From the NCBI GenBank assembly GCA_964590105.1, contig CAZPYM010000003.1, positions 72,179 through 136,178 of the forward strand: DNA of 64,000 nucleotides, written 5' to 3'. This stretch comes from an uncultured Gammaproteobacteria bacterium (GTDB taxonomy: Bacteria > Patescibacteriota > Patescibacteriia > UBA11705 > JABHMO01). The notes beneath the pieces were generated by a model. It made no database searches, was not told the DNA's origin, and was given only the letters and a program-made list of their open reading frames with translations. The position numbers and the translations under genes are program-made. This document shows, one piece after another, positions 1 to 64,000 of the stretch (positions within the stretch are counted from its first letter, which is position 1; each line of letters opens with the position of its first letter).

Positions 1-246
1 GCGGAGGGCGGCCAGTTGATTTTCGTCCAGATCGGTTGTGTTTTTGTCTTTGAAAAAATATTCGCCCTTGGTTGGTTTATCAAGAAATCCAATGATGTGC
101 ATCAAGGTTGATTTGCCCGATCCCGACGGCCCCATGATGGCCACAAAGTCGCCTTGCTCTATTTCAAAAGTAGCTTCTTTCAGTGCGACTGTTTTTACTT
201 CTTCATTTTCGTATGCTTTGTTTAGATTGCTGGCTTTGATTAACAT
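1..246 (-). CDS. ABC transporter ATP-binding protein (MacB/LolD-like), N-terminal part, truncated by the window edge
   Basis: Reverse-strand translation from ATG at 244-246 reads MLIKASNLNKAYENEEVKTVALKEATFEIEQGDFVAIMGPSGSGKSTLMHIIGFLDKPTKGEYFFKDK with Walker A GPSGSGKST. It lies immediately downstream of the HlyD adaptor gene on the same strand. Confidence 0.8.
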   Translation of the reverse strand, partial: MLIKASNLNKAYENEEVKTVALKEATFEIEQGDFVAIMGPSGSGKSTLMHIIGFLDKPTKGEYFFKDKNTTDLDENQLAALR

Positions 247-321
247 AGTCACGAATTAACGCAAAAAACAAATTTACAAATTTTTACAAATATTACTAAT
301 AATTTTGATAACTAATACAAA

Positions 322-2082
322 TTAATCCCCGTTTTTAATGCTGATAACAATTTTGTCGCCCTCATTCACACCGGAAAGGATTTCAATGTTACCATTTGAG
401 CCGCGTAGTCCGGTTTTAACTTCAGTTTCCTTGAAATCAATTCCGTCAGCATTCAGAATTCGTACAATTTTTTTATTGTCTTTTTTTAATATCGCCCGTT
501 GAGGAACGCTAATGACATTGTCTTTTTTGTTTGTGAGAATATCCAGGTCAGCGGTCATGCCCGGTTTAATGAGTTCGTTTTCTTCTGAAAATTCAAAAGT
601 TACTTTGTAGGTGGGTACATTATCAATTATAGTTTCAGCCGGGTCAATCAAGATTACTTTGACTCCGAATTCGGTGTCGCTTGAATAAGCGTCAAGAGTA
701 ACTTTGGCCGGGTCATTAATTTTTATATCGGCAATATCAACTTCCGGCACATTGGCTTCAATTTGATATTTGGCTTCAGAAATAATTTTTATAATGTTTG
801 AATTTGCCGCCACGATCTCGCCCAGTTTAGTGTCTACGAGAGTGACAATGCCGACAATTGGCGAATGAATCGTGGTTTTGCTGATTTGCGCCTGATAATT
901 TTGCACATTGGCTTCGGCATATTTAATCTGCGCTTCCTGCGAGGCCGCGTTTGCCTCGGCTTGTTTTACTTTTGCTTCTTGCGCAGCGAGCTGTTCGGCC
1001 GTGTAGCCGGATTTGGTTATTTGGAGTTCGTCTTTTGTCGTGGCCAAAGTATTTTGTGCCGTAGTAATGCTAGCCCCGGCCGTAAAGATGGCGCTTTCAT
1101 TGGTGGCCTTTTGAACGGCCAGCGCCTGCCCTTTGGCGGACAGGGCGGAAATTTCAGCATTAATATTTGTTTTTTCCGTATTAATACTCAGAATGTCAGC
1201 GCTGCTCATGGTGACGGATATCGGCAGATTGCCAAGTGATGTTTTGATTGTTTGCAAAGTTGATTTGACCGAAGCGAGCGTGGAGTCAATATTGGCGCGC
1301 GTCGGATCAGCTTTTGTGCTGTTGACTAGGCCTTTGGCGCCACCGGACAATTGCGATAAACTTGTCTTGGACCAGAAGCCGGCGCCGGATTGACCGAGCA
1401 GGCTCAAAACAATAGCTTCTTTTTCAGAGGCGAATTTTATTCCATTCTGATCAGTTGAATAAAAAGAAGTTGTTTGAATATTATTGAGAGTATTGAGAGT
1501 GTTTTCGGCAACATTAATGGAAGCAGCAAGAGCATTCAGCGTGCCGGCATAGTCCTCGTCAAGATCCGCTTCAGCCTTGGATTTAACGTTTAATAAATTG
1601 TTTTCCGCGTCAGTCAAGGATTTTTGCGCATTGCTGACAGCTGTTTCGGCCAGCTGGATTTCTTCTTGTTTGGCGCCGGCTTTGTATTCATCCATTTTTG
1701 CCTGTTCGCTATCGCGGGCGGCCTGGTATTGGAGGAGCAGAGCGCGGGCGCTGTCAACGCTGGCACCGGCTTGCTTTAATTGAGCCGCCAGATCAGCGTT
1801 GCTCTCGCTGGCCAGCAATTGACCAGCTTTAACTTTGTCTCCAACTTTTATTGGCAGGAAAGAAATCTTGCCTGATTTTTCAAAGGCGAGCGACACTTCT
1901 TCGGCCGGTTTGACTGTGCCGGTAACGCTGATTTCCTGAATCAGTTCTCCTTTTTCCGCGACAACAAGATCATATTCCGGCGAGGTGGGCTTTTTTGTAA
2001 AATAAATTCCGCCGGCAATGAGCGCGATGATTATGATTAAAATAATGTAAAAACTTTTTTTCTTGTAAAACATAAAATACAA
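322..2082 (-). CDS. HlyD-family membrane-fusion / efflux adaptor protein with a long coiled-coil
   Basis: 586 aa. It has an N-terminal TM helix, a biotinyl-lipoyl-like beta segment (VKAGQLLA), a long Ala/Gln-rich coiled coil and a C-terminal beta-barrel typical of MacA/HlyD adaptors. It is paired with the downstream ABC ATPase. Confidence 0.75.
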   Translation of the reverse strand: MYFMFYKKKSFYIILIIIIALIAGGIYFTKKPTSPEYDLVVAEKGELIQEISVTGTVKPAEEVSLAFEKSGKISFLPIKVGDKVKAGQLLASESNADLAAQLKQAGASVDSARALLLQYQAARDSEQAKMDEYKAGAKQEEIQLAETAVSNAQKSLTDAENNLLNVKSKAEADLDEDYAGTLNALAASINVAENTLNTLNNIQTTSFYSTDQNGIKFASEKEAIVLSLLGQSGAGFWSKTSLSQLSGGAKGLVNSTKADPTRANIDSTLASVKSTLQTIKTSLGNLPISVTMSSADILSINTEKTNINAEISALSAKGQALAVQKATNESAIFTAGASITTAQNTLATTKDELQITKSGYTAEQLAAQEAKVKQAEANAASQEAQIKYAEANVQNYQAQISKTTIHSPIVGIVTLVDTKLGEIVAANSNIIKIISEAKYQIEANVPEVDIADIKINDPAKVTLDAYSSDTEFGVKVILIDPAETIIDNVPTYKVTFEFSEENELIKPGMTADLDILTNKKDNVISVPQRAILKKDNKKIVRILNADGIDFKETEVKTGLRGSNGNIEILSGVNEGDKIVISIKNGD

Positions 2083-2181
2083 TAATTATTGATTACGTGT
2101 TAATTATACTACAGTAGCTTGTTTTAACAAAATTATCAAGACTATGAACTATATACCTCACTACATTCCTTAAGTTCATGG

Positions 2182-2215
2182 CAAGTAAAAAAAACACAGC
2201 CGGTGAGGGCTGTGG
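2182..2215 (-). terminator. Rho-independent terminator for minus-strand gene 2227..2520
   Basis: Hairpin cacagcc-ggtgag-ggctgtg, followed on the minus strand by a T8 run. Confidence 0.6.
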
Positions 2216-2226
2216 TGGATTGTCAG

Positions 2227-2520
2227 TTATGCGGCGGCAGTAGTTTTATCTATGATGGTTTCTTCTCTTGTAAAAACATAAGAGGGGTTGAATTCATTGT
2301 GCTTGTAGACAAAGAATCTCGGCAGAGAGAATGAGTAATCGAAGTGCCGCAGATCCATTACGCAAGTGTTGCCTTCGTCAAGCCGCATCTGGATAGCGGA
2401 TATGTTTTTCTGAAGAGCCAGCGTAAGATGGACAACTTGGCTGGCAGTAATGGTAATTCCTTTCGCCGCAAGTGTTGCGGCAACGTGGGTCACATCATCA
2501 ATAATCGTCTGGTCTTCCAT
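2227..2520 (-). CDS. hypothetical small protein (97 aa)
   Basis: Intact ORF with a downstream terminator hairpin. No recognisable motifs. Confidence 0.45.
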   Translation of the reverse strand: MEDQTIIDDVTHVAATLAAKGITITASQVVHLTLALQKNISAIQMRLDEGNTCVMDLRHFDYSFSLPRFFVYKHNEFNPSYVFTREETIIDKTTAAA

Positions 2521-2883
2521 TGGGTCCTCCTGTTTTGTTCTTGTGTTACATTATATATTATCAATCTTTTATGTTTTGTCAATGGTGGTGATATTTTTTG
2601 TCTAATTTTGATGCATTCAAAACAAAAAACACAGCTTCGGAAGCCGTGTTTTTTTATTCTACTTTTTTATCGAACCTTGCTTAACGTCTTGATGCATTTT
2701 GTACACATAGTCATTCTTTTTCCGTCTACTTTTTTGCTTTGTAAATTCGGAAACTGGCGCCTTTTGGTGGCGACCTTTGAATGACTTCGTTGGTTGGCGG
2801 TGTTTGGACGCTTGCCGCATTTTTCGCAAATTTTTGCCATATTGAGTTTACTTATTTGTTAACTGGATATATACTATCATATG

Positions 2884-2892
2884 TGATATAAT
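2884..2892 (+). promoter_or_regulatory. extended -10 promoter element (TGaTATAAT) upstream of the S2P protease gene
   Basis: TGnTATAAT match about 90 nt upstream of the ATG at 2979. Confidence 0.35.
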
Positions 2893-2978
2893 TTGACAAG
2901 ATGCGTTAGTTGATTTGTTGATTCGTTAATTAGTTAATTGGTTGATTCGGACAAAAACTCATCTCTGTCAACAGAATT

Positions 2979-3647
2979 ATGATAATAATGAATTTAATTG
3001 ATCAGCCTCTGGTTTTGCTCGCCTGGGTCGCGGCCATAGTTTTTGTTTTGACTATCCATGAGTTTTCTCATGCGCTGGCCGCCACTGCACTCGGAGATCA
3101 GACAGCAAAAATGAATGGAAGATTAACGCTCAATCCATTATCTCATATTAGCTGGGTTGGTTTTGCCATGTTGCTTCTGGTCGGTTTTGGCTGGGGCAAG
3201 CCGGTGCCTTTCAACCCATACAATTTGAAATGGCCGAGATTTGGCCCGGCGGTAGTAGCCATAGCCGGCCCATTGTCAAATTTTATTTGCGCGGTGGTTT
3301 TCATTATCGCTTTCAAAATAATTTTTCCTGCCTTGCATCCGTTATTTCTAGCCTATGGTTATGAGGGTGGAAATTTAAATTTATTGGCAATTTTTCTGTC
3401 GCTGGCAATTTTTATCAACATTATTTTAATGTTATTCAATTTAATTCCTCTACCGCCGCTCGACGGTTCTAAGGTTTTATTTGCTTTTATTTCTGATGTT
3501 AAATATGCGGGCGTCAGGGAATCCTTGGAACATCAGGGACCATTAATATTAATGATGATAATAATCTTCGATAGCTTTTTAAACATCAATTTGCTTAGCC
3601 GTCTGCTTTACGGAGCAATAGACCTTGTTTATAAGTGGTTGCTCTAG
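2979..3647 (+). CDS. site-2 protease family zinc metalloprotease (peptidase M50)
   Basis: HEFSHA (HExxH) lies in the first TM helix, with multiple TM segments and an LPPLDG motif downstream. This is typical of SpoIVFB/RseP-like M50 peptidases. Confidence 0.75.
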   Translation: MIIMNLIDQPLVLLAWVAAIVFVLTIHEFSHALAATALGDQTAKMNGRLTLNPLSHISWVGFAMLLLVGFGWGKPVPFNPYNLKWPRFGPAVVAIAGPLSNFICAVVFIIAFKIIFPALHPLFLAYGYEGGNLNLLAIFLSLAIFINIILMLFNLIPLPPLDGSKVLFAFISDVKYAGVRESLEHQGPLILMMIIIFDSFLNINLLSRLLYGAIDLVYKWLL

Positions 3648-3726
3648 CTCTTGACCTATGCAAATTTGTGTGATATCCTAATATCGAATTAATATAGCTT
3701 AGCTAGGCTATTTTTTATTAATAATT

Positions 3727-4143
3727 ATGCCAACAATAAATCAATTAGTCCGACAGGGACGAAAAAGCGCGAAATCAAAGTCAAAAACACCGGCTTTGCA
3801 AACTGTTTTTAATACTTTAAAAAGACGACGCCGAACATTAAAAAAGGGAGCGTCTTTCAAACGTGGAGTGTGTCTGAAAGTGACTACTACGACTCCGAAA
3901 AAGCCGAACTCAGCCCTTCGAAAAATCGCTCGTGTGCGCTTGTCAAATGGCCAGGAGGTAACAACCTATATTCCTGGTGAGGGACACAATTTGCAGGAAC
4001 ACTCAATTGTCATGTTGCGCGGCGGCAGAGTAAAAGACTTGCCTGGTGTTCGTTACCATATTGTTCGTGGCGTGTATGATACGCAGGGAGTGGATGGCCG
4101 GAAGCAGTCTCGATCTTTGTACGGAGCAAAAAAAGCAAAATAA
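3727..4143 (+). CDS. rpsL: 30S ribosomal protein S12
   Basis: [13 protein letters not shown]...[10 protein letters not shown]...[10 protein letters not shown] is the canonical S12 sequence. Confidence 0.95.
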
Positions 4144-4204
4144 AATTGCTGATAATTGGTTTAATAGTTGATATCGGTGATTTTTTGTTCAAATCAAATT
4201 TAAA

Positions 4205-4252
4205 TCAACCAATTAACCAATTAACTAATTAACTAATTAACCAATCAACTAA
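4205..4252. repeat. tandem AATTAACY heptamer array (about 6 copies) in the rpsL-rpsG spacer
   Basis: caaccaattaaccaattaactaattaactaattaaccaatcaactaag. The reverse-complement copy lies at 2911-2950, with related copies at 36541-36568 (inside argS) and 63781-63825. Confidence 0.8.
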
Positions 4253-4353
4253 GTTGGGAGTAATGCGGTATAAAAGGTTTTCGTTATCGCGGGAAGAAAC
4301 CCGGGTCGTGAGCATATTATTTCGCGTGAATCTACACCAACTTCAATATTGTT

Positions 4354-4851
4354 ATGAGAGGGAAACAAGCGCCAAAAAGAAAGTTAAAGCCGGACATTCG
4401 CTATAATTCTACTCTGGTGGCTAAATTTATAAATTATCTAATGAATGATGGCGACAAGTCTATCGCTCAAAAGGTGATTTATAATTGTTTTGATGAAATC
4501 GAAAAAATGATTGCAACCGGCAAGATCAATAAAGAAGAGTATCCCAATGCACTCAGTGTTTTTGATCAAGCAGTAAAAAATGTTACCCCTCAAATGGAGG
4601 TTCGCGGCCGGAGAATCGGCGGCGGAAACTACCAAATACCGTATCCTGTGCGCGGAGAGCGCCGGGTTTTTTTGTCTTTGCATTGGTTGATTACAGCGGC
4701 TAAAAATAAAAAAGGCAAGCCTATGTCAGTAAAATTGACAAATGAATTGGTGGCTGCTTTGAATAATGAGGGCGATGCAGTAAAAAAGAAAATGGACGTT
4801 CACCGTATGGCAGATTCTAATAGAGCTTTTGCTCACTTTGCGCGTTATTAA
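4354..4851 (+). CDS. rpsG: 30S ribosomal protein S7
   Basis: 165 aa with an S7 signature (…NALSVFDQAVKNVTPQMEVRGRRIGGGNYQIP…). Confidence 0.93.
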   Translation: MRGKQAPKRKLKPDIRYNSTLVAKFINYLMNDGDKSIAQKVIYNCFDEIEKMIATGKINKEEYPNALSVFDQAVKNVTPQMEVRGRRIGGGNYQIPYPVRGERRVFLSLHWLITAAKNKKGKPMSVKLTNELVAALNNEGDAVKKKMDVHRMADSNRAFAHFARY

Positions 4852-4934
4852 AAATAAAAATTGTACGAATATACGAATGTAATGCAATTGTTGCGAATAT
4901 GCGAATAAAACGAATTCATTAATCTGTAATTTGT

Positions 4935-4972
4935 GATTCGCGTCATTCGCACAAAGATTCGCGTCATTCGCA
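4935..4972. repeat. two direct copies of the 17-mer GATTCGCGTCATTCGCA (reverse complement of the dispersed GCGAATGAYGCGAAT motif)
   Basis: Copies at 4935-4951 and 4956-4972 sit just upstream of the fusA start. They create a spurious N-terminal extension ([15 protein letters not shown]) in the ORF track. Confidence 0.8.
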
Positions 4973-4983
4973 TCATAATTTAT

Positions 4984-7062
4984 ATGCCGAGAGAATATTC
5001 TTTAGAAAATACCAGAAATATAGGTATTATCGCTCACATTGATGCCGGTAAAACTACGGTTTCCGAGCGCATTTTATTTTACACTGGGAAAAAACATAAG
5101 ATAGGAGAAGTTCATGAAGGACAGGCGGAAATGGACTGGATGGAACAGGAAAAGGAAAGAGGCATCACTATTACTTCTGCCGCCACCACTTGTTTTTGGA
5201 ACGGCAAAAGAATTAATATTATCGACACTCCCGGCCACGTGGATTTTACCGCCGAAGTGGAACGATCTTTGCGTGTGCTTGATGGCGGCGTGATAGTTTT
5301 TGACGGCGTAGCCGGTGTGGAGCCGCAGTCTGAGACTGTATGGCATCAGGCCGTGAAATACAATGTTCCGCGCTTGGGATTTATTAATAAAATGGATCGC
5401 ATGGGCGCGGATTTTTATGCTGACATGGAATCTATTTATGAGAGATTGACCAAGGCCGCTCATCCTATTCAGTTGCCGATCGGCGCGGCTGAAACATTTA
5501 GAGGAATTATTGATTTATTTGAAAGGCGAGCTTACATTCATGAGGATGACCTCGGAATAAAAATTAATGAAATCGATGTTCCCGAAGACATGAAAGAAAA
5601 AACAGAAAAATACCGTGGAAAATTAGTCGAAGCTATAGTTGAAAACGATGAAGCTTTGATGGATAAATATTTAGCCGGAGAAGAAATCCCCGTCGCAGAC
5701 TTAAAAAGAGTTTTGCGCAAGGCGACAATAGAAAACAAAATTGTACCAATCTTAGTTGGCAGCGCTCTGAAGAACAAGGGAGTTCAGGCATTACTTGACG
5801 CGATTGTCGACTTTTTGCCCTCACCACTTGAAATTCCACCAATGCAGGGCACTGATCCAAACGATCCTGAAAAAGTCATTACTGTGAACGCCAGCGATGA
5901 AGAGCCTTTTGCCGGCTTGGCATTCAAGATTGCCACTGATCCATATGTTGGCAAGCTTTGTTTTGTGCGCGTTTACTCAGGAGCTTTAAGGTCAGGTTCA
6001 TATGTATTAAATACTTTCACTAATAATAAAGAGAGAATCGGACGTTTAGTGCGTATGCACGCCAATCATCGAGAGGAGGTTAGTGAAGCTTTTGCTGGTG
6101 AAATAGTCGCGGTTATTGGTTTGAAAAATACTTTTACAGGGCATACTCTTTGCGATGAGAGTCGACCGGTTATCCTGGAAAACATTGTATTTCCCGAGCC
6201 GGTTATTTCAGTTGCTATTGAACCGAAAACCAAGGCTGATCAGGAAAAAATGGGTATGGCTATGCAAAAATTGGCTGAAGAAGACCCGACCTTTAGAATT
6301 CGCACTGACGAAGAAACAATGCAAACAATTATTTCCGGCATGGGGGAACTTCATTTGGATATTTTGGTTGATCGAATGAAAAGAGAATTTGGTGTGGAAG
6401 CTAATATTGGTAAACCGCAAGTGGCTTATAAAGAAACAATTAAAAAGACTGCAGAAGCAGAGGGAAAATATGTTCGTCAGTCAGGTGGCCGCGGACAATA
6501 TGGTCATTGCTGGCTTAGAGTCTCTCCTCGAGAACGCGGAGAAGGATTTGAATTTTTGGATGAAGTCAAGGGGGGCGCAATCCCGCGAGAATTTATTCCG
6601 GCAATTCAAAAGGGAGTCAAAGAATCGTTAGACAAAGGAATTCTGGCGGGTTATCCGCTCATTGATGTTCAGGTCACTGTTTACGATGGTAGTTTCCATG
6701 ATGTTGACTCTTCTGAGGCGGCCTTTAAGATTGCCGGTTCTCTGGCTTTTCAGGAAGCCACAAAAAGAGCTTCCCTCGTTCTTTTGGAGCCGATTATGAA
6801 AGTGGAAGCTGTGGTGCCAGAAAAATTTTTGGGCGACGTGGTTGGTGATTTAAATTCAAAAAGAGCGCAAATAAATGAAATGAAAGATCGCGCAAATGCC
6901 AAGGTTGTTGAGGCTCAGGTGCCGCTGGCTGAAATGTTTGGTTATGCGACTTCACTCCGATCAATGACACAGGGGCGCGGCAGCTACTCAATGGAATTTC
7001 TAAAGTATTCTGAAGTCCCGGCCAATGTGGTTGAGGCAATCTTAGTCGCAAAGGGACGGTAA
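4984..7062 (+). CDS. fusA: elongation factor G
   Basis: Start chosen at [25 protein letters not shown] (G1 motif). Full-length EF-G with DTPGHVDF and NKMD motifs. Confidence 0.95.
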
Positions 7063-7080
7063 GAAGCTGTCGTCAATTAT

Positions 7081-7383
7081 ATGCAAAATGCTTGGGACAA
7101 AATCTTAGATTTAATAAAAAGAACCGGTGACCGGTGTATCGTTATTAACGGAAAAGACGGGGATGCCTATGTGGTGATGGATTTGAGAAATTATGAGAAT
7201 TGCGTGCTACGCAAAAGTGAAGTGAGGGACTTGACAGAAGACGAATTATTAGATAGAATTAACCGTGATGTGTCTCTCTGGCAATCAGCACATTTTTCTT
7301 TGAGTAATGATGTTGAAACAGACGAAGAAAAAGATTTCAGGCGGGAAGAGGAAGATGAGTATTATATTGAGCCGGTTGATTAG
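7081..7383 (+). CDS. hypothetical acidic small protein (100 aa) between fusA and tuf
   Basis: Intact ORF 18 nt after the fusA stop. Asp/Glu-rich C-terminus. No known motif. Confidence 0.45.
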   Translation: MQNAWDKILDLIKRTGDRCIVINGKDGDAYVVMDLRNYENCVLRKSEVRDLTEDELLDRINRDVSLWQSAHFSLSNDVETDEEKDFRREEEDEYYIEPVD

Positions 7384-7416
7384 AGCAGGTGGTTCGTCGG
7401 GAAAAATTTAATAAAC

Positions 7417-7444
7417 TTGCAAGATAAATATTTTGTGCTATAAT
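7417..7444 (+). promoter_or_regulatory. sigma70-type promoter for tuf (TTGCAA-16-TGcTATAAT)
   Basis: -35 TTGCAA at 7417-7422 and an extended -10 TGcTATAAT ending at 7444. The tuf start is 85 nt downstream. Confidence 0.6.
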
Positions 7445-7529
7445 AGTTGCACAAAAAATAATAATTAATTTCAGCGGCTGGATTGTAACCCTGATTAAAT
7501 TTAGGGGCCGCTTAAAGGAGAATAATACA

Positions 7530-8720
7530 ATGGCAGCAGTATTTGAACGAACAAAACCTCATGTAAACGTGGGGACAATTGGTCACGTTGACCATGGCAA
7601 GACAACTTTGACCGCCGCGATTTTGAAATATTTAATCGGCAAGGGCGGCAAAGCGCAGGATAAATCTGTTGATCAGATTGATTCAGCGCCGGAAGAAAAA
7701 GCGCGTGGTATTACAATCGCCACGGCTCATGTTGAGTATGAAACAGAAAAAAGGCACTATGCTCACGTTGATTGTCCCGGCCATGCTGATTATGTAAAAA
7801 ACATGATTACCGGAGCCGCTCAAATGGACGGCGCAGTTTTGGTTGTGGCCGCGACAGACGGTCCTATGCCTCAAACCAGAGAGCATATTTTATTGGCCAG
7901 ACAGGTGGGCGTTCCATCAATTGTTGTTTTCTTAAACAAAACCGATTTGGTTGAGGACAAAGAATTAATCGATTTAGTGGAAGAAGAAATCAGAGATTTA
8001 TTGAAAAAATATGAATACCCGGGTGACGAAACTCCAATTATTCGCGGATCAGCTTTGAAAGCTTTGGAAAATCCTGGCGACGCAGAAGCGACTAAGTGCA
8101 TTCAAGAGTTGCTTGATGCTCTCGATAGCTTTATTCCCGAACCAAAAAGAGATATTGACAAGCCTTTCTTAATGCCCGTTGAAGATGTTTTTTCAATTGA
8201 AGGTCGCGGAACAGTAGTGACCGGCAGAATTGAAAGGGGGATCATTAAAATCAATGAAGAAGTTGAAATCGTCGGTATTAAGCCAACAGTAAAAACTGTG
8301 GTTACCGGCGTGGAAATGTTCAATAAAACTTTGGACGAAGGACGAGCCGGAGACAATGCCGGACTATTGCTCCGTGGCACAAAGAAAGAAGATGTGGAGC
8401 GTGGGCAAGTGTTAGCCAAGCCGGGAACAGTAACTCCTCATGTTGAATTTGAAGCAAAAGTTTATATCCTAACCAAGGATGAAGGTGGCCGACACAAACC
8501 ATTTTTCAAAGGCTACAAACCGCAATTCTATATGCGTACCACTGATGTTACCGGTGAAGTTGAATTACCAGAAGGCACAGAAATGGTAATGCCTGGTGAT
8601 ACGGTTAATATCAATGTTAAACTTATCACCCCGGTTGCTTTGGAAGAACAACAGCGATTTGCTATCCGCGAGGGTGGTAGAACTATTGGTGCCGGTGCGG
8701 TTACCAAGATCACTAAATAA
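7530..8720 (+). CDS. tuf: elongation factor Tu
   Basis: [21 protein letters not shown] and NKTD motifs. 396 aa. Confidence 0.97.
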
Positions 8721-8742
8721 TCTAATCTAATGAAATGATCAG

Positions 8743-9102
8743 ATGGCAGACGAAAAATCAAACAATCCTCGCGTAAGTGAGGAAAAGAAAACGGAAAATA
8801 TTCAGCGCGTGCGTATCAAGATCAAGGCATACGATCACAAAATAATTGATCAATCCACCAAAACTATTATCGAAGCCGGCGAAAGGACGGGAGCTACTAT
8901 CAAGGGCCCGATTCCATTGCCTGTAGAGAAGAAAAAGTTTACGGTGAATAGTTCAACTTTTGTGCACAAGAACGCGAGAGATCAATACGAAATGCGAACA
9001 CACAAGCGGCTGATTGATATTTTGAATCCAGGACCCAAGACTATTGACGCGCTCATGAGTTTGAATTTGCCTGCCGGAGTTGATATTGAAATCAAGATGT
9101 AG
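8743..9102 (+). CDS. rpsJ: 30S ribosomal protein S10
   Basis: ...[38 protein letters not shown]... It has a short N-terminal extension. Confidence 0.92.
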
Positions 9103-9129
9103 CCCTAAATTTAGCCAATAATTGTAGGG

Positions 9130-9158
9130 TTGACAGAACTTGAAAAATGTAATAGTAT
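9130..9158 (+). promoter_or_regulatory. promoter (TTGACA-17-TAGTAT) starting a roughly 280-nt leader upstream of rplC
   Basis: Consensus -35 with a good -10, located inside an unusually long 337-bp rpsJ-rplC spacer. Confidence 0.5.
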
Positions 9159-9322
9159 TTACATAGTAAATTAAGAGCATTTGAAATGGGGTTTAATAGG
9201 AGATTTCCGGTAACCGTAGCGCATTGCCACGAAGTGCCGGGCGCCAAATATTAAGCTAGAGAAGTTGTCTTATTGAAAAATCGTAAATAAAATTCGACTT
9301 AAGATAACCCGATCTATCAATT

Positions 9323-9355
9323 GTCCGGGCAGTTAAGTCCGGACTTTTGATTTAA
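9323..9355 (+). terminator. terminator/attenuator-like hairpin within the rplC leader
   Basis: gtccgg-gcagttaa-gtccggac stem followed by ttttgattt, about 90 nt upstream of the rplC ATG. Confidence 0.4.
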
Positions 9356-9439
9356 TCAGGCGAAACAATGCTCTAAATCAATTTTGAAAAGAATAGAAGT
9401 TAATCCAGCCAGGCTAATGCCTCAACATTATAATCAGTT

Positions 9440-10225
9440 ATGAAATTCCTAATTGGGAAAAAACAAGAAATGAGCCAAAAGTTTTTGGAAGATGGCACTA
9501 TCGTACCAGTAACTCGGATTATTGCTGGTCCTTGTTATGTAACTCAAAAAAAGGAATATGACGGCGGGAGAGCCATTCAATTGGCCTGGGGAGAAATGAA
9601 AGACAGCAAATTAAATAATGCGCAAAAAGGTTTTTTTAGCAAGATATTCAACCGGGGCGGCGGATATCGCCATTTAAAAGAATTTCGGTTACCGGAAGGA
9701 GATGCCATGTATGACAAGCTAGAAGCTGGCCAAGAGCTCGGCGCTTCAATTTTTGAAGCTGGTGATGAAGTGGACATTCAGGGTATTTCCAAAGGCAAAG
9801 GCTTTCAGGGCGTTGTGCGCAGACACGGATTTAAAGGTGGCAAAAAAAGTCATGGACACAAAGATCAATTGCGCATGCCGGGTTCAATCGGCTGCAAAGG
9901 TCCGGCCAGGGTATTCAAGGGAACCAGGATGGGCGGTCAAATGGGAAATCAAACAGCGACTGTTCAGGGGCTGGAAGTGATTGAAATTAATGCTGAAAAT
10001 AATGAAATTCTTGTAAAGGGAGCAGTACCGGGCGCCCGCAATGGACTATTGTTTATCGTTGCTGACGGTGCTTTTGAACCAATCAAACCAGAAATTAAAA
10101 TAGTCGAGGAAGTGAAAATTGAAGCTGATAAAATTGATATAAAAGAAGAGGTGAAAGAGGTGAAAGAAGTGGGGCAAGAAAAAGCACCTGAAACCGTTGA
10201 ACAAGAAATTAAAACAGCCGAGTAA
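9440..10225 (+). CDS. rplC: 50S ribosomal protein L3 with a Lys/Glu-rich C-terminal extension
   Basis: MKFLIGKKQEMSQ... L3 core. There are about 50 extra C-terminal residues (EVKIEADKIDIKEEVKEVKEV...). Confidence 0.93.
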   Translation: MKFLIGKKQEMSQKFLEDGTIVPVTRIIAGPCYVTQKKEYDGGRAIQLAWGEMKDSKLNNAQKGFFSKIFNRGGGYRHLKEFRLPEGDAMYDKLEAGQELGASIFEAGDEVDIQGISKGKGFQGVVRRHGFKGGKKSHGHKDQLRMPGSIGCKGPARVFKGTRMGGQMGNQTATVQGLEVIEINAENNEILVKGAVPGARNGLLFIVADGAFEPIKPEIKIVEEVKIEADKIDIKEEVKEVKEVGQEKAPETVEQEIKTAE

Positions 10226-10869
10226 TGTTATCAGATATGCTCAAGGCAAAAGTATATAATCAAACCGGAGAAGACAAGGGTGAGGTCAGCCTCAATCCGA
10301 AGGTCTTTGAAATACCTGTAAAAGATGAGTTGATTCATCAAGCTGTAGTGGCGCTATTGGCGAATAGGCGGCAGGTCTTGGCTCACGCCAAAACCAGAGG
10401 CGAAGTCAGAGGCGGCGGCCGCAAACCGTGGAAGCAAAAAGGCACCGGCCGAGCTCGTCATGGCTCAATTCGCTCTCCTTTATGGGTGGGCGGTGGCGTG
10501 ACCTTTGGTCCGACCAGCGACAGAAATTTTTCAAAGAAAATCAACAAGAAAATGAAAACCAGAGCTTTGTTTATGGTTTTGTCAGAAAAAGCATTAAACA
10601 AGAACGTTTCTGTTTTGGAAAAACTAGAAATAGCAGAAGCGAAAACCAAGCCAATTATTGAACTATTGAAAAAAATAAAGTTGGATAAAAAAGTTTTATT
10701 GATAATTGAAAAAATGGATAGCAAAATTGCGCGTTCGGTTAATAATATTCCAAAGATTACGTTGATATCAGCGAATAGTTTGAATGTTTATGATGTTTTG
10801 AACGCCAAGCATTTGTTGGTGACAAAAAACGCGTTAAAAACAGTAGAGCAAACTTTTTTGGTAAAATAA
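10225..10869 (+). CDS. rplD: 50S ribosomal protein L4
   Basis: L4 core ...RGEVRGGGRKPWKQKGTGRARHGSIRSPLWVGGG... Confidence 0.93.
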   Translation: MLSDMLKAKVYNQTGEDKGEVSLNPKVFEIPVKDELIHQAVVALLANRRQVLAHAKTRGEVRGGGRKPWKQKGTGRARHGSIRSPLWVGGGVTFGPTSDRNFSKKINKKMKTRALFMVLSEKALNKNVSVLEKLEIAEAKTKPIIELLKKIKLDKKVLLIIEKMDSKIARSVNNIPKITLISANSLNVYDVLNAKHLLVTKNALKTVEQTFLVK

Positions 10870-10875
10870 AAGCAT

Positions 10876-11370
10876 ATGGGATTGATTAATACAATTTTCA
10901 AATCCAAAAAATCAGAGACCAGGGCAAAGAAAAGCGATGATTTAAAAGAAACGGAAAAACCCGCAGTAGTTCAGGTTGCTCAGCAAAAAGAGGAAACAGA
11001 AAAGTCCGCGCCAAAGATTTCTCCGGAAAATAAATTGGAAAAATCAAATTACACACCTGCGATAAAGGTTTCTCAAAAAGATGACGCCACTGCCTACCGT
11101 ATGCTATATTATCCGTTGATTACGGAAAAAGCGACTGATTTAGTTCAATTTGGCAAATACTGTTTTGTAGTGCCTGTTAATGCTTGCAAAAATGAAATAA
11201 AGAAAACAATTATAAATGTTTACGGAGTTAGCCCCGCCAAAATAAATTTTGTCCGGCGCGAGGGCAAGCGGGTACGAGCCGGCAGAAGGTACGGACGAAC
11301 CAAGGCTTACAAAAAGGCAATTGTTACTTTACGGCCAGGAGACAAAATTGAATTGTACGAAGGCGTATAA
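10876..11370 (+). CDS. rplW: 50S ribosomal protein L23 (the annotated ORF carries an N-terminal Lys/Glu-rich extension of about 70 aa; the core may instead start near 11099)
   Basis: Core YPLITEKATDL...KTIINVYGVSPAKINFV. Upstream is low-complexity K/E sequence. Confidence 0.85.
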   Translation: MGLINTIFKSKKSETRAKKSDDLKETEKPAVVQVAQQKEETEKSAPKISPENKLEKSNYTPAIKVSQKDDATAYRMLYYPLITEKATDLVQFGKYCFVVPVNACKNEIKKTIINVYGVSPAKINFVRREGKRVRAGRRYGRTKAYKKAIVTLRPGDKIELYEGV

Positions 11371-11382
11371 AATTACCAAAAT

Positions 11383-12228
11383 ATGGGAATTAAAGTATAT
11401 AAACCGATTAGCAATGCTCGCCGCCAAATGAGCATGATTGATTCTTCCGGTTACACAAAGAAAAAACCGGAAAAGAGTTTGATTAGAATCAAGAAAAAAA
11501 CAGGCGGACGCAATGCCCAGGGGAAAATTACCGTTAGGCATATTGGTGGCGGAGCAAAGCGTTTTTGCAGAGAGATTGATTTCAAAAGAGACAAATTTGA
11601 TGTGCCAGCGATAGTAAAAGCAATAGAATACGATCCTGGCCGCACTTCTAGAATAGCGCTGTTGCAGTATCGAGATGGTCAAAAAAAATATATTGTCGCT
11701 CCGACAGAGTTAAAGATAAACGAAGAAGTTATTTCTTCTAAATCAAAAATTGAAATCAAGGCAGGCAACGCAACAATACTGGAAAATATTCCGATTGGCA
11801 CCTTGATTCATAGCATTGAAATGGTTCCGGGTAGAGGGGCTGAAATGGTCAGGTCAGCAGGCTCATGGTGTAAATTGATGGCGGTCGAAGGAAAATACGC
11901 CCAGCTGCGCTTGCCTTCATCTGAAATCCGTTTAGTCCCCAAAGAATGTATGGCGACGATCGGACAGGTTAGTAATCCTGAGCACATGCATATTAACATT
12001 GGCAAGGCTGGTAGGAAAAGACATATGGGAATCCGGCCGACAGTTCGGGGAAAAGCTATGAATCCGGTTGATCATCCGCACGGAGGCGGTGAGGGCGGTT
12101 GCCCTATTGGGTTAAAGCATCCGAAGACTCCATGGGGTAAGCCGGCGCTTGGACTCATTACCCGCAAAAGAAATAAAGCATCAAATAAATTTATTATACA
12201 GAGACGTAAGAAAAAAAGACGAAAATAA
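11383..12228 (+). CDS. rplB: 50S ribosomal protein L2
   Basis: ...[15 protein letters not shown]...[10 protein letters not shown]... Confidence 0.95.
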
Positions 12229-12231
12229 TTA

Positions 12232-12528
12232 TTGCGCAATATGTCAAGAAGTCTAAAAAAAGGGCCCTATATCGACTTAAGGCTAATTAAGAAAACCAGC
12301 TTGGTTAAGCAAGGCGAAAAAGTCGTAATTAAAACTTGGGCCAGGCATGCAGTGATTACCCCTGAAATGGTGGGCTTTACTTTTGGCGTGCACAATGGAA
12401 AAGACTTTGTTGAAGTAACGGCCGTTGAAAATATGGTTGGACATAAGTTGGGCGAATTTTCGCCGACTCGCAAGTTTGTTTCTCATGGTGGCAAAATCGC
12501 CAAAGCTCAATCAAAGGATGGAAAATAA
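12232..12528 (+). CDS. rpsS: 30S ribosomal protein S19 (the start may be at 12241, [10 protein letters not shown])
   Basis: [12 protein letters not shown]...NGKDFVEV...[13 protein letters not shown]. Confidence 0.93.
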
Positions 12529-12571
12529 TATAAAGAGTAAATTATAAAAGCAAAAGGCAAATTAATATAAT

Positions 12572-13168
12572 ATGCAGGTAAAAGCTAAAGCAAACTATAT
12601 CAGAATTTCTCCGCGCAAAGCACGCTTGGTTGCAGCCGTAGTGCGCAGTTTGGATTTGCAGCGGGCTTTTGATCAATTGGCAATGTTAAATAAAAAGGCC
12701 GTCAGACCAATTGTCAAGCTGTTGAAATCGGCTTTAGCCAACGCAGAACACAATTTTGAATTAGATAAAGGAAATTTATTTGTTCAGGAGATAAGAGTTG
12801 ACGATGGTCCCACTCTTCACCGGTGGATGCCCAGAGCATTTGGCCGCGCTACCCCCATCCGAAAGAGGACTTCTATGATCAGTTTAATTTTGGCAGAGAG
12901 AGTTCCTAGCGAAGGAAAAGCTAAGACCAAAAAGCAAAAAATTGAAACAATCAAGACAGCTGCGGAAATAGCAACTAAACCCAATGAAACAAAAATTGAA
13001 ACGCCTAAAAATGACGCTGTCATGAAGGACGCGGAAGCCGGACACCAAGAAGAATATTTTGACGTAAAGAAACAAGGCGGTTATCGCGATGCTCAACAGG
13101 TTGGAAAAAATATCAAAAAAGAAAAAGGATTATTTAAAAAAATGTTCAGACGCAAGTCTGGCATGTAA
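12572..13168 (+). CDS. rplV: 50S ribosomal protein L22 with a C-terminal extension of about 85 aa
   Basis: The L22 core MQVKAKANYIRISPRKARLVAA... is followed by a K/E-rich tail. Confidence 0.9.
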   Translation: MQVKAKANYIRISPRKARLVAAVVRSLDLQRAFDQLAMLNKKAVRPIVKLLKSALANAEHNFELDKGNLFVQEIRVDDGPTLHRWMPRAFGRATPIRKRTSMISLILAERVPSEGKAKTKKQKIETIKTAAEIATKPNETKIETPKNDAVMKDAEAGHQEEYFDVKKQGGYRDAQQVGKNIKKEKGLFKKMFRRKSGM

Positions 13169-13181
13169 TTAAGCAAGTCTT

Positions 13182-13850
13182 ATGGGAAAGAAAATAAATC
13201 CAAGAATTTTCAGAATAAAACAGACGCGCGGCTGGGACTCACGCTGGTTTTCTGGTAAAAATTACGCCAAATTTTTAAGGCAGGATTTATTGGTCAAAGA
13301 ATATTTAAAAAAGAAATTGCTAAATGCCTTTGTGTCTAGAATAAATATTGAAAGAACCGCCAAAGAGATAAATGTTATTATTTATTCCGCCAGGCCTGGG
13401 ATAATTATCGGACGGAGTGGTGCAGGCATTGAAGACATAAAAAAAGAAATCAGGCAAAAATTTTTGCCCGATCGCACAGCTAAACTGAATATTAATATCA
13501 AGGAGGTCGCAAATCCAAATTTAGATGCAAATATTGTTGCGCAAAGTATAAAGTTTGATATTGAAAAAAGAATTCCGTTCCGTCGAGCGATGAAGCAAGC
13601 TCTTGGAAAAGTAGAGAGGGCGGGCGCCAAGGGTGTGAAAATCAGAGTGGCCGGCAGATTGAATGGCGCTGAAATTGCCAGGACAGAAAAGGTGATTTCA
13701 GGCAAGGTGCCACTGCATACCTTGCGAGCAGATATTGATTATGCTTTAGTTGAAGCAAATACAATTTACGGAGTGATCGGTATTAAGGTCTGGATATATC
13801 TCGGAGAAATTTTTGAAAAAAAAGAAGTTACAACAAAAGAAAAAAATTAA
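13182..13850 (+). CDS. rpsC: 30S ribosomal protein S3
   Basis: MGKKINPRIFRIKQTRGWDSRWF... with KH and S3-C domains. Confidence 0.95.
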   Translation: MGKKINPRIFRIKQTRGWDSRWFSGKNYAKFLRQDLLVKEYLKKKLLNAFVSRINIERTAKEINVIIYSARPGIIIGRSGAGIEDIKKEIRQKFLPDRTAKLNINIKEVANPNLDANIVAQSIKFDIEKRIPFRRAMKQALGKVERAGAKGVKIRVAGRLNGAEIARTEKVISGKVPLHTLRADIDYALVEANTIYGVIGIKVWIYLGEIFEKKEVTTKEKN

Positions 13851-13853
13851 TAT

Positions 13854-14270
13854 ATGTTGGTCCCCAAGAAAGTAAAACATAGAAAATGGCATAAAGGACG
13901 GAGTCTTCGCAAGGAGATTACGGCTTGTCGTAGCACAGAAGTTTCGTTTGGCGAGTATGGCCTCAAGGCCGTGACAGAGTCTTGGGTTTCTTCCAAGCAA
14001 ATAGAAGCTGCCCGTCGAGCAATCACCAGACATGTAAAAAGAGGCGGCAAGGTTTGGATCAGGATATTCCCCGACAAGCCGGTCACGGCCAAAGGAACGC
14101 AGGCAACTATGGGTAGCGGCAAAGGAACGCCAGATCATTATGTCGCTGTTGTCCGACCGGGAACAGTTGTTTTCGAGATAGCGGGTGTAACTGAAACTAT
14201 TGCCAGAGAATCAATGCGTCTAGCCGGGCATAAATTGCCGGTCAAAGTGAAATTTGTTACCAGAAACTAA
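13854..14270 (+). CDS. rplP: 50S ribosomal protein L16
   Basis: [16 protein letters not shown]... and ...[19 protein letters not shown]. Confidence 0.95.
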
Positions 14271-14271
14271 T

Positions 14272-14463
14272 ATGAAAACAAAGGAAATAAGAGCAAAACA
14301 AACGGAAGAGCTGGAAAAAATGTATTTAGAGCTTTGTCAGAAAAGGCAGCAGTTAAATTTTAAGGTTGCCGGTAAACAGCTGAAAAACGTTAGAGAGCTA
14401 AGGGATGTAAAGCGAAGTTCGGCAAAAATTCTAACGATATTAAAAGAACGAAGCGGCGAATAA
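14272..14463 (+). CDS. rpmC: 50S ribosomal protein L29
   Basis: [31 protein letters not shown]... Confidence 0.85.
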
Positions 14464-14483
14464 TTATCAAATTTCAAATCAAT

Positions 14484-14741
14484 ATGGCAGAAGAAAAAAA
14501 ATCAAAAATTTGCCGGCAGCACAGCGGCATAGTTGTCAGTGTCAAGATGAATAAAACCGTAGTGGTTTTGGTTGAAAGGATTGTGAAACATAAAACATAC
14601 CTGAAGCAATACCGCGTCAGCAAAAAATACAAAGCACATGACGAAAAAAACGAATGCCAAGTTGACGATAAAGTTATAATTGAAGAATGTCGGCCGCTCA
14701 GCAAAGACAAGAGATGGAGAGTAATAAAAAGGGTCAGCTAA
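14484..14741 (+). CDS. rpsQ: 30S ribosomal protein S17
   Basis: ...[40 protein letters not shown]... Confidence 0.92.
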
Positions 14742-14744
14742 TAT

Positions 14745-15116
14745 ATGATTCAAGCAAGCACAATATTAAAATGCGCAGATAATACCGGAGCGAAAAGGAT
14801 CCAGTGTATTAAGGTTCTCGATGGATATAAAAAAAGATACGCTAGATTGGGTGACGTTATTACCGTTAGCGTAAAAGAAGCCAAACCGCATAGTATGGTA
14901 AAGAAAGGGGAGGTTTTGCATGCAGTGGTGGTCAGGACAAAAAAAGAAACAAGGAGAACTGATGGATCATATATTCGTTTCAGCGATAATGCGGTAGTAA
15001 TAGTTGACAGAAAAAGCAAAGAGCCAAAAGGCACAAGAATTTTTGGGCCGGTGGCCAGAGAGTTGAGAAAACATGGATTTAATAAAATTTTGTCATTAGC
15101 GCCAGAGGTTTTATAA
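14745..15116 (+). CDS. rplN: 50S ribosomal protein L14
   Basis: [27 protein letters not shown]... Confidence 0.95.
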
Positions 15117-15129
15117 ATTTGTTATTATT

Positions 15130-15489
15130 ATGAAAATACGCAAAGGAGACAAAGTACAAATAATGAAAGGCAAGGATCGCGTCAAGCGGACAAAAAAGGG
15201 AGAAAAAAAAGAAAAGTCCAATCAGGGAAAGGTTGTCCAGGTGATTCCGGCCAAACAAAAAATCATTGTTGAGGGGCTGAATTTGAGATACAAACATGTC
15301 AGGCCGAAAAAAGAAGGAGAAAAAGGCCAGAGGATCGAATATCCATATCCGATTAATGTTGAAAACGTAATGCTGGTTTGCCCCAAATGTCATAAATCTG
15401 TCCGGGTGGCCTACAAACTATTGGATTCTGATCTGAAGGGTAGAAAAAAAATACGAATTTGTCGCAAGTGTAATGAGGCGATTGATTAA
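15130..15489 (+). CDS. rplX: 50S ribosomal protein L24 with a C-terminal CxxC...CxxC zinc-ribbon tail
   Basis: KOW motif MKIRKGDKVQIMKGKDRVK, then CPKCHK...CRKCNEAID. Confidence 0.88.
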   Translation: MKIRKGDKVQIMKGKDRVKRTKKGEKKEKSNQGKVVQVIPAKQKIIVEGLNLRYKHVRPKKEGEKGQRIEYPYPINVENVMLVCPKCHKSVRVAYKLLDSDLKGRKKIRICRKCNEAID

Positions 15490-15540
15490 TCAATAAATTA
15501 TTTAGCCGAAAGGGTATATTATATAGAAAAGAAATAAATT

Positions 15541-16089
15541 ATGAATAGCCTAAAAGAACAATACAGCAAAGAGGTTGTGCCGGCGCTCATGAAGAGCCTT
15601 GGTTACAAAAACAAGTTATCAGTGCCCACAATAAAAAAAGTTGTGCTAAATGTTGGAATTGGCGCTGGGCTAAAGGATAAAGAATATCTTGAGATAGTAA
15701 AAAACACTTTAAGACGGATAAGCGGTCAGGAACCGATTGAAACGACTGCCCACAAATCAATTTCAAATTTTAAGATTAGACAGGGAATGGTGGTCGGGAT
15801 TAAAGTAACTTTGAGAAAAAGCCGAATGTGGGATTTTTTGGAAAAGCTGGTAAAAATTACTTTGCCTCGGGTTAGAGATTTCCGTGGATTAAGCTCTCAG
15901 GGTTTTGATAATCGTGGAAATTATTCACTTGGTTTTAAAGAAAATGTCGCTTTTCCGGAAATTAAACAGGATGAACTAGAAAGAATGCACGGACTGGAAG
16001 TCTGTATTTCCACCTCAGCTGAAACAAAAGAGCAAGGGAAAGTATTACTGCAGGAATTAGGGTTTCCATTTAAAAAGGAAGATAAATAA
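15541..16089 (+). CDS. rplE: 50S ribosomal protein L5
   Basis: MNSLKEQYSKEVVPALMKSLGYKN... Confidence 0.93.
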   Translation: MNSLKEQYSKEVVPALMKSLGYKNKLSVPTIKKVVLNVGIGAGLKDKEYLEIVKNTLRRISGQEPIETTAHKSISNFKIRQGMVVGIKVTLRKSRMWDFLEKLVKITLPRVRDFRGLSSQGFDNRGNYSLGFKENVAFPEIKQDELERMHGLEVCISTSAETKEQGKVLLQELGFPFKKEDK

Positions 16090-16098
16090 AATATTGAT

Positions 16099-16284
16099 AT
16101 GTCGACAACCGCGCAATACGCAAAATCACAAAAAAAACCAAAATATACCAGTCGGTTGATCCGGCGCTGTTGGCGTTGTGGCCGGGTACACGGCTTTATG
16201 AGAAAATTTGGTTTGTGCAGAATTTGTTTCCGTGAACTGGCTGACCGAGGCGAAATCCCTGGTGTTACTAGAAGCAGTTGGTAA
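16099..16284 (+). CDS. rpsZ: 30S ribosomal protein S14 type Z (zinc-binding)
   Basis: 61 aa with the [20 protein letters not shown] zinc ribbon. Confidence 0.92.
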
Positions 16285-16338
16285 ATGATCTAATCGGAGA
16301 ATTAATAGAAAAATTATCATTTTTTTAAGATCATAACT

Positions 16339-16731
16339 ATGACAATGACAGATCCAATCGCAGACATGCTCACACGCATAAGAAATGCCTCCATGGCGAA
16401 AAAGGCAGAGGTTTTGGTGCCTTATTCAAAGATCAAGCTGGCGATTGCAAAAATTTTAGAAAAAGAAAGATATATTAATAACGCAACGACTGTTGAGGAC
16501 AATTTTAAATTTATTAAAATTAAATTAAAATATCAGGATAAAAAATCTGCAATAAGTTCCATCTGTCGGGTAAGCAAGGCCGGGAGAAAAATGTATGCGG
16601 GCAAGGGCAATCTGCCCAGGGTTTTAAATGATTTTGGCATTGCCATCGTCACAACCTCCAAGGGAGTGATGACGAATAAAGAAGCCAGACGCGCCGGCTT
16701 GGGCGGAGAAATTATCTGCGAAGTCTATTAA
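16339..16731 (+). CDS. rpsH: 30S ribosomal protein S8
   Basis: MTDPIADMLTRIRNA... and ...TTSKGVMTNKEARRAGLGGEIICEVY. Confidence 0.93.
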   Translation: MTMTDPIADMLTRIRNASMAKKAEVLVPYSKIKLAIAKILEKERYINNATTVEDNFKFIKIKLKYQDKKSAISSICRVSKAGRKMYAGKGNLPRVLNDFGIAIVTTSKGVMTNKEARRAGLGGEIICEVY

Positions 16732-16755
16732 GCTAGTTTTTACTAAGAAGATTAT

Positions 16756-17310
16756 ATGTCACGTATAGGAAAGCTGACAATTGAGATTTTAGATGGGGTT
16801 GAAGCCAAAATGAACCAGCGGGTTTTGTTTGTTAAAGGTAAAAAGGGAGAATTATCGCAGGAAATCCCACCAATGGTTAATGTGTCAATTGATACCGAAG
16901 GAAAAGAAATAAAAATTTCAGTGAACAAACCAGCTGATCATAATCAAAATGCGCTTTGGGGACTGTTTCGCAGCTTGGTTAATAATATGGTTGTTGGTGT
17001 GACGCATGGTTTTGAAAAAAAACTGGAAATAAATGGAATCGGTTACAAAGCAGCTGCCAATGGCAGAAAAGTAATATTGAATGTTGGCTATTCACATCCA
17101 ATTGAGTTTAATTTACCAGAGGGAATTGATTGTCGGGTAGAAGGACCAGTAATAACTGTTTCTGGTTGCAATAAACAATTGGTCGGCGAGGTGGCCGCTA
17201 ATATCAGAAAAGTCAGAAAGCCTGAGCCGTACAAAGGCAAGGGCATTAAATATGCAGACGAAGTATTAAGGCACAAAGTTGGGAAAGCTGCGGCCAAAGG
17301 GGCAGCATAA
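16756..17310 (+). CDS. rplF: 50S ribosomal protein L6
   Basis: [18 protein letters not shown]... shows the duplicated L6 fold. Confidence 0.93.
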
Positions 17311-17315
17311 TTAAT

Positions 17316-17675
17316 ATGAAAAACGAGCAAAAAACAAAATTAAGCAAAATATTCTTGCGCAAGCAAAGAACTAGGAAAAAGATATTAGGCAAAGAAAAAT
17401 ATCCTAGACTAACTGTGTTCCGCAGCTTAAAACATTTTTATTTGCAGATAATCGATGATGCCAAGGGGATTACTTTATGCGCGGCAAGTGACAAGAACGT
17501 TAAAGTAACAGGCAAGAAACCGATTGAGATTGCCGCTGAAGTGGGCAAAGAACTTGCCAAACGAGCGATCGCAAAAAAAATAGATCGAGTCATTTTTGAC
17601 CGAGGAGCAAATAAGTATCATGGCCGGGTCAAGGCGGCGGCCGAAGGAGCCAGGGAAGGCGGCTTAAAATTCTAA
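17316..17675 (+). CDS. rplR: 50S ribosomal protein L18
   Basis: ...[19 protein letters not shown]...[25 protein letters not shown]. Confidence 0.93.
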
Positions 17676-17682
17676 TTGAAAT

Positions 17683-18261
17683 ATGATTAAAAAAAAGGAC
17701 AATAAAAAAGGATCAAGAGCAGGGAAAAAGCCAGAGCAAGAGTTTGAGCAAAAAATAATTGATTTAGCGAGAATTACTAGAGTAATGGCCGGTGGTAAAA
17801 GAATGCGTTTTCGCGCCTGTGTTTGCATCGGAGACAAAAAGGGTCGAGTAGCCATTGGATTGGCCAAGGGTGCTGACGTAACGGTAGCGGTTAACAAGGC
17901 GGTTAATAAGGCTCAAAAGCAGTGGATTACTGTACCGATAATTAATGAAACTATTCCGCACGAGATCCGTACTAAACTTGGGGCAGCCAGATTACTTCTA
18001 AAACCAGCGCCAACCGGAACAGGTGTACGCGCCGGTGGCGCAGTTCGCGTGGTCCTGGAATTGGCCGGTGTGCCGAATATTGTCGGAAAGATCATGGGGA
18101 CAAATAACAAGGTGAATAATGTAAAAGCATTGATCAGCGCTTTGTCGTCATTTAATCCTGACGCGATTAGAAAAGCCAGAAATAAACAACAAAAGAAAGA
18201 TAATAAAAATAAAGCTGAAGTGACTGAAGATAGCGTGAAGAAAGAAGAGGATAAGGAATAA
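17683..18261 (+). CDS. rpsE: 30S ribosomal protein S5 with a C-terminal extension
   Basis: ...ITRVMAGGKRMRFRACVCIGDKKGRVAIGLAKG... The next gene is rplO, so there is no intervening L30 gene. Confidence 0.93.
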   Translation: MIKKKDNKKGSRAGKKPEQEFEQKIIDLARITRVMAGGKRMRFRACVCIGDKKGRVAIGLAKGADVTVAVNKAVNKAQKQWITVPIINETIPHEIRTKLGAARLLLKPAPTGTGVRAGGAVRVVLELAGVPNIVGKIMGTNNKVNNVKALISALSSFNPDAIRKARNKQQKKDNKNKAEVTEDSVKKEEDKE

Positions 18262-18319
18262 AAATTAATAAAACAAGAAATTAAGAAAATAATAAGGAAT
18301 AAGAAAATAAGAATATAAT

Positions 18320-18793
18320 ATGGCATTGGGACTAGACAAAATCGGAACGAGAAAAAAGACCAAGAAGAGAGTTGGCAGGGGCAATGCTTCCGGCCACGGC
18401 ACTTATAGTTGCCGCGGATTGAAAGGGCAACGGTCACGTTCTGGCGGTAAAGGAGGATTGAAGCTAAAGGGATTTAAAAAGAATTTACTGAATATTCCTA
18501 AAATGAAAGGCATGAAGAGCAAAAGACCCAAAAACCAACTTGTAAACATTTCCTCTTTAGAAAAATTTAGCGCGGAAGAAAAAGTCACCCCCGGTAGCTT
18601 GTTTGAAAAAGGGCTTATTGATACAATGAATTTGCCGGTGAAAATATTGACTGACAAGAAAAATAAACCAATGACAAAAAAAGTAGAAATTTATAATTGT
18701 TTTGTGTCTGATTCAGCAAAAAAACTAATTGAAGCGGCCGGAGGAAAAATTATTGACCTCGAGACTCGAGAAAACAAATCCGAGAAAGTTTAA
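18320..18793 (+). CDS. rplO: 50S ribosomal protein L15
   Basis: MALGLDKIGTRKKTKKRVGRGNASGHGTYSCRGLKGQRSRSGG... Confidence 0.92.
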   Translation: MALGLDKIGTRKKTKKRVGRGNASGHGTYSCRGLKGQRSRSGGKGGLKLKGFKKNLLNIPKMKGMKSKRPKNQLVNISSLEKFSAEEKVTPGSLFEKGLIDTMNLPVKILTDKKNKPMTKKVEIYNCFVSDSAKKLIEAAGGKIIDLETRENKSEKV

Positions 18794-18802
18794 CATTGAT
18801 AT

Positions 18803-20074
18803 ATGTGGGAGAGAATCATTCAAATCTGGAGATTAAAAGACTTGCGGAATAAAATACTGTTTGTTTTTTCCATGTTAGTGGTTTTTAGATTGGCGGCGCA
18901 TATCCCGATTCCGGGTGTTAATATTGACAATCTGCGGGAATTTTTTGGTTCAAACCAAGTTCTTGGACTGTTGAATCTGTTTTCAGGTGGCGGTATGCAG
19001 AATTTTTCAATTGTGATGATGGGAGTGGCCCCCTATATTACAGCTTCAATTATTTTTCAGCTTTTGGCCATGATTATTCCAAAGCTGGAAGAAATATCAA
19101 AGGAAGAAGCCGGCCGACAGAAAATCAACATGTATACCAGGATTGCCACGGTTCCGCTTTCCTTTTTACAGGCCTACGGCATGATTACTTTGCTAAAGCA
19201 ATCGCCAAAGCCGATTATTGAAGATTTAAGTTTATTCAGTCTTTTTGCAATGCTTTTAACTATCACCGCCGGCACGGTTTTTCTGATGTGGCTTGGCGAG
19301 TTGATTACAGAGAAAAAAATAGGTAACGGTATTTCACTTTTAATTTTTGCCGGTATAGTTGTTCGCGTCCCAACGGCTTTGCAGACAGTGGTAATCAATT
19401 TTAGTCAAGAACAGGTTGTTAACCTATTGGTCTTTTGTGCCATTGCACTTATTACTGTTGTCGGAGTAGTGATTATTACGGAGGGTCAGCGAAATATCCC
19501 CGTGAGCTACGCCAAAAGGGTTCGCGGAATGAAAATGTATGGCGGAATGAATACTCATTTGCCGATTAGAGTAAATACAGCCGGCGTTATTCCTATCATC
19601 TTTGCCATTTCCTTAGTTTTGTTTCCGCCAATGATTGCTCAATTTATGTTGCGGGCCAATTCGGCCTGGATTCATTCGTTCGGGCAGGGGATTATTACAT
19701 TATTTAACAATCATCTTTTCTACGGTATCTTATATTTTTTATTGGTATTTGGTTTTACATATTTTTACACGGCAGTAATTTTTCATCCATATCAGATTGC
19801 GGATAATCTGCAGAAAAATGGCGGATTTATTCCAGGCATTAGACCCGGTTCGCATACGGCGGAGTATTTGCAGCACACTATCAGCAGGATTACCCTGACC
19901 GGTGCTTTGTTTCTCGGTTTAATTGCGGTTTTGCCAATGATGTTGCAACAAGTTTCCGGACTGCAATCAATGGTAATCGGTGGAACCAGTATTCTGATCG
20001 TAGTAAGTGTGGCCATTGAAATTGTCAAACAAGTCGAAGCGCAAATGACAATGCGCGATTATGATGGATTTTAG
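18803..20074 (+). CDS. secY: preprotein translocase subunit SecY
   Basis: 423 aa, 10 TM segments, GGGMQNFSIVMMGVAPYITASII motif. Confidence 0.95.
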   Translation: MWERIIQIWRLKDLRNKILFVFSMLVVFRLAAHIPIPGVNIDNLREFFGSNQVLGLLNLFSGGGMQNFSIVMMGVAPYITASIIFQLLAMIIPKLEEISKEEAGRQKINMYTRIATVPLSFLQAYGMITLLKQSPKPIIEDLSLFSLFAMLLTITAGTVFLMWLGELITEKKIGNGISLLIFAGIVVRVPTALQTVVINFSQEQVVNLLVFCAIALITVVGVVIITEGQRNIPVSYAKRVRGMKMYGGMNTHLPIRVNTAGVIPIIFAISLVLFPPMIAQFMLRANSAWIHSFGQGIITLFNNHLFYGILYFLLVFGFTYFYTAVIFHPYQIADNLQKNGGFIPGIRPGSHTAEYLQHTISRITLTGALFLGLIAVLPMMLQQVSGLQSMVIGGTSILIVVSVAIEIVKQVEAQMTMRDYDGF

Positions 20075-20278
20075 AGCCAATATACAAACCTCAAATATTA
20101 TTAAAAATGTTGGCTCTTTGCCGGCATTTTTGATATAATGATAAAGAAATTTGAAAACAGAAAATGGAAGCTGCCCGCCTTGACTAGACGTCAAGTCGAG
20201 GCGGGGAAATTAGGGTTAGGCTTAGTAGTCTCTGAATCATGGCGTTAACCCGAGTTTATAATTTCTAATCACGTATTT

Positions 20279-20926
20279 ATGAAACAGGTTTATATTCTAG
20301 TAGGTCCGCCGGGTTCGGGCAAGGGAACGCAGGCAGAGCTTTTGGCCAGGGAGCTCGGCATTAAGAGTTTTTCTTCCGGCCAGATTCTTCGCGAGGAAAT
20401 TATCAGAAAAACCGTAATTGGGAGGGAGGCTGACAGATTGCTTCGTCAAGGGCTCTTTATGCCTGATGATATAGTCTGCAAAATGATGATTGGCAGGCTG
20501 AAATCAGCGCGAAAAGCGGTGATTTTCGACGGGTTTCCGAGAAATTTAGCGCAGGCTAAAATCTTTAATGATTATCTCGAAAAGCATAAATCAATCAATA
20601 CCGTGATTGACATCAATCTTAGTCTAAGTAAAATATTTGATAGAATTTTGGGTAGGCTTTCGTGCCAGTGCGGGGAAATTTTTCATCGCAAGTACCGGCC
20701 GCCAAAGAAAAAAGGACTGTGCGATTATTGCGGTGGTAAATTAAAAAAACGATCTGATGATAATGAGAAAACTTTGCGGGCTAGGCTAAGAGTATATCAG
20801 CGGGAAACCAAACCGATAATAAAATATTATCAGAAGAAAAAAGGCTACCAATATTTTCGGCTTAATGGCGGCGGCTCGGTTGAAGCGGTTAATCGAATGC
20901 TTATAAAAAAAGTGAAAAACAAATGA
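20279..20926 (+). CDS. adk: adenylate kinase with a Cys4 zinc-binding lid
   Basis: ILVGPPGSGKGTQAE P-loop and the CQCGEIF...CDYCGG lid. Confidence 0.93.
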   Translation: MKQVYILVGPPGSGKGTQAELLARELGIKSFSSGQILREEIIRKTVIGREADRLLRQGLFMPDDIVCKMMIGRLKSARKAVIFDGFPRNLAQAKIFNDYLEKHKSINTVIDINLSLSKIFDRILGRLSCQCGEIFHRKYRPPKKKGLCDYCGGKLKKRSDDNEKTLRARLRVYQRETKPIIKYYQKKKGYQYFRLNGGGSVEAVNRMLIKKVKNK

Positions 20927-21687
20927 TCAGATTAAAAAGTGAAAGTGAAATTCAAGAGTTAAAAAAGGGCGGAAAAATTCTGGCTGGGGTTTTGGCGAAA
21001 GTAAAAAAAGCAGCTAAAGCCGGGGTTACTACTGTCGAACTTGATAAGATGGCGGAAGATGAAATTTTATTGAGTGGCGGCCAGCCTTCTTTTAAAGGCT
21101 ATGGCGAGGTAAATAATCCATTCCCGGCTTCACTTTGCACTTCGGTCAATGAACAGCTGGTTCACGGCGTGCCGGGTGGGTATATTTTAAAAAACGGTGA
21201 TATCCTTAGTTTGGACCTCGGGATGCGATTTCCAAAAGATCATGGATTATACACTGATATGGCCGTGACTATTCCCGTTGGAAAAATCAGCCAACCGGCA
21301 AAGAATTTGATAAAAGTAACAAAAAGAGCTCTGGATGTTTGGCTCGACAATCTCAAAGCTGGCCGCGATCTTTTTCAGATAGCAAAAAAAGTTCAGGATT
21401 ATGTGGAGGTGGCGGGATACTCTGTTGTTCGTGATCTAGTTGGTCATGGCGTGGGGCACGCAGTGCACGAAGATCCGCAGATTCCAAATTATTTTATACC
21501 AAGGGCGGAATTAATTTTAAAAGAAGGCATGGTGCTGGCGCTCGAACCAATGGTCAGCGCTGGTGACTATCGGATAAAAACATTGAACGATAATTGGACA
21601 ATTGTTACGCTGGATAAAAGTCTATGCGCTCATTTTGAGCATACTGTTGCGATAACAAAACGGGGCTGTATTGTTTTGACTAAATAA
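20923..21687 (+). CDS. map: methionine aminopeptidase type I
   Basis: MAP-I fold with metal ligands (D...D...H...E...E). ATGA overlap with the adk stop. Confidence 0.9.
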   Translation: MIRLKSESEIQELKKGGKILAGVLAKVKKAAKAGVTTVELDKMAEDEILLSGGQPSFKGYGEVNNPFPASLCTSVNEQLVHGVPGGYILKNGDILSLDLGMRFPKDHGLYTDMAVTIPVGKISQPAKNLIKVTKRALDVWLDNLKAGRDLFQIAKKVQDYVEVAGYSVVRDLVGHGVGHAVHEDPQIPNYFIPRAELILKEGMVLALEPMVSAGDYRIKTLNDNWTIVTLDKSLCAHFEHTVAITKRGCIVLTK

Positions 21688-21690
21688 AAC

Positions 21691-22077
21691 ATGAACTATC
21701 TTGGACTTGATTGGGGAAAAGCAAAAATTGGTTTGGCGATTGGCAGCGATGAAGTCAAAATCGCCAGCCCGATTTTAATATTGAGGTCAACGGGCGGGCA
21801 GGATTTAATTTTTAAATTGCGAGAAATTATTGAACAGGAAAACATTGAAGCGATTGTTGTTGGCAAGCCGGTCAGTTTAAGCGGGCAAATGGGAGAATCG
21901 GCTGAGTTTGATAATTTTGTAGCCGGTCTGGAATCTTTGGGTGTCAGGGTGGAGGTGGAAGACGAGAGACTGTCAACAAAAATGGCGCAAAAACTGCAAC
22001 GCGGCGCAGAAAAAAAAGGAGATGATGATGCCCTGGCTGCAGCGATTATTTTGCAGTCATATTTTGACCGGCTATAA
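21691..22077 (+). CDS. ruvX: Holliday-junction resolvase-like YqgF/RuvX
   Basis: MNYLGLDWGKAKIGLAIGSDEVKIASPI... RNase H-like YqgF. Confidence 0.85.
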   Translation: MNYLGLDWGKAKIGLAIGSDEVKIASPILILRSTGGQDLIFKLREIIEQENIEAIVVGKPVSLSGQMGESAEFDNFVAGLESLGVRVEVEDERLSTKMAQKLQRGAEKKGDDDALAAAIILQSYFDRL

Positions 22078-22078
22078 T

Positions 22079-22732
22079 ATGGAAAGAACTTATAAAACTG
22101 CGGCCATTGCGCTCGGCCAAAAACAATGGAGGGATGACGACCTCTTGTTTTATTTTTTTACGCAGGATTTCGGGCGAGTTGAGGCGGTGGCTACGGGCGC
22201 CCGCAAAATAAAAAGCAAGCTGGCTGGCCACCTGGCAGTTCCCGGAATTATCGAAGTTATTTTTATTAATGGTAAAGCGCAAAAAAAATTAACCCACGCA
22301 TATTTAATTAAAAAATATAGTTTTGATAGTGAGCAAGATTGGTATTATTATAATTGTTTACTCGAGCTTTTAGTCAAGTCGTTGCCAGTCGGAGAGAAGA
22401 ATGAGCCGGTGTGGAAACTATTAATGTGGACGATGGAAAGTATTGGACTGCAAAATACTGACGAAGGAAAAAAAATGATCTTGAATTTGTTTATTATAAA
22501 ATTAATGACAATGCTTGGTTACGAAATTAGTTTTGATCGCGCCGGAACATATACGAATCGGTTCAATCTGCCCGATCAGATCCGGCAGACGATTGAAAAC
22601 ATTCAACAAAAGAGAGCGAATCCGCAAATAAGCATTTCAAAGGAAAATGTAAAAAAAATGGCCGTGTTTTTACGTAAATACTTAGCTTATTATTTAGAGC
22701 GGCCAATACACAGCTTGGAAAATGTTGTTTGA
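22079..22732 (+). CDS. recO: DNA repair protein RecO
   Basis: MERTYKTAAIALGQKQWRDDDLLFYFFTQDFGRVEAVATGARKIKSKLAGHL is the RecO N-terminal OB fold. The start sits 1 nt after the ruvX stop. The longer upstream ORF in the track (21941) overlaps ruvX and is rejected. Confidence 0.75.
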   Translation: MERTYKTAAIALGQKQWRDDDLLFYFFTQDFGRVEAVATGARKIKSKLAGHLAVPGIIEVIFINGKAQKKLTHAYLIKKYSFDSEQDWYYYNCLLELLVKSLPVGEKNEPVWKLLMWTMESIGLQNTDEGKKMILNLFIIKLMTMLGYEISFDRAGTYTNRFNLPDQIRQTIENIQQKRANPQISISKENVKKMAVFLRKYLAYYLERPIHSLENVV

Positions 22733-22805
22733 TTGGGCTCTTGACATTGTTGTTTCTTTGATGTAACTTTAAATGTTGGAATAGTTCATTTTAACGGAGG
22801 GAACA

Positions 22806-23585
22806 ATGAAACGTCTCGGATATATGCTGTTGATTTTTGTTTTGAATGGCTGTCTGCAAAAGCCGTCTCCCTGGGTGCCGTCAGGCGACTGGGCGGGAGA
22901 AGTCCTTGCAGAAGCAGTAATTACTATTCATCCTGATCTGGAGGGGGAAGCCGAACCGTTGGATCTCCTGGATCAGACAGAGGACAAGCATCGGCAGGAA
23001 AATGAAGACTTGTCTACGAAGGACAAGGATCTGTCGGTGGAAGTTTCGGATCTTGATTTCGTGGAACAATGCACTTCTGACAATGAACTTGCAGCAGACA
23101 CGCCGGAAGTGGACTTTGAAACAGATGACGACACGGCAGATGTCTCCACTTTCGATGTCCCAGTCTGCCCGCCGGGCTATGTCTGGAGCAAAACGCAGGG
23201 TAAGTGCGTTTCATTCTGCGCGGCTGATCAGTATTATGAAGCAAACCTGGGCAAGTGCGTATACTACCCGTGTTGTGACCTTTCTGGTAGCTGGGAATTA
23301 AGCATACTTGATTCAGACACCATGCTCTTCACGATTTATCAGTTGACGATCAATCAGTTGATATCGTACTTGGAAGGCGATGCAAAATGTGTTTCGCTGT
23401 CGGAAGAGGCCAAGTGCTATGGCCTGCTGGAAGATAAAAAGTTCACGCTGAACTGTGTGAGCAATGAATACACACTTGTGCTCACGTCTGGCATTACGAC
23501 AGTAACTTCATTTATTGGATTTTACAGTTACCAGTACACTGATGGTAATTTTAAAAATGGTTCGTTTAACGTAAAAAAATTATAA
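22806..23585 (+). CDS. lipoprotein with an acidic variable N-terminal region and a conserved Cys-rich C-terminal domain (paralog 1)
   Basis: Lipobox-like signal MKRLGYMLLIFVLNGC. A D/E-rich region is followed by a C-terminal domain of about 150 aa with at least 8 Cys. That domain is near-identical to the next gene. Confidence 0.7.
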   Translation: MKRLGYMLLIFVLNGCLQKPSPWVPSGDWAGEVLAEAVITIHPDLEGEAEPLDLLDQTEDKHRQENEDLSTKDKDLSVEVSDLDFVEQCTSDNELAADTPEVDFETDDDTADVSTFDVPVCPPGYVWSKTQGKCVSFCAADQYYEANLGKCVYYPCCDLSGSWELSILDSDTMLFTIYQLTINQLISYLEGDAKCVSLSEEAKCYGLLEDKKFTLNCVSNEYTLVLTSGITTVTSFIGFYSYQYTDGNFKNGSFNVKKL

Positions 23586-23592
23586 ACAAAAC

Positions 23593-23622
23593 AGGTCCGA
23601 TCATCCGGGCCGTTTTATTTTG
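23593..23622 (+). terminator. Rho-independent terminator after lipoprotein paralog 1
   Basis: ggtccg-atcatc-cgggcc hairpin followed by gttttattttgtt. An identical element follows paralog 2 at 24415-24445. Confidence 0.6.
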
Positions 23623-23725
23623 TTAATAATATGTGGCGAGGTCTTATTAATGGTTGTTGACATTTTTATTTCGCTATTGTAAAGTAATTGGTAATAATTG
23701 TTCTTTACCCAACAAGGAGAACGCG

Positions 23726-24406
23726 ATGAAGTATTTTGTATGTTTCTTTCTGGCCCTCATTTTCAGTTCATGTATAAAACGAGTTGATTGGGGTGAGTTT
23801 GTCCCTTTGGACGAGCTTTCAGTTGATTCTGATATTAATGTTGGCGAAACAGAGATTTTTCAGCTATTGGATGGTAGCGGTGAGCAACACGAGAATTTGT
23901 TTGATTCTATCACGTCTGAGTTATTGGATACAAATATTGCCCCCCTGAGAGAGATAAAAGAGACCGTATCCGTTGATGTGCTGGTTTGTGCTCCGGGCTA
24001 TGTCTGGAGCGAAGCGCAGGGCAAGTGCGTTTCATTCTGCGCGGCTGATCAGTATTATGAAGCAAAACTGGGCAAGTGCGTATACTACCCGTGCTGTGAT
24101 CTTTCCGGCGACTGGGAATTAAGCATACTTGATTCAGACACAATGCTTTTTACGATCTATCAGGTAAAGATCAATCAGCTGACATCGTACTTGGAAGGTG
24201 AGGCAAAATGTGTTTTACCGTTGGAACAGGCGGATTGTTACGGTTTGCTTGAAGACAAAAAATTCGCGTTTAATTGCGTGAGCAATGATTACACGCTGGT
24301 GCTCACGTCCGGACTGGCGACAGTAACTTCATTTATTGGATTTTACAGTTACCAGTACACTGATGGTAATTTTAAAAATGGTTCGTTCAACGTAAAAAAA
24401 TTATAA
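23726..24406 (+). CDS. lipoprotein paralog 2 (Cys-rich C-terminal domain)
   Basis: Start MKYFVCFFLALIFSSC (lipobox). AAGGAG RBS. The C-terminal 150 aa are about 85-90% identical to the previous gene, and there is long nucleotide identity as well. Confidence 0.7.
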   Translation: MKYFVCFFLALIFSSCIKRVDWGEFVPLDELSVDSDINVGETEIFQLLDGSGEQHENLFDSITSELLDTNIAPLREIKETVSVDVLVCAPGYVWSEAQGKCVSFCAADQYYEAKLGKCVYYPCCDLSGDWELSILDSDTMLFTIYQVKINQLTSYLEGEAKCVLPLEQADCYGLLEDKKFAFNCVSNDYTLVLTSGLATVTSFIGFYSYQYTDGNFKNGSFNVKKL

Positions 24407-24476
24407 ACAAAACAGGTCCGATCATCCGGGCCGTTTTAATTTTATTAATAAATTGTATATAAAAATTAATTTTAAA

Positions 24477-24505
24477 AAGAAAAAGAGGCGAATGTTCGCC
24501 TCTTT
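24477..24505. terminator. bidirectional terminator hairpin (serves minus-strand gene 24530..25708)
   Basis: aagaggcga-atgt-tcgcctctt with T-runs on both strands. Confidence 0.6.
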
Positions 24506-24529
24506 CTTTGTTGTGACAGAGTTATTTTT

Positions 24530-25708
24530 CTATCTCTTTTCTTTTGCCTTGGCCCTGACCGCCTGGCACCAGGGCAAGCCCCAGACGTACCAGGGGCAAG
24601 CGTTTTCCGGCTTGGACGCGCACATGCCCATCTGACAGAGCGCGGCGCGAGCCGGTTCAAAGGTCTCCGGACAAACCGCCACCTTGATCAGCTCGCAGAT
24701 ATCCGCGAGCGGGATCATGGTCGGCGTGGTGGCGGGAGCAGTGATGCTCCCGTTCAGCAGGAACTGGCCTTCGTGATGGAAATACCACACACCGGAGGGG
24801 CCCATGCCTTCGTCCGACAGTTCCCGCCAGTTGTTTACGATGACCTTGCCGCGAACCTTCTGCTCTTCATAGCGCAAGACTCGCGCCAGGGTGAAAAGCT
24901 TCAGGTTGGCACGGCGGGCCGTGTGAATGGTCACATGACCGGCCGGTCGTCTCTGGACAACGATGTCAGCGTTGGCGCCGTCCTTGAAGCGGCCGGCGCG
25001 GCCGATTTCGTTGTTGTCCGATTCGATGGCCAGGAGAACAAGCGTGCGCTCGTTCGGGCCCTTGATCTTGCTGATCTGGCCCTTTTCTTTGATTTCCTCG
25101 AGCGCGGCCTTGAAGGCCTCGTCCTGCGCCTTTTCCGCGTCAGCGGTATAGGCCAGCCAGTTCGCCGCGGAAATCTCAGGCTTGTTCGGATTCTGCTCGA
25201 CGAGTAGTTTGCCGAAATAGTCCTTGCCGAACTCCTTGGTTTTCTTCTCCGCCCGAATCTTGGCGCGGATGGCCACAAGGGCCCAGTCGATGATCTCGGC
25301 GGTCTGTTCCGAGAAAACCCGGTGCAGCATGTTCACGTACGTGGCCAGCCCACCAGGCTGATCGCGTCCGTGGAGGTCATTGTCCAGGACATAGGACAGA
25401 ACCTCCTTCAGTTCCTCGTTGTCCCGGACGCCGAGTGCCCTCGCCACCAGTGTGGCCGCGCATTCGTCCTCTTTCTTCGCCTCCCCGTTGGCGGGATGCT
25501 CATCAAACTCGCCACCCAGCACTCCGACGTGGATGATGCCGTGTGGACAGTGCGTTTTTAGAAACTCCTTGGTGCCGTACAGCTCAAGGAGGGAGATTGC
25601 CGCGATTTCCTCCACGTGGAGGGCGGCGTGAGTGAGAAACCAGATCTTCCGGCCTGCGACCGTGATCTGGAATCGGATGAAATTCCCTTGTCTTTCTATT
25701 GTTTTCAA
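24530..25708 (-). CDS. hypothetical protein (392 aa) on a GC-rich island. Apparent TTG start. His-rich N-terminal region and a Cys-cluster C-terminus.
   Basis: Long ORF with strong GC3 bias in about 57% GC DNA, a G-rich RBS and a terminator. Motifs THAALHVEE, HCPHGIIHVGVLGGEFDEH and 5 Cys in the last 45 aa. I cannot assign a family. Confidence 0.55.
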   Translation of the reverse strand: MKTIERQGNFIRFQITVAGRKIWFLTHAALHVEEIAAISLLELYGTKEFLKTHCPHGIIHVGVLGGEFDEHPANGEAKKEDECAATLVARALGVRDNEELKEVLSYVLDNDLHGRDQPGGLATYVNMLHRVFSEQTAEIIDWALVAIRAKIRAEKKTKEFGKDYFGKLLVEQNPNKPEISAANWLAYTADAEKAQDEAFKAALEEIKEKGQISKIKGPNERTLVLLAIESDNNEIGRAGRFKDGANADIVVQRRPAGHVTIHTARRANLKLFTLARVLRYEEQKVRGKVIVNNWRELSDEGMGPSGVWYFHHEGQFLLNGSITAPATTPTMIPLADICELIKVAVCPETFEPARAALCQMGMCASKPENACPWYVWGLPWCQAVRAKAKEKR

Positions 25709-25935
25709 TTTTCCCCCCTATTTTGGTTGTCAATTTGCAAACTCTACGAAATCGTATTATAGCATATAAAAATTTAAATGTCAAGCTGTTTTAGCTATTT
25801 TTAGCTAAAATTGCTATTTATATTAAGTTCCAAAAAGACCATTGACAAGAATAAAAAAATTGGGTAAGCTTATTTGATATATTTGTTCATTTATTGAAAT
25901 TTCTAAACGTTGTTCGAGCTTTACAAGGAGGCGCA

Positions 25936-26808
25936 ATGGCAGGAAAAAGCAAAACCGGTTTTATCGAACGAGCTATGGCTAAAGTGGCCAAGCAGATTGA
26001 AAAATTGATTGAAGAAGAAGGAAAAATGCGGATGCGTTGGGTAAAGGGTTACCACCGCATGCAACGCGCGGCGCAGGGTTTGACAAAGATTACGAGACTG
26101 AAAACCAAGAGAGCTGAAAGTTTTGGGAAGATTGTCAATTCCTGGATGCAGGAATCAATAGGCATGACCAAGGCGCGTGACGCCAAGCGAGCGCAAAGGG
26201 AAGCCAAAGAAAAAGAGCTTCAGGAATTGAAGTTACAATTGGTTAAACTGCAGGCTGAAATCAACCGCGTGACCGGTGAAACCGATGAAATCGTGGACCA
26301 GGTTTTCAGTCTGAATGACGCAGTGGTGGCGGCGCTCGAGTCGCGGCAGGCATATCTCAGCAATCATGTGTTTCATCGTTTGATCGGCGACAATGGGGAG
26401 ATGCGCAGTCAGATCACGTTTGACAGCAAGGACGGTTTGCGCCGGGTGGTGGTTATGGTGAATCATATAACCAAGGTTCAGACCGACTTGGCTAACGCGG
26501 CCATGCTCGAGATTGATAAGTTTTTCACCCGCTTTGGCGTTGAAACCGCAGAAGACAGGCTGGAACCGGAAGTGCAGGCGCTGTACAAGCTGACGCGCGA
26601 GATCTTGATTTCACGCCAGACATTCAAGGTCGGACGGGATTTGTATCGGTTCCTCGGAATTGAGATTGATGAAGGCATTTTCCCCGAATTGTACAAGGCT
26701 CAGATGCTCCTGCGGCGCAGTCTGCGCAGTGAGAAAACCAATTCATACATTCGCTTGTCCAAACGAGCAAACATGAATGACAAGTGGCAGGCATTGCCCC
26801 TGCACTAG
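25936..26808 (+). CDS. hypothetical coiled-coil protein (291 aa) on a GC-rich island, divergent from the previous gene
   Basis: AGGAGG RBS 7 nt upstream of ATG 25936. N-terminal K/R/E coiled coil, then a C-terminal globular part. High GC3. Followed by a strong terminator. Confidence 0.55.
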   Translation: MAGKSKTGFIERAMAKVAKQIEKLIEEEGKMRMRWVKGYHRMQRAAQGLTKITRLKTKRAESFGKIVNSWMQESIGMTKARDAKRAQREAKEKELQELKLQLVKLQAEINRVTGETDEIVDQVFSLNDAVVAALESRQAYLSNHVFHRLIGDNGEMRSQITFDSKDGLRRVVVMVNHITKVQTDLANAAMLEIDKFFTRFGVETAEDRLEPEVQALYKLTREILISRQTFKVGRDLYRFLGIEIDEGIFPELYKAQMLLRRSLRSEKTNSYIRLSKRANMNDKWQALPLH

Positions 26809-26840
26809 ATTTGAGATCATCCCCCCGCCGTTCGCGAATG

Positions 26841-26877
26841 GCGGGGATTTTATTTTTAAACTCTTGATAAAAAGGCA
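26841..26877 (+). terminator. Rho-independent terminator
   Basis: ccccgccgttcgcgaatggcgggg hairpin followed by attttattttt. Confidence 0.7.
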
Positions 26878-26913
26878 ATAGTTTGTTATTGTGGGTTTAG
26901 TTTCAAGTTTTAT

Positions 26914-26989
26914 GCTCGTATAGCTCAGTGGTTAGAGCACCGCCCTTATAAGGCGGGGGTCGATGGTTCAAATCCATCTACGAGCACCA
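26914..26989 (+). tRNA. tRNA-Ile with anticodon UAU (as read from the loop CTTATAA)
   Basis: 76 nt cloverleaf: acceptor GCTCGTA/TACGAGC, D arm GCTC-AGTGGTTA-GAGC, anticodon stem CCGCC/GGCGG, T arm GATGG-TTCAAAT-CCATC, encoded CCA. The scaffold closely resembles bacterial tRNA-Ile(GAU) but has TAT in the anticodon. Confidence 0.75.
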
Positions 26990-27050
26990 TTCTTCGCTCC
27001 GCTAAGGCGGAGCTACGAATGGCGCGCCAAAGTTTGTAACGTTCAGTTCA

Positions 27051-27127
27051 GGGCAGCTAGCTCAGTTGGTTAGAGCGTCTCGTTGACGTCGAGAAGGTCA
27101 CAAGTTCGACTCTTGTGCTGCCCACCA
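27051..27127 (+). tRNA. tRNA-Val (anticodon GAC)
   Basis: 77 nt. Acceptor GGGCAGC/GCTGCCC, anticodon loop TTGACGT, T arm ACAAG-TTCGACT-CTTGT, encoded CCA. Confidence 0.8.
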
Positions 27128-27195
27128 TAAGAAATAAATATATTTAACTGTTTATTTTTTTTTGCCTTTTTATGTTATAATGAAAAAAATCAAAT

Positions 27196-28218
27196 ATGAT
27201 GATATTTATCTGGAGTATTATTTTAGTCACGAGCCTCTGGGTTCTGGTAAAGGCCGCTGACTATTTCACTGATTATGCTGAAAAGTTGGGTAAATTACTT
27301 CACCTGTCCAATTTTATTATTGGAGTTGTGATTGTGGCTGTCGGTACATCTTTGCCGGAACTGGCCACGTCCATCATGGGAGTTAGGCGGGGAGAGGTTG
27401 AAATGCTTAGTGGCAATGTGATCGGAACAATCATTGCTAATCTATTGCTTGGCCTCGGACTGGCGGTTTTATTTACTAGAAAAAAGGCGGTTTTCAATTG
27501 GGACATTGTGTCCAATGATTTTCCGTTTTTTGCCGGCGCGATATTTTTACTGGCCGTGACATTGATGGACGGCAAGTTCACTTTTGTTGAGGCGATTTTA
27601 TTTTTAGTCGGCTATGTTCTTTATTTATTGTATGCCTTTTTTATTCAAAAGGAGGAAAGCGCTGTCACGCGCCAGGAGTTTAGAAAAGAGCTAAAAAAAG
27701 AAGTTGAAACAGGCATTGAAGAAACACAAAAAAGAGAAAAAAAAGCCGGCTTTCTTGCCACGATGATTAGTGAAAACACAAAAACGATTTTGGTTTTAAT
27801 TGTCAGTCTGGGAATTGTTTCTTTCGCTTCTTATTATGTAGTGGAAGCAGTAATCAATATGGCTGTCTTGCTTGGCTTCGGAGCTTCGGTTCTGGCGGCA
27901 ACAGTGGTGGCAGTGGGAACTTCACTCCCTGAAATATTGATTGCAATTTCAGCGGCGCGGCGCGGTAATTTTGACCTGGCGCTGGGCGATATTTTCGGTT
28001 CAAACATCTTTGATATTTTCGTGATTTACGGCGTGGCTGGCCTCATGACAACCTTAACAATCAGTCCGGCTTTGTTCAGCACTTTAATTATATTTTTAAT
28101 TGGAACCTTTATCCTGCTCTGGTTGGTATTGATTGACAAAAAAATTACAAAAACAGAGGCAACACTCTTTCTTATTATTTATTTATTTTTCATCGGTAAA
28201 ATGTTTTTGTTGTTTTAA
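27196..28218 (+). CDS. Ca2+/Na+ antiporter, CaCA family (YrbG-like)
   Basis: Two alpha-repeats containing GTSLPEL / GTSLPEI, with about 10 TM segments. Confidence 0.8.
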   Translation: MMIFIWSIILVTSLWVLVKAADYFTDYAEKLGKLLHLSNFIIGVVIVAVGTSLPELATSIMGVRRGEVEMLSGNVIGTIIANLLLGLGLAVLFTRKKAVFNWDIVSNDFPFFAGAIFLLAVTLMDGKFTFVEAILFLVGYVLYLLYAFFIQKEESAVTRQEFRKELKKEVETGIEETQKREKKAGFLATMISENTKTILVLIVSLGIVSFASYYVVEAVINMAVLLGFGASVLAATVVAVGTSLPEILIAISAARRGNFDLALGDIFGSNIFDIFVIYGVAGLMTTLTISPALFSTLIIFLIGTFILLWLVLIDKKITKTEATLFLIIYLFFIGKMFLLF

Positions 28219-28276
28219 TAACAAAATAAAAACTTCTTTGGCGATTTAAACTGTCCCCTAGAAGGCGGACAAAACA

Positions 28277-29272
28277 ATGAATTTATGGCCATGGAATTGT
28301 TTTTTTGAGCGGGGCTTTAATCGAATAACAATTCGTATGAACAAAGACATGGTTAAGCTAGTTGAGCCAATGTACCCTTGTCAGGATGTGCCAGTTGTTG
28401 TATTTGACGTCAGATGCCCAAAACCTTGCTTGTATTGCGATTTGTATCAGCGAGAATTTTCAGATGATCAGATAATTGCTGTCGGCGTAGACAATGTTTT
28501 AAAAAAATTGAAAAATTATAGCGGCGCATATTTTAGCGCGGTGTCGGATTGTTTTTTAGAAGAGAATCGGGAGCTGACCCATTATTTGTTGGAAAACATT
28601 TTTAGAATTATTCCGGATTTTGTGCCGTTGGTCGTTACTAAACAAATAATTCCGGATAAAACAATTGACTTGTTGATTGGGAATAAAGACCGAGTAGTTG
28701 TTCAGGTTTCAATTCCAAGTTTAAATGATAAATTGCTTTCAGTACTTGAACCTGGCGCGGCGGTAGTTGCTGATAGATTAAAACTAATTAAAAAATTAAT
28801 CAGCGCCGGCGTTCCGGTTTTGCCAGTCATTATGCCGTGGTTTGAAATTTATGAGGCCGAAGATAATATTGAAGACCTGCCAAGAGCTCTGGCTGAAGTC
28901 GGTGTTACTCGTTGTACGCTGGGTACAAGTGTTTTACCGGAAAAACAGCGGAAGGCGATGATTGGTTCCGGAAATGGAGCGGTTATTGAAGCCGTTAATA
29001 GTATGACAGAATCAAGAGAAGTTGTAACCAAGACTGGCTATACCCTGCCATTAGGAAAAAGAATGTTGATATTTGGGCGATTGGTTGAGGCTTTTAAAAA
29101 ACATGGTATTAAGGCTCGAATTTGTTCAGCGGATAATGTTGATATGATTGGCAAAACTGATTTGCCGATTTGTACAAAGTTTAAACATCCGCTGTTCCGA
29201 ACAATTAATAAAGCAAGAAAAGCAAGTTCGCCCGCCCAATATGCCAGCCGAGGCAGGCGGGTGGGTTGCTAA
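28277..29272 (+). CDS. radical SAM domain protein (SplB / COG1533-like DNA-repair-photolyase family)
   Basis: CPKPCLYC = CxxxCxxC radical SAM cluster motif, in a protein of about 330 aa. The last roughly 15 codons run into duplicated junction sequence. Confidence 0.6.
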   Translation: MNLWPWNCFFERGFNRITIRMNKDMVKLVEPMYPCQDVPVVVFDVRCPKPCLYCDLYQREFSDDQIIAVGVDNVLKKLKNYSGAYFSAVSDCFLEENRELTHYLLENIFRIIPDFVPLVVTKQIIPDKTIDLLIGNKDRVVVQVSIPSLNDKLLSVLEPGAAVVADRLKLIKKLISAGVPVLPVIMPWFEIYEAEDNIEDLPRALAEVGVTRCTLGTSVLPEKQRKAMIGSGNGAVIEAVNSMTESREVVTKTGYTLPLGKRMLIFGRLVEAFKKHGIKARICSADNVDMIGKTDLPICTKFKHPLFRTINKARKASSPAQYASRGRRVGC

Positions 29273-29443
29273 GGTAAAAGTTTTTAATTTACAAAAACAG
29301 AGGCAATGCTTTTCCTTGTTATTTATTTATTCTTTATCGGTAAGATGTTTTTGCTATTCTAATGGCAAAATGAGAAAATAAAAAATTAAGAAATAAAATA
29401 TAAAAACTTCCTCAGCGATAGCCGCGGAAGTTTGAGTTTTGGA

Positions 29444-30556
29444 TTATAGCAGTTGTTTTAGTTTTTCGAGCACAACTTCATTTCCGGTATTTAATGGAAA
29501 TTTAATCAGAGTCCTATTGCCCGTAGGTTCGAGAGCGGCAAAGTGGACGCGAAGGTCAAGGTTTTTTTCAGATTTCAGCAGGCAGTAGGCCTGTTCATTT
29601 TTTTTATAGAAAATAGCGGTCAGCTCAATAGTTGGGACGCTGGCGATTAGCTCGTCAATCGCGCCGACCAGGTCCTGCGGCAGGGCATTAGTTTCTCTGA
29701 AGTCTTGTTCATTTACTTCAGCCCAGGCGATTTTTTGCAAATCATCAGTTTTGAGACTGAGAAGCACTCTGCCCCAGAGACGCAGGGCACCCACAGTTTG
29801 CATTTGATAAAGATTTTTTACAATAGACTCGCGCTGGGCTCCGGCCGCCATCAATTGGCTGGCGATACTCAAACTTTTGGGAGTAATGGCCGGGGTTTTG
29901 AAACTTTTTGTTTTTTCAATCATGCCGGTCAGAAGATAAGTGGCAATGGTTTCATCGAGCAGATTGGCATCGGTTTGTTCAATAAAGTCATAAATAATTT
30001 CCGAGACTGACGAAGAAGCAATATTAATAATATTTATGTGGCCGTAATGTTCATTATCGGGCGAATGATCAATATTAACAATCGGCACATTGTAAAAAAA
30101 ATCAGTATTTTTTTCATAAACATGAGACAATGATTCGAGATCCGGCGTGTTTACGGTAATAATCAGGTCATGATTGTAATGATTGTCGGTGATAGAAATG
30201 TTTTGTTTGGAAAAATTACTGTTGGTCGGATTGACATGAATGTGCATTTTATTTTTTTCAATTTTATAATCAATCTCCGGATGCTGGCCGTCAATAATAT
30301 CCAAACTAATAATTAATTTTTTCAAATTATCTAGGCGGCTTTGAATGGTATTTGATTGCGCTAAAAATTGGTATGAATGCGGTAATTCAAAGTCCGGCGA
30401 GACGATTGTCGCTTTTTTATCCATCTTACGAAGGAGTTCTGCGAGAGCCAGACTAGCGGCAATTACATCGCCATTGTGCTCTTGTTTGAAAGCAATGAGC
30501 GGCGTATTGCTACTTTGTATGGCTTCGTATAATTGTTGGTGTTGATTTAATGACAT
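29444..30556 (-). CDS. DHH-family phosphoesterase (NrnA-like nanoRNase / pAp phosphatase)
   Basis: DHH motif (NIDHSPDNEHYG) with an N-terminal DHH and a C-terminal DHHA1-like region. Confidence 0.7.
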   Translation of the reverse strand: MSLNQHQQLYEAIQSSNTPLIAFKQEHNGDVIAASLALAELLRKMDKKATIVSPDFELPHSYQFLAQSNTIQSRLDNLKKLIISLDIIDGQHPEIDYKIEKNKMHIHVNPTNSNFSKQNISITDNHYNHDLIITVNTPDLESLSHVYEKNTDFFYNVPIVNIDHSPDNEHYGHINIINIASSSVSEIIYDFIEQTDANLLDETIATYLLTGMIEKTKSFKTPAITPKSLSIASQLMAAGAQRESIVKNLYQMQTVGALRLWGRVLLSLKTDDLQKIAWAEVNEQDFRETNALPQDLVGAIDELIASVPTIELTAIFYKKNEQAYCLLKSEKNLDLRVHFAALEPTGNRTLIKFPLNTGNEVVLEKLKQLL

Positions 30557-30787
30557 ATTAATTTAGTAAAATTTAAAGCGCAAAGCCCAAAGTTCAAAGG
30601 AAATTTTAAATTTAAAGTCTAAAATTCGAAGATACGCCTTTGTTTTTTAATTTTAAGTTTTAAGTTTCCTTTTGATTTTGCTTTTTGAATTTTGAGCTTG
30701 GATATAGCATCTTAGCTAAATAAATGTATAGTGTCAAGGCATTAGCCCACACAATTCGTCACAAATGGGTGATTGTGTCAAATATAG

Positions 30788-30816
30788 TTGTCATTACAGT
30801 ATAAATATGCTAAAAT
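30788..30816 (+). promoter_or_regulatory. promoter for valS (TTGTCA-17-TGcTAAAAT)
   Basis: Good -35 and an extended -10, about 30 nt upstream of the valS ATG. Confidence 0.5.
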
Positions 30817-30844
30817 CAAATAGAATTTATCTTTAATTTTCAAT

Positions 30845-33800
30845 ATGGAGATACCCAAAGCCTACGATCCGAAAGAGCATGAAAGCCGGATTTATAAAAT
30901 GTGGGAAGAGGCCGGGCTTTTTAATCCGGACAATTTGGAGCCTAAATCCAAAAAGCATTTTTCCATTGTTTTGCCGCCGCCAAATGTTACCGGCACACTG
31001 CACCTGGGGCATGCGGCCATGCTCGCAATAGAAGATTTAATGGTCCGTTACAAAAGGATGAATGGTTTTGATACCCTCTGGATGCCTGGCACTGATCACG
31101 CGGCGATTGCCACGCAAAACGTGGTTGAAAAAAAGCTTTACAAGGAAGAAAAAAAGACCAGGCACGATCTGGGTCGTGAGAAATTTTTAAAAAAAGTTGA
31201 GCAGTATGTGGAAGGCTCAAAAAATGTTATTCATAATCAATTGCGCAAAATGGGTTCAAGCCTGGACTGGAGCCGCGAAGCGTATACTCTCGATGAAGTC
31301 AGAAGCAAGGCAGTAAAAAAGGTTTTCAAACAAATGTATGAAGACGGGCTGATTTATCGGGGTTATCGGATTGTCAATTGGTGTCCGCGCTGCCATTCAA
31401 CGCTCGCGGACGATGAGGTTGATTACAAAGAAGAAAAAGCCAAGATTTACACTTTTAAATACGATAAAAATTTTCCATTTGCTATCGCCACAACGCGGCC
31501 GGAAACCAAACTTGGGGACACGGCAGTGGCTGTGCATCCTGACGACAAGCGCTATGCAAAATATATCGGTAAAACATTTGTCGCTGATTTCTGTGGTGTT
31601 AAGTTGAATATAAAAGTAATTGCCGATGATCAGGTTGAAAAAGATTTTGGCACCGGCGCGCTTGGCGTAACCCCGGCGCATAGTTTGATTGACTACGAAA
31701 TGGCGCAAAAAAATAAATTGCCGGTGATTAAAGTTATTGACGAGGATGGAAAAATAACGGTGGCTGGCGGAAAATTTCAGGGATTAAGCGCGGAACAGGC
31801 AAGAGAAAAAATTGTTGAAGAATTAAAAAAGCAGGGGCTTTTGGAAAAGCAGGAAGAGAATCAGCACAATTTATCTGTTTGTTACCGTTGTAAATCAGTA
31901 GTGGAGCCTTTGCCGAGCGAGCAATGGTTTATCAGTATAAGTTCAAAGTTCAAAGTTAAAAGTGAAAAGTTGAGAAAAATAATCGGGAAAAAAGAGGCAA
32001 GCTTGAAGGAAATTTCGCTCGCCGTGGTAAAGAGCGGGTCGATAAAAATAATTCCAGAGCGTTTTGAAAAAATTTATTATCATTGGATGGAAAATTTGCA
32101 TGACTGGTGTATTTCCCGGCAGATTTGGTTTGGGCACAGGATCCCTGTTTGGTACAAAAAGCAAAAACAAATTATTGTTTTGCGGCACGGACAGGCGGAA
32201 AGCAATGCCCGAGATCAGCTGAATTCCGATATTTTGCGGAATCATTTTCACTTGACCGTAGAGGGTAGGGAGCAGGCGGCCGCGGCGGCGGAAGAGCTGC
32301 AAAAAGAAAAAATTGACATTATTTTTTGTTCTGATTTCGAACGGGCAAAACAAACCGCCAAAATAGTTGCCGACAAATCGGGGATTAAGCAAATTATTGA
32401 AGACGCCAGACTCAGGGAAGTGGGAGTGGGGGATTTCGAAGGCAAATCCGATATGGACTTTACCAAATTTCGTCAGCAAAACTTTGACAAGTGGCATAAA
32501 GGAAATCCGCATAACATCGAGTCCTTTGTTGAATTAAGAAGCCGTGTATTTAATTTTCTTGACGAAATAAAACAAAAGTATGGAGATAAAAAGATTTTAA
32601 TGGTAACGCACGGCGATGTGGCGCGAGTGGCGCAGGCATACGGAAAAATTTTATCGGATAAAGAAATTTATGGCCTTGATTATCCGGATACCGGAAAGTT
32701 TTATCGCGTTGATTTAAATCAAAAAACATCTGGAATCGAACTTAGTTTTCGTAATCGAAAAATATTTGAAGCGATTAAATCCGGCAGCAAAACCATTGAA
32801 ACCAGAGCTTTGAATCCTGAAGAGCCGGATCGTTATTTTGGCAATATTAAAGGCGGCGATCAGATAATTTTGAATTATAAGCAAGGGGAGTATATTTTAG
32901 AAAGTTTAAAATCAAAAGTCAAAGCGGCGAGGCGGTACAAAACCATTGAAGAATTGTTAGCCAAGGAAAAGATGTCTAAAATTTTTCCCGGCAAAAACAT
33001 TGATTATAAAAAATCCTATTCTGATCTGGTGCCCGGAAATTTGGAAAAAATAAGCAAGAACGGAATAATAGCTTTTGAGCTTGGAAAAGTTGAAAAGTAT
33101 AATAAAAATATCACGCTTCGCGTTTCTGAAGAAGAACTGCCGGCTGCCGAATGGAAACAAGATGAGGATACTCTTGATACCTGGTTTTCTGCAGGTCTTT
33201 GGACTTTCAGTACGCTCTTGCCGAAGGATTGGGACGGAAAAGAATTTAAATCCAAGGATTTGGAACGATTTCATCCAACGACCGTGCTGGAAACCGGTTA
33301 TGACATTTTGTTTTTCTGGGTGGCGAGGATGATACTCATGACCACTTATGCGACGGGCGAAATACCTTTTGAAACAGTTTATCTGCACGGCCTGATTCGC
33401 GACAAAGACGGCGACAAAATGAGCAAATCCAAACCAGAGACGGCGATTGATCCGGTTGAAGCCGGCAATAAATATGGATTTGACGCGGTGCGTTTGAGCT
33501 TGCTTATCGGCAATACGGCGGGCAATGATATTCGGCTTTATGATGAAAAGATTGAGGGGTACAGGAATTTTGTTAATAAGTTGTGGAATATTAGTCGGTT
33601 TGTGTTGCAAAATAACAAATTACAAGACACAAATTACAAGCAAATTACAAATAACAAATTACAAACAGTTGCATTGACTTTAGCGGATAAGTGGATACTT
33701 TCGCGATTCAATAAGTTAAAATGCGAGGTAAATAAATTGCTGGATGAATATAATTTTTCACAGGCCGGCGAGATTTTGCGGGAATTTACCTGGAATGATT

Positions 33801-34483
33801 TTGCCGACTGGTATTTGGAAATTTCAAAAGTTGCCCTTCGGCAAGATCAGGGTGACAATCGAAATTTAATTTTGAATTCAATTTTTCGGGAATTGCTGAA
33901 ATTGTGGCATCCTTTTGTGCCGTTTGTGACAGAGGCTGTTTGGTCCCTCGCTATGCTCGGGATGACACAGCAAGCAAAAAGTATTATGGTTTCTGATTGG
34001 CCAGCGGTCGAAAAGGGATTAATTGATGAAAAAGCGGAAAAAGGATTTGAAAAAATTCAAGAAATAATTATTAAAATCAGAAATTTGCGGGCTGAATACA
34101 AAGTCAATCCGGGGAAGAAGATTTCTGTTTCCATCAAAGGCGCTTCAATTGGCGAAAATGAAATAGTTGTAAAAACCTTAGCTCGTCTGGAAAAAATTAC
34201 TTACGTAAAAATAAAACCGGAAAAAGCAGCCGGCGCGGTTGTCGGTAAAAGGGAGATTTATTTGTTGTTATCAGATTTGGTTGATGTTGATAAAGAAAAA
34301 GAGAGACTGGAAAAAGAAAAAGCCGACCTTGAAAAATATTGCTTCGGATTGGATAAAAAACTTCAGAATAAAGAGTTTACGAAAAATGCTCCGGTGGCCG
34401 TGGTTGACGGAGAGCGGGCAAAACTCACGGAGGCGGAAGAAAAATTAGGAAAAACAAATACGCAATTAAGTGAATTAAAATAA
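30845..34483 (+). CDS. valS: valyl-tRNA synthetase carrying an in-frame histidine-phosphatase (PGAM-like) + ASCH domain insertion
   Basis: HLGHA (HIGH), CP1 editing domain (TTRPETKLGDTAVAVHPDD), DWCISRQIWFGHRIPVWY, KMSKS, and a C-terminal coiled coil. Between WY (about 32154) and QDEDTLDTWFS (about 33158) about 330 extra residues contain IVLRHGQAESN and VTHGD (histidine phosphatase) and G-SKTIETR (ASCH). Length is 1212 aa against roughly 880 typical. Confidence 0.9.
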   Translation: MEIPKAYDPKEHESRIYKMWEEAGLFNPDNLEPKSKKHFSIVLPPPNVTGTLHLGHAAMLAIEDLMVRYKRMNGFDTLWMPGTDHAAIATQNVVEKKLYKEEKKTRHDLGREKFLKKVEQYVEGSKNVIHNQLRKMGSSLDWSREAYTLDEVRSKAVKKVFKQMYEDGLIYRGYRIVNWCPRCHSTLADDEVDYKEEKAKIYTFKYDKNFPFAIATTRPETKLGDTAVAVHPDDKRYAKYIGKTFVADFCGVKLNIKVIADDQVEKDFGTGALGVTPAHSLIDYEMAQKNKLPVIKVIDEDGKITVAGGKFQGLSAEQAREKIVEELKKQGLLEKQEENQHNLSVCYRCKSVVEPLPSEQWFISISSKFKVKSEKLRKIIGKKEASLKEISLAVVKSGSIKIIPERFEKIYYHWMENLHDWCISRQIWFGHRIPVWYKKQKQIIVLRHGQAESNARDQLNSDILRNHFHLTVEGREQAAAAAEELQKEKIDIIFCSDFERAKQTAKIVADKSGIKQIIEDARLREVGVGDFEGKSDMDFTKFRQQNFDKWHKGNPHNIESFVELRSRVFNFLDEIKQKYGDKKILMVTHGDVARVAQAYGKILSDKEIYGLDYPDTGKFYRVDLNQKTSGIELSFRNRKIFEAIKSGSKTIETRALNPEEPDRYFGNIKGGDQIILNYKQGEYILESLKSKVKAARRYKTIEELLAKEKMSKIFPGKNIDYKKSYSDLVPGNLEKISKNGIIAFELGKVEKYNKNITLRVSEEELPAAEWKQDEDTLDTWFSAGLWTFSTLLPKDWDGKEFKSKDLERFHPTTVLETGYDILFFWVARMILMTTYATGEIPFETVYLHGLIRDKDGDKMSKSKPETAIDPVEAGNKYGFDAVRLSLLIGNTAGNDIRLYDEKIEGYRNFVNKLWNISRFVLQNNKLQDTNYKQITNNKLQTVALTLADKWILSRFNKLKCEVNKLLDEYNFSQAGEILREFTWNDFADWYLEISKVALRQDQGDNRNLILNSIFRELLKLWHPFVPFVTEAVWSLAMLGMTQQAKSIMVSDWPAVEKGLIDEKAEKGFEKIQEIIIKIRNLRAEYKVNPGKKISVSIKGASIGENEIVVKTLARLEKITYVKIKPEKAAGAVVGKREIYLLLSDLVDVDKEKERLEKEKADLEKYCFGLDKKLQNKEFTKNAPVAVVDGERAKLTEAEEKLGKTNTQLSELK

Positions 34484-34488
34484 AATTT

Positions 34489-35673
34489 ATGAAAATCAAC
34501 ACTGACGAAAAAAAAATTAATGAACTCTTAACGCGCGGAGTTGAAAATGTTTATCCCAACCCAGAGTTTCTGGAAAAACTGCTTAAATCAGGCAAACAAT
34601 TAAAATTATATCTTGGCATTGATCCGACAGGTCCCAGTTTGCATATTGGTCATGCGATTAGTTTAATGAAACTGAAACAATTTCAGGACCTCGGCCACAA
34701 AGTGATTATGCTTATCGGCAGTTTTACCGCCATGATCGGCGATCCGACCGACAAATTGGCCACGCGCCAGCAATTGACGCGCAAGCAGGTCATGAATAAT
34801 TGTAAAAATTACAAAAAACAAGCAGCCAGCATTTTGGACATGAAAAAAACGGAGATTCAATACAATAGTCATTGGCTCGATAAATTAACTTTTAAAGAAG
34901 TTGTTGAATTGGCTTCAAAAATGACCGTACAACAAATGCTGGAGCGCGATATGTTTGAAAGGCGAATAGAAGACGGCAAACCAATTGGCTTGCATGAATT
35001 TTTATATCCGCTGATGCAGGGTTACGACTCGGTGGCCATGGATGTGGATGGGGAAATCGGCGGGAATGATCAGACTTTTAATATGCTCGCCGGCAGGACG
35101 CTGATGAAGGCGCTCAAGGGCAAGGAAAAGTTTGTTTTGACCAATAAACTCCTAGCAGACACTTCCGGGAAAAAAATGGGAAAAACAGAAGGCAATATGA
35201 TTGCGCTTGATAATTCCATTGACGACAAATTTGGCAAAGTAATGTCCTGGACAGACGACATGATTGCCGGCGGGTTTGAAATGTGCACTTTTGAGCCGAT
35301 GGAAATAGTCAAGCAAGTGGGAGAAAGATTGCAGCAAGGAGAAAACCCGCGTAATTTAAAACTGGAATTGGCCGAGGCGATTGTGAAAATTTATCACGGC
35401 GAAAAAGCTGCCAAAGCGGCGCGAGAAAATTTTTTGAATATGTTTCAGAAAAAAGAAACGCCTGATCAGCTCGATGAATTTGATCTGGCCGGAAAAAATA
35501 TTGTTGACGCATTATTGGAAGGCGGATTAGTTCAATCAAAATCTGAAGCTCGTCGGAATATTGAACAAGGCGGAGTGAAAATCAATGAAAAAGTTGAGAA
35601 AAATGCGGCAGCTGTTGTTCGTGCCGGGGATATAATTCAGAAAGGGAAAAGATTTTTTATCAAAATTAAGTAG
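34489..35673 (+). CDS. tyrS: tyrosyl-tRNA synthetase
   Basis: LHIGHA (HIGH), KMGKT (KMSKS-like), C-terminal S4-like domain. Confidence 0.92.
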   Translation: MKINTDEKKINELLTRGVENVYPNPEFLEKLLKSGKQLKLYLGIDPTGPSLHIGHAISLMKLKQFQDLGHKVIMLIGSFTAMIGDPTDKLATRQQLTRKQVMNNCKNYKKQAASILDMKKTEIQYNSHWLDKLTFKEVVELASKMTVQQMLERDMFERRIEDGKPIGLHEFLYPLMQGYDSVAMDVDGEIGGNDQTFNMLAGRTLMKALKGKEKFVLTNKLLADTSGKKMGKTEGNMIALDNSIDDKFGKVMSWTDDMIAGGFEMCTFEPMEIVKQVGERLQQGENPRNLKLELAEAIVKIYHGEKAAKAARENFLNMFQKKETPDQLDEFDLAGKNIVDALLEGGLVQSKSEARRNIEQGGVKINEKVEKNAAAVVRAGDIIQKGKRFFIKIK

Positions 35674-35675
35674 CA

Positions 35676-35730
35676 AGTTGTAAGGTTGTAAGTAAATTAC
35701 TACTTACTCACTTACAACTTTTAAATATAT
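35676..35730 (+). terminator. imperfect inverted repeat / terminator after tyrS
   Basis: agttgtaaggttgtaagtaa ... ttactcacttacaact followed by ttttaaat. It is built from the TTGTAAK repeat family. Confidence 0.4.
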
Positions 35731-36208
35731 GAAAATACTAGTTTTTACTGAAGGCACGGTTTTGAAGCATGTTTCAGATGACCGGATCAAGGATTATTCA
35801 AGCTATGTGCCGGTTGGTGGCGCGGTGGAAAAACTGACCGTCTGGACGGAAAATGGCGCGGAAATTTCTTATTTAACTTCCCGCGTCAAGTTTATGGAAA
35901 TCAAACAAATCAAGGACGTCTTGAAAAATTTTGATTTTCCGGGCGACATGGTTCACGCGAGGCAGGAAGACGAAACATATAAGCAGGTAGTTATGACCGT
36001 TAAGCCGGATCTTTTGATTGAGGACGACTGCAAGAGTATTGGTGGCGAAGCAGAGATGATTTCGTTTGGCTTAAAATCAGAAGCAGGCATTCATGTTATT
36101 GTCGTGCCGGAATTCGGCGGTATTGATCATTTGCCGGATAATTTGGAGGAATTGAAAGAGTTTGGAAAAAAAGAAGAGGTGGCTACAACCAGAGATGATA
36201 CTTATTAA
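35729..36208 (+). CDS. hypothetical protein (159 aa)
   Basis: Intact ORF between tyrS and argS. No motif recognised. Confidence 0.5.
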   Translation: MKILVFTEGTVLKHVSDDRIKDYSSYVPVGGAVEKLTVWTENGAEISYLTSRVKFMEIKQIKDVLKNFDFPGDMVHARQEDETYKQVVMTVKPDLLIEDDCKSIGGEAEMISFGLKSEAGIHVIVVPEFGGIDHLPDNLEELKEFGKKEEVATTRDDTY

Positions 36209-36244
36209 GTAAAAAGTAAATTTAAAGCTTAAAATTGAAATCGC

Positions 36245-37960
36245 ATGTTAGAGATAAAAAATAAATTAGCAAAAGTGCTTAGTGAGATTTTAAAGGTGGA
36301 AATCAATCCGGAAGATTTTACCGAGCCGCCGAAAAATGTTGAAGCAGACCTGGCTTTGCCGTGTTTTACTTTGGCCAAGGAACTAAGACGCGATCCGAAT
36401 GAGATTGCCGGCGAGTTGGGAGCAATGGTCAATGCGAAAAATTTAGTTATTATTGAAAAAGTAAAGTCGCTCGGCCCTTATATGAATTTTTTTATTGATT
36501 CGGAATATTTGGCGCAAGCTGTTTTATATTCTCAATTAACGAATGAACCAATTAACCAATTAACTAAAATCATGGTAGAATTTGCGCATCCAAATACGCA
36601 CAAAGCATTTCATATCGGGCATTTGCGAAATATTATTACCGGCGAATCAATTGTCCGGATTTTGCAAAACGCTGGATACAAAGTTACCCGGGCGAATTAT
36701 CAGGGTGATGTCGGTCTGCATATTGCCAAGGCGCTCTGGGGAATTGATCAGCTTCGGAATGAATACAAAGAAGTTAAGAAAAAGGACTTAGACGATAAAG
36801 TCGGGTTTTTGGGCAAAGCCTATGCGCTTGGCGGCCAGACATTTGAAAAAGATGAAAAAGCAAAACAAGAAATTTACAAGTTGAATGAAAAAATTTATAA
36901 CAAAGAAAAGTCGATTCAAGATGTTTATAAAACAACCAGGGCTTGGAGCCTGGAATATTTTGATAAAGTTTACAAACGAGTTGATTCACACTTTGACAGG
37001 TTATATTTTGAATCCGAGGTTTTTGAAAAGGGAAAACAAATTGTTTTGAAGTTTCTGGAAAAGGGCGTATTCAAGAGAAGCGAGGGCGCGGTCATATTTG
37101 AAGGTGAAAAATATGGCTTGCACAGCCGCGTTTTTGTCAATAGTTTGGATTTTCCGACTTACGAAGCCAAAGATCTGGCGCTGGCTGAAGCGCAGTTCAA
37201 AGAGTTTAAGCCGGACAGAATTATTCATGTTGTCGGCAAAGAACAAACAGAATATTTCAAGGTAGTATTTAAAGCACTTGAATTTACCCTACCGAAAAGC
37301 AAGGGCAGGGAAGAGCATCTGGCTTACGGCTGGGTTTCTTTGAAGTCCGGCAAAATGAGTTCGCGAACCGGGCAAGTTATTTTGGGCGAATGGCTTTTGG
37401 ATGAGATTGAAAAAAGAATTGCGGCAATTATGAAAGATAGTCCAGCGAAAGATAAGGATTTAATTATTAAAAAAGTTGCGTTGGCGGCTGTTAAATACGC
37501 GATGCTAAAGATTGGCGTCAAAGTTGATATGGCTTTTGATATTGAAGAATCCGTGAATACTTCTGGCGACAGTGGACCGTATTTACTTTACATTGTGGCG
37601 AGGATAAAGAGCATTTTGAAAAAGGTAAAGGGTAAAAGTGAAAAGCATGCCCTGAGCATGGTCGAAGGGTTAAAAGGAATTGAATCAATTAAGATAAATG
37701 AATATGAAAAAAGTTTGCTTTTAAAAGTGGCAAAGTTTGAGGAGGCGCAAGAGCTGGCGGCAAAAGAGCTGGATCCGTCGCAAATTGCCAAATACTTGTT
37801 TGAACTGGCGCAGGAATTCAATGGTTTTTATCACGAGTGTCCGGTATTGCAAGCTGAACAGGCTATTCAGGCATTTAGAATCAATTTAATAAAAAAAGTT
37901 GAGCAGACAATGACCAAAGGTCTAAATTTACTTGGAATCGAGCCTGTTGATGAAATGTAG
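36245..37960 (+). CDS. argS: arginyl-tRNA synthetase
   Basis: HPNTHKAFHIGHLRN (HIGH) and GKMSSRTG (KMSKS). An in-frame AACCAATTAACCAATTAAC repeat at 36541-36568 encodes EPINQLTK. Confidence 0.92.
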   Translation: MLEIKNKLAKVLSEILKVEINPEDFTEPPKNVEADLALPCFTLAKELRRDPNEIAGELGAMVNAKNLVIIEKVKSLGPYMNFFIDSEYLAQAVLYSQLTNEPINQLTKIMVEFAHPNTHKAFHIGHLRNIITGESIVRILQNAGYKVTRANYQGDVGLHIAKALWGIDQLRNEYKEVKKKDLDDKVGFLGKAYALGGQTFEKDEKAKQEIYKLNEKIYNKEKSIQDVYKTTRAWSLEYFDKVYKRVDSHFDRLYFESEVFEKGKQIVLKFLEKGVFKRSEGAVIFEGEKYGLHSRVFVNSLDFPTYEAKDLALAEAQFKEFKPDRIIHVVGKEQTEYFKVVFKALEFTLPKSKGREEHLAYGWVSLKSGKMSSRTGQVILGEWLLDEIEKRIAAIMKDSPAKDKDLIIKKVALAAVKYAMLKIGVKVDMAFDIEESVNTSGDSGPYLLYIVARIKSILKKVKGKSEKHALSMVEGLKGIESIKINEYEKSLLLKVAKFEEAQELAAKELDPSQIAKYLFELAQEFNGFYHECPVLQAEQAIQAFRINLIKKVEQTMTKGLNLLGIEPVDEM

Positions 37961-38043
37961 ATAAAAATGATTGACGGCTCAGCTAGCTTACATTAAGATA
38001 AGTATCAAGGAGGGGTTAATAATAGGTAAAATGAAAAAAGCTT

Positions 38044-38466
38044 ATGTTTAGATCAAATGACGAGGAGGAAAAAGATTTTAATGAAGTTGACGACACTGTT
38101 ATCGGCCATTCAATTAAGATTGAAGGAGACCTAGTAAGCAATGGCAGTATTACCGTCGAAGGAGAAGTCGTCGGTAGTTTGAAAACCGAACAAGTTTTGC
38201 GTGTCGGAGAAAGAGCGAAAATTGTGGCTGATGTAAAGGCTAGGGAAGCTTTGGTTTCCGGAAAAGTAAACGGTAATGTAGCAGTCGAAGGTAAGCTGGA
38301 ATTGGCTGAAACCGCAGAAGTGAATGGCGATATCAGCGCTGCAACATTGTCAATTGCCGCCGGAGCAGTTTTTAACGGCCGTTGTTCAATGACGAATCAG
38401 GGTCAGTCAGCGCCAGTCGTAGAAAAGGCCAACGTCGCCGCGAAATCGGATAGCGAAGAAGAGTAA
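38044..38466 (+). CDS. bactofilin (CcmA-like) cytoskeletal protein
   Basis: DUF583-type beta-helical repeats (VEGEVVGSL...VSGKVNGNVAVEGKLEL...VNGDISA) with acidic termini. Confidence 0.75.
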   Translation: MFRSNDEEEKDFNEVDDTVIGHSIKIEGDLVSNGSITVEGEVVGSLKTEQVLRVGERAKIVADVKAREALVSGKVNGNVAVEGKLELAETAEVNGDISAATLSIAAGAVFNGRCSMTNQGQSAPVVEKANVAAKSDSEEE

Positions 38467-38564
38467 AGTTAACTTCCGGTTTCTGATTTTGAATTTGGAG
38501 TTTTAAATTTCCTTTTGCGCCAGAGGCGCATCCGCCTATGGCGGAGGATTTTGGGCCTTGAGCT

Positions 38565-39365
38565 TTGAATTTTGTTATGTATTATTATATTTACGATACA
38601 TTTCTTGCTGATAAAAAACACGAAAAAGTCATTGACCGGATCAAGACTCGGCTTTTGGATTTAGAAATCCAGGGCAAGCACGAAAAATTAACTTTGCTGA
38701 AAAGCATGGATGAATTAATCCGGGACGAGGTAAAAAAGGGCGTGGATACTGTGATCGTTATTGGTAACGACAAGACTTTTCTCAAAGCGATCGATGTAGC
38801 CGCGCAAAATGATGTTTCTCTGGGGCTGATTCCCGTTGGCGAAGACAATAATTTAGCCCCTTGCCTTGGCGTGCCAATGGAAGAGCCGGCATGTGAAGTG
38901 ATCGCCGCTCGCAAGATTGTAAAGTTTGATTTAGGCAAGATTAATGCACAATATTTTTTCTCAAACCTGAGCATTACAAAAAATCTTGATCGGTTGAGCG
39001 TTCAAAAAGATAAATATAAAATTGTGCCCAGCCGGGAATGTTCGGAAATTGCCATTTACAATTTTTATTTTCCAAACAAGAAACAAAGGTTTGAACGGCA
39101 AATGAAAAAAGTTTCTGCTCAAGACAAAAAGCTTGAATTGGTAATAAGGTCAAAACAGGAAAAAGGGAGCTGGTTTTCTAAAAAAACAGAGACGGCCAGG
39201 ATTGACAGCATTATTCAGGGAGAAGAATTTGAAATAAAAAGTTTTGAATATCTGCCGGTATTGCTTGATGGTTATAAAATTATCAAGACTCCGGTAAAAA
39301 TAGAAGTTGAGCCGAAAAAATTAAAAGTAATTGTTGGCAAAGATAGATTGAAAACTATAAACTAA
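38565..39365 (+). CDS. DAGK-catalytic-domain-like (YegS/BmrU/NAD-kinase fold) protein with divergent motifs
   Basis: VIVIGNDKTFLKAIDV (compare GGDGT) and LGLIPVGEDNNLAPCLG (compare GIIPxGTGNDFAR). The key Gly/Asp/Thr residues are altered. Confidence 0.55.
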   Translation: MNFVMYYYIYDTFLADKKHEKVIDRIKTRLLDLEIQGKHEKLTLLKSMDELIRDEVKKGVDTVIVIGNDKTFLKAIDVAAQNDVSLGLIPVGEDNNLAPCLGVPMEEPACEVIAARKIVKFDLGKINAQYFFSNLSITKNLDRLSVQKDKYKIVPSRECSEIAIYNFYFPNKKQRFERQMKKVSAQDKKLELVIRSKQEKGSWFSKKTETARIDSIIQGEEFEIKSFEYLPVLLDGYKIIKTPVKIEVEPKKLKVIVGKDRLKTIN

Positions 39366-39480
39366 AATTTATACGAATAATGCGAATATGTATGCGAATG
39401 ATGCGAATTGCGAATAACGCGAATAGTATAGTTCGTAATATTCGCGATTTGCGATATTCGTATTAAAATTCGCGAAATTC
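39366..39480. repeat. cluster of GCGAAT/ATTCGC-type repeats, including the core ATGCGAATGATGCGAATT at 39393-39410
   Basis: Dense, both-orientation GCGAAT hexamers upstream of the ferredoxin gene. The same 15-18-mer recurs at 39696-39715 and 52975-52994, and as a reverse complement at 4935-4972. Confidence 0.8.
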
Positions 39481-39494
39481 GCGTTAAACTATTT

Positions 39495-39680
39495 ATGACA
39501 CCAAAAGTAAATCAAGAAACTTGCATCGGTTGCGGCACTTGCGCCGCCGTTGCTGTAGATGTGTTCAAAATGAATGATGCCGGTAAAGCGGAAGTGATTG
39601 CCGGGGATTTTGCCGGCAAAGAAGATTTGATAAATCAGGCGAAGGATGCTTGTCCGGTACAGGCGATTACAGTAGAGTAA
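39495..39680 (+). CDS. small ferredoxin (single-cluster, Pyrococcus-type)
   Basis: 61 aa, CIGCGTC ... CP motif. Confidence 0.7.
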   Translation: MTPKVNQETCIGCGTCAAVAVDVFKMNDAGKAEVIAGDFAGKEDLINQAKDACPVQAITVE

Positions 39681-39760
39681 CACGAATGAGCCGCAACGCG
39701 AATGACGCGAATTAGAAGTTTATATGATTGTCAGGCTGATTCGTGTCATTCGTGTCGAGT
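39681..39760. repeat. GCGAAT-family repeat cluster downstream of the ferredoxin (ACGCGAATGACGCGAATTAG, and the inverse-orientation variant GATTCGTGTCATTCGTGTCG)
   Basis: Shares a 17/18-nt core with 39393-39410 and 52975-52994. It contains both orientations. Confidence 0.8.
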
Positions 39761-39782
39761 CTGTTTATTCGTATTTATTTAT

Positions 39783-39868
39783 GCCCAGGTGGTGGAATCG
39801 GTATACACACATGGTTGAGGGCCATGGCTCTTCGGGGCGTGCGGGTTCAAGTCCCGCCCTGGGCACCA
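39783..39868 (+). tRNA. tRNA-Leu (anticodon GAG), class II with a long variable arm
   Basis: 86 nt. Acceptor GCCCAGG/CCTGGGC, anticodon loop TTGAGGG, variable arm GCTCTTCGGGGC, T arm GCGGG-TTCAAGT-CCCGC, encoded CCA. Confidence 0.8.
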
Positions 39869-39996
39869 TGAATTTTAGAATGAGTACAAAGCTAGATTTC
39901 ATGGTAAAACATTTGTTTAGTTTTTCGGTAGATTCGAATCTCGGGTTCATGCTTGCCGTGTACCCGAACGAAGAGTAGAACTCCGGTAAATTACCA

Positions 39997-40024
39997 CGCC
40001 AAGATGATTGGCGTTTTTTTGTTT
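39997..40024 (+). terminator. Rho-independent terminator
   Basis: cgccaa-gatga-ttggcg followed by a T9 run. Confidence 0.6.
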
Positions 40025-40070
40025 TTATGAATTATGGTATAATTGAATTGAAAAAAAATAATCAATATTT

Positions 40071-40310
40071 ATGTTTGTAAGAATCTTGATTGGCGCTGTT
40101 GTGTGCGCAATTGGTTTTCTTTTAGTAAGAAAAACGGATTGGGCGCTTGATACCGTCGGATCGATAAATTTTGCCGAAAAAATGTTTTCAGGCGGAAGCC
40201 GTTCATTTTACAAATTGTTCGGTGTAATTGTTATTCTGATAGGTTTCCTGGTGATAACAAATTTGCATGAAAGTTTTTTTGGAGGACTATTTCACTTCTT
40301 TTTTGGCTAA
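40071..40310 (+). CDS. small membrane protein (79 aa, 2 TM)
   Basis: Hydrophobic ORF after a terminator. No motif. Confidence 0.45.
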   Translation: MFVRILIGAVVCAIGFLLVRKTDWALDTVGSINFAEKMFSGGSRSFYKLFGVIVILIGFLVITNLHESFFGGLFHFFFG

Positions 40311-40337
40311 TTTGCCGACGGCAAACTGTTTTTTGTT

Positions 40338-40718
40338 ATGAAAGGTTATAAAAAAAGGATTGGCTCCTGGGGGGAAGAACTTGCCGAAAAGTACTTAGTG
40401 GAGCGCGGTTATACTTTGGTGGCAAAAAATTGGAGAGCCCGGGATATGAAAATACTGGGAGAAATTGACTTGATTATGACAAAAGATCAAGAGGTTGTGT
40501 TTGTCGAAGTGAAGACCAGAGCAACTCCGGCTTTTGGTTATGGCGAGCAAGCGGTAACTTATTCTAAAAAGCAAAAGTTAACAAAAGCGATAAATCAATA
40601 TTTAACAGTCCATCCTGAATATGATGATTGTTTTCCTCGTTTTGATATTTTAGTGGTGGAAATTTTTCAACTGACGCCGAATTTTATTCATTTTGAAAAC
40701 GTCGCATTAAATTGTTAA
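40338..40718 (+). CDS. yraN: YraN-family (UPF0102) endonuclease-like protein
   Basis: GEELAEKYLVERGYTLVAKNWR...GEIDLIMTKDQEVVFVEVKTR is the classic YraN pattern. Confidence 0.75.
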   Translation: MKGYKKRIGSWGEELAEKYLVERGYTLVAKNWRARDMKILGEIDLIMTKDQEVVFVEVKTRATPAFGYGEQAVTYSKKQKLTKAINQYLTVHPEYDDCFPRFDILVVEIFQLTPNFIHFENVALNC

Positions 40719-40777
40719 ACTATTAAATCGCCAAACTGTTTAAACAATTTAGCGGTTTAACAATATATTTTATTTTT

Positions 40778-41107
40778 ATGCAAACCCAACAATCTTCTAC
40801 ATCAAATCTTTCAGAAAACAAATTATTGGCGGCCATCAGCTATCTCGGAGTTTTATGCTTAATTCCGCTACTTCTGAAAAAAGACGATAAATTCGTCCAG
40901 TTCCACGCCAAACAAGGGCTGGTGCTTTTTATTGCTGAAATTGTTGTCAGCTTCATTAATATTATCCCTTTTCTTGGGCAAATGATCTGGTTGTTCGTCA
41001 GTTTGGCCTTTTTGCTGATTTCAATTATCGGCTTGATCAAAGCTTGTCAGGGAGAATGGTGGAAAATTCCGTTTTTGTATGAGTATTCGCAAAAAATTAA
41101 CATATAA
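40778..41107 (+). CDS. conserved membrane protein (DUF4870-like)
   Basis: AAISYLGVLCLIPLLLKKDDKFVQFHAKQGLVLFIA motif with 3 TM segments. Confidence 0.45.
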   Translation: MQTQQSSTSNLSENKLLAAISYLGVLCLIPLLLKKDDKFVQFHAKQGLVLFIAEIVVSFINIIPFLGQMIWLFVSLAFLLISIIGLIKACQGEWWKIPFLYEYSQKINI

Positions 41108-41110
41108 AAT

Positions 41111-42544
41111 ATGAAACGGACAAAAATCGTCTGCACAATCGGACCGGCGTCGGACAAAAAGAATATTTTGAAAAAGCTCGTTCAAAACGGTATGAACGTG
41201 GCGAGGCTTAATTTTTCTCACAATGTTCACAAATATCATTTGCAAGTGATAAAAAATGTTCGTGCCATTGCGAGAGAGCTGGGACAGCCGATTGCCATTT
41301 TGCAGGATTTGCAGGGTCCGAGAATTCGGCTTGGCGATCTTCCTGAAAAAGGAATTGAGCTGAAAGCAGGCAAGCAGATTACATTGACGACGTACAAGGG
41401 AATTCAGCAGGAAAAAATTCCAGTTACTTACGAAAAAATGCACGAGGATGTCAAAGCCGGCGAAAGGATTTTGATTGCCGACGGGTTGATTCAGGTAAAT
41501 GTCCTTGAAGTGAAAGGACAGAACATTATTTGCAAAGTAATTAATGGCGGCAAAATTACTTCTCATAAGGGAATAAATTTGCCGGACACCAGCGTCAGCG
41601 TACCGGCTGTTTCTGGAAAAGACAAAGACGATTTGCTTTTTGGCGTGAAAAACAGAGTTGATTTTGTGGCCTTGTCTTTTGTGCGGACAGCCAAGGATGT
41701 TTATGACCTGAAGTATTTGATTCAAAAATATCAGCAAAAATTAAAAATAAAAGAAAAACAGCCGATAAAAGTTATAGTAAAAATTGAGCGTCGGGAGGCC
41801 ATTGAAAATATTGACGAAATTATTGAAGCCACGGACGCTGTGATGGTGGCGCGCGGCGATTTGGGCATTGAACTGCCGGCGGAAGACGTGCCGCTCATGC
41901 AAAAAATGATTATTGACAAGTGCCTGGCCGCGGCCAAACCGGTAATTGTGGCTACGCAGATGCTTGAGTCAATGATAATTAATCCCCGGCCAACGCGCGC
42001 CGAGGTCAGCGATGTGGCCAATGCGGTAATTGATCATACTGACGCAGTCATGCTGTCCGGCGAAACCGCTTCAGGAAAATATCCGGCGGTAGCGGTTGAA
42101 TACATGAAAAAAATAATTGAAAAAACAGAAAAATCAACATATGATGATTTGGTTTTGCAGGAGAAAGTAAAAAAAATTGTGCCTACAAGCGACGCGGTCA
42201 GCAGTGTGGCGAAAATGCTGGCTGAACACGTGAAAGCTAAATTGATTTTAGCCGCCTCGCTTTCCGGTTATTCCGGCCGAATCGTCAGCCGCTACCGTCC
42301 GGAATTGCCGATTTTGGTTGCTTGCGATAATGAGCGAACCGAGCGCCAATTGAATTTGAGCTGGGGCATTATTCCGTTTGTTCTCCCGCGCTGTGATTCC
42401 ATTGAAGAGCTGCTTGATCGTTCAGTCGGGTATTTAAAGAAAAATAAGTATCTTTTTAAAGAAGATAAGATAATTATCGTGGCCGGCGAGCCGGTTGGCA
42501 GGAGCGGGAATGTTAATTTGGTTGAGATTAAAACGATAAACTAG
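41111..42544 (+). CDS. pyk: pyruvate kinase
   Basis: MKRTKIVCTIGPAS...NFSHN... and ...MVARGDLGIE... Confidence 0.92.
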   Translation: MKRTKIVCTIGPASDKKNILKKLVQNGMNVARLNFSHNVHKYHLQVIKNVRAIARELGQPIAILQDLQGPRIRLGDLPEKGIELKAGKQITLTTYKGIQQEKIPVTYEKMHEDVKAGERILIADGLIQVNVLEVKGQNIICKVINGGKITSHKGINLPDTSVSVPAVSGKDKDDLLFGVKNRVDFVALSFVRTAKDVYDLKYLIQKYQQKLKIKEKQPIKVIVKIERREAIENIDEIIEATDAVMVARGDLGIELPAEDVPLMQKMIIDKCLAAAKPVIVATQMLESMIINPRPTRAEVSDVANAVIDHTDAVMLSGETASGKYPAVAVEYMKKIIEKTEKSTYDDLVLQEKVKKIVPTSDAVSSVAKMLAEHVKAKLILAASLSGYSGRIVSRYRPELPILVACDNERTERQLNLSWGIIPFVLPRCDSIEELLDRSVGYLKKNKYLFKEDKIIIVAGEPVGRSGNVNLVEIKTIN

Positions 42545-42546
42545 GT

Positions 42547-44919
42547 ATGACAAAGAAAAATAAGTATATTTTGTTTTTTCGGGAAATCAATAAAACCGAC
42601 ATTGGTCTAGTCGGCGGGAAAAATGCCTCGCTCGGCGAAATGTATTCCAATTTGGGGAAAAGAGGCATTCTGGTTCCGGACGGTTTTGCAATTACAGCCA
42701 AGGCTTATTTTGATTTTATTGGCGAGGCAAAGATAAAAAATAAGATCGCTAAAATTTTAAAAGGCTTGGATGTGCAGAACGTAAGAGAGCTGGCGCTTCG
42801 AAGTTCAGAGGTCAGAGAATTAATTATACAGGCCGAGTTTTCAGAAAAACTTCAAACGCAGATTATTTCTGCCTATAATATTTTGTCAAAAAAATATAAG
42901 GCTGGAAATCTCGATGTGGCAGTGAGAAGTTCAGCCACGGCGGAAGACCTGCCAATAGCTTCATTCGCTGGGCAACTGGAGTCTTATTTGAATATTTCCG
43001 GAGAAAAAGAACTTTTACTGACAATAAAAAAATGTTTTGCTTCTTTGTTTACCAATCGAGCTGTTTCTTATCGGTATGACAAAAAATTTCCGCTGTGGAA
43101 AGTTGGAATTTCAGTGGGCGTGCAAAAAATGGTTAGAAGCGACAAAGCCGGCGCAGGCGTAATGTTTACCCTGGAAACTGAAAGCGGGTTTAAAGATTTA
43201 GTCATGATAAACGCGGGATTCGGGCTTGGCGAAAATGTGGTCAAAGGCAGAATAATGCCGGACGAGTATTTTGTTTTCAAAAAAACATTAGTCGGTAAAT
43301 TCAAGCCGATTATCAGAAAAGAAATCGGAAAAAAAGAATGGAAATTGATTTATAGTTTCAATAAACAAAAGTCCACGAAGAATTTATTAACCCCAAAAGC
43401 GGAGCGGCAGAAATTTGTGTTGAGCGATTCTGAAATTTTACAGCTGGCAAAATGGGGCGTGGAAATAGAAAAATATTTTAACAAGCCGATGGATATTGAG
43501 TGGGCCAAGGACGGAAATGACAAGAAAATTTATATCGTGCAGGCGCGGCCTGAAACGGTTCATTCTCAAAAAAATCAAAATATTTTCGAAGAGTATACGC
43601 TCTTGGCAAAATCAAAGGTTATATTAAAAGGTTTGAGCGTCGGCAATAAAATTGGCAGCGGGCAAGTGCGGATTGTAAAAAATCCCGCGGAATTGAGCCG
43701 TTTCAAGCAAGGCGAAATTTTGGTGGCGAAAATAACTGACCCAGCCTGGGAGCCGATTATGAAAGCGGCCGGAGCCATTATTACTGACAGCGGCGGCAGG
43801 ACGTGCCACGCGGCAATAATCAGCAGAGAGATGGGAGTTCCCTGCGTGGTGGGGACAAAACAAGCAACTTCAATTTTAAAAAATGGACAAAAGATTACGG
43901 TTGACTGTTCCGAGGGAACAGACGGAACAATTTATCAGGGTGAGTTAAAAATTAACAAAAAGAAAATCAATCTGTCAAAAGTAAGCTTACCAAAAAAAGT
44001 AAAAATAATGATGAATATCGGCAATCCTGATATTGCTTTTGCCAGTTCTTTCCTGCCGAATAGCGGCGTGGGATTGGCGCGCGAAGAATTTATTATCAGT
44101 AATTATGTCGGCATCCATCCTTTGGCGCTCCTTGATTATTGCCGTTTGCCCTTGAAGCTTAAAAAGCAGATTGAAGAGTTAACGCCGAATTATAAAGATA
44201 AAAGCCAATATTATATTGATCGGTTGTCGCAGGGGGTAGGCCAGATAGCGGCGGCTTTTTATCCGAAAGAAGTAATCGTGCGTTTTTCTGATTTTAAAAC
44301 CAATGAATATCGCAGTTTGGTCGGCGGCAATCTTTATGAACCAAAAGAAGCCAATCCAATGATCGGTTGGCGCGGCGCTTCGCGGTATTATGATCCGAAG
44401 TTCAAGAAAGCGTTCATTATGGAAATCGAAGCGATCAAAAAGGCACGCGAAGTTTTTGGTTTAGACAATATAAATGTGATGATTCCGTTTTGCCGCAGCG
44501 TGGAAGAAGCAAAAAAAGTCATGGCGATATTAAAGCAAAACGGTTTAAAAAGAAGTAAAAAATTGAAAGTATATTTGATGTGTGAATTGCCGGTTAATGT
44601 TTTGAACGCTGAATCATTCTTGCCTTTGGTTGACGGCTATAGCATCGGCAGCAATGATCTGACGCAGCTGACTCTCGGCGTTGACCGCGATTCTGAGCTG
44701 GTCAGCCATATTTATAATGAATTGAACCCTGCTGTTTTGAAAAGTCTGGCGCAGGTAATTTCCACCTGCCGCCGGATGAAGAAAAAAGTGGGAATTTGCG
44801 GGCAGGCACCGTCCGACTTTCCGGAATTTGCTAGGTTTTTAGTGAAAAATAAAATTGATTCAATGTCTCTAACTCCGGATTCGGTGATTAAAACCATAAA
44901 GAAAATAAAAAACAAATGA
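42547..44919 (+). CDS. ppsA: phosphoenolpyruvate synthase (pyruvate, water dikinase)
   Basis: 790 aa. ATP-grasp N-terminus, phosphohistidine domain GGRTCHAAIISREMGVPCVVG, and a PEP-utilising TIM barrel. Confidence 0.88.
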   Translation: MTKKNKYILFFREINKTDIGLVGGKNASLGEMYSNLGKRGILVPDGFAITAKAYFDFIGEAKIKNKIAKILKGLDVQNVRELALRSSEVRELIIQAEFSEKLQTQIISAYNILSKKYKAGNLDVAVRSSATAEDLPIASFAGQLESYLNISGEKELLLTIKKCFASLFTNRAVSYRYDKKFPLWKVGISVGVQKMVRSDKAGAGVMFTLETESGFKDLVMINAGFGLGENVVKGRIMPDEYFVFKKTLVGKFKPIIRKEIGKKEWKLIYSFNKQKSTKNLLTPKAERQKFVLSDSEILQLAKWGVEIEKYFNKPMDIEWAKDGNDKKIYIVQARPETVHSQKNQNIFEEYTLLAKSKVILKGLSVGNKIGSGQVRIVKNPAELSRFKQGEILVAKITDPAWEPIMKAAGAIITDSGGRTCHAAIISREMGVPCVVGTKQATSILKNGQKITVDCSEGTDGTIYQGELKINKKKINLSKVSLPKKVKIMMNIGNPDIAFASSFLPNSGVGLAREEFIISNYVGIHPLALLDYCRLPLKLKKQIEELTPNYKDKSQYYIDRLSQGVGQIAAAFYPKEVIVRFSDFKTNEYRSLVGGNLYEPKEANPMIGWRGASRYYDPKFKKAFIMEIEAIKKAREVFGLDNINVMIPFCRSVEEAKKVMAILKQNGLKRSKKLKVYLMCELPVNVLNAESFLPLVDGYSIGSNDLTQLTLGVDRDSELVSHIYNELNPAVLKSLAQVISTCRRMKKKVGICGQAPSDFPEFARFLVKNKIDSMSLTPDSVIKTIKKIKNK

Positions 44920-45152
44920 AATCGCAGGCAAAATATTTAATTTTATTAATATTTATTTTGGTGGTTATCCTGGCGATGTTTTTTATTTATTCAAATATTA
45001 ATTCGCCGGAAAAAATTGTTTATTATCAGGAAAAGCCAAAAATATTAGAAAAAGTTTACTGCATTATCAGGGGCGGCGCGTTGGAAATTTTGGAGGATGG
45101 CGCGATCAACAGTGAAGACGGTCTTGCTGTTTATCTTTGCCATTTCCATTAG
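44916..45152 (+). CDS. small membrane-anchored hypothetical protein (78 aa), start overlaps the ppsA stop
   Basis: ATGA overlap, one TM helix, C/H residues at the C-terminus. Confidence 0.4.
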   Translation: MKSQAKYLILLIFILVVILAMFFIYSNINSPEKIVYYQEKPKILEKVYCIIRGGALEILEDGAINSEDGLAVYLCHFH

Positions 45153-45176
45153 AAAAATAAAAAAATATAAACGGTT

Positions 45177-46316
45177 ATGATTTTTAGCGAAAAAAAAACC
45201 AGTTTCTGGGAGGCGGTGGCCACGCTTGTCGGCACAATTATTGGCGCGGGAGTTCTCGGCGTGCCGTTTGTTATTGCTCAGGTCGGTGTTTTACCAGGAT
45301 TTATAATGTTGGCGATTTTAGGATTAGCGGCAATGCTTATGAATTTAATGTTTGCCGAAGTGGTTCTGCGTACTCATTTCCGGCATCAGATAGCCGGATA
45401 TGCAAAAAAGTATTTGGGAGTCTTTGCCTACCGAATAGCGACTGTGGCGGTTCTGATCGGCGGCTATGGCGCGCTAACTGCGTATTTGATTGGCGAAGGT
45501 GAAGTTTTGTCGGCGCTTTTTGGCGGGGAAAGTTTTTTGTACAGTTTGTTTTTCTTTGTTATTTGTGCAGTGGTTCTATATGTTGGTCTAAAACTGGTAA
45601 AAGTTTTTGAGCTTTGGATGGTGGCGATATTTATTATTATCATTTTAATCATCTTTGCCAAAAGTTACTTGTCAATTGATTTTTCAAATTTGCATTATGT
45701 TCACTGGAGCAAAATTTTTCTGCCGTACGGCGTGATTTTATTTGCCTACGGCGGCGCGGCCTCAGTCGTGCCTTTGCGTGAAATTCTGCGCCGCCGTGAA
45801 AAGTTAGTTCCTCATGCCGTCGCTGTCGCCAGTATTATTCCTATTATTATTTATTGCATTTTTGCTATTGTGGTCGTGGGCGTTACAGGCTTGTCAACAA
45901 CAGAAGTAGGCTCGGTTGGTTTGGGGCAGACAATTGGACCTTTTATGATTGTTTTTGGAAATTTATTCGCAGTTTTTGCTATGGGCACCAGTTTTTTGAT
46001 TATTGGCGAAACCATGAAGGAATTTTTTCAGTTTGATTTTAAAATGCCAAAGCCGGCAGCTTGGCTAAGCGTCGTATCAATTCCATTAATTATTTTTTTG
46101 GTCGGGGCCAGAGATTTTATTGCAGTGATGAGCATTGCCGGCAGTCTTACTTTTGGTTTGACCGGAATCCTTTTGGTTTTAATGTATTGGAAAGCCAAGA
46201 AGCATGGCGACCGCCGGCCGGAATTTAGCTTGCCAAAATTTAAAGTTGTTGGTTTGGCCTTGATTGCCATGTTCGCGGCGGGCATTGGTTATGCTGTTAT
46301 TGAGTTGTTAAAATAG
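45177..46316 (+). CDS. amino-acid permease (Trp/Tyr-permease-like HAAAP family)
   Basis: About 11 TM segments, N-terminal TLVGTIIGAGVLGVPFVIAQ motif. Confidence 0.55.
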   Translation: MIFSEKKTSFWEAVATLVGTIIGAGVLGVPFVIAQVGVLPGFIMLAILGLAAMLMNLMFAEVVLRTHFRHQIAGYAKKYLGVFAYRIATVAVLIGGYGALTAYLIGEGEVLSALFGGESFLYSLFFFVICAVVLYVGLKLVKVFELWMVAIFIIIILIIFAKSYLSIDFSNLHYVHWSKIFLPYGVILFAYGGAASVVPLREILRRREKLVPHAVAVASIIPIIIYCIFAIVVVGVTGLSTTEVGSVGLGQTIGPFMIVFGNLFAVFAMGTSFLIIGETMKEFFQFDFKMPKPAAWLSVVSIPLIIFLVGARDFIAVMSIAGSLTFGLTGILLVLMYWKAKKHGDRRPEFSLPKFKVVGLALIAMFAAGIGYAVIELLK

Positions 46317-46441
46317 CGATTGATTACATCGAATACAGAATGTTTGTTAAATCGGTTCTATTGAAAATGGAGCTTTTTTTGTTTCTAAAATAAGCTTGAT
46401 TTAGCTGTAATTTTGTGTTATGGTAATGAAGATTCACTCCT

Positions 46442-47926
46442 ATGAAAGATGCGACCAAATTAAAAATTTATGAAATGATCCCGGGCACTTTGATCTGGAC
46501 GAGCTTTATTTTGTCTTTTGTTTTGTCATTTATTTGGCCTATTTTCGTTATTTGTTTCATTATTGCTTTTGATTTATATTGGCTATTACGTGTTTTGCAT
46601 TTTATTTTCTACGCCAGTTATTCATATTTCAAATACAAGAGCACGATTCAAATCGATTGGTTGGGTAAAGTCGAAAAGATCCCCGGCTGGGAAAAAATTT
46701 ATCATATTATTTATATCCCGACTTATGGCGAACCGGTCGAAGTTTTGCGCACGACTTTTAATAGTTTGTGCAACAGCAGTTATCCTTTGAAAAAAATGAT
46801 TGTTATCCTGGGCGGAGAAGGCAGGGTAGAACAAGATTTTAGAACCAAGGCGGCTCAGATAAAAAAAGAATTTGGCGATAAATTTTTTCAATTAAAGTTT
46901 ACTATTCATCCAGATGGATTACCGGGAGAATTAAAGGGCAAAGGCGCCAATGCCAATTGGATGGGGCACAAGTCGCAGCAATTGATTGACGAGCTGAAAA
47001 TTCCTTATGAAAATTTAATTGCTTCATATTTTGACTGCGATACTTGCGTGCACAAAAAATATTTTGCTCATTTGACTTACCGTTATCTGACTCACAAAAC
47101 ACCGACCAGAGTTTCATATCAGCCGGCGGTAAATTACAACAACAATATCTGGGACGCGCCGGCGGCCATGAGGGTGACAGCTTTTGGCACAATTTTCTGG
47201 CTACTGATGGATCTGATGCGGCCAGAGCGTTTGTATACATTTAGTTCTCATTCAATGAGTTTCAAAGCGCTCGTTGATGTCGGCTTTTGGCAAAAAGATA
47301 TTGTGACTGATGATTCCAGAATATTTTTGCAATGTTTTTTCAAATACCATGGCAACTATGCGGTTGAGCCAATGTATGTCCCTGTTTCCATGGATACGGT
47401 GATGGATAAAAATTATTGGCAAGGATTTAAGAATCTTTACAAGCAGCAGCGGCGCTGGGCCTGGGGCGTGGAGCATTTTCCGTATATGATGCTGAATTTT
47501 GGCAAAGATAAAAAAATCCCCTGGTACAAAAAATTAAAATACACCTGGAATTTAACAGAAGGAATGTATTCCTGGGCAACTGCTCCGATTTTGATTTTTG
47601 TTTTAGGCCGCTTGCCCCTGTGGGTCGCCGGCAGAGGCGAGGTTTCCTCATCAGTAATTGTTCAGAATGCCCCATTTGTACTTGAATGGCTTATGTCCGC
47701 CGCTATGATCGGTATATTTTTTTCGGCAATAATTAGTTTGCTTATACTGCCGCCGCGTCCAAAGGATCATCCGCGCTGGAAATATCTGATTATGTTTTTG
47801 CAGTGGATTTTACTGCCCGTAACATTGGTTATTTTCGGTTCTATCCCGGCAACAGAGGCGCAAACTCGTTTGATGTTGCCAAAAAAATATCATTTGGGAT
47901 TTTTCACCACGCCGAAAGTACGGTAA
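46442..47926 (+). CDS. family 2 glycosyltransferase, processive/cellulose-synthase-like (QxxRW)
   Basis: QQRRWAWG motif, N- and C-terminal TM helices, 494 aa. Confidence 0.7.
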   Translation: MKDATKLKIYEMIPGTLIWTSFILSFVLSFIWPIFVICFIIAFDLYWLLRVLHFIFYASYSYFKYKSTIQIDWLGKVEKIPGWEKIYHIIYIPTYGEPVEVLRTTFNSLCNSSYPLKKMIVILGGEGRVEQDFRTKAAQIKKEFGDKFFQLKFTIHPDGLPGELKGKGANANWMGHKSQQLIDELKIPYENLIASYFDCDTCVHKKYFAHLTYRYLTHKTPTRVSYQPAVNYNNNIWDAPAAMRVTAFGTIFWLLMDLMRPERLYTFSSHSMSFKALVDVGFWQKDIVTDDSRIFLQCFFKYHGNYAVEPMYVPVSMDTVMDKNYWQGFKNLYKQQRRWAWGVEHFPYMMLNFGKDKKIPWYKKLKYTWNLTEGMYSWATAPILIFVLGRLPLWVAGRGEVSSSVIVQNAPFVLEWLMSAAMIGIFFSAIISLLILPPRPKDHPRWKYLIMFLQWILLPVTLVIFGSIPATEAQTRLMLPKKYHLGFFTTPKVR

Positions 47927-47983
47927 GTAAGGTCATTATTATTCCAAATAAACGTCAAGTTCCAAATTTAGAAAATTAGAATA

Positions 47984-48030
47984 ATTGTAATTTGTAATTT
48001 TTGCTTTATCGTTTGTAATTTGTTTTTGTA
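47984..48030. repeat. TTGTAATT tandem/dispersed repeat array
   Basis: ttgtaatttgtaattt ... tttgtaatttgtttttgtaatttgtaatc. The reverse complement of this motif occurs in frame inside valS (33611-33668). Confidence 0.75.
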
Positions 48031-48049
48031 ATTTGTAATCTAAACTATT

Positions 48050-49027
48050 ATGTCCAAAGTTTCCATCAACTTAGTCACCTGGAACGGCGCTCGTTATATT
48101 GAAAATTGCCTGCGTTCGGTTATGAATCAAACATTCAAGGACTATTCGATTGTCATTATTGATAATGGCTCAACAGATCAGACTTTGGAATTAATTGACG
48201 AGCGTTATCCTCACCTGAAAATAATTAAGCATAAGGAAAATTTTGGTTTTGCCAAGGCGCACAACCAGGCTATCCATTGGACAAAATCAGATTATGTTTT
48301 GTGTTTGAATCAGGATGTTGAGCTCGATGAAAATTTTCTGGCAGAAATGGTGCGCTTTATGGACTCGCAGCCAATGGTCGGGACGGCCAGCGCCAAGGTT
48401 TTGCGATTGCAGGAAGGCGAGAGAACCAATTATATTGACACTCTTGGTTTGAAAATATTTAAAAATTTTAGAGTTATTGATATGGCCAGCGGAGAAGTTG
48501 ACGAGGGACAGTATGATGTTTCTGAAGAAGTGTTTGGCGTTTCTGGAGCAGTGCCATTTTTTCGGCGCAAAGCCTTGGAGGAAGCAATCTATCAGCAGGA
48601 ATATTTTGACGAATCATTTTTCAGTTACAAAGAAGATGTGGATCTGGCTTTCCGACTGCGCCTTGTCGGCTGGAGATCGTGGCGAGTGCCAAAAGCCGTG
48701 GCTTATCATGATCGGACAGTGACAACGCCAGTGAACCGGATGACAAAAATACAGATTGCCAGAAACAGAATAAAAAAATCAAAGTTTGCCAATTATTATT
48801 CATACCGTAATCATTTATTTTTTCTAATCAAATGTCTGCCAAAATTAAATTGGCGGGTTTTCTGGTATGAGTTGGTAAAGTTTTTTTATGTTTTGTCTTT
48901 GGAAACTAGGAATCTAAGGGTTTGGTCAGAGGTACTTAAAAACCGGAAGCAACTACAGCTCAAACGAAAAGTAATCTGGAAAAATGCCAAGGTTAAGGAA
49001 GAAGATCTGGTGCAGTGGTTTAGTTAG
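48050..49027 (+). CDS. family 2 glycosyltransferase
   Basis: N-terminal GT-A fold signature SINLVTWNGARYIENCLRSV...IVIIDNGSTDQT. Confidence 0.8.
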   Translation: MSKVSINLVTWNGARYIENCLRSVMNQTFKDYSIVIIDNGSTDQTLELIDERYPHLKIIKHKENFGFAKAHNQAIHWTKSDYVLCLNQDVELDENFLAEMVRFMDSQPMVGTASAKVLRLQEGERTNYIDTLGLKIFKNFRVIDMASGEVDEGQYDVSEEVFGVSGAVPFFRRKALEEAIYQQEYFDESFFSYKEDVDLAFRLRLVGWRSWRVPKAVAYHDRTVTTPVNRMTKIQIARNRIKKSKFANYYSYRNHLFFLIKCLPKLNWRVFWYELVKFFYVLSLETRNLRVWSEVLKNRKQLQLKRKVIWKNAKVKEEDLVQWFS

Positions 49028-49173
49028 AGGAAAAGCACAAATCACAAAATCCAAAACTCGAAGGAAATTCCAAATCTAAAATTCACAAATCATTTTGGAA
49101 TTTTGAATTTTGCGCTTTGAATTTAAGTCTTCAGTACGCGGTAATCGCGTTAAACATTAATCTTCCATACACT

Positions 49174-49965
49174 ATGGAGTTGAGCATAATAATTTTAAAT
49201 TACAAAATGAAGGGCTTGGTTAAAAATTGCGTCAAGACTATTTTTGAGTCTGAATTTGATCAGCCCTATGAAATAATTGTTGTGGATAATAATTCCGGCG
49301 ATGGAGTTGAAGCTATGCTTCAGGAGAGATTTCCACAAGTTAAATTTATCCAAACCGGCGCAAACCTGGGAATGGGCGCGGGAAACAACGCCGGAATTAA
49401 TGCAGCGCTGGGAAAATATGTTTTAATAATGAATCCTGATATTTTTGTGTCCAGGGATTCTTTGCAAAAACTTTATGATTATATTAGCCAGCGGTCTGAT
49501 GTTGGTCTGGTGGCGCCGCGCTTGTTAAATCCCGACAAAACCTTGCAATACACGTGCTATCGCTGGCATAAATTTTTAACGCCGGCTTTGCGACGTACTT
49601 TTTTTGGTAAAATTAAATGGGCGCAGAAAGAGTTGGATCGTTTTTTAATGCGGGACTGGGATCATGCATCAACTCGTGAAGTAGATTGGATCCAGGGCTC
49701 GTGCCTGCTCATTCCTAAAAAAGTGATTGATGAAGCCGGAGCTTTTGACGATCGTTTTTTTATGTATTTTGAGGATACTGATCTTTGTCGGCGAATTCGA
49801 AAAGCCGGATACAAAAATGTTTATTTGGCAGAGGCTGAAGTTGTTCATCTGCACCGCCGCCAGTCAGCTGATCAGAGCGGCCTGAAGTCTTTGTTCAGCA
49901 AACTGACCAGGATTCATATTGCCAGCTGGATGAAGTATATGTTGAAGTGGAAGGGGGAAAGTTAA
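49174..49965 (+). CDS. family 2 glycosyltransferase
   Basis: MELSIIILNYKMKGLVKNC...IIVVDNNSGDG... Confidence 0.8.
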   Translation: MELSIIILNYKMKGLVKNCVKTIFESEFDQPYEIIVVDNNSGDGVEAMLQERFPQVKFIQTGANLGMGAGNNAGINAALGKYVLIMNPDIFVSRDSLQKLYDYISQRSDVGLVAPRLLNPDKTLQYTCYRWHKFLTPALRRTFFGKIKWAQKELDRFLMRDWDHASTREVDWIQGSCLLIPKKVIDEAGAFDDRFFMYFEDTDLCRRIRKAGYKNVYLAEAEVVHLHRRQSADQSGLKSLFSKLTRIHIASWMKYMLKWKGES

Positions 49966-50046
49966 AAGTTAAAAGGTAAAAGGGGAAAAGGGAAAAGGTA
50001 AAAGGTAAAAGGGGAAAAGGGAAAAGGGAAAGGGGAAAAGGGAAAA
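49948..50046. repeat. tandem heptamer minisatellite (GGKAAAA)x~14 with G3-4 tracts
   Basis: gttaaaa gttaaaa ggtaaaa ggggaaaa gggaaaa ggtaaaa ggtaaaa ggggaaaa gggaaaa gggaaa ggggaaaa gggaaaa gggaaaa. It begins at the stop of the GT2 gene and ends before a terminator hairpin. Confidence 0.9.
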
Positions 50047-50058
50047 GGGAAAAGTAAG

Positions 50059-50082
50059 ACAGCCTGGAGGCTGTTTTTTTGT
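50059..50082 (+). terminator. Rho-independent terminator
   Basis: acagcc-tgga-ggctgt followed by a T7 run. Confidence 0.7.
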
Positions 50083-50123
50083 TTGCTCGATGTTGTAAAA
50101 TTAGCTAAAAGCAGTTGCCTAAC

Positions 50124-50152
50124 TTGACAAATATGTAAATCTGTGCTATACT
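50124..50152 (+). promoter_or_regulatory. consensus sigma70 promoter (TTGACA-17-TGcTATACT) for the GC-rich membrane-protein gene
   Basis: Perfect -35, 17-nt spacer, extended -10. About 50 nt upstream of ATG 50206. Confidence 0.65.
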
Positions 50153-50205
50153 AAAACGTAGTTGATCTTTGTTAGACGTGTCCTTAACCTTAGAAGAGGT
50201 GTCGC

Positions 50206-50682
50206 ATGAAAAAGGAAATGCTGTGGTTTTACGGCTCGTTGGCAGTGGTTGCGCTGGTAGCACTCGTTGTCGGGCTGAATGCGGAGGTTGTTTTCACCGC
50301 GAAGCTCACCGGCCTGTTGGTCGCCTTGATTGTCGGCACGGTTGTGGGAGCCTGGCGCGACGGAACCAGCTATCGCGCTGCGAGTGAGGGGGATCCTCTG
50401 ATCGTCCCCAAGTTGTTCATGTTCGCAATGGCGGCCATTTCAATCCTTGTCGGTGCGTATCTCGTTGACTTGATCAACACCTACGGGGTGCGATTCTTTT
50501 CACAAGGGGTTTCAATCTGTTTTTCTGGAGTAATGGTGGTTTTCTTGCTTGCCACTGGGGCCAGCATCGGGATGTACTGGAATGACCGTCCCGCCGGTAC
50601 CACCGTCCGCACAGCCATCGCCACCTGCGCCATCTACCTCCTGCCGGCGATCATCCTCACGCCGATGGTGATTTACATCTAA
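50206..50682 (+). CDS. hypothetical membrane protein (158 aa, about 4 TM) encoded on a GC-rich (about 58%) islet
   Basis: High GC and GC3 unlike neighbouring genes. Own promoter and terminator (cgact-acac-agtcg + T-run at about 50727-50751). Confidence 0.55.
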   Translation: MKKEMLWFYGSLAVVALVALVVGLNAEVVFTAKLTGLLVALIVGTVVGAWRDGTSYRAASEGDPLIVPKLFMFAMAAISILVGAYLVDLINTYGVRFFSQGVSICFSGVMVVFLLATGASIGMYWNDRPAGTTVRTAIATCAIYLLPAIILTPMVIYI

Positions 50683-50837
50683 GTCGCCTGAAGCAAATTT
50701 TCACAACAACGTTTTGTGAAAGAACTCGACTACACAGTCGGGTTTTTTCTTTTAAATGAGCAATAGGCCTGCCCTGAATCTGACGGAGGAATGGTTCATG
50801 GCTCGTTTTTTATTTAAGAAATTGTTATAATGGTGAC

Positions 50838-52805
50838 ATGCACAGTAATAAACAAAATTTTATCCGGCCGGAAAGGCGGGATTACAAAAAGCACGCAATA
50901 ACCGTGGGCCAGATTTTGTTGATTCCAATTCGTTTACTGCCGTATTTAATTCTGCTGTGTTTAATCATGGCGATTTTGATCGGCGTATTTGTCGGTATTT
51001 CTTTGGCGCCATATTATGCCTCACTAAAAGCTGTTTATGCGCAGGGAATAGAAGGGCAAAATCATTTATTGGCCGCGGAAAAGTTTTTGGGAGCGCAAAA
51101 ATTTGATTTGACTGCGGCAGAACTGGAGAGCGCGGAGCAAAGTTTTGTCAATGCGCAAAAAGGTTTGAAGCTGGCCGGCCAGGCGGCGATTTTTCGGAGC
51201 GATCTCATAAAAAATCAGTTGGTTGTGGCTGAAGAAATTTTTTCAATCGGCGAAATTTTATCCCGGTCTTTAAAAAATATCACCGCTATTGGTCAGGAAA
51301 TTCAGGCGGCATTAAAAGCAGACAATATTGTCTGGCTGGATATTACTCCGGAGAAAAAAGGCGAAATTTTGAAAATTCTGAATGATTCTGTCGGCGACCT
51401 GCAAAAAGTTCAGCAGGATTTTGCCTTAGCCAATGGAAAACTTCTTGATATCAATAGCCGCCAGCCGCTTTTCATTTTCAATAAAGCGGTAACTCCCCTG
51501 CAAACAAAGATTCCCAAGCTGCAGAAAACTTTTGACGGCCTGGTCACAGTCGCCAAGCTTTTGCCGGCTTTTTCCGGATATCCCGAAGCCAAAACTTATT
51601 TATTTATTTTGGAAAATAATCGCGAGATGCGTCCGGCCGGCGGATTTATCGGTACCTATGGCATACTGAAAATAAAAAATGCTGAAATGGAACAATTTTT
51701 TACTGACAATTCATACAATTTTGATTCTCCGGTTCACGACACTTTTCAGATCCCTTCACCGGAGCCGATGAAAAAATATATGAATCAGCCTCATTGGTAT
51801 TTTCGCGATTCTAATTGGTGGCCGGATTTTCCAACTTCAGCAGAAAAAGTGGAGTGGTTTTATCACAATCAGGGCGGCGCGGAAAATCTGGATGGTATTA
51901 TTGCTATCACGCCAAACGTGATCGAAGAACTGCTCGGCGTGCTGGGTGAATTTCAGGTGAGCGATTTGAAATTTAATAAAGAAAATTTTTGGGAGCAATT
52001 GCAGTATCAGGTTGAATACGGTTATTACAAGCAGGGGATTGAGGCGAAAGACAGAAAAGACATTATCAGCGATCTGGGCCAGCAGATGATTGCCAGGTTA
52101 TATTTATTGCCAATGAATAAGTGGCCGATCCTTATTGACGCCATTTCAGAGCAAGTAAAGGAAAAGCAGTTTTTATTATATTTTAATGATCCGGAAATGC
52201 AGGCTATGGCAATTAAAAATGGCTGGGCCGGCGAGGTAAAAGATTTTTCCGGCGATTATATAATGCTCGTGGACGCGAATCTGGCGGCGCTGAAAACCGA
52301 TTCGGTTATGAACAGAACAATGATGTACCGGCTGGATCAGAACGAAGATGGCGAATTGTTTGCCTCAACCAGTGTTAATTATCAGAACATGGGAACTTTT
52401 TCCTGGAAAACCACTCGATATCGAACTTACACCCGATTGTATGTGCCGGCAGGAAGCGAACTTATCTCCGTGAAAGCGGGTAATACAGAGATTGACCTGG
52501 AGAAAGACGTTGACATAACCAATGAATTTGGAAAAACCGCTTTTGGTTTATTTTTCGAGGTAGAGCCGCAAACTTCCAAAGTCATAACCTGGAAATATAA
52601 ATTGCCGGCTCGAATTTTGCCGGGCAATGAATATGCTGTCATGGTGCAAAAACAGCCGGGCATTCCTCAAATGAATCTTCAGCTTGATTTAAACTTCCAG
52701 AAAAAAATAAAAAGCAATCAGGTCGGACTGCACGCCAGCAAAAACAATCTTAAACACGTGGAAGTGATGCGTCAGGATCAGGTTTATACGGTTTGGTTGG
52801 AGTAG
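50838..52805 (+). CDS. DUF4012-domain membrane-anchored protein
   Basis: N-terminal TM helix. LENNREMRPAGGFIGTYG matches the DUF4012 signature. 655 aa. Confidence 0.6.
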   Translation: MHSNKQNFIRPERRDYKKHAITVGQILLIPIRLLPYLILLCLIMAILIGVFVGISLAPYYASLKAVYAQGIEGQNHLLAAEKFLGAQKFDLTAAELESAEQSFVNAQKGLKLAGQAAIFRSDLIKNQLVVAEEIFSIGEILSRSLKNITAIGQEIQAALKADNIVWLDITPEKKGEILKILNDSVGDLQKVQQDFALANGKLLDINSRQPLFIFNKAVTPLQTKIPKLQKTFDGLVTVAKLLPAFSGYPEAKTYLFILENNREMRPAGGFIGTYGILKIKNAEMEQFFTDNSYNFDSPVHDTFQIPSPEPMKKYMNQPHWYFRDSNWWPDFPTSAEKVEWFYHNQGGAENLDGIIAITPNVIEELLGVLGEFQVSDLKFNKENFWEQLQYQVEYGYYKQGIEAKDRKDIISDLGQQMIARLYLLPMNKWPILIDAISEQVKEKQFLLYFNDPEMQAMAIKNGWAGEVKDFSGDYIMLVDANLAALKTDSVMNRTMMYRLDQNEDGELFASTSVNYQNMGTFSWKTTRYRTYTRLYVPAGSELISVKAGNTEIDLEKDVDITNEFGKTAFGLFFEVEPQTSKVITWKYKLPARILPGNEYAVMVQKQPGIPQMNLQLDLNFQKKIKSNQVGLHASKNNLKHVEVMRQDQVYTVWLE

Positions 52806-52974
52806 GGGACGCGAAATAACGCTAAACTAAAAGCAAAACAACGCGAAACTACGCTAAGAAGAGAGCGTTTTTTTTGTTGAAAAATGGCATAATAAGTGGA
52901 TAAATTGTCGCTTTGTTTAATCGGGTTTTGTGTGGTAAAATGGAGGCGAAAGAAACATCACGAATAACTCAAAA

Positions 52975-52994
52975 CATGCGAATGATGCGAATTA
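52975..52994. repeat. copy of the dispersed GCGAATGAYGCGAATTAG motif upstream of dnaE
   Basis: atgcgaatgatgcgaattag, compared with 39393-39410 and 39696-39715. Confidence 0.75.
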
Positions 52995-53098
52995 GGAAGG
53001 CAAAATAAAGAGAAATACAGTGAATAGAAGTGTAATAATTAGCTCAGAATCGTTCCATGTTTCCTGTCACGTGTTTCGTGTTATGTGATTAATAATTC

Positions 53099-56000
53099 GT
53101 GTTTATGAAATATACCCCTCTCCATGTCCACAGCCATTATTCATTGCTTGACGGCCTGACCAAGATTGACGATCTGGTGGGCAAAGCAAAAGAAGACGGC
53201 ATGACTGCGCTCGCATTGACCGACCACGGTGTGATGTATGGCGCGATTGAGTTTTATCAAAAATGCAAAGCCGCGGGCATCAAGCCGATAATCGGCGTGG
53301 AAGCGTATATTGTTAATGATCGAAAGGAAAAGAAAGCGTCTGAAGAAGAGCGCTTTCATTTGATTTTATTAGCCAAGAATTACGAAGGGTACAAAAATCT
53401 GATCAAGCTGACAACGCTCGCTCATTTGGAAGGATTTTATTACAAGCCGCGCATTGATTGGGAGATTCTGCGGAAATATAGTAAAGGACTTATTGGTTTA
53501 TCTGCTTGTCTGGCCGGCGAAATACCGCGGGCGATTACCAGGGGGCTCGACGACGAGAAAATTGAATTAGTAATAAAAAAATATTTAAATGTTTTTGGCA
53601 AAGACAATTTTTATCTGGAAGTCCAGCACCATCCGAATATCCCTGATCAAAAAGTGGTAAATAATAAAATTTTTGAAATAGCCAAGCGCTTGGGATTGGA
53701 AGTCGTGGCCACGAATGACAGCCATTATTTAAATACAGAAGATGCGGAAGCGCATGATATTTTAATCTGCCTTCAAACAAAAAAATTGCTCAGTGATACT
53801 GACCGCATGAGCTATCTTGGCGAAGATTTTTCTTTGTATACTTCACAGCAGATGACTGACAATTTTCGCGGCAATCCGGAAGTTCTGGAGAACACCAATA
53901 AGATTGCGGATAAATGTGAAATAGAAATTCCGCTTGGCGAGATCAGATTGCCGTACTTTGAAGTACCGGAAGGGCAAACTGATTTTGAGTGTTTGCGTGA
54001 CCTTTGTTATCACAATATAGCCCGCCGCTATAATTTTGATTATAAAAAAGAGCAATTAATTGAAGCTGAAAAAAAAGTTATCGGCCGATTGGAATTTGAG
54101 CTCGGCGTTATTCAGCGCACCGGTTACTCTTCATATTTTTTGATTGTGCAGGATTTTACCAGCTGGGCGAGAAGCAAAGGGATCATTGTTGGACCTGGCC
54201 GCGGCTCGGCAGCCGGGAGCATAGTTTCATATTTGCTTGGCGTGACCAATTTGGATCCACTTCAATATGATTTGTTGTTTGAAAGATTTTTAAATCCGGA
54301 CCGTATTTCAATGCCTGATATTGATATTGATTTTGCTGATGAACGCCGCGCTGAAGTTATTCATTATGTCGAAGAAAAATACGGCAAAGATCACGTGGGC
54401 CAGATTATTACTTTTGGCACAATGGCCGCCCGGGCGGCGGCGCGCGACGTGGGCCGGGTGCTCGACATGCCGTATACGTTTTGCGATCAGGTGGCCAAAT
54501 TGATTCCAATGGGAATTAAACTGGATGAAGCTATCAACAAGGTAGTTGAAGTCAAAGAATTATATCGCAGCAATGATGATGCCCGGCGGCTTTTGGATTT
54601 CGCCCGCAAGCTGGAAGGCGTGGCCAGACATGCTTCCACGCATGCTTGCGGCGTGGTTATTACCAGAGAGCCGCTGGATAATTATTGTCCCTGTCAATTT
54701 GCCAGAGATCAGGAAGACGTAATCGTCACTCAGTATTCACTTCATCCGGTTGAAGATCTCGGCCTTTTGAAAATGGATTTTTTGGGTTTAAAAAACCTGA
54801 CTATTATCGAGAGAGCCTGTGAAATTGTGGAAAAAATGCATGGACAAAAAATAGTTATTGATGATTTGCCTCTGGGGGACATAAAAGCTTACGAACTGTT
54901 TCAGAACGGTCAGACAACCGGTGTTTTTCAATTTGAATCGAGCGGCATGAAAAGATATTTAAAACAGTTAAAACCGACGGAATTCGAAGACCTGATCGCC
55001 ATGGTCGCGCTCTATCGTCCGGGACCGCTTAATTCCGGCATGGTGGATGAATTTATTGCCAGAAAGCATGGCTTGAAAAAAATTGCCTATGTTCATCCGT
55101 TGATGGAAAACGCTTTGAAAAATACTTACGGCGTTATTGTTTATCAAGAGCAGGTCATGCAGCTTTCAAAAGATATGGCCGGTTTTACCGGCGGTCAGGC
55201 GGACACTTTGCGCAAAGCTATAGGAAAGAAAATCGCCGACTTGATGGAAAAAATGAAAACTGTATTTATTGAAGGCTGTATAAAAAATAACATTTCCAAG
55301 CAAATAGCTGAGCAGACATTTGAATCAATGGAAAAGTTCGCAGAATACGGATTTAATAAATCCCATGCCGCTTGTTATGCGCTCATTGCTTATCAGACGG
55401 CATTTCTTAAAGCAAATTTTCCTACTGAATTTATGGCGGCCCTTCTTACTTCAGATCAGGGAAATTTGGACAGAGTGGCAATTGAAATTGATGAATGTCA
55501 GCAGATGGGAATAGAAATTATGCCGCCAAGTATTAATGAAAGTTATTCCACTTTTACTGTAGTCGCCGATTCATTAAAACAAGGAACTCCAAGAATTCGT
55601 TTTGGCTTGAACGCAATTCGTAATGTCGGAGAAAACGTGGCCAGAGAGATTATTCATGAAAGAAAAGACAACGGCGCGTATATAGAACTGGAAGATTTTT
55701 GCAGCCGGCTCGGCAACCGGGCGCTGAATAAAAAATCTCTTGAAGGATTGATAAAAAGTGGCGCCATGGATCTTTTTGGTTCGCGTTCACAGCTGTTGGA
55801 TAATGTTGATAAAATTATAATGTTTATTCGAGAGGTTGAAGCGTCGCGCGCAACAAAACAGGTAAATATTTTTGATTTAAATAATTCACCTGACGCAACT
55901 TTACCGCGCATATTGCTCCGTCAGAGCAAAGATCTGGGACTCAAGCAAATACTTGCCTGGGAAAAAGAATTTTTGGGATTATACGTATCAGAGCATCCGT

Positions 56001-56611
56001 TCAAAAATTATGAAAAGAAATTACAGGGCCTGGTAACGCCGCTTTCAGAATTAAAAATCGGGGGCGACAGGCAATTGGTGCGCATTGCCGGCGTGGTGGC
56101 CAGCGTGAAAAAAATCACCACAAAAAAAGGCGATCCGATGCTATTTGTTTCCCTGTCCGATGCTTTGCGGGCGGTTGAAATATTAGTATTCCCTCGTTTG
56201 TACAAGGAAGATGAAGTGATCTGGCACGACGGCAAAGTTTTGATGGTAGAGGGAACAGTTTCCGACAAAGATGAAGAAATAAAAATTTTAGCCAATAAAG
56301 TCTGGGCCATTGATGAGATTGGCCTCGAGACAATACCAAAGGAAATGAACAGCGAATCACCGCGAGGCAGATTTAGTGGCGCCGGCCGGGGGAAAACGGT
56401 TTTGCGGGCGATAATAAATTACCCGGCCGGCGCAACTCATGATTTTGCCAATCAGGTAAAAATGCTTTTCATGGCAATCCCCGGCCGGCATCAAGTAATA
56501 TTTCGGATTCAAGACAAGCTGATAAAAACTAATTTTTTAATCAGCGTGGATGAAGAAAGTAGGTTGAAAATAGAATCTTTGCTTGGCAAGGGGACACTGA
56601 AGCAATTATAA
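53099..56611 (+). CDS. dnaE: DNA polymerase III alpha subunit
   Basis: PHP domain HVHSHYSLLDG, polymerase core, OB fold. 1170 aa. Confidence 0.92.
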   Translation: MFMKYTPLHVHSHYSLLDGLTKIDDLVGKAKEDGMTALALTDHGVMYGAIEFYQKCKAAGIKPIIGVEAYIVNDRKEKKASEEERFHLILLAKNYEGYKNLIKLTTLAHLEGFYYKPRIDWEILRKYSKGLIGLSACLAGEIPRAITRGLDDEKIELVIKKYLNVFGKDNFYLEVQHHPNIPDQKVVNNKIFEIAKRLGLEVVATNDSHYLNTEDAEAHDILICLQTKKLLSDTDRMSYLGEDFSLYTSQQMTDNFRGNPEVLENTNKIADKCEIEIPLGEIRLPYFEVPEGQTDFECLRDLCYHNIARRYNFDYKKEQLIEAEKKVIGRLEFELGVIQRTGYSSYFLIVQDFTSWARSKGIIVGPGRGSAAGSIVSYLLGVTNLDPLQYDLLFERFLNPDRISMPDIDIDFADERRAEVIHYVEEKYGKDHVGQIITFGTMAARAAARDVGRVLDMPYTFCDQVAKLIPMGIKLDEAINKVVEVKELYRSNDDARRLLDFARKLEGVARHASTHACGVVITREPLDNYCPCQFARDQEDVIVTQYSLHPVEDLGLLKMDFLGLKNLTIIERACEIVEKMHGQKIVIDDLPLGDIKAYELFQNGQTTGVFQFESSGMKRYLKQLKPTEFEDLIAMVALYRPGPLNSGMVDEFIARKHGLKKIAYVHPLMENALKNTYGVIVYQEQVMQLSKDMAGFTGGQADTLRKAIGKKIADLMEKMKTVFIEGCIKNNISKQIAEQTFESMEKFAEYGFNKSHAACYALIAYQTAFLKANFPTEFMAALLTSDQGNLDRVAIEIDECQQMGIEIMPPSINESYSTFTVVADSLKQGTPRIRFGLNAIRNVGENVAREIIHERKDNGAYIELEDFCSRLGNRALNKKSLEGLIKSGAMDLFGSRSQLLDNVDKIIMFIREVEASRATKQVNIFDLNNSPDATLPRILLRQSKDLGLKQILAWEKEFLGLYVSEHPFKNYEKKLQGLVTPLSELKIGGDRQLVRIAGVVASVKKITTKKGDPMLFVSLSDALRAVEILVFPRLYKEDEVIWHDGKVLMVEGTVSDKDEEIKILANKVWAIDEIGLETIPKEMNSESPRGRFSGAGRGKTVLRAIINYPAGATHDFANQVKMLFMAIPGRHQVIFRIQDKLIKTNFLISVDEESRLKIESLLGKGTLKQL

Positions 56612-56790
56612 AGCAAAGGGCAGTTTTTACATCTAGTTTGAACACGGGTAAATTGCTTTTTTCTTTTATTCTGGTAAACTATAGGTGTGATATAGGCAGG
56701 TTCATATAAGTTTACAATTAGATTAATAAATAGGGAAAGCCGGACAGGGAGCCCCTCTATCTTATTGGCCTGTTTAGCCCCATCTTCCAT

Positions 56791-57933
56791 ATGTATATCA
56801 AAAAACATTCAAGAGTTACGGAGGGATACAAAAAAATGGTTTTCAGTTTTGTGGTAATCACGGTTATTTTGGTGGGAATAATTTTATATTTTTCAGCCAG
56901 CAAAGCCCTGATCAAAGTAGTGCCAAAAGCGTCAGCCATTGAAACTGATTTTGTTATTGATGTTATTAGTGATGGCGGTTCGGCAGAGGGCGCTATGCAG
57001 GGAGTATTGTATGAAACAGAAGTAGAGGGAACTATCGAAGGAGTGGCCACTGGGACAGAGATAGTTGATGGTAGCGCGATTGGCGAAGTGCTTTTGATTA
57101 ACAAGCGGGCAGAATCGCAAACTTTGGTTAAAACAACGCGACTTCTAACGCAAGATGGAATATTGTTAAGGTTAATGGACAAAGTCAATGTTCCTGCCGG
57201 CGGACAGATTGAAGCGGCTGTTTATGCTGATGATCCAAATGCTTTTGAAGAAATTCAACCGACTACATTTACTATCCCCGGACTTTGGGAAGGTTTGCAA
57301 ACGCAGGTTTACGCGGAAAGCACGACTGTGTTAAAAAGTACCGGCGATTCAATCAAAGTAGTAAAAGCAGTTGACATTGCCCGCGCCAAAGAAGAATTGA
57401 CAAATCAGCTTTATGATCGGGCGATCGAAAAATTTAAAGAACAATTACCAAATGGAAATTATGTTTCGCAGGTAGTTTCAAAAAAAATTATTGAAGAGAG
57501 CGTAGACGCTTCGGCTGGCGACAAAAAAGACAAGTTTACGTCAAGCATGAAGTTGAGCGCGACATTAATCGGCGTTTCGCAGGACAAAATTATTGAATTG
57601 GCGGGCGAGAGACTAAAGGCCGCGGTTTCCGGCGGTCAGGATCTGGCTAATTTGGATCCTAATACGCTGTCATATAAAGTGCAGAGCTTTGACGAACAAA
57701 AAATGACCGCCAATATAAAAGTTCATGCCGCAGGTTCGGCAGTCGTCAAGGAAAATAATGAAATATTTCAGAAAGACAAGCTGATTGGTCTCAGTCCAAA
57801 GGGAGTGGAGCTGTATCTGGCCAATTTTGACGAAGTGGAATCAGTGACTGTTGAGCTTTCTCCTTTTTGGGTGAAAAATATTCCAAAATTAAAAGATCAT
57901 ATTAATATTGTGATTGTCAGCCCGAATAAATAA
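56791..57933 (+). CDS. hypothetical membrane-anchored protein (380 aa; the start may be at 56836, MVFSF...)
   Basis: One N-terminal TM helix, followed by a soluble domain rich in small residues. No motif recognised. Confidence 0.5.
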   Translation: MYIKKHSRVTEGYKKMVFSFVVITVILVGIILYFSASKALIKVVPKASAIETDFVIDVISDGGSAEGAMQGVLYETEVEGTIEGVATGTEIVDGSAIGEVLLINKRAESQTLVKTTRLLTQDGILLRLMDKVNVPAGGQIEAAVYADDPNAFEEIQPTTFTIPGLWEGLQTQVYAESTTVLKSTGDSIKVVKAVDIARAKEELTNQLYDRAIEKFKEQLPNGNYVSQVVSKKIIEESVDASAGDKKDKFTSSMKLSATLIGVSQDKIIELAGERLKAAVSGGQDLANLDPNTLSYKVQSFDEQKMTANIKVHAAGSAVVKENNEIFQKDKLIGLSPKGVELYLANFDEVESVTVELSPFWVKNIPKLKDHINIVIVSPNK

Positions 57934-57979
57934 GGACGGAGAAGGGAGTAAAAGTGGAATACAAAATAATAAAACACAA

Positions 57980-58010
57980 AGAACGCTGCGAGATTGGCGT
58001 TCTTTTGGTA
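57980..58010 (+). terminator. Rho-independent terminator
   Basis: gaacgc-tgcgagattg-gcgttc followed by ttttgg. Confidence 0.5.
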
Positions 58011-58021
58011 AGGCTTATTAG

Positions 58022-58049
58022 TTGACGAAAATTTTTCAAGTGCTATAAT
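58022..58049 (+). promoter_or_regulatory. promoter (TTGACG-16-TGcTATAAT) driving a short non-coding transcript
   Basis: Strong -35 and an extended -10. No ORF follows before a terminator at 58213-58240. Confidence 0.55.
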
Positions 58050-58055
58050 AAAAAT

Positions 58056-58238
58056 AATCACAAGCGATTGGCCTGGCTACCAACCGGGCACCACAAGGTT
58101 TTGCAATAAAAAGCTAACTAAGTTTGTGAGAACAATATAAGAAATTAAGAGCTTTGGCGTTTGTTTGTCCGAAGAACTTGGGTGGAACCCCCTGGCGTAT
58201 GCCTGGGCCCAAGACTAAGTAAAATTAGTCTTTTTTAT
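58056..58238 (+). ncRNA. putative small structured RNA (about 180 nt; 6S-like long hairpin?) between promoter and terminator upstream of dtd
   Basis: Bounded by the promoter at 58022-58049 and by terminator agactaa-gtaaaa-ttagtct plus a T-run (58213-58240). The 5' segment (ttggcctggctaccaaccgggcaccacaagg) is largely complementary to the 3' segment (cttgggtggaaccccctggcgtatgcctgggcccaag), predicting a long closing helix around an AT-rich interior. There is no coding potential. Confidence 0.4.
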
Positions 58239-58242
58239 TTGT

Positions 58243-58704
58243 ATGAAGGTTTTATTACAAAGAGTAAATTTAGCTTCCGTTGAAGTTGACAATAAAGTTG
58301 TCGGAAAAATCGGCAAAGGGCTTTTGGCTTTTTTGGGCGTTGGCAAAGAGGATTCTGAAGTGGAAGTAACTACTTTGGTCGAAAAGTTAATAAACTTGCG
58401 GATTTTTCCAGTTGAAGACCCTTCGACAAGCTCAGGGCAGGGAAAACATTTTGACAAATCATTATTGGAAGTTGGCGGCGAGGTTTTGGTGGTTTCCCAG
58501 TTTACTCTTTATGCTAATTGCGAAAAAGGCAGGCGGCCTGATTTTTTTGACTCTGCCGATCCTAAAAAAGCAGAAGATTTGTACAATAAATTCATTGATA
58601 AATTAAAATCTAAAAACATTAAAACTGAAGCAGGAAAATTTGGCGCGTATATGCAAGTCAATTTAGAAAATGACGGGCCGTGTACTTTCTGGCTGGAGAG
58701 ATAA
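58243..58704 (+). CDS. dtd: D-aminoacyl-tRNA deacylase
   Basis: MKVLLQRVNLASVEVDNKVVGKIGKGLLAFLGV...SQFTLYAN...GRRPDF...NDGPCTFWLE. Confidence 0.8.
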   Translation: MKVLLQRVNLASVEVDNKVVGKIGKGLLAFLGVGKEDSEVEVTTLVEKLINLRIFPVEDPSTSSGQGKHFDKSLLEVGGEVLVVSQFTLYANCEKGRRPDFFDSADPKKAEDLYNKFIDKLKSKNIKTEAGKFGAYMQVNLENDGPCTFWLER

Positions 58705-59017
58705 CGGGCACTCATTCTTGTCATTTCGACCATCGTGGAGAAATCACAAGAATGGAGAAGGGATTTCTCGACTCCTCCTTCGTCGTCGCTCGAAATGACA
58801 AAAATGGGGAAGCGGACGTCGCTCGAAATTGCCAAAGATCTTGGCTATGTTTCAGAATATGAATATAAAGTTCTGCTCGAACAGTCCATTAAAGTCCACA
58901 AAATCACCAAGGGCTTAATAAAGAGGACTCGCTCCCTCTCAACATGATTTATGCTTCATTCTTCATGTTTCATGCTTAATTCATAATTCATTATTCATAA
59001 TTCATACTTCAAATTTT

Positions 59018-60823
59018 ATGAACAAAGAACAGTTAGAATTAATGCGTCATTCGCTTAGCCACATAATGGCTGAGGCAGTACTTAAATTTTACCCAAACGC
59101 CAAGCTGGCAATCGGGCCGGCGATTGAAAACGGCTTTTACTATGACTTTGATTTGGGGGATGAAGCCTTTTCAAAAGATGATTTAAAGAAAATTGAAAAA
59201 GAAATGAGAAAAATTGTCAGTGCCGATCAAAAATTTGAGCATTTTAATTTACCGATTGACGAAGCTAAAGAAAAACTGGCGGGCAATCCTTACAAACTGG
59301 AAATGGTGGATCAATTGGCGGTTGAGGGAGAAAAAGAAATTAGTTTTTACAAAAATCTTGATCAGGATGGCAATGAAGTTTTTGTTGACATGTGCCGCGG
59401 TCCGCACGTTGCCTCAACAAAACAAGTCGGCGCTTTCAAACTGCACAAAGTTGCCGGCGCATACTGGCGGGGAGACGAAAAAAATAAAATGCTTCAGCGT
59501 ATTTACGGGTTAGCTTTTGAAACGCGGGAAGAAATTGAGAAATATTTAAAACTGCTCGAAGAAGCGGAAAAGCGCGATCATCGGGTGATTGGCAAAGACT
59601 TGTTTTTGCTTGATCCGATGGTCGGACTTGGACTCGCCATGTGGAAGCCAAAAGGCGCTCTGCTCTGGCACATTATGGAAGATTTTTGGTACCAAGCGCA
59701 TCTGCGGGCAGGTTATCAACTGGTTAGATCGCCACATATTGGCTCGCGGCAATTGTGGGAAACTTCAGGGCATTGGAATTTTTATAATGACAGCATGTAT
59801 CCGGCGATTGAAGTCAGCAAATCATTGAAAGAAGTGCAGCTGGGACAAACAGTCGACCGGCCAAAAGAAGAATATCTGTTAAAGCCGATGAATTGCCCAT
59901 TTCATGTTCAGCTGTATAAAGCAGAAATGTGGTCGTACAAGGATCTGCCTTTGCGCTGGGCTGAATGCGGTACGGTTTACCGATATGAAAAATCAGGAGA
60001 GCTTTCCGGCCTGGTGCGCGTTCGCGGTTTTACCCAGGATGACGCGCATATTATTTGCACAAAAGATCAGGTAGAGCAGGAATTAGTCAGAGTTGCGGAA
60101 TTTATTAAATATATATTTGAAACATTTGGCTTCAAAGAATATAAGATCTGTTTGTCGCTTCGCGACCCTCAAAACAAAGATAAGTACGCCGGCAATGACA
60201 GCGGTTGGGAATTTACAGAGGCGGTCATGGAAAAGGTCGCTGGACAGCTGGGCGTGGAATATGAAAAAGAGCTTGGCGAAGCGGCGTTTTACGGGCCGAA
60301 ACTAGATTATAAGATAAAAGATGTGCTTGGTCGCGAGTGGCAATGTTCAACTCTGCAGTTTGATTTTAATCTGCCTGAGAAATTTAAAATGACTTATATT
60401 AATAATGAAGGGAAAGAAGAACAGCCATTTATGTTGCACCGGGCTTTGTTCGGTTCGTTTGAGCGATTTGTCGGTTTATTGATTGAGCACTATGCCGGCG
60501 CTTTTCCATTGTGGTTGTCGCCAGAACAAGTCCGTGTTTTGCCGGTATCGGAAAAGTTTGATGATTATGCCAAAGAAGTTGTGGAAGAGTTGATAAAAAA
60601 TGGCTTGCGCGCAAGGCTGGATAGTGAGAGTGAATCTCTGCCAAAGAGAATCAGAAACGGAGAAAAAGCCAAGGTGCCATATTTATTGGTTGTCGGAGAA
60701 AAAGAAGCGGCTGATCGGACAGTGGCGGTGCGTCAGCGGTCGCAGGGAGATTTGGGCGCAAGAGCGATTGCTGAATTTATTTCAGAGGCAGTTCAGGCAA
60801 ATGAGAAAAAAATAATTTGGTAA
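59018..60823 (+). CDS. thrS: threonyl-tRNA synthetase (lacks the N-terminal TGS domain)
   Basis: N2 editing domain HSLSH, class II motifs, C-terminal anticodon-binding domain. 601 aa. Confidence 0.92.
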   Translation: MNKEQLELMRHSLSHIMAEAVLKFYPNAKLAIGPAIENGFYYDFDLGDEAFSKDDLKKIEKEMRKIVSADQKFEHFNLPIDEAKEKLAGNPYKLEMVDQLAVEGEKEISFYKNLDQDGNEVFVDMCRGPHVASTKQVGAFKLHKVAGAYWRGDEKNKMLQRIYGLAFETREEIEKYLKLLEEAEKRDHRVIGKDLFLLDPMVGLGLAMWKPKGALLWHIMEDFWYQAHLRAGYQLVRSPHIGSRQLWETSGHWNFYNDSMYPAIEVSKSLKEVQLGQTVDRPKEEYLLKPMNCPFHVQLYKAEMWSYKDLPLRWAECGTVYRYEKSGELSGLVRVRGFTQDDAHIICTKDQVEQELVRVAEFIKYIFETFGFKEYKICLSLRDPQNKDKYAGNDSGWEFTEAVMEKVAGQLGVEYEKELGEAAFYGPKLDYKIKDVLGREWQCSTLQFDFNLPEKFKMTYINNEGKEEQPFMLHRALFGSFERFVGLLIEHYAGAFPLWLSPEQVRVLPVSEKFDDYAKEVVEELIKNGLRARLDSESESLPKRIRNGEKAKVPYLLVVGEKEAADRTVAVRQRSQGDLGARAIAEFISEAVQANEKKIIW

Positions 60824-60830
60824 TAAAAAA

Positions 60831-60860
60831 GACCCCGTCTCTGGCGAGAGACTGGGGTCT
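60831..60860. terminator. bidirectional terminator between thrS and the convergent minus-strand gene
   Basis: gaccccgtctc-tggcgag-agactggggtc with flanking A/T runs. Confidence 0.65.
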
Positions 60861-60864
60861 TGTG

Positions 60865-61515
60865 TTAGTTCGTGTCGGCCAACGCCGACGTCTTGTCGAA
60901 GTGCCGGCGGAACATCCTGAGGATGATGAAGAAGAAGACTTCTCCCTTGAATAGTACGAAGGGGACATCCTCTTCCGGCACTTCTTTTTTGAACTCGGGC
61001 CGCAGAAAAAAGACCTTTTGGGGCCGTTCGTTTCTCGGCAGAGTGAATTGCGCGTGCGCGCTTTCCAGGTCAAAGCCCTGAATCAGGCTCTGGCCACTCA
61101 CGGCGGCTCGACTCCACAGGGCCTGTTCTTCGTCGGCAATGTCATACTTGGTCGGCTGATGAGACTCTTTGAACTCAGCTCTCACCGACTTGATGATTTC
61201 ATATTCAAGATCAGGGAACATGTCCATGAGCGGCTGCAACGCCCGGTAAAGCCGGTTGTGCTCGCGGGGCGAAACCAGTTTTTCACGGAGCAGCATGTCA
61301 ATATAGGTGTCGAGAAGGTGTTCTTTTCGCACGGGCTGTCCACCTCCTTTTGGCTTTTCAATTTGCTTCTTCTCAGGCCGGCAAAACTGCAGGAGCTTGC
61401 CGGGCGCTTGTTTTTCTCTGTTCTCTCCAGTAATACCCGCTTCGTGGTTCTGGCTGAAAGAGATAAAGACAACGGACTGGTCAGTCCGAGCTTGTTTGTT
61501 CATCGTAACCTCCAA
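60865..61515 (-). CDS. hypothetical protein (216 aa) on a GC-rich (about 56%) islet
   Basis: Strong RBS (ttGGAGGTtacgATG) on the minus strand, high GC3, terminator downstream. No family recognised. The overlapping + strand ORFs are judged spurious. Confidence 0.55.
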   Translation of the reverse strand: MEVTMNKQARTDQSVVFISFSQNHEAGITGENREKQAPGKLLQFCRPEKKQIEKPKGGGQPVRKEHLLDTYIDMLLREKLVSPREHNRLYRALQPLMDMFPDLEYEIIKSVRAEFKESHQPTKYDIADEEQALWSRAAVSGQSLIQGFDLESAHAQFTLPRNERPQKVFFLRPEFKKEVPEEDVPFVLFKGEVFFFIILRMFRRHFDKTSALADTN

Positions 61516-61645
61516 TTGTCAGAGAGTAAACCCTAACAAGGTATTATTGCATTTTTTTACTGAGTTGTCAAGGCCTTAAAAAATTTATAAATTTAGGGTA
61601 TAATGGGGACAGTTAACAAATAAAGCTATAATCAGAAAATATTGT

Positions 61646-63712
61646 ATGAAAAAAGCATATTTATTAATCGGATTTTTAATCATTAGTTTTGTCATAACTA
61701 ATAGCTCACTTGCGGCGGCTGATCCTTATTATTACAAACAGTGGTATCTGCCGCAAATAAAAGCACCTGAAGCCTGGACTGTTACCAAGGGGAGCACCAA
61801 TATTATTGTGGCGGTTTTGGATACAGGACTCGACATGGAGCATCCTGATATCAAAGATAACATTTGGCGGAACCTTGATGAGATTCCCGGCGACAAAATT
61901 GACAATGATGGAAACGGTTATATTGATGATGTGAACGGCTGGGACTTCGTTGACAAGAACAACACTCCGTCTCCAAAATTAAGCGGAAAATATTCTGTGC
62001 CGGCTGTTGATCATGGCACTTTTGTGGCGGGATTAATTTCTGCGGTTCACGACAATGGCCAAGGAATAAAAGGCGTTACCGCCAATGTGAAAATTATGCC
62101 TCTGCGCGTTTTGGATTCAGAGGGCTATGGTACTTCAGCCACAGTTACTTCGGCAATGGATTACGCGATAAAAAATGGCGCTGATATTATTAATCTTAGT
62201 TTTGGCGGATATGATTATAGTAGCAGTCTAAAAAATAAAATCAGCGAAGCGTATAGCAAAGGCATTTTGATAGTGGCGGCGGCGGGCAATATGGCTGATT
62301 CTACGGCCAGCACTGGAGTTGATTTGACTGATAAACCGATTTATCCGATTTGTTATGATCAGCAATTTACTGAAAATAAAATTCTGGGAGTAGTGGCCAG
62401 CACCAAGCAAAATAAGCCGGCTGCTTTTTCCAATTACGGTAAGGGCTGTATTGACATTGCCGCTCCGGGCGAGGATTTTATCGGACTTGTTTATCATGAT
62501 AATGAAAAAGCAAATTTAAGCGCCTATTACGAAGAGGGCTGGAATGGCAATTCTTTTTCCGCGGCTTTGGTTTCAGGAGCGGCGGCTTTATTAAAATCAG
62601 TAAAACCGGAATTAACGCCAAAGCAATTGATTGAAACATTAATGCAGGAAAGCGGCCTGCTCATCATTGACAATCCCAAATATAATGGTAAGGTAGGTGC
62701 TGGACTATTGGACATCAAAAAGGCTTTGGACAAAGTGTATACTCCGGCAGTGACTACGACGCCGGTTGTCGCGACACCGGTAACCGGAACGACCCCAACA
62801 CCGATTGTTTCCAATGCGCAAATTATTGTTTCGACAAAAGCCAAGGGCCTTAGTTCAGTCATGATTTACAATTCAAGTTTAACTAGAATCAATGAAATAG
62901 AAGTGTTAAAGGGAGAAGAATTTCAAGGATTGAATGTTCAGGTGGCGGATGTTAATGGCGGCGATAAGGAAATCATAGTTGGAGCGGCCAGGGGCGCCAC
63001 GCCTTTTGTGCGAGTGCTTGATTCAAACGGCACAATTGTCAGTAGTTTTCTCGGCTTTGACGCCAATTTCAAGGGCGGCGTGGAAGTGGCGGCTGGCGAT
63101 ATTGACGCGGATGGCCAGGTGGAGATTATTGTCGCTCCGGAATCAGGCTATGCTCCGGTAATCAAAATTTTTGATTTAAATGGTAAACTTAAAAAAGAAT
63201 TTTACGCTTATAATGAAAGCTTTACAAACGGAATAAACGTGGCGGTGGGAGATGTTGACGCGGACGGCAAGCCGGATATAGTAGTGGCGCCGCACCAGGG
63301 TTTGATGCCCAAAATAAAAATTTTTGACGGGCAGGGAACTCTGAAAAAAGAACTGGTTGTTTACAGCCCGCAATTTACCGGCGGCGTAAACATTGCTCTT
63401 GCCAATGTTAATGGTACGGGGCCGCTTGAAATCATCACTGGCGCAGGACCTGGCGGCGGGCCTCATGTGCAGGTGCTGACTTATCAGGGAACAAAGCTGG
63501 CCAGCTTTATGGCTTACAGTGCGAGTTTTACCGGCGGAGTGGAAGTGGCGGCCGGCGACTGGAATGGCGACGGAAATATTGAAATCATTACCGCGGCCGG
63601 ACCGGGCGGCGGGCCGCACGTAAAGATTTTTAATAGTTGGGGCGGCTATTTGAATCAATTTTTTCCATTACCAAACACTTTTACGAATGGAATTAATATA
63701 GCGATTAAATGA
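61646..63712 (+). CDS. secreted subtilisin-like serine protease (S8) with a C-terminal FG-GAP beta-propeller repeat domain
   Basis: Signal peptide. D (VAVLDTGLD), H (HGTFVAG) and S (GNSFSAALVSG) triad. Thr/Pro linker, then about 6 repeats of ...AAGDIDADGQVEIIVAP...P.IKIFD... Confidence 0.8.
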   Translation: MKKAYLLIGFLIISFVITNSSLAAADPYYYKQWYLPQIKAPEAWTVTKGSTNIIVAVLDTGLDMEHPDIKDNIWRNLDEIPGDKIDNDGNGYIDDVNGWDFVDKNNTPSPKLSGKYSVPAVDHGTFVAGLISAVHDNGQGIKGVTANVKIMPLRVLDSEGYGTSATVTSAMDYAIKNGADIINLSFGGYDYSSSLKNKISEAYSKGILIVAAAGNMADSTASTGVDLTDKPIYPICYDQQFTENKILGVVASTKQNKPAAFSNYGKGCIDIAAPGEDFIGLVYHDNEKANLSAYYEEGWNGNSFSAALVSGAAALLKSVKPELTPKQLIETLMQESGLLIIDNPKYNGKVGAGLLDIKKALDKVYTPAVTTTPVVATPVTGTTPTPIVSNAQIIVSTKAKGLSSVMIYNSSLTRINEIEVLKGEEFQGLNVQVADVNGGDKEIIVGAARGATPFVRVLDSNGTIVSSFLGFDANFKGGVEVAAGDIDADGQVEIIVAPESGYAPVIKIFDLNGKLKKEFYAYNESFTNGINVAVGDVDADGKPDIVVAPHQGLMPKIKIFDGQGTLKKELVVYSPQFTGGVNIALANVNGTGPLEIITGAGPGGGPHVQVLTYQGTKLASFMAYSASFTGGVEVAAGDWNGDGNIEIITAAGPGGGPHVKIFNSWGGYLNQFFPLPNTFTNGINIAIK

Positions 63713-63745
63713 GAAGGTAAAAGCTAAAAAGTAAAAGTTAAAAGT
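63713..63745. repeat. GTAAAAG-type heptamer repeats (same family as 49948-50046)
   Basis: gagaaggtaaaagctaaaaagtaaaagttaaaag. Confidence 0.6.
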
Positions 63746-63827
63746 TTTCGTCAAGGATAAATTCGTCTATGGCGAAAAGCAAGTTAACCAATTAGCTAGT
63801 TAGCTAATCAACTAGTCAACTGCCATA

Positions 63828-64000
63828 TGATTGAAGGAGTGAAAATTAAACAGCTAAAAAAGTTTTGCGATGATCGTGGTTTTTTTGCTGAAATTATCAA
63901 GGAGGGCGAAGACTCTTTTTGCCAGGTAAAACAAACAAGCTATACGGAAACTCATCCTGGCGTGATCAAAGCTTTTCATTGGCACAAGCGCCAGTGGGAC
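63828..64000 (+). CDS. rfbC: dTDP-4-dehydrorhamnose 3,5-epimerase, N-terminal part (truncated by the window end)
   Basis: MIEGVKIKQLKKFCDDRGFFAEI... is the RmlC cupin start. Confidence 0.7.

What the first reader, a model, noticed from the sequence alone, without database searches (positions are those of the whole stretch)
22740..24450. Tandem duplication of a secreted Cys-rich lipoprotein module, with divergent acidic N-termini and conserved promoter and terminator
Two adjacent genes encode lipoproteins (lipobox Cys at residues 16 and 17) whose C-terminal roughly 150 aa (CPPGYVWS..QGKCVSFCAADQYYEA.LGKCVYYPCCDLSG.WELSILDSDTMLFTIYQ...) are nearly identical at both protein and nucleotide level. 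The N-terminal regions are unrelated, Asp/Glu-rich and low-complexity.

Each copy has a similar TTGACA-type promoter and an identical terminator (ggtccgatcatccgggcc). The whole unit of promoter, gene and terminator was therefore duplicated, and the N-terminal parts then diversified or were swapped.

Variable-head, conserved-disulfide-domain surface lipoproteins are good candidates for host-attachment or antigenically variable surface proteins in an episymbiont.
Basis: seen in the sequence. Interest (0 to 1): 0.6.

Follow-up and report, generated by a model that had tools for sequence, protein, structure and literature searches.

The report
Tandem lipoprotein genes homogenised by gene conversion
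Two neighbouring genes in a small, probably symbiotic bacterium encode membrane-anchored surface proteins of an undescribed family, and their shared tail is kept alike by copy-and-paste recombination between the two genes; this is a real but fairly ordinary duplication, not a variable-antigen system.

Summary
Gene A (22806-23585) and gene B (23726-24406) both encode lipobox proteins with Cys16. They share a 476-nt block (87.6% nt identity, 86% over 140 aa) and an identical terminator.

Each gene has its own TTGACA-17-TAnnnT promoter. This promoter layout is found at all nine family loci examined.

The proteins belong to a very small uncharacterised family: about 19 members among 1.84 billion representatives, with no Pfam, NCBIfam or PDB match. 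Each has a lipid anchor, a polyanionic, probably disordered stalk, two Cys hairpins, a PCCD motif and a confidently predicted 8-stranded calycin-like barrel with an invariant GxW.

A sister genome shows that the N-terminal regions are orthologous, so the duplication is old. The barrel region groups by genome (43 sites against 6), which indicates patchy gene conversion.

The "variable head" reading fails. The heads are the conserved part between the two genomes. The barrel region is saturated at synonymous sites (pS 0.75-0.83, against 0.355 for RecO). Seven contigs from six samples are identical across the locus.

Function is inferred only: a binding barrel displayed on an acidic tether. A cytoplasmic ORFan with GC3 of 0.76 lies next to a family lipoprotein in 6 of 6 loci.

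The parts
22741..22769 (+). Promoter of gene A: TTGACA, 17-nt spacer, TAACTT
   Evidence: Pattern match (8 sites in the window against 0.64 expected). It is conserved in the sister genome (L030). The same layout occurs at all nine family loci.
22796..22800 (+). Ribosome-binding site GGAGG of gene A
   Evidence: Read directly from the sequence. GGAGG also lies upstream of the ATG at seven of the nine family loci; gene B and L028 have AAGGAG instead.
22806..23585 (+). Gene A, 259 aa. Signal peptide aa 1-15; lipobox LNG|C with Cys16 (22851-22853); acidic stalk aa 17-120 (22854-23165); two Cys hairpins plus CC aa 121-157 (23166-23276); 8-stranded barrel aa 158-259 (23277-23582)
   Evidence: AF2 model with pLDDT 91.7. 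Seven independent contigs are identical here.
23594..23621 (+). Intrinsic terminator of gene A: 6-bp stem, 6-nt loop, T tract
23657..23685 (+). Promoter of gene B: TTGACA, 17-nt spacer, TAAAGT
   Evidence: It is conserved in L012 of the sister genome.
23714..23719 (+). Ribosome-binding site AAGGAG of gene B
   Evidence: Read directly from the sequence.
23726..24406 (+). Gene B, 226 aa. Signal peptide aa 1-15; lipobox FSS|C with Cys16 (23771-23773); acidic stalk aa 17-87 (23774-23986); Cys hairpins plus CC aa 88-124 (23987-24097); barrel aa 125-226 (24098-24403)
24415..24442 (+). Intrinsic terminator of gene B, with a stem-loop identical to that of gene A
23154..23629 (+). Copy 1 of the shared block: end of stalk, Cys hairpins, barrel and terminator
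   Evidence: blastn 87.6% over 476 nt against 23975-24451. Direct repeat D1 with spacing 821.
23975..24451 (+). Copy 2 of the shared block
23497..23616 (+). Most recent conversion tract: 120 nt with one mismatch to 24318-24437, spanning the last barrel strands, the stop codon and the terminator
   Evidence: permutation P = 2e-5. The sister genome has several synonymous differences in the same stretch, so the identity is not forced by selection.
24530..25708 (-). Convergent neighbour: a 392-aa cytoplasmic ORFan protein (GC 59%, GC3 0.76). It lies next to a family lipoprotein at every locus seen. Its membership of the same functional unit is not established
   Evidence: Weak fold hits to DHH-type phosphoesterases.

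Best explanation
**Shown**
- Two adjacent, independently transcribed genes encode paralogous members of a very small, uncharacterised lipoprotein family.
- Each protein has a type-II signal peptide with a lipobox Cys, then a polyanionic stalk.
- After the stalk come two short Cys hairpins (CPxGYxW..KCV, then C..QYYE..GKCV), a PCCD motif, and a confidently predicted 8-stranded up-and-down barrel of calycin type with an invariant GxW on its first strand.
- The duplication is older than the split from a sister genome. Single-copy relatives show it is specific to this lineage.
- The promoters and stalks of A and B have diverged freely.
- The 3' ~385 nt (second hairpin, barrel, terminator) has been homogenised repeatedly, in patches, by intragenomic gene conversion. 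This happened independently in each genome.

**Inferred**
- The proteins are lipidated and anchored in the outer leaflet of the cell membrane.
- The acidic stalk is disordered and acts as a flexible, self-repelling tether (about 104 aa in A, 71 aa in B). It holds the disulfide-stabilised barrel away from the membrane.
- The barrel binds a ligand, either a small molecule or a component of a partner cell's envelope.
- The two copies present the same binding module on tethers of different length and base motif. A keeps the conserved C-L-x-K-P-x-P-W-x-P motif after the lipid Cys; B has lost it.
For: **Gene structure and transcription signals:**

**Lipobox and stalk across the family:** among 20 members scanned, the 16 in which the scan located a lipobox have stalks of 57-174 aa, 23-36% D/E, net charge -13 to -44. 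Two of the other four show a lipobox by eye and two look N-terminally truncated. Alignment A3 gives the family-wide architecture.

**Fold:**
- The AF2 model has pLDDT 91.7 and pTM 0.79, with 4 hairpin strands plus 8 barrel strands.
- The best PDB matches are avidins, lipocalins, FABPs and de novo 8-strand barrels, with TM up to 0.69 on the target.
- G161 and W163 are invariant in 22 sequences.

**Family size:**
- 7 proteins among 5.8 billion.
- 38 hits at E<=1e-3 among 1.84 billion representatives, about 19 of them genuine family members.
- No Pfam, NCBIfam or PDB sequence match.

**Age of the duplication:**
- Relatives carry a single copy at the same recO-adjacent position.
- Heads are orthologous: A1-A2 83.5% nt and B1-B2 92.6% nt, against about 46-51% between A and B heads.

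**Gene conversion:**
- In the 414-nt domain, 43 informative sites group the paralogs of one genome, 6 group orthologs and 4 are crossed. 26 of the 43 are third codon positions.
- Paralog identity is 87% and 86%, against 78% and 76% for orthologs.
- Genome-specific differences extend into the non-coding terminator.
- The identical tracts lie in different places in the two genomes.

**Selection on the barrel:** dN/dS is 0.05-0.13, which indicates a functional, constrained protein.
Against: - The function is not demonstrated. Foldseek E-values never reach 1e-3, so the calycin assignment rests on topology and the GxW motif.
- Gene A has Asn at lipobox position -2, which is atypical. Lgt and LspA were not seen in the window, and the rest of the genome could not be examined.
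- The sister genome is represented only by three contigs shorter than 1 kb from one metagenome. That A2 and B2 sit in one genome is therefore an inference from the shared sample, the recO-A2 overlap and the shared barrel type.
- Conversion alone does not explain why the barrel region is far more diverged between genomes than the flanks.
Confidence: 0.6

Rival explanations
1. The N-terminal acidic regions are variable heads of antigenically variable or host-attachment lipoproteins, and the Cys domain is a constant scaffold.
For: The A and B N-termini differ strongly within one genome (28% aa identity over the aligned part). The proteins are predicted to be surface-anchored. Several assemblies break at or around the locus: the 594-kb contig behind L003 ends at window 23927 and L004-L006 are 2.0-2.3 kb. 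That could reflect the repeat or hidden heterogeneity.
Against: - Heads are the conserved part between sister genomes (B 89.5% aa; pS 0.16-0.26, at or below the RecO baseline of 0.355).
- Seven contigs from six samples are identical.
- No simple-sequence repeats lie in the genes, no inverted repeats flank the promoters, and the window has no silent cassettes.
- Acidic stalks with unconserved sequence but conserved charge and length range occur in every family member. That is the signature of a linker.
Confidence: 0.08
2. A plain duplication without gene conversion. The C-terminal domain looks alike only because purifying selection is strong there, while the disordered N-terminus drifted.
For: dN/dS in the domain is low (0.05-0.13). 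Disordered linkers do evolve fast.
Against: - Selection on the protein cannot make synonymous and non-coding sites group by genome: 43 sites against 6, 26 of the 43 at third codon positions, plus the terminator stem, loop and indel differences.
- Paralogs are closer to each other than orthologs are, although the heads show that the duplication predates the split.
- Mismatches are clustered (P = 2e-5).
Confidence: 0.04
3. The barrel is a strain-specific specificity cassette. Deeply diverged barrel alleles circulate in the population, by import through recombination or by long-term balancing selection as with OspC-type surface lipoproteins. Each genome then spreads its allele to both tethered copies by conversion.
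For: - Barrel-coding nt 91-414 are saturated at synonymous sites between sister genomes (pS 0.75 and 0.83). RecO has 0.355, the heads 0.16-0.26 and the first 90 nt of the domain 0.26-0.35. Fisher p = 8e-8 and 1e-10.
- pN is 2.6 times that of RecO.
- Fixed amino-acid differences cluster in one loop, GITTVTSFIG against GTTMSSSVSG (strand map).
- The arrangement differs in the sister genome.
Against: - Only two genomes are available.
- dN/dS is low, so there is no sign of positive selection.
- No variation is seen among six samples of this population.
- A third, unseen divergent paralog acting as conversion donor would give the same pattern.
Confidence: 0.18
4. The proteins are structural envelope components. 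The polyanionic stalk is the functional part, acting in cation binding, wall spacing or an electrostatic brush, and the barrel is merely a stable cap.
For: High negative charge is the most conserved property of the stalk across the family. Strong canonical promoters suggest abundant expression.
Against: - The barrel and its 8 Cys, GxW and PCCD motifs are the conserved, selected and homogenised part.
- The barrel also occurs at the C-terminus of a 723-aa protein with a different Cys-rich N-terminal array (P0022). This argues that the barrel is an autonomous functional module.
Confidence: 0.1

Closest known systems
Calycin superfamily (avidin/streptavidin, lipocalins including the bacterial lipoprotein Blc, fatty-acid-binding proteins)
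   Same: A predicted 8-stranded antiparallel up-and-down barrel of about 100 aa. These are the best structural neighbours in the PDB. There is an invariant G-x-W at the start of the first barrel strand, which I recall as the calycin signature. Like Blc, the barrel is carried on a lipoprotein anchor.
   Different: No sequence-profile match to any Pfam, NCBIfam or PDB entry. Foldseek E-values are no better than 5e-3. The multi-Trp biotin pocket of avidins is absent. The family has a double Cys hairpin, a PCCD staple and a long acidic stalk that these families lack.
Neisseria-type surface lipoproteins with a C-terminal 8-strand barrel (TbpB, fHbp and related Slam substrates)
   Same: The architecture is lipid anchor, flexible linker, then beta-barrel. 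TbpB C-lobe chains appear among weak Foldseek matches (ranks 31, 35 and 50). Surface-lipoprotein genes of this kind are known, from general knowledge, for modular allelic variation and recombination.
   Different: No sequence relationship. No Slam (DUF560) gene was seen among the window ORFs scanned against Pfam. The host organism probably lacks an outer membrane. The barrel is much smaller, and the stalk is polyanionic and far longer.
Concerted evolution of duplicated bacterial genes by gene conversion (classic case: tufA/tufB of Salmonella; also tpr genes of Treponema)
   Same: Paralogs within a genome are more alike than orthologs. There is a mosaic of identical tracts, and homogenisation extends beyond coding constraint.
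   Different: Conversion covers only the 3' two-thirds of the unit and stops at a boundary inside the Cys module. The converted segment is more diverged between genomes than the flanks, unlike the highly conserved tuf genes.
Phase- or antigen-variable lipoprotein families (Mycoplasma Vlp/Vsa, Borrelia Vls)
   Same: Tandem paralogous lipoprotein genes, each with one conserved part and one divergent part.
   Different: Those systems have a conserved 5' end or signal peptide and a variable C-terminal repeat region, plus a switching device (homopolymer tract, invertible promoter or silent cassettes). Here the polarity is reversed and no switching device was found.
Chitin-binding Peritrophin-A domain (Pfam CBM_14, PF01607)
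   Same: The first hairpin CPxGYxW....KC resembles positions 30-45 of the 53-position profile. 5 of 22 members give sub-threshold hits.
   Different: The score of 18.2 bits is below the gathering threshold of 22.1. Only 16 residues match, and the full 6-Cys CBM14 pattern is absent.

Membership tests
Bacterial lipoproteins (type-II signal peptide, Lgt/LspA substrates) | A positively charged n-region, a hydrophobic h-region, and a lipobox [LVI][ASTVI][GAS]-C within about the first 35 residues | tested here: met
   A: MKRLGYMLLIFVLNG|C. B: MKYFVCFFLALIFSS|C. Cys16 in both. A lipobox Cys is present in all family members with a complete N-terminus. Caveat: A has Asn at position -2, which is atypical; its ortholog A2 has LSG|C.
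Bacterial lipoproteins (type-II signal peptide, Lgt/LspA substrates) | The organism encodes Lgt and LspA | not testable with these tools
   Only 64 kb of the genome is available. Neither gene appeared among the window ORFs scanned against Pfam.
Calycin superfamily (lipocalin / avidin / FABP) | A closed 8-stranded (10 in FABP) antiparallel up-and-down beta-barrel | tested here: met
   The AF2 model (pLDDT 91.7) has eight consecutive strands, E46-54 to E134-143. The best PDB neighbours are avidins, lipocalins, FABPs and designed 8-strand barrels. This is a prediction, not an experimental structure.
Calycin superfamily (lipocalin / avidin / FABP) | A G-x-W motif on the first strand, with a basic residue from the last strand packing on the Trp | tested here: inconclusive
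   G161-x-W163 is invariant in 22 of 22 sequences and lies at the start of barrel strand 1. Lys residues are common in the last strand (..FNVKKL) but not invariant. Packing could not be checked because no coordinates were available.
Calycin superfamily (lipocalin / avidin / FABP) | A significant sequence or structure match to a member family | tested here: not met
Phase/antigen-variable lipoprotein systems | A switching device: a simple-sequence tract, an invertible promoter, or silent donor cassettes | tested here: not met
   No tandem repeats lie in the genes or their promoters. No inverted repeats of 12 nt or more flank the promoters. Only two copies of the domain exist in the window. Only P0001 and P0003 carry an NCBI source among all homologs.
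Phase/antigen-variable lipoprotein systems | Sequence variation of the variable part within or between populations | tested here: not met
   Seven contigs from six samples are 100% identical over the locus. The heads are no more diverged than RecO at synonymous sites between sister genomes. Read-level variation could not be examined.
Paralogs under concerted evolution (gene conversion) | Paralogs within a genome are more similar than orthologs between genomes, including at silent and non-coding sites, with mosaic tracts | tested here: met
   Informative sites split 43:6:4. Paralog identity is 87% and 86% against 78% and 76% for orthologs. Terminator differences are genome-specific. Mismatches are clustered, P = 2e-5, and the identical tracts differ between the two genomes.
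Chitin-binding Peritrophin-A (CBM_14) | A Pfam PF01607 match above the gathering score across the 6-Cys domain | tested here: not met
   18.2 bits against a cutoff of 22.1, covering 16 residues only.
Slam-dependent surface lipoproteins | An adjacent or genomic Slam (DUF560) outer-membrane translocon | tested here: not met
   No such domain was seen among the window ORFs scanned. The rest of the genome was not examined.

The most novel reading that the evidence does not exclude
The barrel-plus-terminator segment is a mobile specificity cassette of a partner-recognition lipoprotein. Deeply diverged alleles would be exchanged between related ultra-small bacteria and then copied by gene conversion onto two differently tethered anchors. 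The always-adjacent cytoplasmic ORFan with anomalous GC3 (weakly DHH-like) would form a conserved two-gene module with it. This would be a new kind of host-range or ligand-specificity locus in a CPR-like lineage.
Probability: 0.12. Interest if true: 0.7.

Novelty: new variant of a known kind. Interest (0 to 1): 0.4.

Why it matters
Surface proteins of ultra-small, host-dependent bacteria are almost entirely uncharacterised. This locus defines a compact new lipoprotein architecture (lipid anchor, polyanionic stalk, disulfide hairpins, calycin-like barrel). The barrel domain has a confident structural model, and each gene has a clearly delimited transcription unit.

It is also a clean natural example of partial concerted evolution in a reduced genome that still carries recO next door. 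The segment being homogenised is also the segment most diverged between sister genomes.

If the barrel proves to be a ligand- or partner-binding module, it would give a handle on nutrient scavenging or attachment in these organisms. If not, the finding remains an ordinary lineage-specific duplication.

Tried and rejected
**Family and structure searches**
- Pfam, NCBIfam and a PDB profile search for the family gave nothing apart from a sub-threshold CBM_14 hairpin hit.
- Foldseek against PDB and BFVD gave only generic small barrels, none at E<=1e-3.

**Taxonomy**
- Scans of GTDB species representatives found no relatives, either with the family profile or with RecO. The organism could not be named.
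- CPR affiliation rests only on the missing L30.

**Literature**
- Searches for CPR lipoproteins and lipocalin-like proteins found nothing relevant.
- One paper places a relative's sample, IMG 3300028032, in a landfill study.

**Other checks**
- Rfam around the locus found only the two tRNAs.
- Tandem-repeat and inverted-repeat scans found no switching device.
- No DsbD/thioredoxin gene like the one in L028 is present in the window.

**Ideas considered and rejected**
- That the 50% GC stretch at 24.5-27 kb next to the tRNA genes is a mobile island. Rejected because the 392-aa gene keeps its place beside the lipoprotein in relatives.
- That high GC3 reflects translational selection. Rejected because EF-Tu and ribosomal protein genes have GC3 of 0.34-0.40.
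- An avidin-like biotin pocket. Rejected from the sequence: there is only one invariant Trp.
- That the promoter similarity of A and B is evidence of recent co-duplication. It is no stronger than the similarity to distant orthologs (z 3.2 against 2-3.7), so it reflects the family-wide layout.
Full report
**1. The observation**

The region holds two same-strand ORFs.
- Gene A runs 22806-23585 and encodes 259 aa.
- Gene B is best started at ATG 23726 (226 aa) rather than the mechanical TTG at 23654. AAGGAG lies 6 nt upstream of that ATG. A TTGACA-17-TAAAGT promoter lies inside the longer ORF. Gene callers on independent contigs also give 226 aa.

blastn of the A unit against the whole 64-kb window finds one other copy only: 23154-23629 against 23975-24451, 87.6% identical over 476 nt. 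The repeat finder gives a start-to-start spacing of 821 nt.

The last 140 residues are 86% identical. The preceding parts align only weakly: 22-25% identity by tblastn with E about 0.1, and 28% in a global alignment.

The 18-nt terminator stem-loop is identical in both copies (23594-23611 and 24415-24432) and folds well. The corrections are that Cys16 is the lipobox Cys in both proteins, and that the block is about 87% identical rather than near-identical, except for its last 120 nt.

**2. Transcription units**

TTGACA-N17-TAnnnT occurs 8 times in the window against 0.64 expected. Two of the eight sit 65 and 69 nt upstream of the two start codons.

The same layout is found at all nine family loci for which upstream DNA was available: a perfect -35, a 17-nt spacer, a leader of about 30 nt, then a GGAGG- or AAGGAG-type ribosome-binding site.

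The A and B promoter regions are no more alike (z = 3.2) than A is to distant orthologs (z = 2-3.7). The promoters are therefore homologous in layout but have not been homogenised.

**3. What the proteins are**

A search of 5.8 billion proteins gives 7 hits. An exhaustive HMMER search of 1.84 billion representatives with the family profile gives 38 hits at E<=1e-3, of which about 19 are family members. None has a Pfam domain. Pfam, NCBIfam and a PDB sequence-profile search are all negative.

All members with a complete N-terminus share one architecture:
- a lipobox signal peptide;
- an acidic stretch of 57-174 aa (23-36% D+E, net charge -13 to -44) whose sequence is poorly conserved;
- one or two 15-residue Cys hairpins;
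- a nearly invariant P-C-C-D;
- about 100 residues beginning with an invariant G-x-W.

AlphaFold2 on the domain gives pLDDT 91.7 and pTM 0.79, with two beta-hairpins followed by eight consecutive strands. Foldseek against the PDB returns avidins, lipocalins, fatty-acid-binding proteins, designed 8-strand barrels and TbpB C-lobes. TM is up to 0.69 on the target, but no E-value is below 5e-3. BFVD gives nothing informative.

I therefore call the fold calycin-like on topology and the GxW motif. I do not claim family membership.

The hairpin motif (CPxGxxW/Y....C) also occurs as an isolated repeat in phage-like proteins and in multi-repeat membrane proteins. It produces a sub-threshold CBM_14 hit.

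**4. History of the duplication**

Relatives at 39-48% identity (P0005, P0006, P0007, and the members in L016, L028, L029 and L031) are single-copy on the contigs available. The duplication is therefore lineage-specific.

A sister population in sample ERZ27247124 has orthologs of both genes, A2 on L011 and B2 on L012. Its RecO (L030, 89% nt identity) overlaps the 5' end of L011 by 18 nt, which places A2 in the same position.

Heads are orthologous: A1-A2 83.5% nt and B1-B2 92.6% nt, with A against B about 46-51%. The A head shares the motif C-L-x-K-P-x-P-W-x-P and other anchors with the single-copy relatives. B is a shortened derivative. So the whole unit was duplicated before the two genomes split, and 'swapping' of heads is not needed.

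**5. Gene conversion**

Within the 414-nt domain:
- 43 informative sites unite the two paralogs of a genome, 6 unite orthologs (four of these at the extreme 5' edge) and 4 are crossed.
- 26 of the 43 sites are third codon positions.
- Identity is 87% and 86% for paralogs, against 78% and 76% for orthologs.

The same genome-specific pattern continues into the non-coding terminator. Genome 1 has GGTCCGATCATCCGGGCC in both copies. Genome 2 has GGCCCGATCATACGGG(C/T)C in both, plus a shared indel after the stop codon.

Mismatches are clustered. In this genome the last 120 nt of the block (23497-23616) carry one mismatch (P = 2e-5). In the sister genome the longest identical tract lies elsewhere.

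This is the signature of repeated, patchy intragenomic gene conversion acting independently in each lineage. Purifying selection on the protein (dN/dS 0.05-0.13) cannot produce it.

**6. Which part varies**

With RecO as the local baseline (pS 0.355, pN 0.047), the heads and the first 90 nt of the Cys module are ordinary or low (pS 0.16-0.35). The barrel-coding part, nt 91-414, is saturated between the genomes (pS 0.75 and 0.83; Fisher p = 8e-8 and 1e-10; pN 0.12). Within a genome the same region has pS 0.42-0.45.

The 'conserved' module is therefore the most diverged part between sister genomes. Conversion alone does not explain it. Possible causes are import of a divergent barrel allele followed by spread to both copies, old allele classes, or an unseen third donor copy. 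Two genomes are not enough to decide.

Across seven contigs from six samples this genotype is invariant.

**7. Arrangement in the sister genome**

After its terminator and a further 27 nt that it shares with the downstream region of B2 (similar to the A-to-B spacer of this window), L011 (A2) runs into unrelated sequence containing two copies of AATGTCCTAGTAG. L012 (B2) is followed by another B-type promoter, and the contig begins and ends with the same 47 nt, giving a period of 822 nt. Copy number or order may therefore differ there. With contigs shorter than 1 kb this remains a lead only.

**8. Surroundings**

Upstream is a core block: ribosomal protein genes, SecY, Adk, Map, RuvX and RecO. 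There is no L30 gene between S5 and L15, which is consistent with CPR/Patescibacteria (the link between missing L30 and CPR is from general knowledge).

Downstream, on the opposite strand, is a 392-aa protein with no signal peptide and no family match. It has only six homologs. A lipoprotein of this family is its immediate neighbour in all six of its loci. One of these is L028, where the order and strand differ and archease-RtcB follows.

The gene's GC3 is 0.76 in a genome where EF-Tu and ribosomal protein genes have 0.34-0.40. Its orthologs show the same anomaly, at 0.62-0.78.

An AF2 model of it (pLDDT 72.6) gives only weak matches to DHH-type phosphoesterases: PPX1 and family II pyrophosphatases, E 6e-3 to 0.2. 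The adjacency is striking, but no mechanistic link to a secreted lipoprotein can be proposed from these data.

**9. Mechanism**

Shown:
- two independent transcription units;
- lipobox proteins;
- the domain architecture;
- a confident barrel model;
- an old duplication with ongoing partial conversion;
- purifying selection on the barrel.

Inferred: lipid anchoring in the cell membrane; the polyanionic stalk is disordered and acts as a flexible spacer of about 104 aa (A) or 71 aa (B); and the disulfide-stapled barrel acts as a displayed binding module for a small ligand or a partner-cell envelope component. Overall confidence in this picture is 0.6. Confidence in the specific 'binding module' function is about 0.3.

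**10. Verdict**

This is a real tandem duplication of a new, very narrowly distributed lipoprotein family. Its shared block is explained by gene conversion. The antigenic-variation reading of the N-termini is not supported. Interest is moderate. The unexplained deep divergence of the barrel cassette and the invariant pairing with a compositionally odd ORFan are the points worth following.

Noticed in passing
window 24530-25708 (-): A 392-aa cytoplasmic ORFan (6 homologs in 5.8 billion proteins) has GC 59% and GC3 0.76 in a genome with GC3 of about 0.40. The same anomaly appears in its orthologs. It is the immediate neighbour of a family lipoprotein in 6 of 6 loci, even after rearrangement (L028). 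It has a perfect TTGACA-17-TATAAT promoter at 25784-25756. Fold matches to DHH phosphoesterases are weak.
   Followed up: partly
window 25936-26808 (+) and 50206-50682 (+): Two further ORFs without family matches are compositional outliers (GC3 0.60 and 0.70). Each lies behind a TTGACA-N17-TAnnnT promoter (25842-25870 and 50124-50152).
   Followed up: no
window 30845-34483 (+): The valyl-tRNA synthetase (1212 aa) carries a histidine-phosphatase (His_Phos_1) domain inserted at residues 443-626, E = 1.3e-37. This is an unusual fusion or insertion.
   Followed up: no
window 18261-18320: Only 58 nt separate the S5 and L15 genes, so there is no L30 gene. This is consistent with a CPR/Patescibacteria genome. 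No close relative was found in GTDB species representatives using RecO or the lipoprotein profile.
   Followed up: partly
window 26914-26989 (+): A tRNA-Ile with a genomic TAT anticodon lies directly after the high-GC gene pair and is followed by tRNA-Val(GAC).
   Followed up: no
L012 1-869 and L011 798-933 (sister genome, sample ERZ27247124): The B2 contig starts and ends with the same 47 nt of B-type promoter (period 822 nt), which suggests more than one B-type unit in tandem. A2 is instead followed by unrelated sequence with two copies of AATGTCCTAGTAG.
   Followed up: partly
L003 (594-kb contig ends at window 23927); L004, L005, L006 (2.0-2.3 kb contigs spanning the locus): Several independent assemblies break at or just outside the duplicated block. 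This probably reflects the repeat, but could reflect strain heterogeneity that is invisible in consensus contigs.
   Followed up: no
L017-L027; proteins P0020, P0024: The 15-residue hairpin CPxGxxW(D/S/H)xxxxxC(V/M) occurs on its own as 2-10 tandem repeats. It appears in phage-like proteins of about 555 aa and at least 647 aa, and in Met/His-rich membrane proteins (CPxGYFWHxxMGHCM, possibly metal-binding).
   Followed up: no
L028 89-1306 and 5226-7189: In one distant relative the lipoprotein and 398-aa pair is preceded, two small unannotated ORFs upstream, by a DsbD_TM-thioredoxin fusion gene and followed by archease and RtcB. In L013 the lipoprotein is convergent with RtcB.
   Followed up: partly
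window 24480-24507: A 10-12 bp hairpin (AAAGAGGCGAA..TTCGCCTCTTT) with T tracts on both sides lies between gene B and the convergent 392-aa gene. It looks like a bidirectional terminator.
   Followed up: no
window 61646-63712 (+) and 322-2082 (-): Other envelope or secreted candidates in the window are a subtilase with FG-GAP repeats (688 aa) and a HlyD-type membrane-fusion protein (586 aa).
   Followed up: no

Follow-up and report, generated by a model that had tools for sequence, protein, structure and literature searches.

The locus described here lies within a 64-kb stretch of DNA, hereafter the window, in which an intact CaCA gene (Na+/Ca2+ exchanger family) and the convergent gene of a DHH-family phosphoesterase are separated by 1225 nt. 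This interval contains a radical-SAM (rSAM) gene, a short remnant of another gene, two hairpins and, on each side of the rSAM gene, a copy of the 3' end of the CaCA gene (Table 1).

Table 1. Features of the CaCA-DHH interval, numbered from the first nucleotide of the window.
Feature	Position	Strand	Description
CaCA gene (Na+/Ca2+ exchanger family), intact	27196..28218	+	Pfam PF01699, E = 2.9e-52; last 25 codons within repeat copy 1
Repeat copy 1	28142..28245	+	CaCA codons 316-340, stop, A-rich tract, left arm and loop start of terminator hairpin
Longest identical run between copies, TTACAAAAACAGAGGCAA	28145..28162	+	18 nt; second occurrence at 29289-29306
Junction sequence	28246..28276	+	31 nt, unassigned; neither the CaCA unit nor L037 is significantly similar
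Decayed donor-gene remnant	28277..28328	+	Last ~20 codons and stop; 1-nt frameshift, 6-nt deletion
Radical-SAM gene	28337..29272	+	311 aa; PF04055; CxxxCxxC at C27/C31/C34
GC-rich hairpin	29221..29270	+	-28.6 kcal/mol; ends at the rSAM stop codon
Repeat copy 2	29286..29419	+	23 CaCA codons and stop, A-rich tract with 22-nt duplication, terminator left arm
Complete bidirectional terminator, AAACTTCC...GGAAGTTT with A- and T-runs	29404..29440	.	Shared with convergent DHH; hairpin 29404-29433, then T-run
DHH-family phosphoesterase gene	29444..30556	-	PF01368; convergent to CaCA, its ancestral direct neighbour

A repeat search of the window aligned 28142-28232 with 29286-29376 (91 nt, ungapped, 82% identity) and 28223-28245 with 29397-29419 (23 nt, 83% identity), the whole repeat covering 104 nt in copy 1 and 134 nt in copy 2. 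In the latter, about 30 additional A-rich bases sit between the two blocks and constitute a local duplication, with a spacing of 22 nt, of the AAAATAAAAA motif that follows the stop codon; the 23 CaCA codons of this copy come after an in-frame TAA. The left edge of the homology is sharp, and the longest identical run occupies its extreme 5' end, which is where an att core would be expected and makes this run a candidate for the crossover or core. The chance that its codons would show no synonymous change is about 0.09 by our own estimate, so that its position is only weakly significant.

The repeat is well above background: local alignment of the two flanks of the rSAM gene gives z = 35.7 versus shuffled sequences, and a 16-mer and a 20-mer taken from the two blocks occur exactly twice each in the 64 kb, with expected numbers of 0.11 and 0.07. 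It is one of only three families of long direct repeats in the window. The same arrangement is found in 14 contigs assembled independently of one another, which excludes an assembly artefact. The initial annotation of this DNA had described the CaCA 3' end as duplicated on both sides of the rSAM gene, a description that the alignment confirms; it had also raised the possibility that the unit of about 110 nt could flank other singleton genes, and no further copy was found in the window, where it flanks no other gene.

The same annotation placed a terminator region after both copies, and this has to be corrected. Copy 2, unlike copy 1, is contiguous with a complete terminator of the ancestral type, whose position is that of the ancestral CaCA/DHH terminator; counterpart hairpins are located between CaCA and DHH in the relatives' loci L034 and L035. 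Copy 1 contains the left arm and the beginning of the loop, lacking both the right arm and the T-run, and does not constitute a terminator. The segment that separates the stop of CaCA from the start of rSAM has no terminator-like or promoter-like site. With the right terminator arm missing from copy 1, the rSAM gene would most likely be transcribed by read-through from CaCA, with transcription stopping at the old terminator shared with DHH. The GC-rich hairpin at the end of the rSAM gene may be a transcript stabiliser or a weak terminator. It was also considered as a foreign or att-like element and rejected as such: its sequence is unique, yet similar CCGCC...GGCGG hairpins are native to the intergenic regions of the window.

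The empty site in relatives and the origin of the insert

In the loci of relatives that are syntenic with this one, whose CaCA orthologues share 59-66% identity with the CaCA described here, CaCA is directly beside the convergent DHH gene in seven of seven cases (L034, L035/L036, L045, L046, L047 and L048), with a gap of -18 to 165 nt. The order CaCA, convergent DHH, ValRS is maintained in these relatives, and RuvX/RecO genes and a tRNA pair are located upstream of CaCA wherever the contig reaches that far. In the window, two tRNA genes are found 70 nt upstream of CaCA and play no part in the repeat. The rSAM gene is thus an insertion between two ancestral neighbours, as had been suspected from the repeat. 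An empty-site allele from the same population was not found, every contig with an identical DHH, CaCA or rSAM gene being filled.

The insert measures 1.04 kb and consists of the rSAM gene and a 52-nt remnant of another gene, an intact version of which, encoding 145 aa, is located directly upstream of rSAM in the Kuenenbacteria MAG locus L037. In this locus, the 145-aa gene (with a weak, sub-threshold Pfam match to Nuc_deoxyrib_tr), rSAM and cfa follow one another in an operon. The window is collinear with L037 from 28277 to 29225, a segment that takes in the 3' tail of the 145-aa gene with its stop, then the spacer, then rSAM; the alignment of the remnant, contiguous with the rSAM homology, has a score of 38 versus a null of 19.3 +/- 3.6 (P = 0.0004), and nine control upstream regions score 14-20 in the same test. 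The rSAM of L037 is also the closest one sampled to that of the window (78% amino acid identity, the closest CaCA being at 66%), and the GC3 of the two rSAM genes is nearly the same (0.356 in the window and 0.358 in L037), host genes having higher values of 0.38-0.45. The rSAM gene is therefore a horizontally acquired fragment from an L037-like operon, located in a Kuenenbacteria-like Patescibacterium between CaCA and DHH.

The limits of the rSAM gene also had to be revised. Its start is the ATG at 28337 and not position 28277; the listed open reading frame opens with 20 codons that belong to the pseudogene remnant of the donor gene. At the other end, the family alignment indicates that the family core stops near 29215-29225, the last 17-20 codons or so being a non-native tail. 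These final codons (approximately 17) cross the GC-rich hairpin and not repeat sequence; the initial annotation had described them as running into junction sequence.

Divergence of the two copies and how the arrangement could have arisen

The CaCA codons are translated as KITKTEATLFLIIYLFFIGKMFLLF followed by a stop in copy 1 versus FTKTEAMLFLVIYLFFIGKMFLLF, between two stops, in copy 2, with seven synonymous and two conservative codon changes. All 11 coding differences are transitions, eight of them at third positions, and 9 of 27 synonymous(-transition) sites differ versus 2 of 45 non-synonymous ones, a distribution for which random placement gives P = 0.002, with all these statistics resting on 23 codons. 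The mostly synonymous divergence reported in the initial annotation has, in this way, found statistical support. The seven confident non-coding differences are also transitions, all of them, which is not significant. A hypermutation or RIP-like origin of the transitions was rejected, taking into account that transitions already make up about 70% of the differences, as a baseline, in a paralogue pair of this same genome, and that the codons in which the coding sequences differ are two-fold degenerate, so that only transitions are silent in them.

According to the outgroups, it is in the functional copy that the sole radical change, from a hydrophobic residue to Thr, took place; those changes of copy 2 that can be polarised are synonymous. 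Because the differences are biased towards synonymous sites, copy 2 appears to have diverged while coding, and not to be a decayed target-site duplication (P ~0.04). Furthermore, both copies have a derived ...YLFFIGKMFLLF that is absent from every sampled relative, and therefore the second CaCA gene would have been a close relative of the first. A CaCA gene with an end of the copy-2 type, or a donor in which CaCA and rSAM are adjacent, was not found in the databases searched.

We think it somewhat probable that the rSAM DNA came with a diverged CaCA 3' end, which now completes the CaCA gene, and that the resident end was displaced as copy 2. According to this proposal, the two repeats would be the 3' ends of two once-functional CaCA genes with a recent common ancestor. 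In the incoming DNA, rSAM would have been attached to a diverged CaCA 3' end that included the stop and half a terminator; since the recombination, the imported end (copy 1) would complete the resident CaCA gene, and the last 23 codons of the resident, with the original bidirectional terminator, would have been shifted downstream of rSAM, copy 2 being a dead relic. Two routes could lead to this result. One of them would be the Campbell-type integration of a circular molecule, with a crossover in the 18-nt block at the left edge, carried out by a site-specific recombinase (acting in trans or since deleted) or by homologous recombination, following the pattern of e14 or phage 21 at icd. Homologous recombination would work very poorly on a stretch of about 100 nt with 82% identity and no identical run longer than 18 bases. 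The other route would be homology-facilitated illegitimate recombination (HFIR) with a linear fragment of DNA from a related lineage in which rSAM already followed CaCA, the upstream join being homologous and the other one, at resident codon 316, illegitimate.

The coding-type divergence could also be explained if the genome had once contained two tandem CaCA genes, each with its own terminator, that diverged under purifying selection. A foreign fragment formed by the donor-gene tail, rSAM and the hairpin would have been inserted later, through a double illegitimate recombination replacing the DNA from the loop of the first terminator through codon 315 of the second paralogue, of which the last 23 codons and the terminator would be left. 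This accounts for both junctions without the need for a recombinase or a circular intermediate, it agrees with the resemblance of the insert to an arbitrary fragment, and a tandem gene duplication does exist 4 kb upstream in the same genome (22806-23585 and 23654-24406). However, there is one CaCA per locus in all seven relatives, no second CaCA with more than 66% identity is found among 5.8 billion proteins, and two near-identical transporters would have had to be retained together for a long time in a streamlined genome. The junctions have no detectable homology to CaCA upstream or 5' sequence (P = 0.25-0.5), and the identical 18-mer at the edge would be left as a coincidence; on the whole, we consider this history unlikely. 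Duplication in place, which the initial annotation had named as one possibility in the form of a duplicated attachment-like site, is very unlikely in view of the coding-type divergence of copy 2. Here, the joining of a foreign fragment, at a staggered break or through an error of replication or repair, would have duplicated about 104 nt in copies that were initially identical, with copy 1 then being selected and copy 2 neutral. Under this model about seven non-synonymous differences would be expected, and only two are observed (P = 0.04 by simulation, ~0.02 by a Poisson estimate). Its merits are that a single step suffices and no second CaCA lineage is needed, that the insert is an arbitrary piece of DNA, bounded on one side by a truncated gene, and that copy 2 has gained a local A-rich duplication.

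Nevertheless, copy 2 has no frameshift or stop, unlike the donor-gene remnant inserted with it, in which a frameshift and deletions have accumulated, and with about one third of the synonymous-transition sites differing, it would have to be a very old dead fragment in a compact genome. No bacterial insertion mechanism is known that typically duplicates about 100 nt of its target. The coding-type conservation might instead reflect present selection rather than a past second gene, copy 2 being retained as an 18-aa hydrophobic open reading frame (MLFLVIYLFFIGKMFLLF), as a read-through extension of rSAM or as an RNA element. The uninterrupted reading frame of copy 2 retains its stop and an internal ATG, and coincides with that of rSAM, after two TAA codons; but a shared frame is a 1-in-3 chance, those two stop codons separate it from rSAM, the AGAGG motif at 2 nt from the ATG is a poor ribosome-binding site, and no Rfam family matches the repeat above noise. 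Taking into account that a present function would also leave the origin of the duplication unexplained, this last possibility is extremely improbable.

Comparison with known systems

The proposed displacement of a resident CaCA end by an imported one resembles what is known for integrative elements that carry a replacement gene end, which, with the longest identical run (18 nt) lying where an att core would be expected, provide the best-fitting known pattern. In e14 and phage 21, the 3' end of the protein-coding gene icd is present twice as direct repeats (163 bp, versus 104 nt here), one copy completing the gene and the displaced one (icd') being a dead fragment. The copies are non-identical in both systems, the differences here being mostly synonymous, and the site is empty in relatives. 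When e14 is excised, icd is restored, with one codon changed conservatively from Asp to Glu (PMC6379469). In contrast, the insert described here is 1.04 kb in length, has a single cargo gene, lacks integrase and excisionase, opens with a truncated donor gene and is found at this site in no other genome. In tRNA-targeting islands and integrative elements, with which the initial annotation had compared the locus, the 3' end of the target gene is also duplicated, as attL/attR, with insertion at the end of a conserved gene; however, their repeats are short and near-identical, whereas here the target is protein-coding, the repeats are long and 18% diverged, and there is no integrase. HFIR has been described in natural transformation (PMC3240628), and combines one homologous anchor with one illegitimate junction without mobile-element machinery, arbitrary fragment ends being expected, as in this insert. 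It normally deletes or replaces recipient DNA, however, and a duplicated gene end would result only if the donor fragment carried a homologue.

The idea of a single-gene mobile element, put forward in the initial annotation, was not supported. No integrase or recombinase is encoded in the insert or in the neighbouring genes (CaCA, DHH, ValRS, tRNAs), and no recombinase Pfam match appears in the annotations of approximately 18-39 kb or in a scan of ten larger open reading frames of 41-64 kb. An integron gene cassette was rejected, with no integrase found, the GC-rich hairpin confined to this locus, and the boundaries of 10 rSAM loci sharing no motif at either the 3' or the 5' side, and so was an IS or transposon insertion, the repeat being 104 nt in length and 18% diverged, without terminal inverted repeats or a transposase open reading frame. 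A phage origin was discarded after finding neither rSAM relatives nor CaCA-end fragments on IMG/VR viral contigs; PADLOC gave no match and PHROG only weak ones, and, by eye, no resemblance to a dif/Xer-like site was seen beyond ACTTCC. At the locus L017, which was evaluated as a second case, rSAM is flanked by a terminator hairpin with 28 of 29 positions identical, a third copy of which 2.1 kb upstream reveals a dispersed terminator family, and the parallel was discarded; in L018 and L022, with rSAM located after a tRNA, no duplication of the tRNA end was found. About 27 other rSAM loci have no CaCA nearby, no flanking repeats and no conserved cassette ends.

The opening of the insert inside a donor-gene tail points to an arbitrary fragment, or to a deletion-eroded island, and not to a dedicated single-gene mobile cassette. 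It is highly improbable that the 1.1-kb unit formed by the replacement CaCA 3' end, rSAM and the core is a minimal cassette lacking its own recombinase and moved in trans by a recombinase of the host or of a helper. If this were true, it would be a cassette targeting the 3' end of a conserved transporter in CPR and repairing the gene, a single-gene version of the e14-icd strategy, and a recombinase acting on the 18-bp block would define a new minimal cassette type. Without such an action, the locus would be a clean, fairly ordinary and expected kind of horizontal-transfer scar, resembling that left by some prophages.

Whichever the route, the locus is an unusually readable case of single-gene horizontal acquisition in a streamlined CPR genome, with the empty site, a donor-type locus, both junctions and the displaced end all available for inspection. 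It suggests that, besides phages and IS elements, recombination with the DNA of a diverged relative can add a gene while the host gene stays intact, and that the newcomer could be expressed through read-through because its insertion split the host terminator.

The cargo gene

The rSAM family is rare, and is patchily common to CPR bacteria and DPANN archaea, always in other genomic contexts. No family model reaches its cut-off with the protein of the window (38.8 bits versus 360), matches to NCBIfam PA0069/Rv2578c and to the phrog 'DNA repair photolyase' being weak, and no PDB entry is matched at the sequence level. The AF2 model of the protein has a pLDDT of 88.7, with values below 50 in residues 289-311, corresponding to a disordered tail, and its best structural match in the PDB is the spore photoproduct lyase 4FHC (TM 0.57, E = 4e-9). 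With this enzyme and COG1533 ('DNA repair photolyase') it shares the CxxxCxxC motif and a partial TIM-barrel fold, although the identity to spore photoproduct lyase is only 18% and the family models remain far below their cut-offs. Thus, from its modelled, spore-photoproduct-lyase-like fold, this uncharacterised protein is a candidate DNA-repair enzyme.

The insertion and its flanking repeat

The radical-SAM gene (rSAM) lies between a Na+/Ca2+ exchanger family gene (CaCA) and a convergent DHH-family phosphoesterase gene, the order described in the initial annotation and confirmed by Pfam (see the table). The same arrangement, identical, is found in 14 contigs of independent ENA, Logan and JGI assemblies. 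The initial annotation had further proposed that the 3′ end of CaCA is repeated on both sides of rSAM, each copy being followed by a terminator. The duplication itself is borne out by copy 1 (28142-28245), which closes CaCA, and copy 2 (29286-29419), downstream of rSAM; the flank-to-flank alignment reaches z = 35.7 against shuffles. A MAFFT alignment of the copies agrees with the repeat search, copy 2 being longer by about 30 A-rich bases, a local duplication of the A-rich motif after the stop. The terminator claim stands only in part, the full bidirectional terminator (29404-29433 plus T-run) being present downstream of copy 2 only, while copy 1 keeps the left arm of the hairpin and misses the right arm and T-run. 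Diagnostic 16-mers and 20-mers of the repeat occur at just these two sites in the 64 kb, and it flanks no other gene there; the window holds only three families of long direct repeats.

The nearest CaCA homologues among 5.8 billion proteins are just 59-66% identical. The synteny CaCA(+), DHH(-), valyl-tRNA synthetase (ValRS) is kept in related loci from other genomes (L034, L035/L036, L045, L046, L047 and L048). RuvX and RecO genes are also present upstream where those contigs reach that far, as are a gene of about 391-430 aa upstream of CaCA (L035, L036, L047) and the tRNA-Ile/Val pair (L034-L036, the loci checked). CaCA and DHH adjoin in these relatives, with a spacing of -18 to 165 nt and, where the gap was read, one terminator hairpin between A- and T-runs; the window, with 1225 nt, is the exception. 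As the initial annotation had suggested, rSAM is an insertion between CaCA and DHH.

The CaCA frame of copy 2 and the rSAM ORF are in phase (29270-29362), with just two TAA codons (29270, 29285) between them, which has a chance of 1 in 3. Three short contigs of different assemblies (L008, L010, L055) stop within copy 2 or at the start of its A-rich tract (29345-29371), and the two that share a Logan sample overlap there by about 27 nt; these ends could mark a graph branch, caused for example by length polymorphism of the tract or strain heterogeneity.

Features of the locus and its surroundings (window coordinates)
Feature	Position	Strand	Remarks
Tandem paralogous genes, function unknown	22806-23585 and 23654-24406		459 nt common at 88.7% identity
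392-aa ORF	24530-25708	-	GC 59%, GC3 0.77 (genome 41% GC)
304-aa ORF	25894-26846		GC 49.5%, GC3 0.59; no Pfam; weak phrog_846 match, E = 2e-6
tRNA-Ile(tat)	26914-26989	+	
tRNA-Val(gac)	27051-27127	+	
CaCA	27196-28218	+	PF01699
Repeat block A	28142-28232 vs 29286-29376		91 nt, 82%, ungapped; repeat search
Repeat block B	28223-28245 vs 29397-29419		23 nt, 83%; repeat search
Radical-SAM ORF as listed	28277-29272		PF04055
Remnant of 145-aa donor gene	28277-28328		1-nt frameshift and 6-nt deletion; alignment to L037
DHH, convergent	29444-30556	-	PF01368
Valyl-tRNA synthetase	30845-34483		1212 aa; histidine-phosphatase (His_Phos_1) domain inserted
Degenerate G/A-rich tandem array (AAAAGGGGAAAAGGG...)	49951-50065		period ~14-15 nt

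Source, expression and product of rSAM

The rSAM family is small (39 clusters) and scattered among CPR bacteria and DPANN archaea, and CaCA, DHH or ValRS never stand beside rSAM at its other loci. The closest full-length relative (78% amino acid identity) belongs to a Candidatus Kuenenbacteria MAG (L037), in which a 145-aa gene with a weak, sub-threshold Pfam match to Nuc_deoxyrib_tr, rSAM and a cyclopropane-fatty-acid synthase gene are tightly packed in this order. The nucleotide alignment of the window with L037 runs upstream past the rSAM start and takes in the spacer, then the stop codon and final ~20 codons of the 145-aa gene (P = 0.0004 for the remnant against dinucleotide shuffles); in nine further rSAM loci, the upstream regions used as controls do not rise above background. 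This collinearity identifies the insert as a piece of an L037-like operon and shows that the listed ORF starts with 20 codons of a pseudogene remnant. The GC3 of rSAM (0.356) is close to that of L037 (0.358), and neighbouring host genes are slightly higher. The ORF lies between the copies as first annotated, but family alignment moves its start to ATG 28337, and its last 17-20 codons form a non-family tail through a GC-rich hairpin (-28.6 kcal/mol), disordered in the AlphaFold model.

Judging from the sequence, rSAM is probably co-transcribed with CaCA, since the stretch from the CaCA stop to the ATG of rSAM shows no promoter-like or terminator-like site, and the copy 1 hairpin is incomplete. 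Transcription would probably stop at the old bidirectional terminator past copy 2, with a possible stabilising role at the 3′ end for the GC-rich hairpin located at the rSAM stop.

The AF2 model of the protein is good (pLDDT 88.7, pTM 0.86), and among PDB structures it most resembles spore photoproduct lyase (4FHC and related entries; TM 0.57, E = 4e-9, 18% identity); at sequence level no PDB match was obtained. NCBIfam gave only weak, far sub-threshold matches to PA0069/Rv2578c-type radical-SAM proteins, PHROGs weak matches including a 'DNA repair photolyase' family, and PADLOC none. As a hypothesis, rSAM may be a lyase of the radical-SAM type with DNA or nucleotides as substrate.

In a more distant subfamily (loci L024-L032, e.g., L024 6846-7157; L017 3929-4669), a conserved ORF of ~103-107 aa directly follows rSAM, with a TrmB-family regulator encoded upstream on the other strand; the three may form a functional module. 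In the loci L018 (4100-4173) and L022 (5914-6000), rSAM starts ~50 nt past a tRNA gene (tRNA-Thr, tRNA-Leu), and no duplication of the tRNA end was found at either. One terminator hairpin (AAAAACAGAGCTTAATGNNTCTGTTTTT) occurs in L017 three times within 3.2 kb, in near-identical copies (3878-3905, 5986-6013, 7007-7034) placed after TrmB-like, polyprenyl-synthase-like and rSAM genes. The third copy rules this locus out as a second flanked case, the hairpins being a dispersed terminator repeat family of that genome.

Divergence of the copies and possible routes of recombination

The coding part of the repeat shows 11 differences in 72 positions, all transitions and 8 of them at third positions. 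The changes had been described as mostly synonymous, and indeed seven codons differ synonymously and two conservatively (T/M, I/V), frame and stop being intact; with the same number of transitions placed randomly, two or fewer amino acid changes have P = 0.002. The more relevant null assumes a duplication in place after which copy 1 was constrained whereas copy 2 evolved neutrally; it gives P = 0.04. Differences affect 9 of 27 synonymous-transition sites versus 2 of 45 non-synonymous ones. No special mutational process is needed for the transitions-only pattern, since many codons of the peptide are two-fold degenerate and transitions make up ~70% of the background seen between the genome's own two paralogues. 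Outgroup codons mark the single non-conservative change, hydrophobic to Thr, as derived in the functional copy 1, and those changes on copy 2 that they can polarise are synonymous; ...YLFFIGKMFLLF is common to both copies and occurs in none of the sampled relatives. Taking into account this coding-type divergence, the outgroup polarity and the shared YLFFIGKMFLLF, copy 2 is best interpreted as the terminal part of a second, closely related CaCA gene, which would have been under protein-level selection through most of the divergence and truncated only recently.

Any model must place a second CaCA 3′ end beside rSAM. The preferred proposal, in which confidence is moderate, is that the incoming DNA already combined the rSAM fragment with a diverged CaCA end. 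In a Campbell/att-like version, a circle would recombine in the 18-nt identical block at the left repeat edge (28145-28162 and 29289-29306), giving CaCA body, core, imported end with half terminator, insert, core, resident end, full terminator and DHH. Prophage e14 in E. coli icd has this architecture: 163 bp of that gene are present twice, and its functional end comes from the prophage (PMC6379469). Alternatively, by homology-facilitated illegitimate recombination (PMC3240628), a linear fragment from a related lineage, with rSAM already in its CaCA terminator loop, would recombine by homology on its upstream side, its other junction being illegitimate and lying at resident codon 316. Either version would account for the sharp left edge, the way homology fades within the terminator loop, a divergence of the coding type and the ancestral terminator next to copy 2 only. 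That copy 2 is the relic of a tandem CaCA paralogue seems rather doubtful, as no supporting remnant was found and CaCA is single in all relatives, and a long duplication made in place is improbable (P about 0.02-0.04). It is very improbable that copy 2 is still functional.

The insertion and the duplicated gene end of the initial interpretation hold, whereas several results speak against a dedicated mobile element. No recombinase was found in the precomputed Pfam annotations (~18-39 kb of the window) or in ten larger ORFs scanned at 41-64 kb, nor were conserved cassette-end motifs or another repeat-flanked case found across rSAM loci, and an IMG/VR search returned nothing. The truncated donor gene at the insert edge agrees with an arbitrary piece of DNA or with an island eroded by deletions. 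A recurrent, recombinase-dependent single-gene cassette is quite improbable. In this CPR genome, horizontal transfer has left a well-resolved scar with no recognisable mobility genes; its general kind, in which a gene end is duplicated and a replacement end supplied, is already known.

Neighbouring features

The tRNA-Ile/Val pair lies on the - strand, divergent from CaCA, in L034, L035 and L036, whereas it is on the + strand in the window, where a perfect 12-nt inverted repeat (ATAAAAAGGCAA / TTGCCTTTTTAT) encloses exactly this pair (26867-27173); both facts suggest an inversion between short inverted repeats. The 304-aa ORF, between the 392-aa gene and the tRNAs and followed by a strong GC hairpin terminator, is missing from the corresponding place in L035/L036 and may likewise have been acquired, as a phage-related gene. 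The 392-aa ORF, without Pfam or NCBIfam match, is conserved and syntenic in L035/L036 (41% amino acid identity); its composition is anomalous, but no evidence points to a recent transfer. Two tandem 248-aa homologues of the tandem paralogues also occur in L035/L036. The His_Phos_1 insertion in ValRS is shared by an L034-type contig, L035, L046 and L047, and is absent in L045 (875 aa). The G/A-rich array is placed at the end of, or just past, a glycosyltransferase ORF (49117-49965).

What the first reader, a model, noticed from the sequence alone, without database searches (positions are those of the whole stretch)
32155..33157. valS carries an in-frame insertion of about 330 aa encoding a PGAM-type histidine phosphatase domain followed by an ASCH RNA-binding domain
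Between the conserved DWCISRQIWFGHRIPVWY and QDEDTLDTWFSAGLWTFS blocks, E. coli ValRS has about 30 residues. Here the ORF continues in frame for about 330 residues.

The first about 190 aa read IVLRHGQAESN ... VTHGDVARV. IVLRHGQAESN satisfies the PROSITE phosphoglycerate-mutase phosphohistidine signature [LIVM]-x-R-H-G-[EQ]-x-{Y}-x-N, and the second His sits in a THG context. That is a complete histidine-phosphatase (branch 1) catalytic core.

The next about 110 aa (FEAIKSGSKTIETR ... IIAFELGKV) look like an ASCH / PUA-like RNA-binding domain (G-x-K-x-x-E-x-R).

There are no intein Hint motifs and no frameshift. The flanking synthetase motifs (HIGH, CP1, KMSKS, anticodon-binding domain, C-terminal coiled coil) are intact, so this appears to be a functional tRNA synthetase with an embedded phosphatase and RNA-binding module. 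Possible roles are tRNA 3'-end or phosphate surveillance and repair, a moonlighting signalling activity, or a degenerate scaffold.

I am not aware of a described ValRS with this architecture.
Basis: partly seen in the sequence, partly recalled or inferred. Interest (0 to 1): 0.85.

Follow-up and report, generated by a model that had tools for sequence, protein, structure and literature searches.

The report
ValRS with embedded phosphatase and ASCH domains
A valine tRNA-charging enzyme from an uncultured Patescibacteria-type bacterium carries two extra, apparently active enzyme domains (a phosphatase and an ASCH deacylase/RNA-binding domain) spliced into one surface loop. Relatives show that this loop is a hot spot for such inserts in the valine, isoleucine and leucine enzymes, and I found no paper describing this.

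Summary
valS (30845-34483, +) is one uninterrupted 1212-aa ORF with a 334-aa in-frame insert (aa 438-771, nt 32156-33157).

**What the insert contains**
- Aa 443-626 are a full-length His_Phos_1 domain (E 1e-38). It resembles the PhoE/CobC/PspA phosphatases, not the dPGM mutases. All six catalytic residues are invariant in 32 ValRS-embedded copies.
- Aa 631-752 are an ASCH domain. It falls just below Pfam's cut-off, but profile and fold searches confirm it (2z0t, YqfB). The GxKxxExR motif is intact.

**Why it is real**
- The identical ORF occurs on six contigs from separate assemblies.
- The ValRS motifs and fold are intact.

**It is not unique**
- 58 of the 119 nearest ValRS clusters, all Patescibacteria where named, carry His_Phos at the same site, the CP3 hairpin.
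- Others carry ASCH, a serine hydrolase, unknown modules, or arrays of up to four domains.
- IleRS carries His_Phos at the same site. LeuRS carries ASCH there, and one LeuRS also carries Ham1 and NUDIX.
- Only the pairing of these two subtypes (RHG-type His_Phos with LNPEEP-type ASCH) is a singleton.

**Function and novelty**
- Function is inferred: cis-acting hydrolases working on tRNA or on nucleotide ligands of the synthetase.
- I found no literature on the architecture.
- Verdict: a new variant of a known kind, interest about 0.65.

The parts
30845..34483 (+). valS ORF, 1212 aa plus stop; a complete valine--tRNA ligase with an insert
   Evidence: ORF list. NCBIfam valS equivalogs score 1024 and 933 bits, above their cut-offs. 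The AF2 model has pLDDT 86 and matches 1gax_A with TMt 0.84.
31001..31012 (+). HIGH motif (HLGH, aa 53-56)
   Evidence: H53 and G55 are invariant in the 111-sequence ValRS alignment.
32102..32155 (+). Left anchor DWCISRQIWFGHRIPVWY (aa 420-437); the CP2-CP3 linker plus the first strand of the CP3 hairpin
   Evidence: The equivalent ScIleRS segment, 453ARDWNVSRNRYWG465, is called the CP2-3 linker and lines the pocket where the tRNA CCA end binds (PMC7955072).
32156..33157 (+). In-frame insert, 334 aa (aa 438-771), lodged in the CP3 hairpin
   Evidence: Insert-free relatives have 32 aa between the anchors.
32171..32722 (+). His_Phos_1 (branch 1) phosphatase domain, aa 443-626. Catalytic residues are R447, H448, N454, R500, E525 and H589.
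   Evidence: Pfam E 3e-38. All six residues are invariant in 32 ValRS-embedded copies with median pairwise identity 45%. Aligns to PhoE 1h2e over the RHG, R, E and H positions. pLDDT is 90-98 in the full-length model.
32735..33100 (+). ASCH domain, 'LNPEEP' subtype, aa 631-752. Contains the GKER octapeptide G647-R654 (nt 32783-32806).
   Evidence: K649, E652 and R654 are invariant in a 67-sequence alignment.
33101..33157 (+). Return segment (YNKNITLRVSEEELPAAEWK, aa 753-771) that leads back into the ValRS core; the second strand of the CP3 hairpin
   Evidence: Aligns with (E)IYVGxExPxGxGW of insert-free ValRS and with the tail of ASCH-bearing ValRS.
33158..33211 (+). Right anchor QDEDTLDTWFSAGLWTFS (aa 772-789), start of the second half of the Rossmann fold
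   Evidence: D778, W780, F781 and S782 are invariant.
33416..33430 (+). KMSKS motif (aa 858-862)
   Evidence: K858 and K861 are invariant.

Best explanation
This is a genuine, functional valine--tRNA ligase. Its CP3 hairpin has been opened to carry a two-enzyme cassette. CP3 is the small subdomain that follows the WCISRQ motif, next to the CP2-CP3 linker that lines the tRNA CCA-end pocket.

**Shown here**
- The ORF is continuous and has been assembled independently several times.
- The ValRS core is intact.
- Domain 1 is a PhoE/CobC-like branch-1 histidine phosphatase. Its catalytic residues are invariant across diverged ValRS-embedded copies.
- Domain 2 is a GKER-type ASCH domain with its Lys/Glu/Arg motif intact.
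- The same loop in ValRS, IleRS and LeuRS of Patescibacteria repeatedly carries such small hydrolases, singly or in arrays, and the content changes between close relatives.

**Inferred**
- The protein is made as one polypeptide and is not spliced.
- Both inserted domains are active hydrolases tethered beside the synthetic site.
- They act in cis on a nucleotide-containing ligand of the synthetase, most likely the tRNA.
- The ASCH domain binds tRNA and/or removes an N-acyl group. N4-acetylcytidine is the only substrate so far shown for the ASCH family.
- The phosphatase removes a phosphomonoester. Candidates are a 2'/3'-terminal phosphate on a damaged or blocked acceptor end, or a nucleotide such as a 5'/3'-NMP.
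- The net effect is to keep tRNA(Val) or the local nucleotide pool chargeable.

The exact substrates are not known.
For: **Architecture and reality**
- ORF and coordinates.
- Six contigs from different assemblies carry the identical protein.
- A syntenic relative, L003, has valS with His_Phos only.

**Intact ValRS**
-.

**Active-looking phosphatase**
-.

**ASCH**
-.
- A preprint reports that Lys and Glu of the GKER motif are essential for tRNA ac4C deacetylation, and that 19 ASCH proteins deacetylate tRNA (10.64898/2026.02.27.708502).

**Position of the site**
- PMC7955072.

**Link to synthetases rather than to random large proteins**
- Among the 150 closest relatives of the insert in 1.84 billion representatives, 60 of the 65 proteins of 400 aa or more are IleRS (49) or ValRS (11).
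- ValRS-embedded copies form their own clade of about 40. IleRS copies mostly have IleRS copies as nearest neighbours.
- ASCH of the same subtype sits in ValRS at three different sites, in the LeuRS ZN-2 module and in an AspRS fragment.
- His_Phos and ASCH co-occur in ValRS in at least four arrangements: His_Phos then ASCH, ASCH then His_Phos, ASCH near CP1 with His_Phos in CP3, and longer arrays.
- A free-standing ASCH of this subtype lies between cysS and the tRNA gene dus.
Against: - No activity, substrate or tRNA contact has been shown.
- I could not measure where the inserted domains sit relative to the tRNA, because the tools return no coordinates.
- The ASCH part is poorly modelled in the full-length prediction (pLDDT below 50, aa 628-754). 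Only about a dozen of the 111 rows of that alignment carry an ASCH module at this site, so this is most likely an effect of thin alignment cover.
- Close relatives do without the insert or carry unrelated modules. These include cores 67% identical with an insert-free 30-aa loop and cores 73% identical with an unknown 76-aa module. The cassette is therefore dispensable for ValRS function.
- The partner domains seen elsewhere are classic enzymes of free-nucleotide house-cleaning, not of tRNA: Ham1 and NUDIX in a LeuRS, and a serine hydrolase.
- Another free-standing ASCH sits next to GNAT and NUDIX genes rather than tRNA genes.
- Whether these organisms have ac4C at all is unknown.
Confidence: 0.5

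Rival explanations
1. Lodgers without a tRNA role. The inserted domains are ordinary nucleotide salvage or 'house-cleaning' enzymes. Examples would be a nucleotide phosphatase, an N4-acylcytidine amidohydrolase like YqfB, Ham1, NUDIX and an esterase. In tiny Patescibacterial genomes these have come to reside in permissive surface loops of large, constitutively expressed synthetases. They act on free metabolites, and the synthetase is only a carrier.
For: - The set of inserted families is that of nucleotide-pool sanitation: Ham1 + NUDIX + ASCH in one LeuRS, and CobC/PhoE-like His_Phos.
- YqfB, a solved ASCH structure, is an ac4C nucleoside amidohydrolase.
- Inserts are gained, lost and swapped among close relatives with no visible change in the ValRS core.
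- A free-standing ASCH neighbours GNAT and NUDIX genes, and ASCH-NUDIX and GNAT-ASCH fusions exist.
Against: - The hosts are almost exclusively aminoacyl-tRNA synthetases, and mostly one loop of class Ia enzymes. Co-expression alone would be achieved more easily by terminal fusions to any abundant protein.
- Embedded copies form host-specific clades that have been kept over long divergence.
Confidence: 0.27
2. Conflict module. The variable hydrolase cassettes are cis-acting antidotes. They would reverse inactivating modifications placed on the synthetase or its tRNA by toxins: phosphorylation by Hip-like kinases, pyrophosphorylation of the CCA end by toxSAS enzymes, or acetylation of aminoacyl-tRNA by GNAT toxins. 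Alternatively they would destroy antibiotics that mimic aminoacyl-adenylates and target IleRS, LeuRS, ValRS or AspRS.
For: - Content turns over quickly between close relatives, and arrays of up to four different hydrolases occur. This is the pattern expected of an arms race.
- The activities are all 'eraser' chemistries: phosphatase, amidohydrolase, esterase and NUDIX.
- The hosts are synthetases known, from general knowledge, to be targets of natural inhibitors and toxins.
- NCBIfam already holds a model for an IleRS with a GNAT domain (NF040702, listed).
Against: - There is no match to any PADLOC defence model.
- There is no toxin gene or defence island around valS in the window; the neighbours are tyrS, argS and housekeeping genes.
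- Host-specific clades point to mostly vertical inheritance.
- The idea rests on analogy only.
Confidence: 0.15
3. Inert or purely structural insert. The domains are relics that only replace the CP3 zinc hairpin or add bulk or RNA affinity, with no catalysis.
For: - A second His_Phos subtype in other ValRS has lost the Arg of the RHG motif (FVHG, FPHG).
- The insert evolves faster than the core: 54% against 74% identity to the nearest relative.
Against: - In the subtype present here, all six catalytic residues are invariant in 32 copies with median identity 45%.
- The ASCH residues K, E and R are invariant in 67 sequences.
Confidence: 0.05
4. Artefact or excised element. The region is either a chimeric mis-assembly of valS with other genes, or an intein-like element removed after translation.
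For: None beyond the unusual length.
Against: - The identical 1212-aa product is encoded on 6 contigs from independent assemblies.
- 58 related ValRS clusters carry His_Phos at the same junction.
- The frame is kept at both junctions.
- No Hint/intein family matches, and there is no nucleophile at the N-junction or His-Asn plus Cys/Ser/Thr at the C-junction (sequence).
- There are no flanking repeats, and base composition is unremarkable.
Confidence: 0.02

Closest known systems
Bacterial valine--tRNA ligase (e.g. Thermus thermophilus ValRS, PDB 1gax)
   Same: All core domains and motifs are present: HIGH, the CP1 editing domain, KMSKS, the anticodon-binding domain and the C-terminal coiled coil. 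The valS equivalog models score above their cut-offs. The fold matches 1gax with TMt 0.84.
   Different: The CP3 hairpin is about 30 aa in insert-free Patescibacterial ValRS; from my own recollection, it is a zinc knuckle in Thermus. Here it holds 334 extra residues forming two enzyme domains.
PhoE / PspA / CobC-type broad-specificity histidine phosphatases (PDB 1h2e, 4ij5, 6nru)
   Same: Full-length His_Phos_1 domain of about 185 aa, with the RHG nucleophile motif, the second Arg, Glu and His all aligned.
   Different: Those enzymes are free-standing proteins of about 200 aa. Here the domain is embedded in a synthetase loop. All NCBIfam equivalog scores are below their cut-offs, so no specific substrate can be assigned.
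ASCH domain proteins (PH0355 2z0t; E. coli YqfB ac4C amidohydrolase 9kyf; T. thermophilus TthASCH, GKER type)
   Same: The beta-barrel fold matches. The GxKxxExR octapeptide is present, with the Lys/Glu dyad that the 2026 preprint finds essential for tRNA ac4C removal.
   Different: This copy carries an extra, strongly conserved loop (ALNPEEPxRYFG) that typical ASCH proteins lack. It is embedded in a synthetase. Its Pfam score is below the cut-off.
Synthetases with extra catalytic domains (CP1 editing domains of class Ia enzymes; NCBIfam NF040702 'isoleucine--tRNA ligase, N-acetyltransferase domain-containing')
   Same: An accessory enzyme domain is inserted into the Rossmann-fold connective peptides of a class Ia synthetase.
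   Different: The families (His_Phos, ASCH, Ser_hydrolase, Ham1, NUDIX) and the site (CP3) differ. The content varies between close relatives and no function is known for it.

Membership tests
Valine--tRNA ligase (valS) | Score above the curated cut-off of the valS equivalog models | tested here: met
   NF004349 scores 1024 bits (cut-off 704). TIGR00422 scores 933 bits (cut-off 612).
Valine--tRNA ligase (valS) | Class I signature motifs HIGH and KMSKS, the editing-domain motifs and the amino-acid pocket residues | tested here: met
   HLGH is at aa 53-56 and KMSKS at aa 858-862. The protein shares all columns that are invariant in 111 ValRS, including the TTRPET and GTG..TPAH editing motifs and D778/W780/F781/S782.
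Valine--tRNA ligase (valS) | Charges tRNA(Val) with valine | not testable with these tools
   Needs an aminoacylation assay.
Histidine phosphatase superfamily, branch 1 (PF00300) | Pfam score above the gathering cut-off over the whole domain | tested here: met
   131.8 bits against 21.7, covering profile positions 1-183 of 194.
Histidine phosphatase superfamily, branch 1 (PF00300) | Catalytic core: RHG nucleophile His, second Arg, Glu and second His | tested here: met
   R447, H448, N454, R500, E525 and H589 are present and invariant in 32 embedded copies. They align to PhoE.
Histidine phosphatase superfamily, branch 1 (PF00300) | Phosphatase activity | not testable with these tools
   Needs an enzyme assay.
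2,3-bisphosphoglycerate-dependent phosphoglycerate mutase (dPGM, 'PGAM' in the strict sense) | Score above the cut-off of any dPGM equivalog model | tested here: not met
   The best is NF038349 at 100 bits against a cut-off of 225. TIGR01258 scores 49 against 81.7 and matches only the N-terminal half.
ASCH domain (PF04266) | Pfam score above the gathering cut-off | tested here: not met
   17.9 bits (insert alone) or 15.5 bits (whole protein) against 21.2. Related copies do pass, for example P0182 at 26.2 bits. Free-standing homologues carry PF04266.
ASCH domain (PF04266) | ASCH beta-barrel fold | tested here: met
   An AF2 model with pLDDT 88 has only ASCH structures among its top 9 Foldseek PDB chains: 2z0t (TMt 0.78), 1s04, 1xne, 2kku, YqfB 9kyf/9kyh and 3iuw. 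The profile hits 2z0t at E 2e-5.
ASCH domain (PF04266) | GxKxxExR octapeptide (GKER type) | tested here: met
   G647-S-K649-T-I-E652-T-R654. K, E and R are invariant in 67 sequences. The motif's role is described in preprint 10.64898/2026.02.27.708502.
ASCH domain (PF04266) | RNA binding or N4-acetylcytidine amidohydrolase activity | not testable with these tools
   Needs EMSA and LC-MS assays.
Intein / Hint domain | Hint-domain profile match, an N-terminal Cys/Ser, and a C-terminal His-Asn followed by Cys/Ser/Thr | tested here: not met
   No Hint or intein family appears at E <= 0.1. The junction residues are WY|KKQKQI and EWK|QDED.

The most novel reading that the evidence does not exclude
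The CP3 loop of class Ia synthetases in Patescibacteria is a hypervariable docking site for interchangeable 'eraser' enzymes: phosphatase, N-acyl amidohydrolase, esterase, NUDIX and Ham1. Together these would form a built-in repair or immunity layer for the charging step of translation. They would undo toxin-inflicted or damage-derived modifications of the tRNA acceptor end, tRNA bases or the synthetase itself, or destroy adenylate-mimicking inhibitors at the site where they act.
Probability: 0.15. Interest if true: 0.9.

Novelty: new variant of a known kind. Interest (0 to 1): 0.65.

Why it matters
Aminoacyl-tRNA synthetases are among the most conserved enzymes known, and bacterial ones rarely gain new catalytic domains. 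Here a whole lineage has repeatedly placed active-looking hydrolases in one loop next to the tRNA acceptor-end pocket of ValRS, IleRS and LeuRS. The content differs even between close relatives.

If these domains act on tRNA or on the synthetase, that would reveal a new layer of tRNA quality control, repair or immunity fused to the charging enzyme. It would also give the newly reported tRNA ac4C 'eraser' activity of ASCH proteins a physiological setting.

If instead they are only lodgers, the case documents an unusual route of genome compaction by domain insertion.

Either outcome can be tested directly with one recombinant protein and a few point mutants.

Tried and rejected
- **Intein or excised element.** No Hint profile and no junction residues.
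- **Mis-assembly.** Rejected, because the same ORF occurs in six independent contigs and the junction is shared by dozens of homologues.
- **Mobile-element footprints.** Only short chance repeats were found; there is no target-site duplication or terminal inverted repeat around 32156/33157. There is no compositional break.
- **Defence-system models.** PADLOC gave nothing. PHROGs gave only generic His_Phos and 'RNA-binding protein' families.
- **dPGM, CobC or PspA assignment.** All equivalog scores are below their cut-offs.
- **Recent lateral transfer of the ASCH module.** Its identity to copies in ValRS, LeuRS and free-standing proteins is uniformly 43-54%, so nothing stands out as a recent donor.
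- **Finding the source genome among GTDB species representatives.** It is not there; only L003 (a syntenic valS with His_Phos only) and an unrelated Clostridia phosphatase were returned.
- **Full-length structure prediction.** It gave a confident core and His_Phos domain but a collapsed ASCH region, most likely from thin alignment cover there. The tool returns no coordinates, so the distance from the inserted active sites to the tRNA could not be measured.
- **Split LeuRS idea.** Several ASCH-bearing LeuRS hits begin at the same motif. In L011 the ORF is continuous (1306 aa) and the short protein is a truncated gene call.
- **Literature searches.** Seven searches found no description of a ValRS, IleRS or LeuRS with His_Phos, ASCH or NUDIX inserts. 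The library holds only open-access papers and bioRxiv.
Full report
**1. What is in the sequence**

The window has one uninterrupted ORF at 30845..34483 on the + strand, encoding 1212 aa. DWCISRQIWFGHRIPVWY is aa 420-437 and QDEDTLDTWFSAGLWTFS is aa 772-789. The extra segment is therefore aa 438-771, nt 32156-33157, in frame at both ends.

In insert-free ValRS of the same lineage, 32 residues separate anchors set just inside those two blocks. Here 348 do. GC content in the insert (0.36-0.46) lies within the range of the rest of the gene. Only short chance repeats occur around the junctions.

**2. The host is an intact ValRS**

- The NCBIfam valS equivalogs score 1024 and 933 bits, above their cut-offs. 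The match is split exactly around the insert.
- HIGH (aa 53-56) and KMSKS (aa 858-862) are present.
- The protein keeps every column that is invariant in an alignment of 111 related ValRS. These include the editing-domain motifs and the D778/W780/F781/S782 pocket.
- An AlphaFold2 model of aa 1-1150 has mean pLDDT 86. Its best PDB match is the Thermus ValRS-tRNA complex 1gax (TMt 0.84).

**3. Domain 1 is a histidine phosphatase**

- Aa 443-626 match Pfam His_Phos_1 end to end (131.8 bits, E 3e-38).
- All dPGM, CobC and PspA equivalog models score below their cut-offs.
- The nearest solved proteins are the small phosphatases PhoE (1ebb/1h2e), PspA (4ij5) and CobC (6nru) at E about 1e-11. The RHG, Arg, Glu and His positions align.
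- It is therefore a branch-1 phosphatase, not demonstrably a mutase.
- In 32 ValRS-embedded copies of the same RHG subtype (median pairwise identity 45%), R447, H448, N454, R500, E525 and H589 are invariant. That is the signature of a maintained active site.
- The domain is modelled at pLDDT 90-98 in the full-length prediction.

**4. Domain 2 is an ASCH domain**

- Pfam ASCH scores only 17.9 bits against a cut-off of 21.2.
- A profile of seven homologous modules (A1) finds free-standing proteins of 113-118 aa that sources name 'ASC-1-like (ASCH)' and that carry PF04266, for example P0017 at E 7e-25.
- The same profile hits the PDB ASCH proteins PH0355, PF0455 and PF0469.
- A model of aa 628-760, built on 67 sequences, has pLDDT 88.
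- Its top nine Foldseek PDB chains are all ASCH structures: 2z0t (TMt 0.78), 1s04, 1xne, 2kku, the E. coli ac4C amidohydrolase YqfB, and 3iuw.
- The octapeptide G647-S-K-T-I-E-T-R654 is of the GKER type. K, E and R are invariant in the 67 sequences.
- A 2026 preprint reports that 19 ASCH proteins remove N4-acetylcytidine from tRNA, and that the Lys/Glu pair of this motif is essential (10.64898/2026.02.27.708502).
- This subtype has an extra, nearly invariant loop, ALNPEEPxRYFG.

**5. It is not an artefact or an intein**

- The identical protein is encoded on six contigs from different assemblies, among them ENA ERZ27248920 and JGI 3300028191.
- A syntenic relative (L003: DHH gene, valS, tyrS) has a 1063-aa ValRS with His_Phos only.
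- No Hint or intein profile matches, and the junction residues do not fit protein splicing.

**6. The wider picture**

The full protein was searched against 5.8 billion proteins.
- 58 of the 119 nearest ValRS cluster representatives, about 1057-1115 aa, carry PF00300. Those that are named come from Patescibacteria: Falkowbacteria, Peregrinibacteria, Buchananbacteria and Parcubacteria.
- The insert is always at the same place.

The same site also holds other content:
- ASCH alone, in two subtypes (P0154, P0157, P0174; P0170, P0213, P0226).
- A serine hydrolase of the alpha/beta fold (P0151).
- Modules of about 76 aa with no Pfam match (P0124, P0125, P0139).
- His_Phos plus ASCH (P0163, P0182).
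- His_Phos-ASCH-His_Phos (P0167).
- A four-domain array in a 1750-aa ValRS (P0203).
- The reverse order, ASCH then His_Phos (P0227/P0378, P0239), and ASCH near CP1 with His_Phos in CP3 (P0230, P0236).

Ranked by core identity, the nearest relatives differ in what they carry:

| Core identity to this ValRS | Content of the loop |
|---|---|
| 74% | His_Phos only |
| 73% | the unknown 76-aa module |
| 67% | nothing (insert-free 30-aa loop) |

The loop's content therefore turns over while the core stays the same.

The exact pairing here, RHG-type His_Phos followed by LNPEEP-type ASCH, was seen only in this protein.

**7. Other synthetases**

- Among the 150 best matches to the insert in 1.84 billion representatives, 65 are 400 aa or longer. 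Sixty of those are IleRS (49) or ValRS (11).
- In the six IleRS whose flanks I read, one or two His_Phos copies follow the WxISR(N/S)R motif in CP3. In three of them the copies lie between the two CxxC zinc knuckles.
- ASCH of the LNPEEP subtype occurs at several places: the LeuRS ZN-2 module (the same topological place), ValRS before the HIGH motif, ValRS at the start of CP1, an AspRS fragment, and small fusions with GNAT or NUDIX.
- One Kerfeldbacteria LeuRS (L011, 1306 aa) holds Ham1, NUDIX and ASCH together.
- A neighbour-joining tree of 218 His_Phos domains puts about 40 ValRS copies in one clade. IleRS copies mostly have IleRS copies as nearest neighbours (45 of 56). This points to few insertion events followed by inheritance and loss.

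**8. Where the site lies**

In the class Ia nomenclature used for yeast IleRS, the segment equivalent to DWCISRQIWFG is the CP2-CP3 linker. That linker forms part of the pocket where the tRNA CCA end binds, and CP3 follows it directly (PMC7955072). The insert opens the turn of the CP3 hairpin: IPVWY, then the insert, then ITLRV. I could not compute distances to the tRNA because the prediction tool returns no coordinates.

**9. How it most likely works**

*Shown:* a continuous ORF, an intact synthetase, two inserted domains with intact and conserved catalytic motifs, and a lineage-wide preference for synthetase hosts and for this loop.

*Inferred:* the protein is a working ValRS with two tethered hydrolases that act in cis on a nucleotide-containing ligand of the enzyme.
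- For ASCH the leading candidate is tRNA, by binding and/or removal of an N-acyl group such as ac4C.
- For the phosphatase the candidates are a phosphomonoester on a damaged or blocked acceptor end, or a nucleotide.
- I put this at about 0.5.

*Rivals:*

| Rival | Main support or objection | Confidence |
|---|---|---|
| Nucleotide house-cleaning or salvage enzymes that merely lodge in the synthetase | Ham1/NUDIX partners and dispensability of the insert | 0.27 |
| A conflict or immunity role against toxins or adenylate-mimic inhibitors | Rapid turnover, but analogy only; no PADLOC match and housekeeping neighbours | 0.15 |
| An inert scaffold | Contradicted by invariant catalytic residues | 0.05 |
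| Artefact or intein | See section 5 | 0.02 |

**10. Novelty**

The proteins are in public databases under generic names ('class I tRNA ligase family protein', 'valyl-tRNA synthetase'). Seven full-text searches found no description of a synthetase with His_Phos, ASCH, NUDIX or Ham1 inserts.

Synthetases with inserted accessory domains are a known kind; examples are the CP1 editing domains and NCBIfam's IleRS-with-GNAT model. This is a new variant of that kind. The broader pattern, a variable hydrolase cassette in CP3 of three class Ia synthetases, is more interesting than the single gene.

Noticed in passing
L011 2649-6569 (NCBI GCA_016193315.1, JACPSJ010000001.1, Ca. Kerfeldbacteria): A continuous 1306-aa LeuRS ORF carries three embedded domains: Ham1p_like (aa 265-444), NUDIX (aa 615-726) and an LNPEEP-type ASCH between the two CxxC knuckles of ZN-2. 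The deposited gene call (P0001) covers only the last 522 aa.
   Followed up: partly
P0203 (1750 aa) and P0167 (1414 aa), ValRS homologues: The CP3 site holds arrays of three or four domains. P0203 has His_Phos + ASCH + His_Phos + serine hydrolase, an insert of 724 aa.
   Followed up: partly
P0124, P0125, P0139 (ValRS, 950-995 aa): The closest core relatives of the window ValRS (P0124/P0125, 72-73% identity) and P0139 (66%) carry unrelated modules of about 76 aa at the same site. These modules have no Pfam match, and their nature is unknown.
   Followed up: no
P0163, P0182, P0167, P0203, P0136, P0140 and others: A second His_Phos subtype embedded in ValRS lacks the Arg of the RHG motif (FVHG, FVHS, FPHG). 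It may have altered or lost activity.
   Followed up: no
P0012, P0013 (LeuRS/ASCH fragments): Both predicted proteins stop right after 'KNGLV', where homologues continue with Gly or Ala. This would fit lineages that read UGA as Gly (code 25) and were translated with code 11.
   Followed up: no
L003 (CAZPBK010000002.1): The record is titled 'uncultured Gammaproteobacteria', but it is syntenic with the window (DHH gene, valS with His_Phos, tyrS). The taxonomic label is probably wrong.
   Followed up: partly
L009 3556-6342: A free-standing LNPEEP-type ASCH gene (P0017) starts at the last base of cysS and is followed by dus (tRNA dihydrouridine synthase). In L005-L008 another copy (P0020) follows a GNAT acetyltransferase gene, with a NUDIX gene two ORFs further upstream.
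   Followed up: partly
window 30845-37960: Synthetase gene cluster valS - tyrS (34489-35673) - a 159-aa ORF with no Pfam match (35729-36208) - argS (36245-37960). TyrRS and ArgRS are of ordinary length and show only their usual Pfam domains.
   Followed up: partly
window 41111-44919, 53099-56611, 59018-60823: Pyruvate kinase is directly followed by a PEP-utilising enzyme with the pyruvate phosphate dikinase/PEP synthase domain set (PPDK_N, PEP-utilizers, PEP-utilizers_C). dnaE (1170 aa) and a class II synthetase with the threonyl/alanyl second additional domain (probably ThrRS) have ordinary domain sets.
   Followed up: no
window 31943-32512 (-) and 32957-33610 (-): Antisense ORFs of 189 and 217 aa lie inside valS. 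Their products are low in complexity and they are most likely not genes.
   Followed up: no
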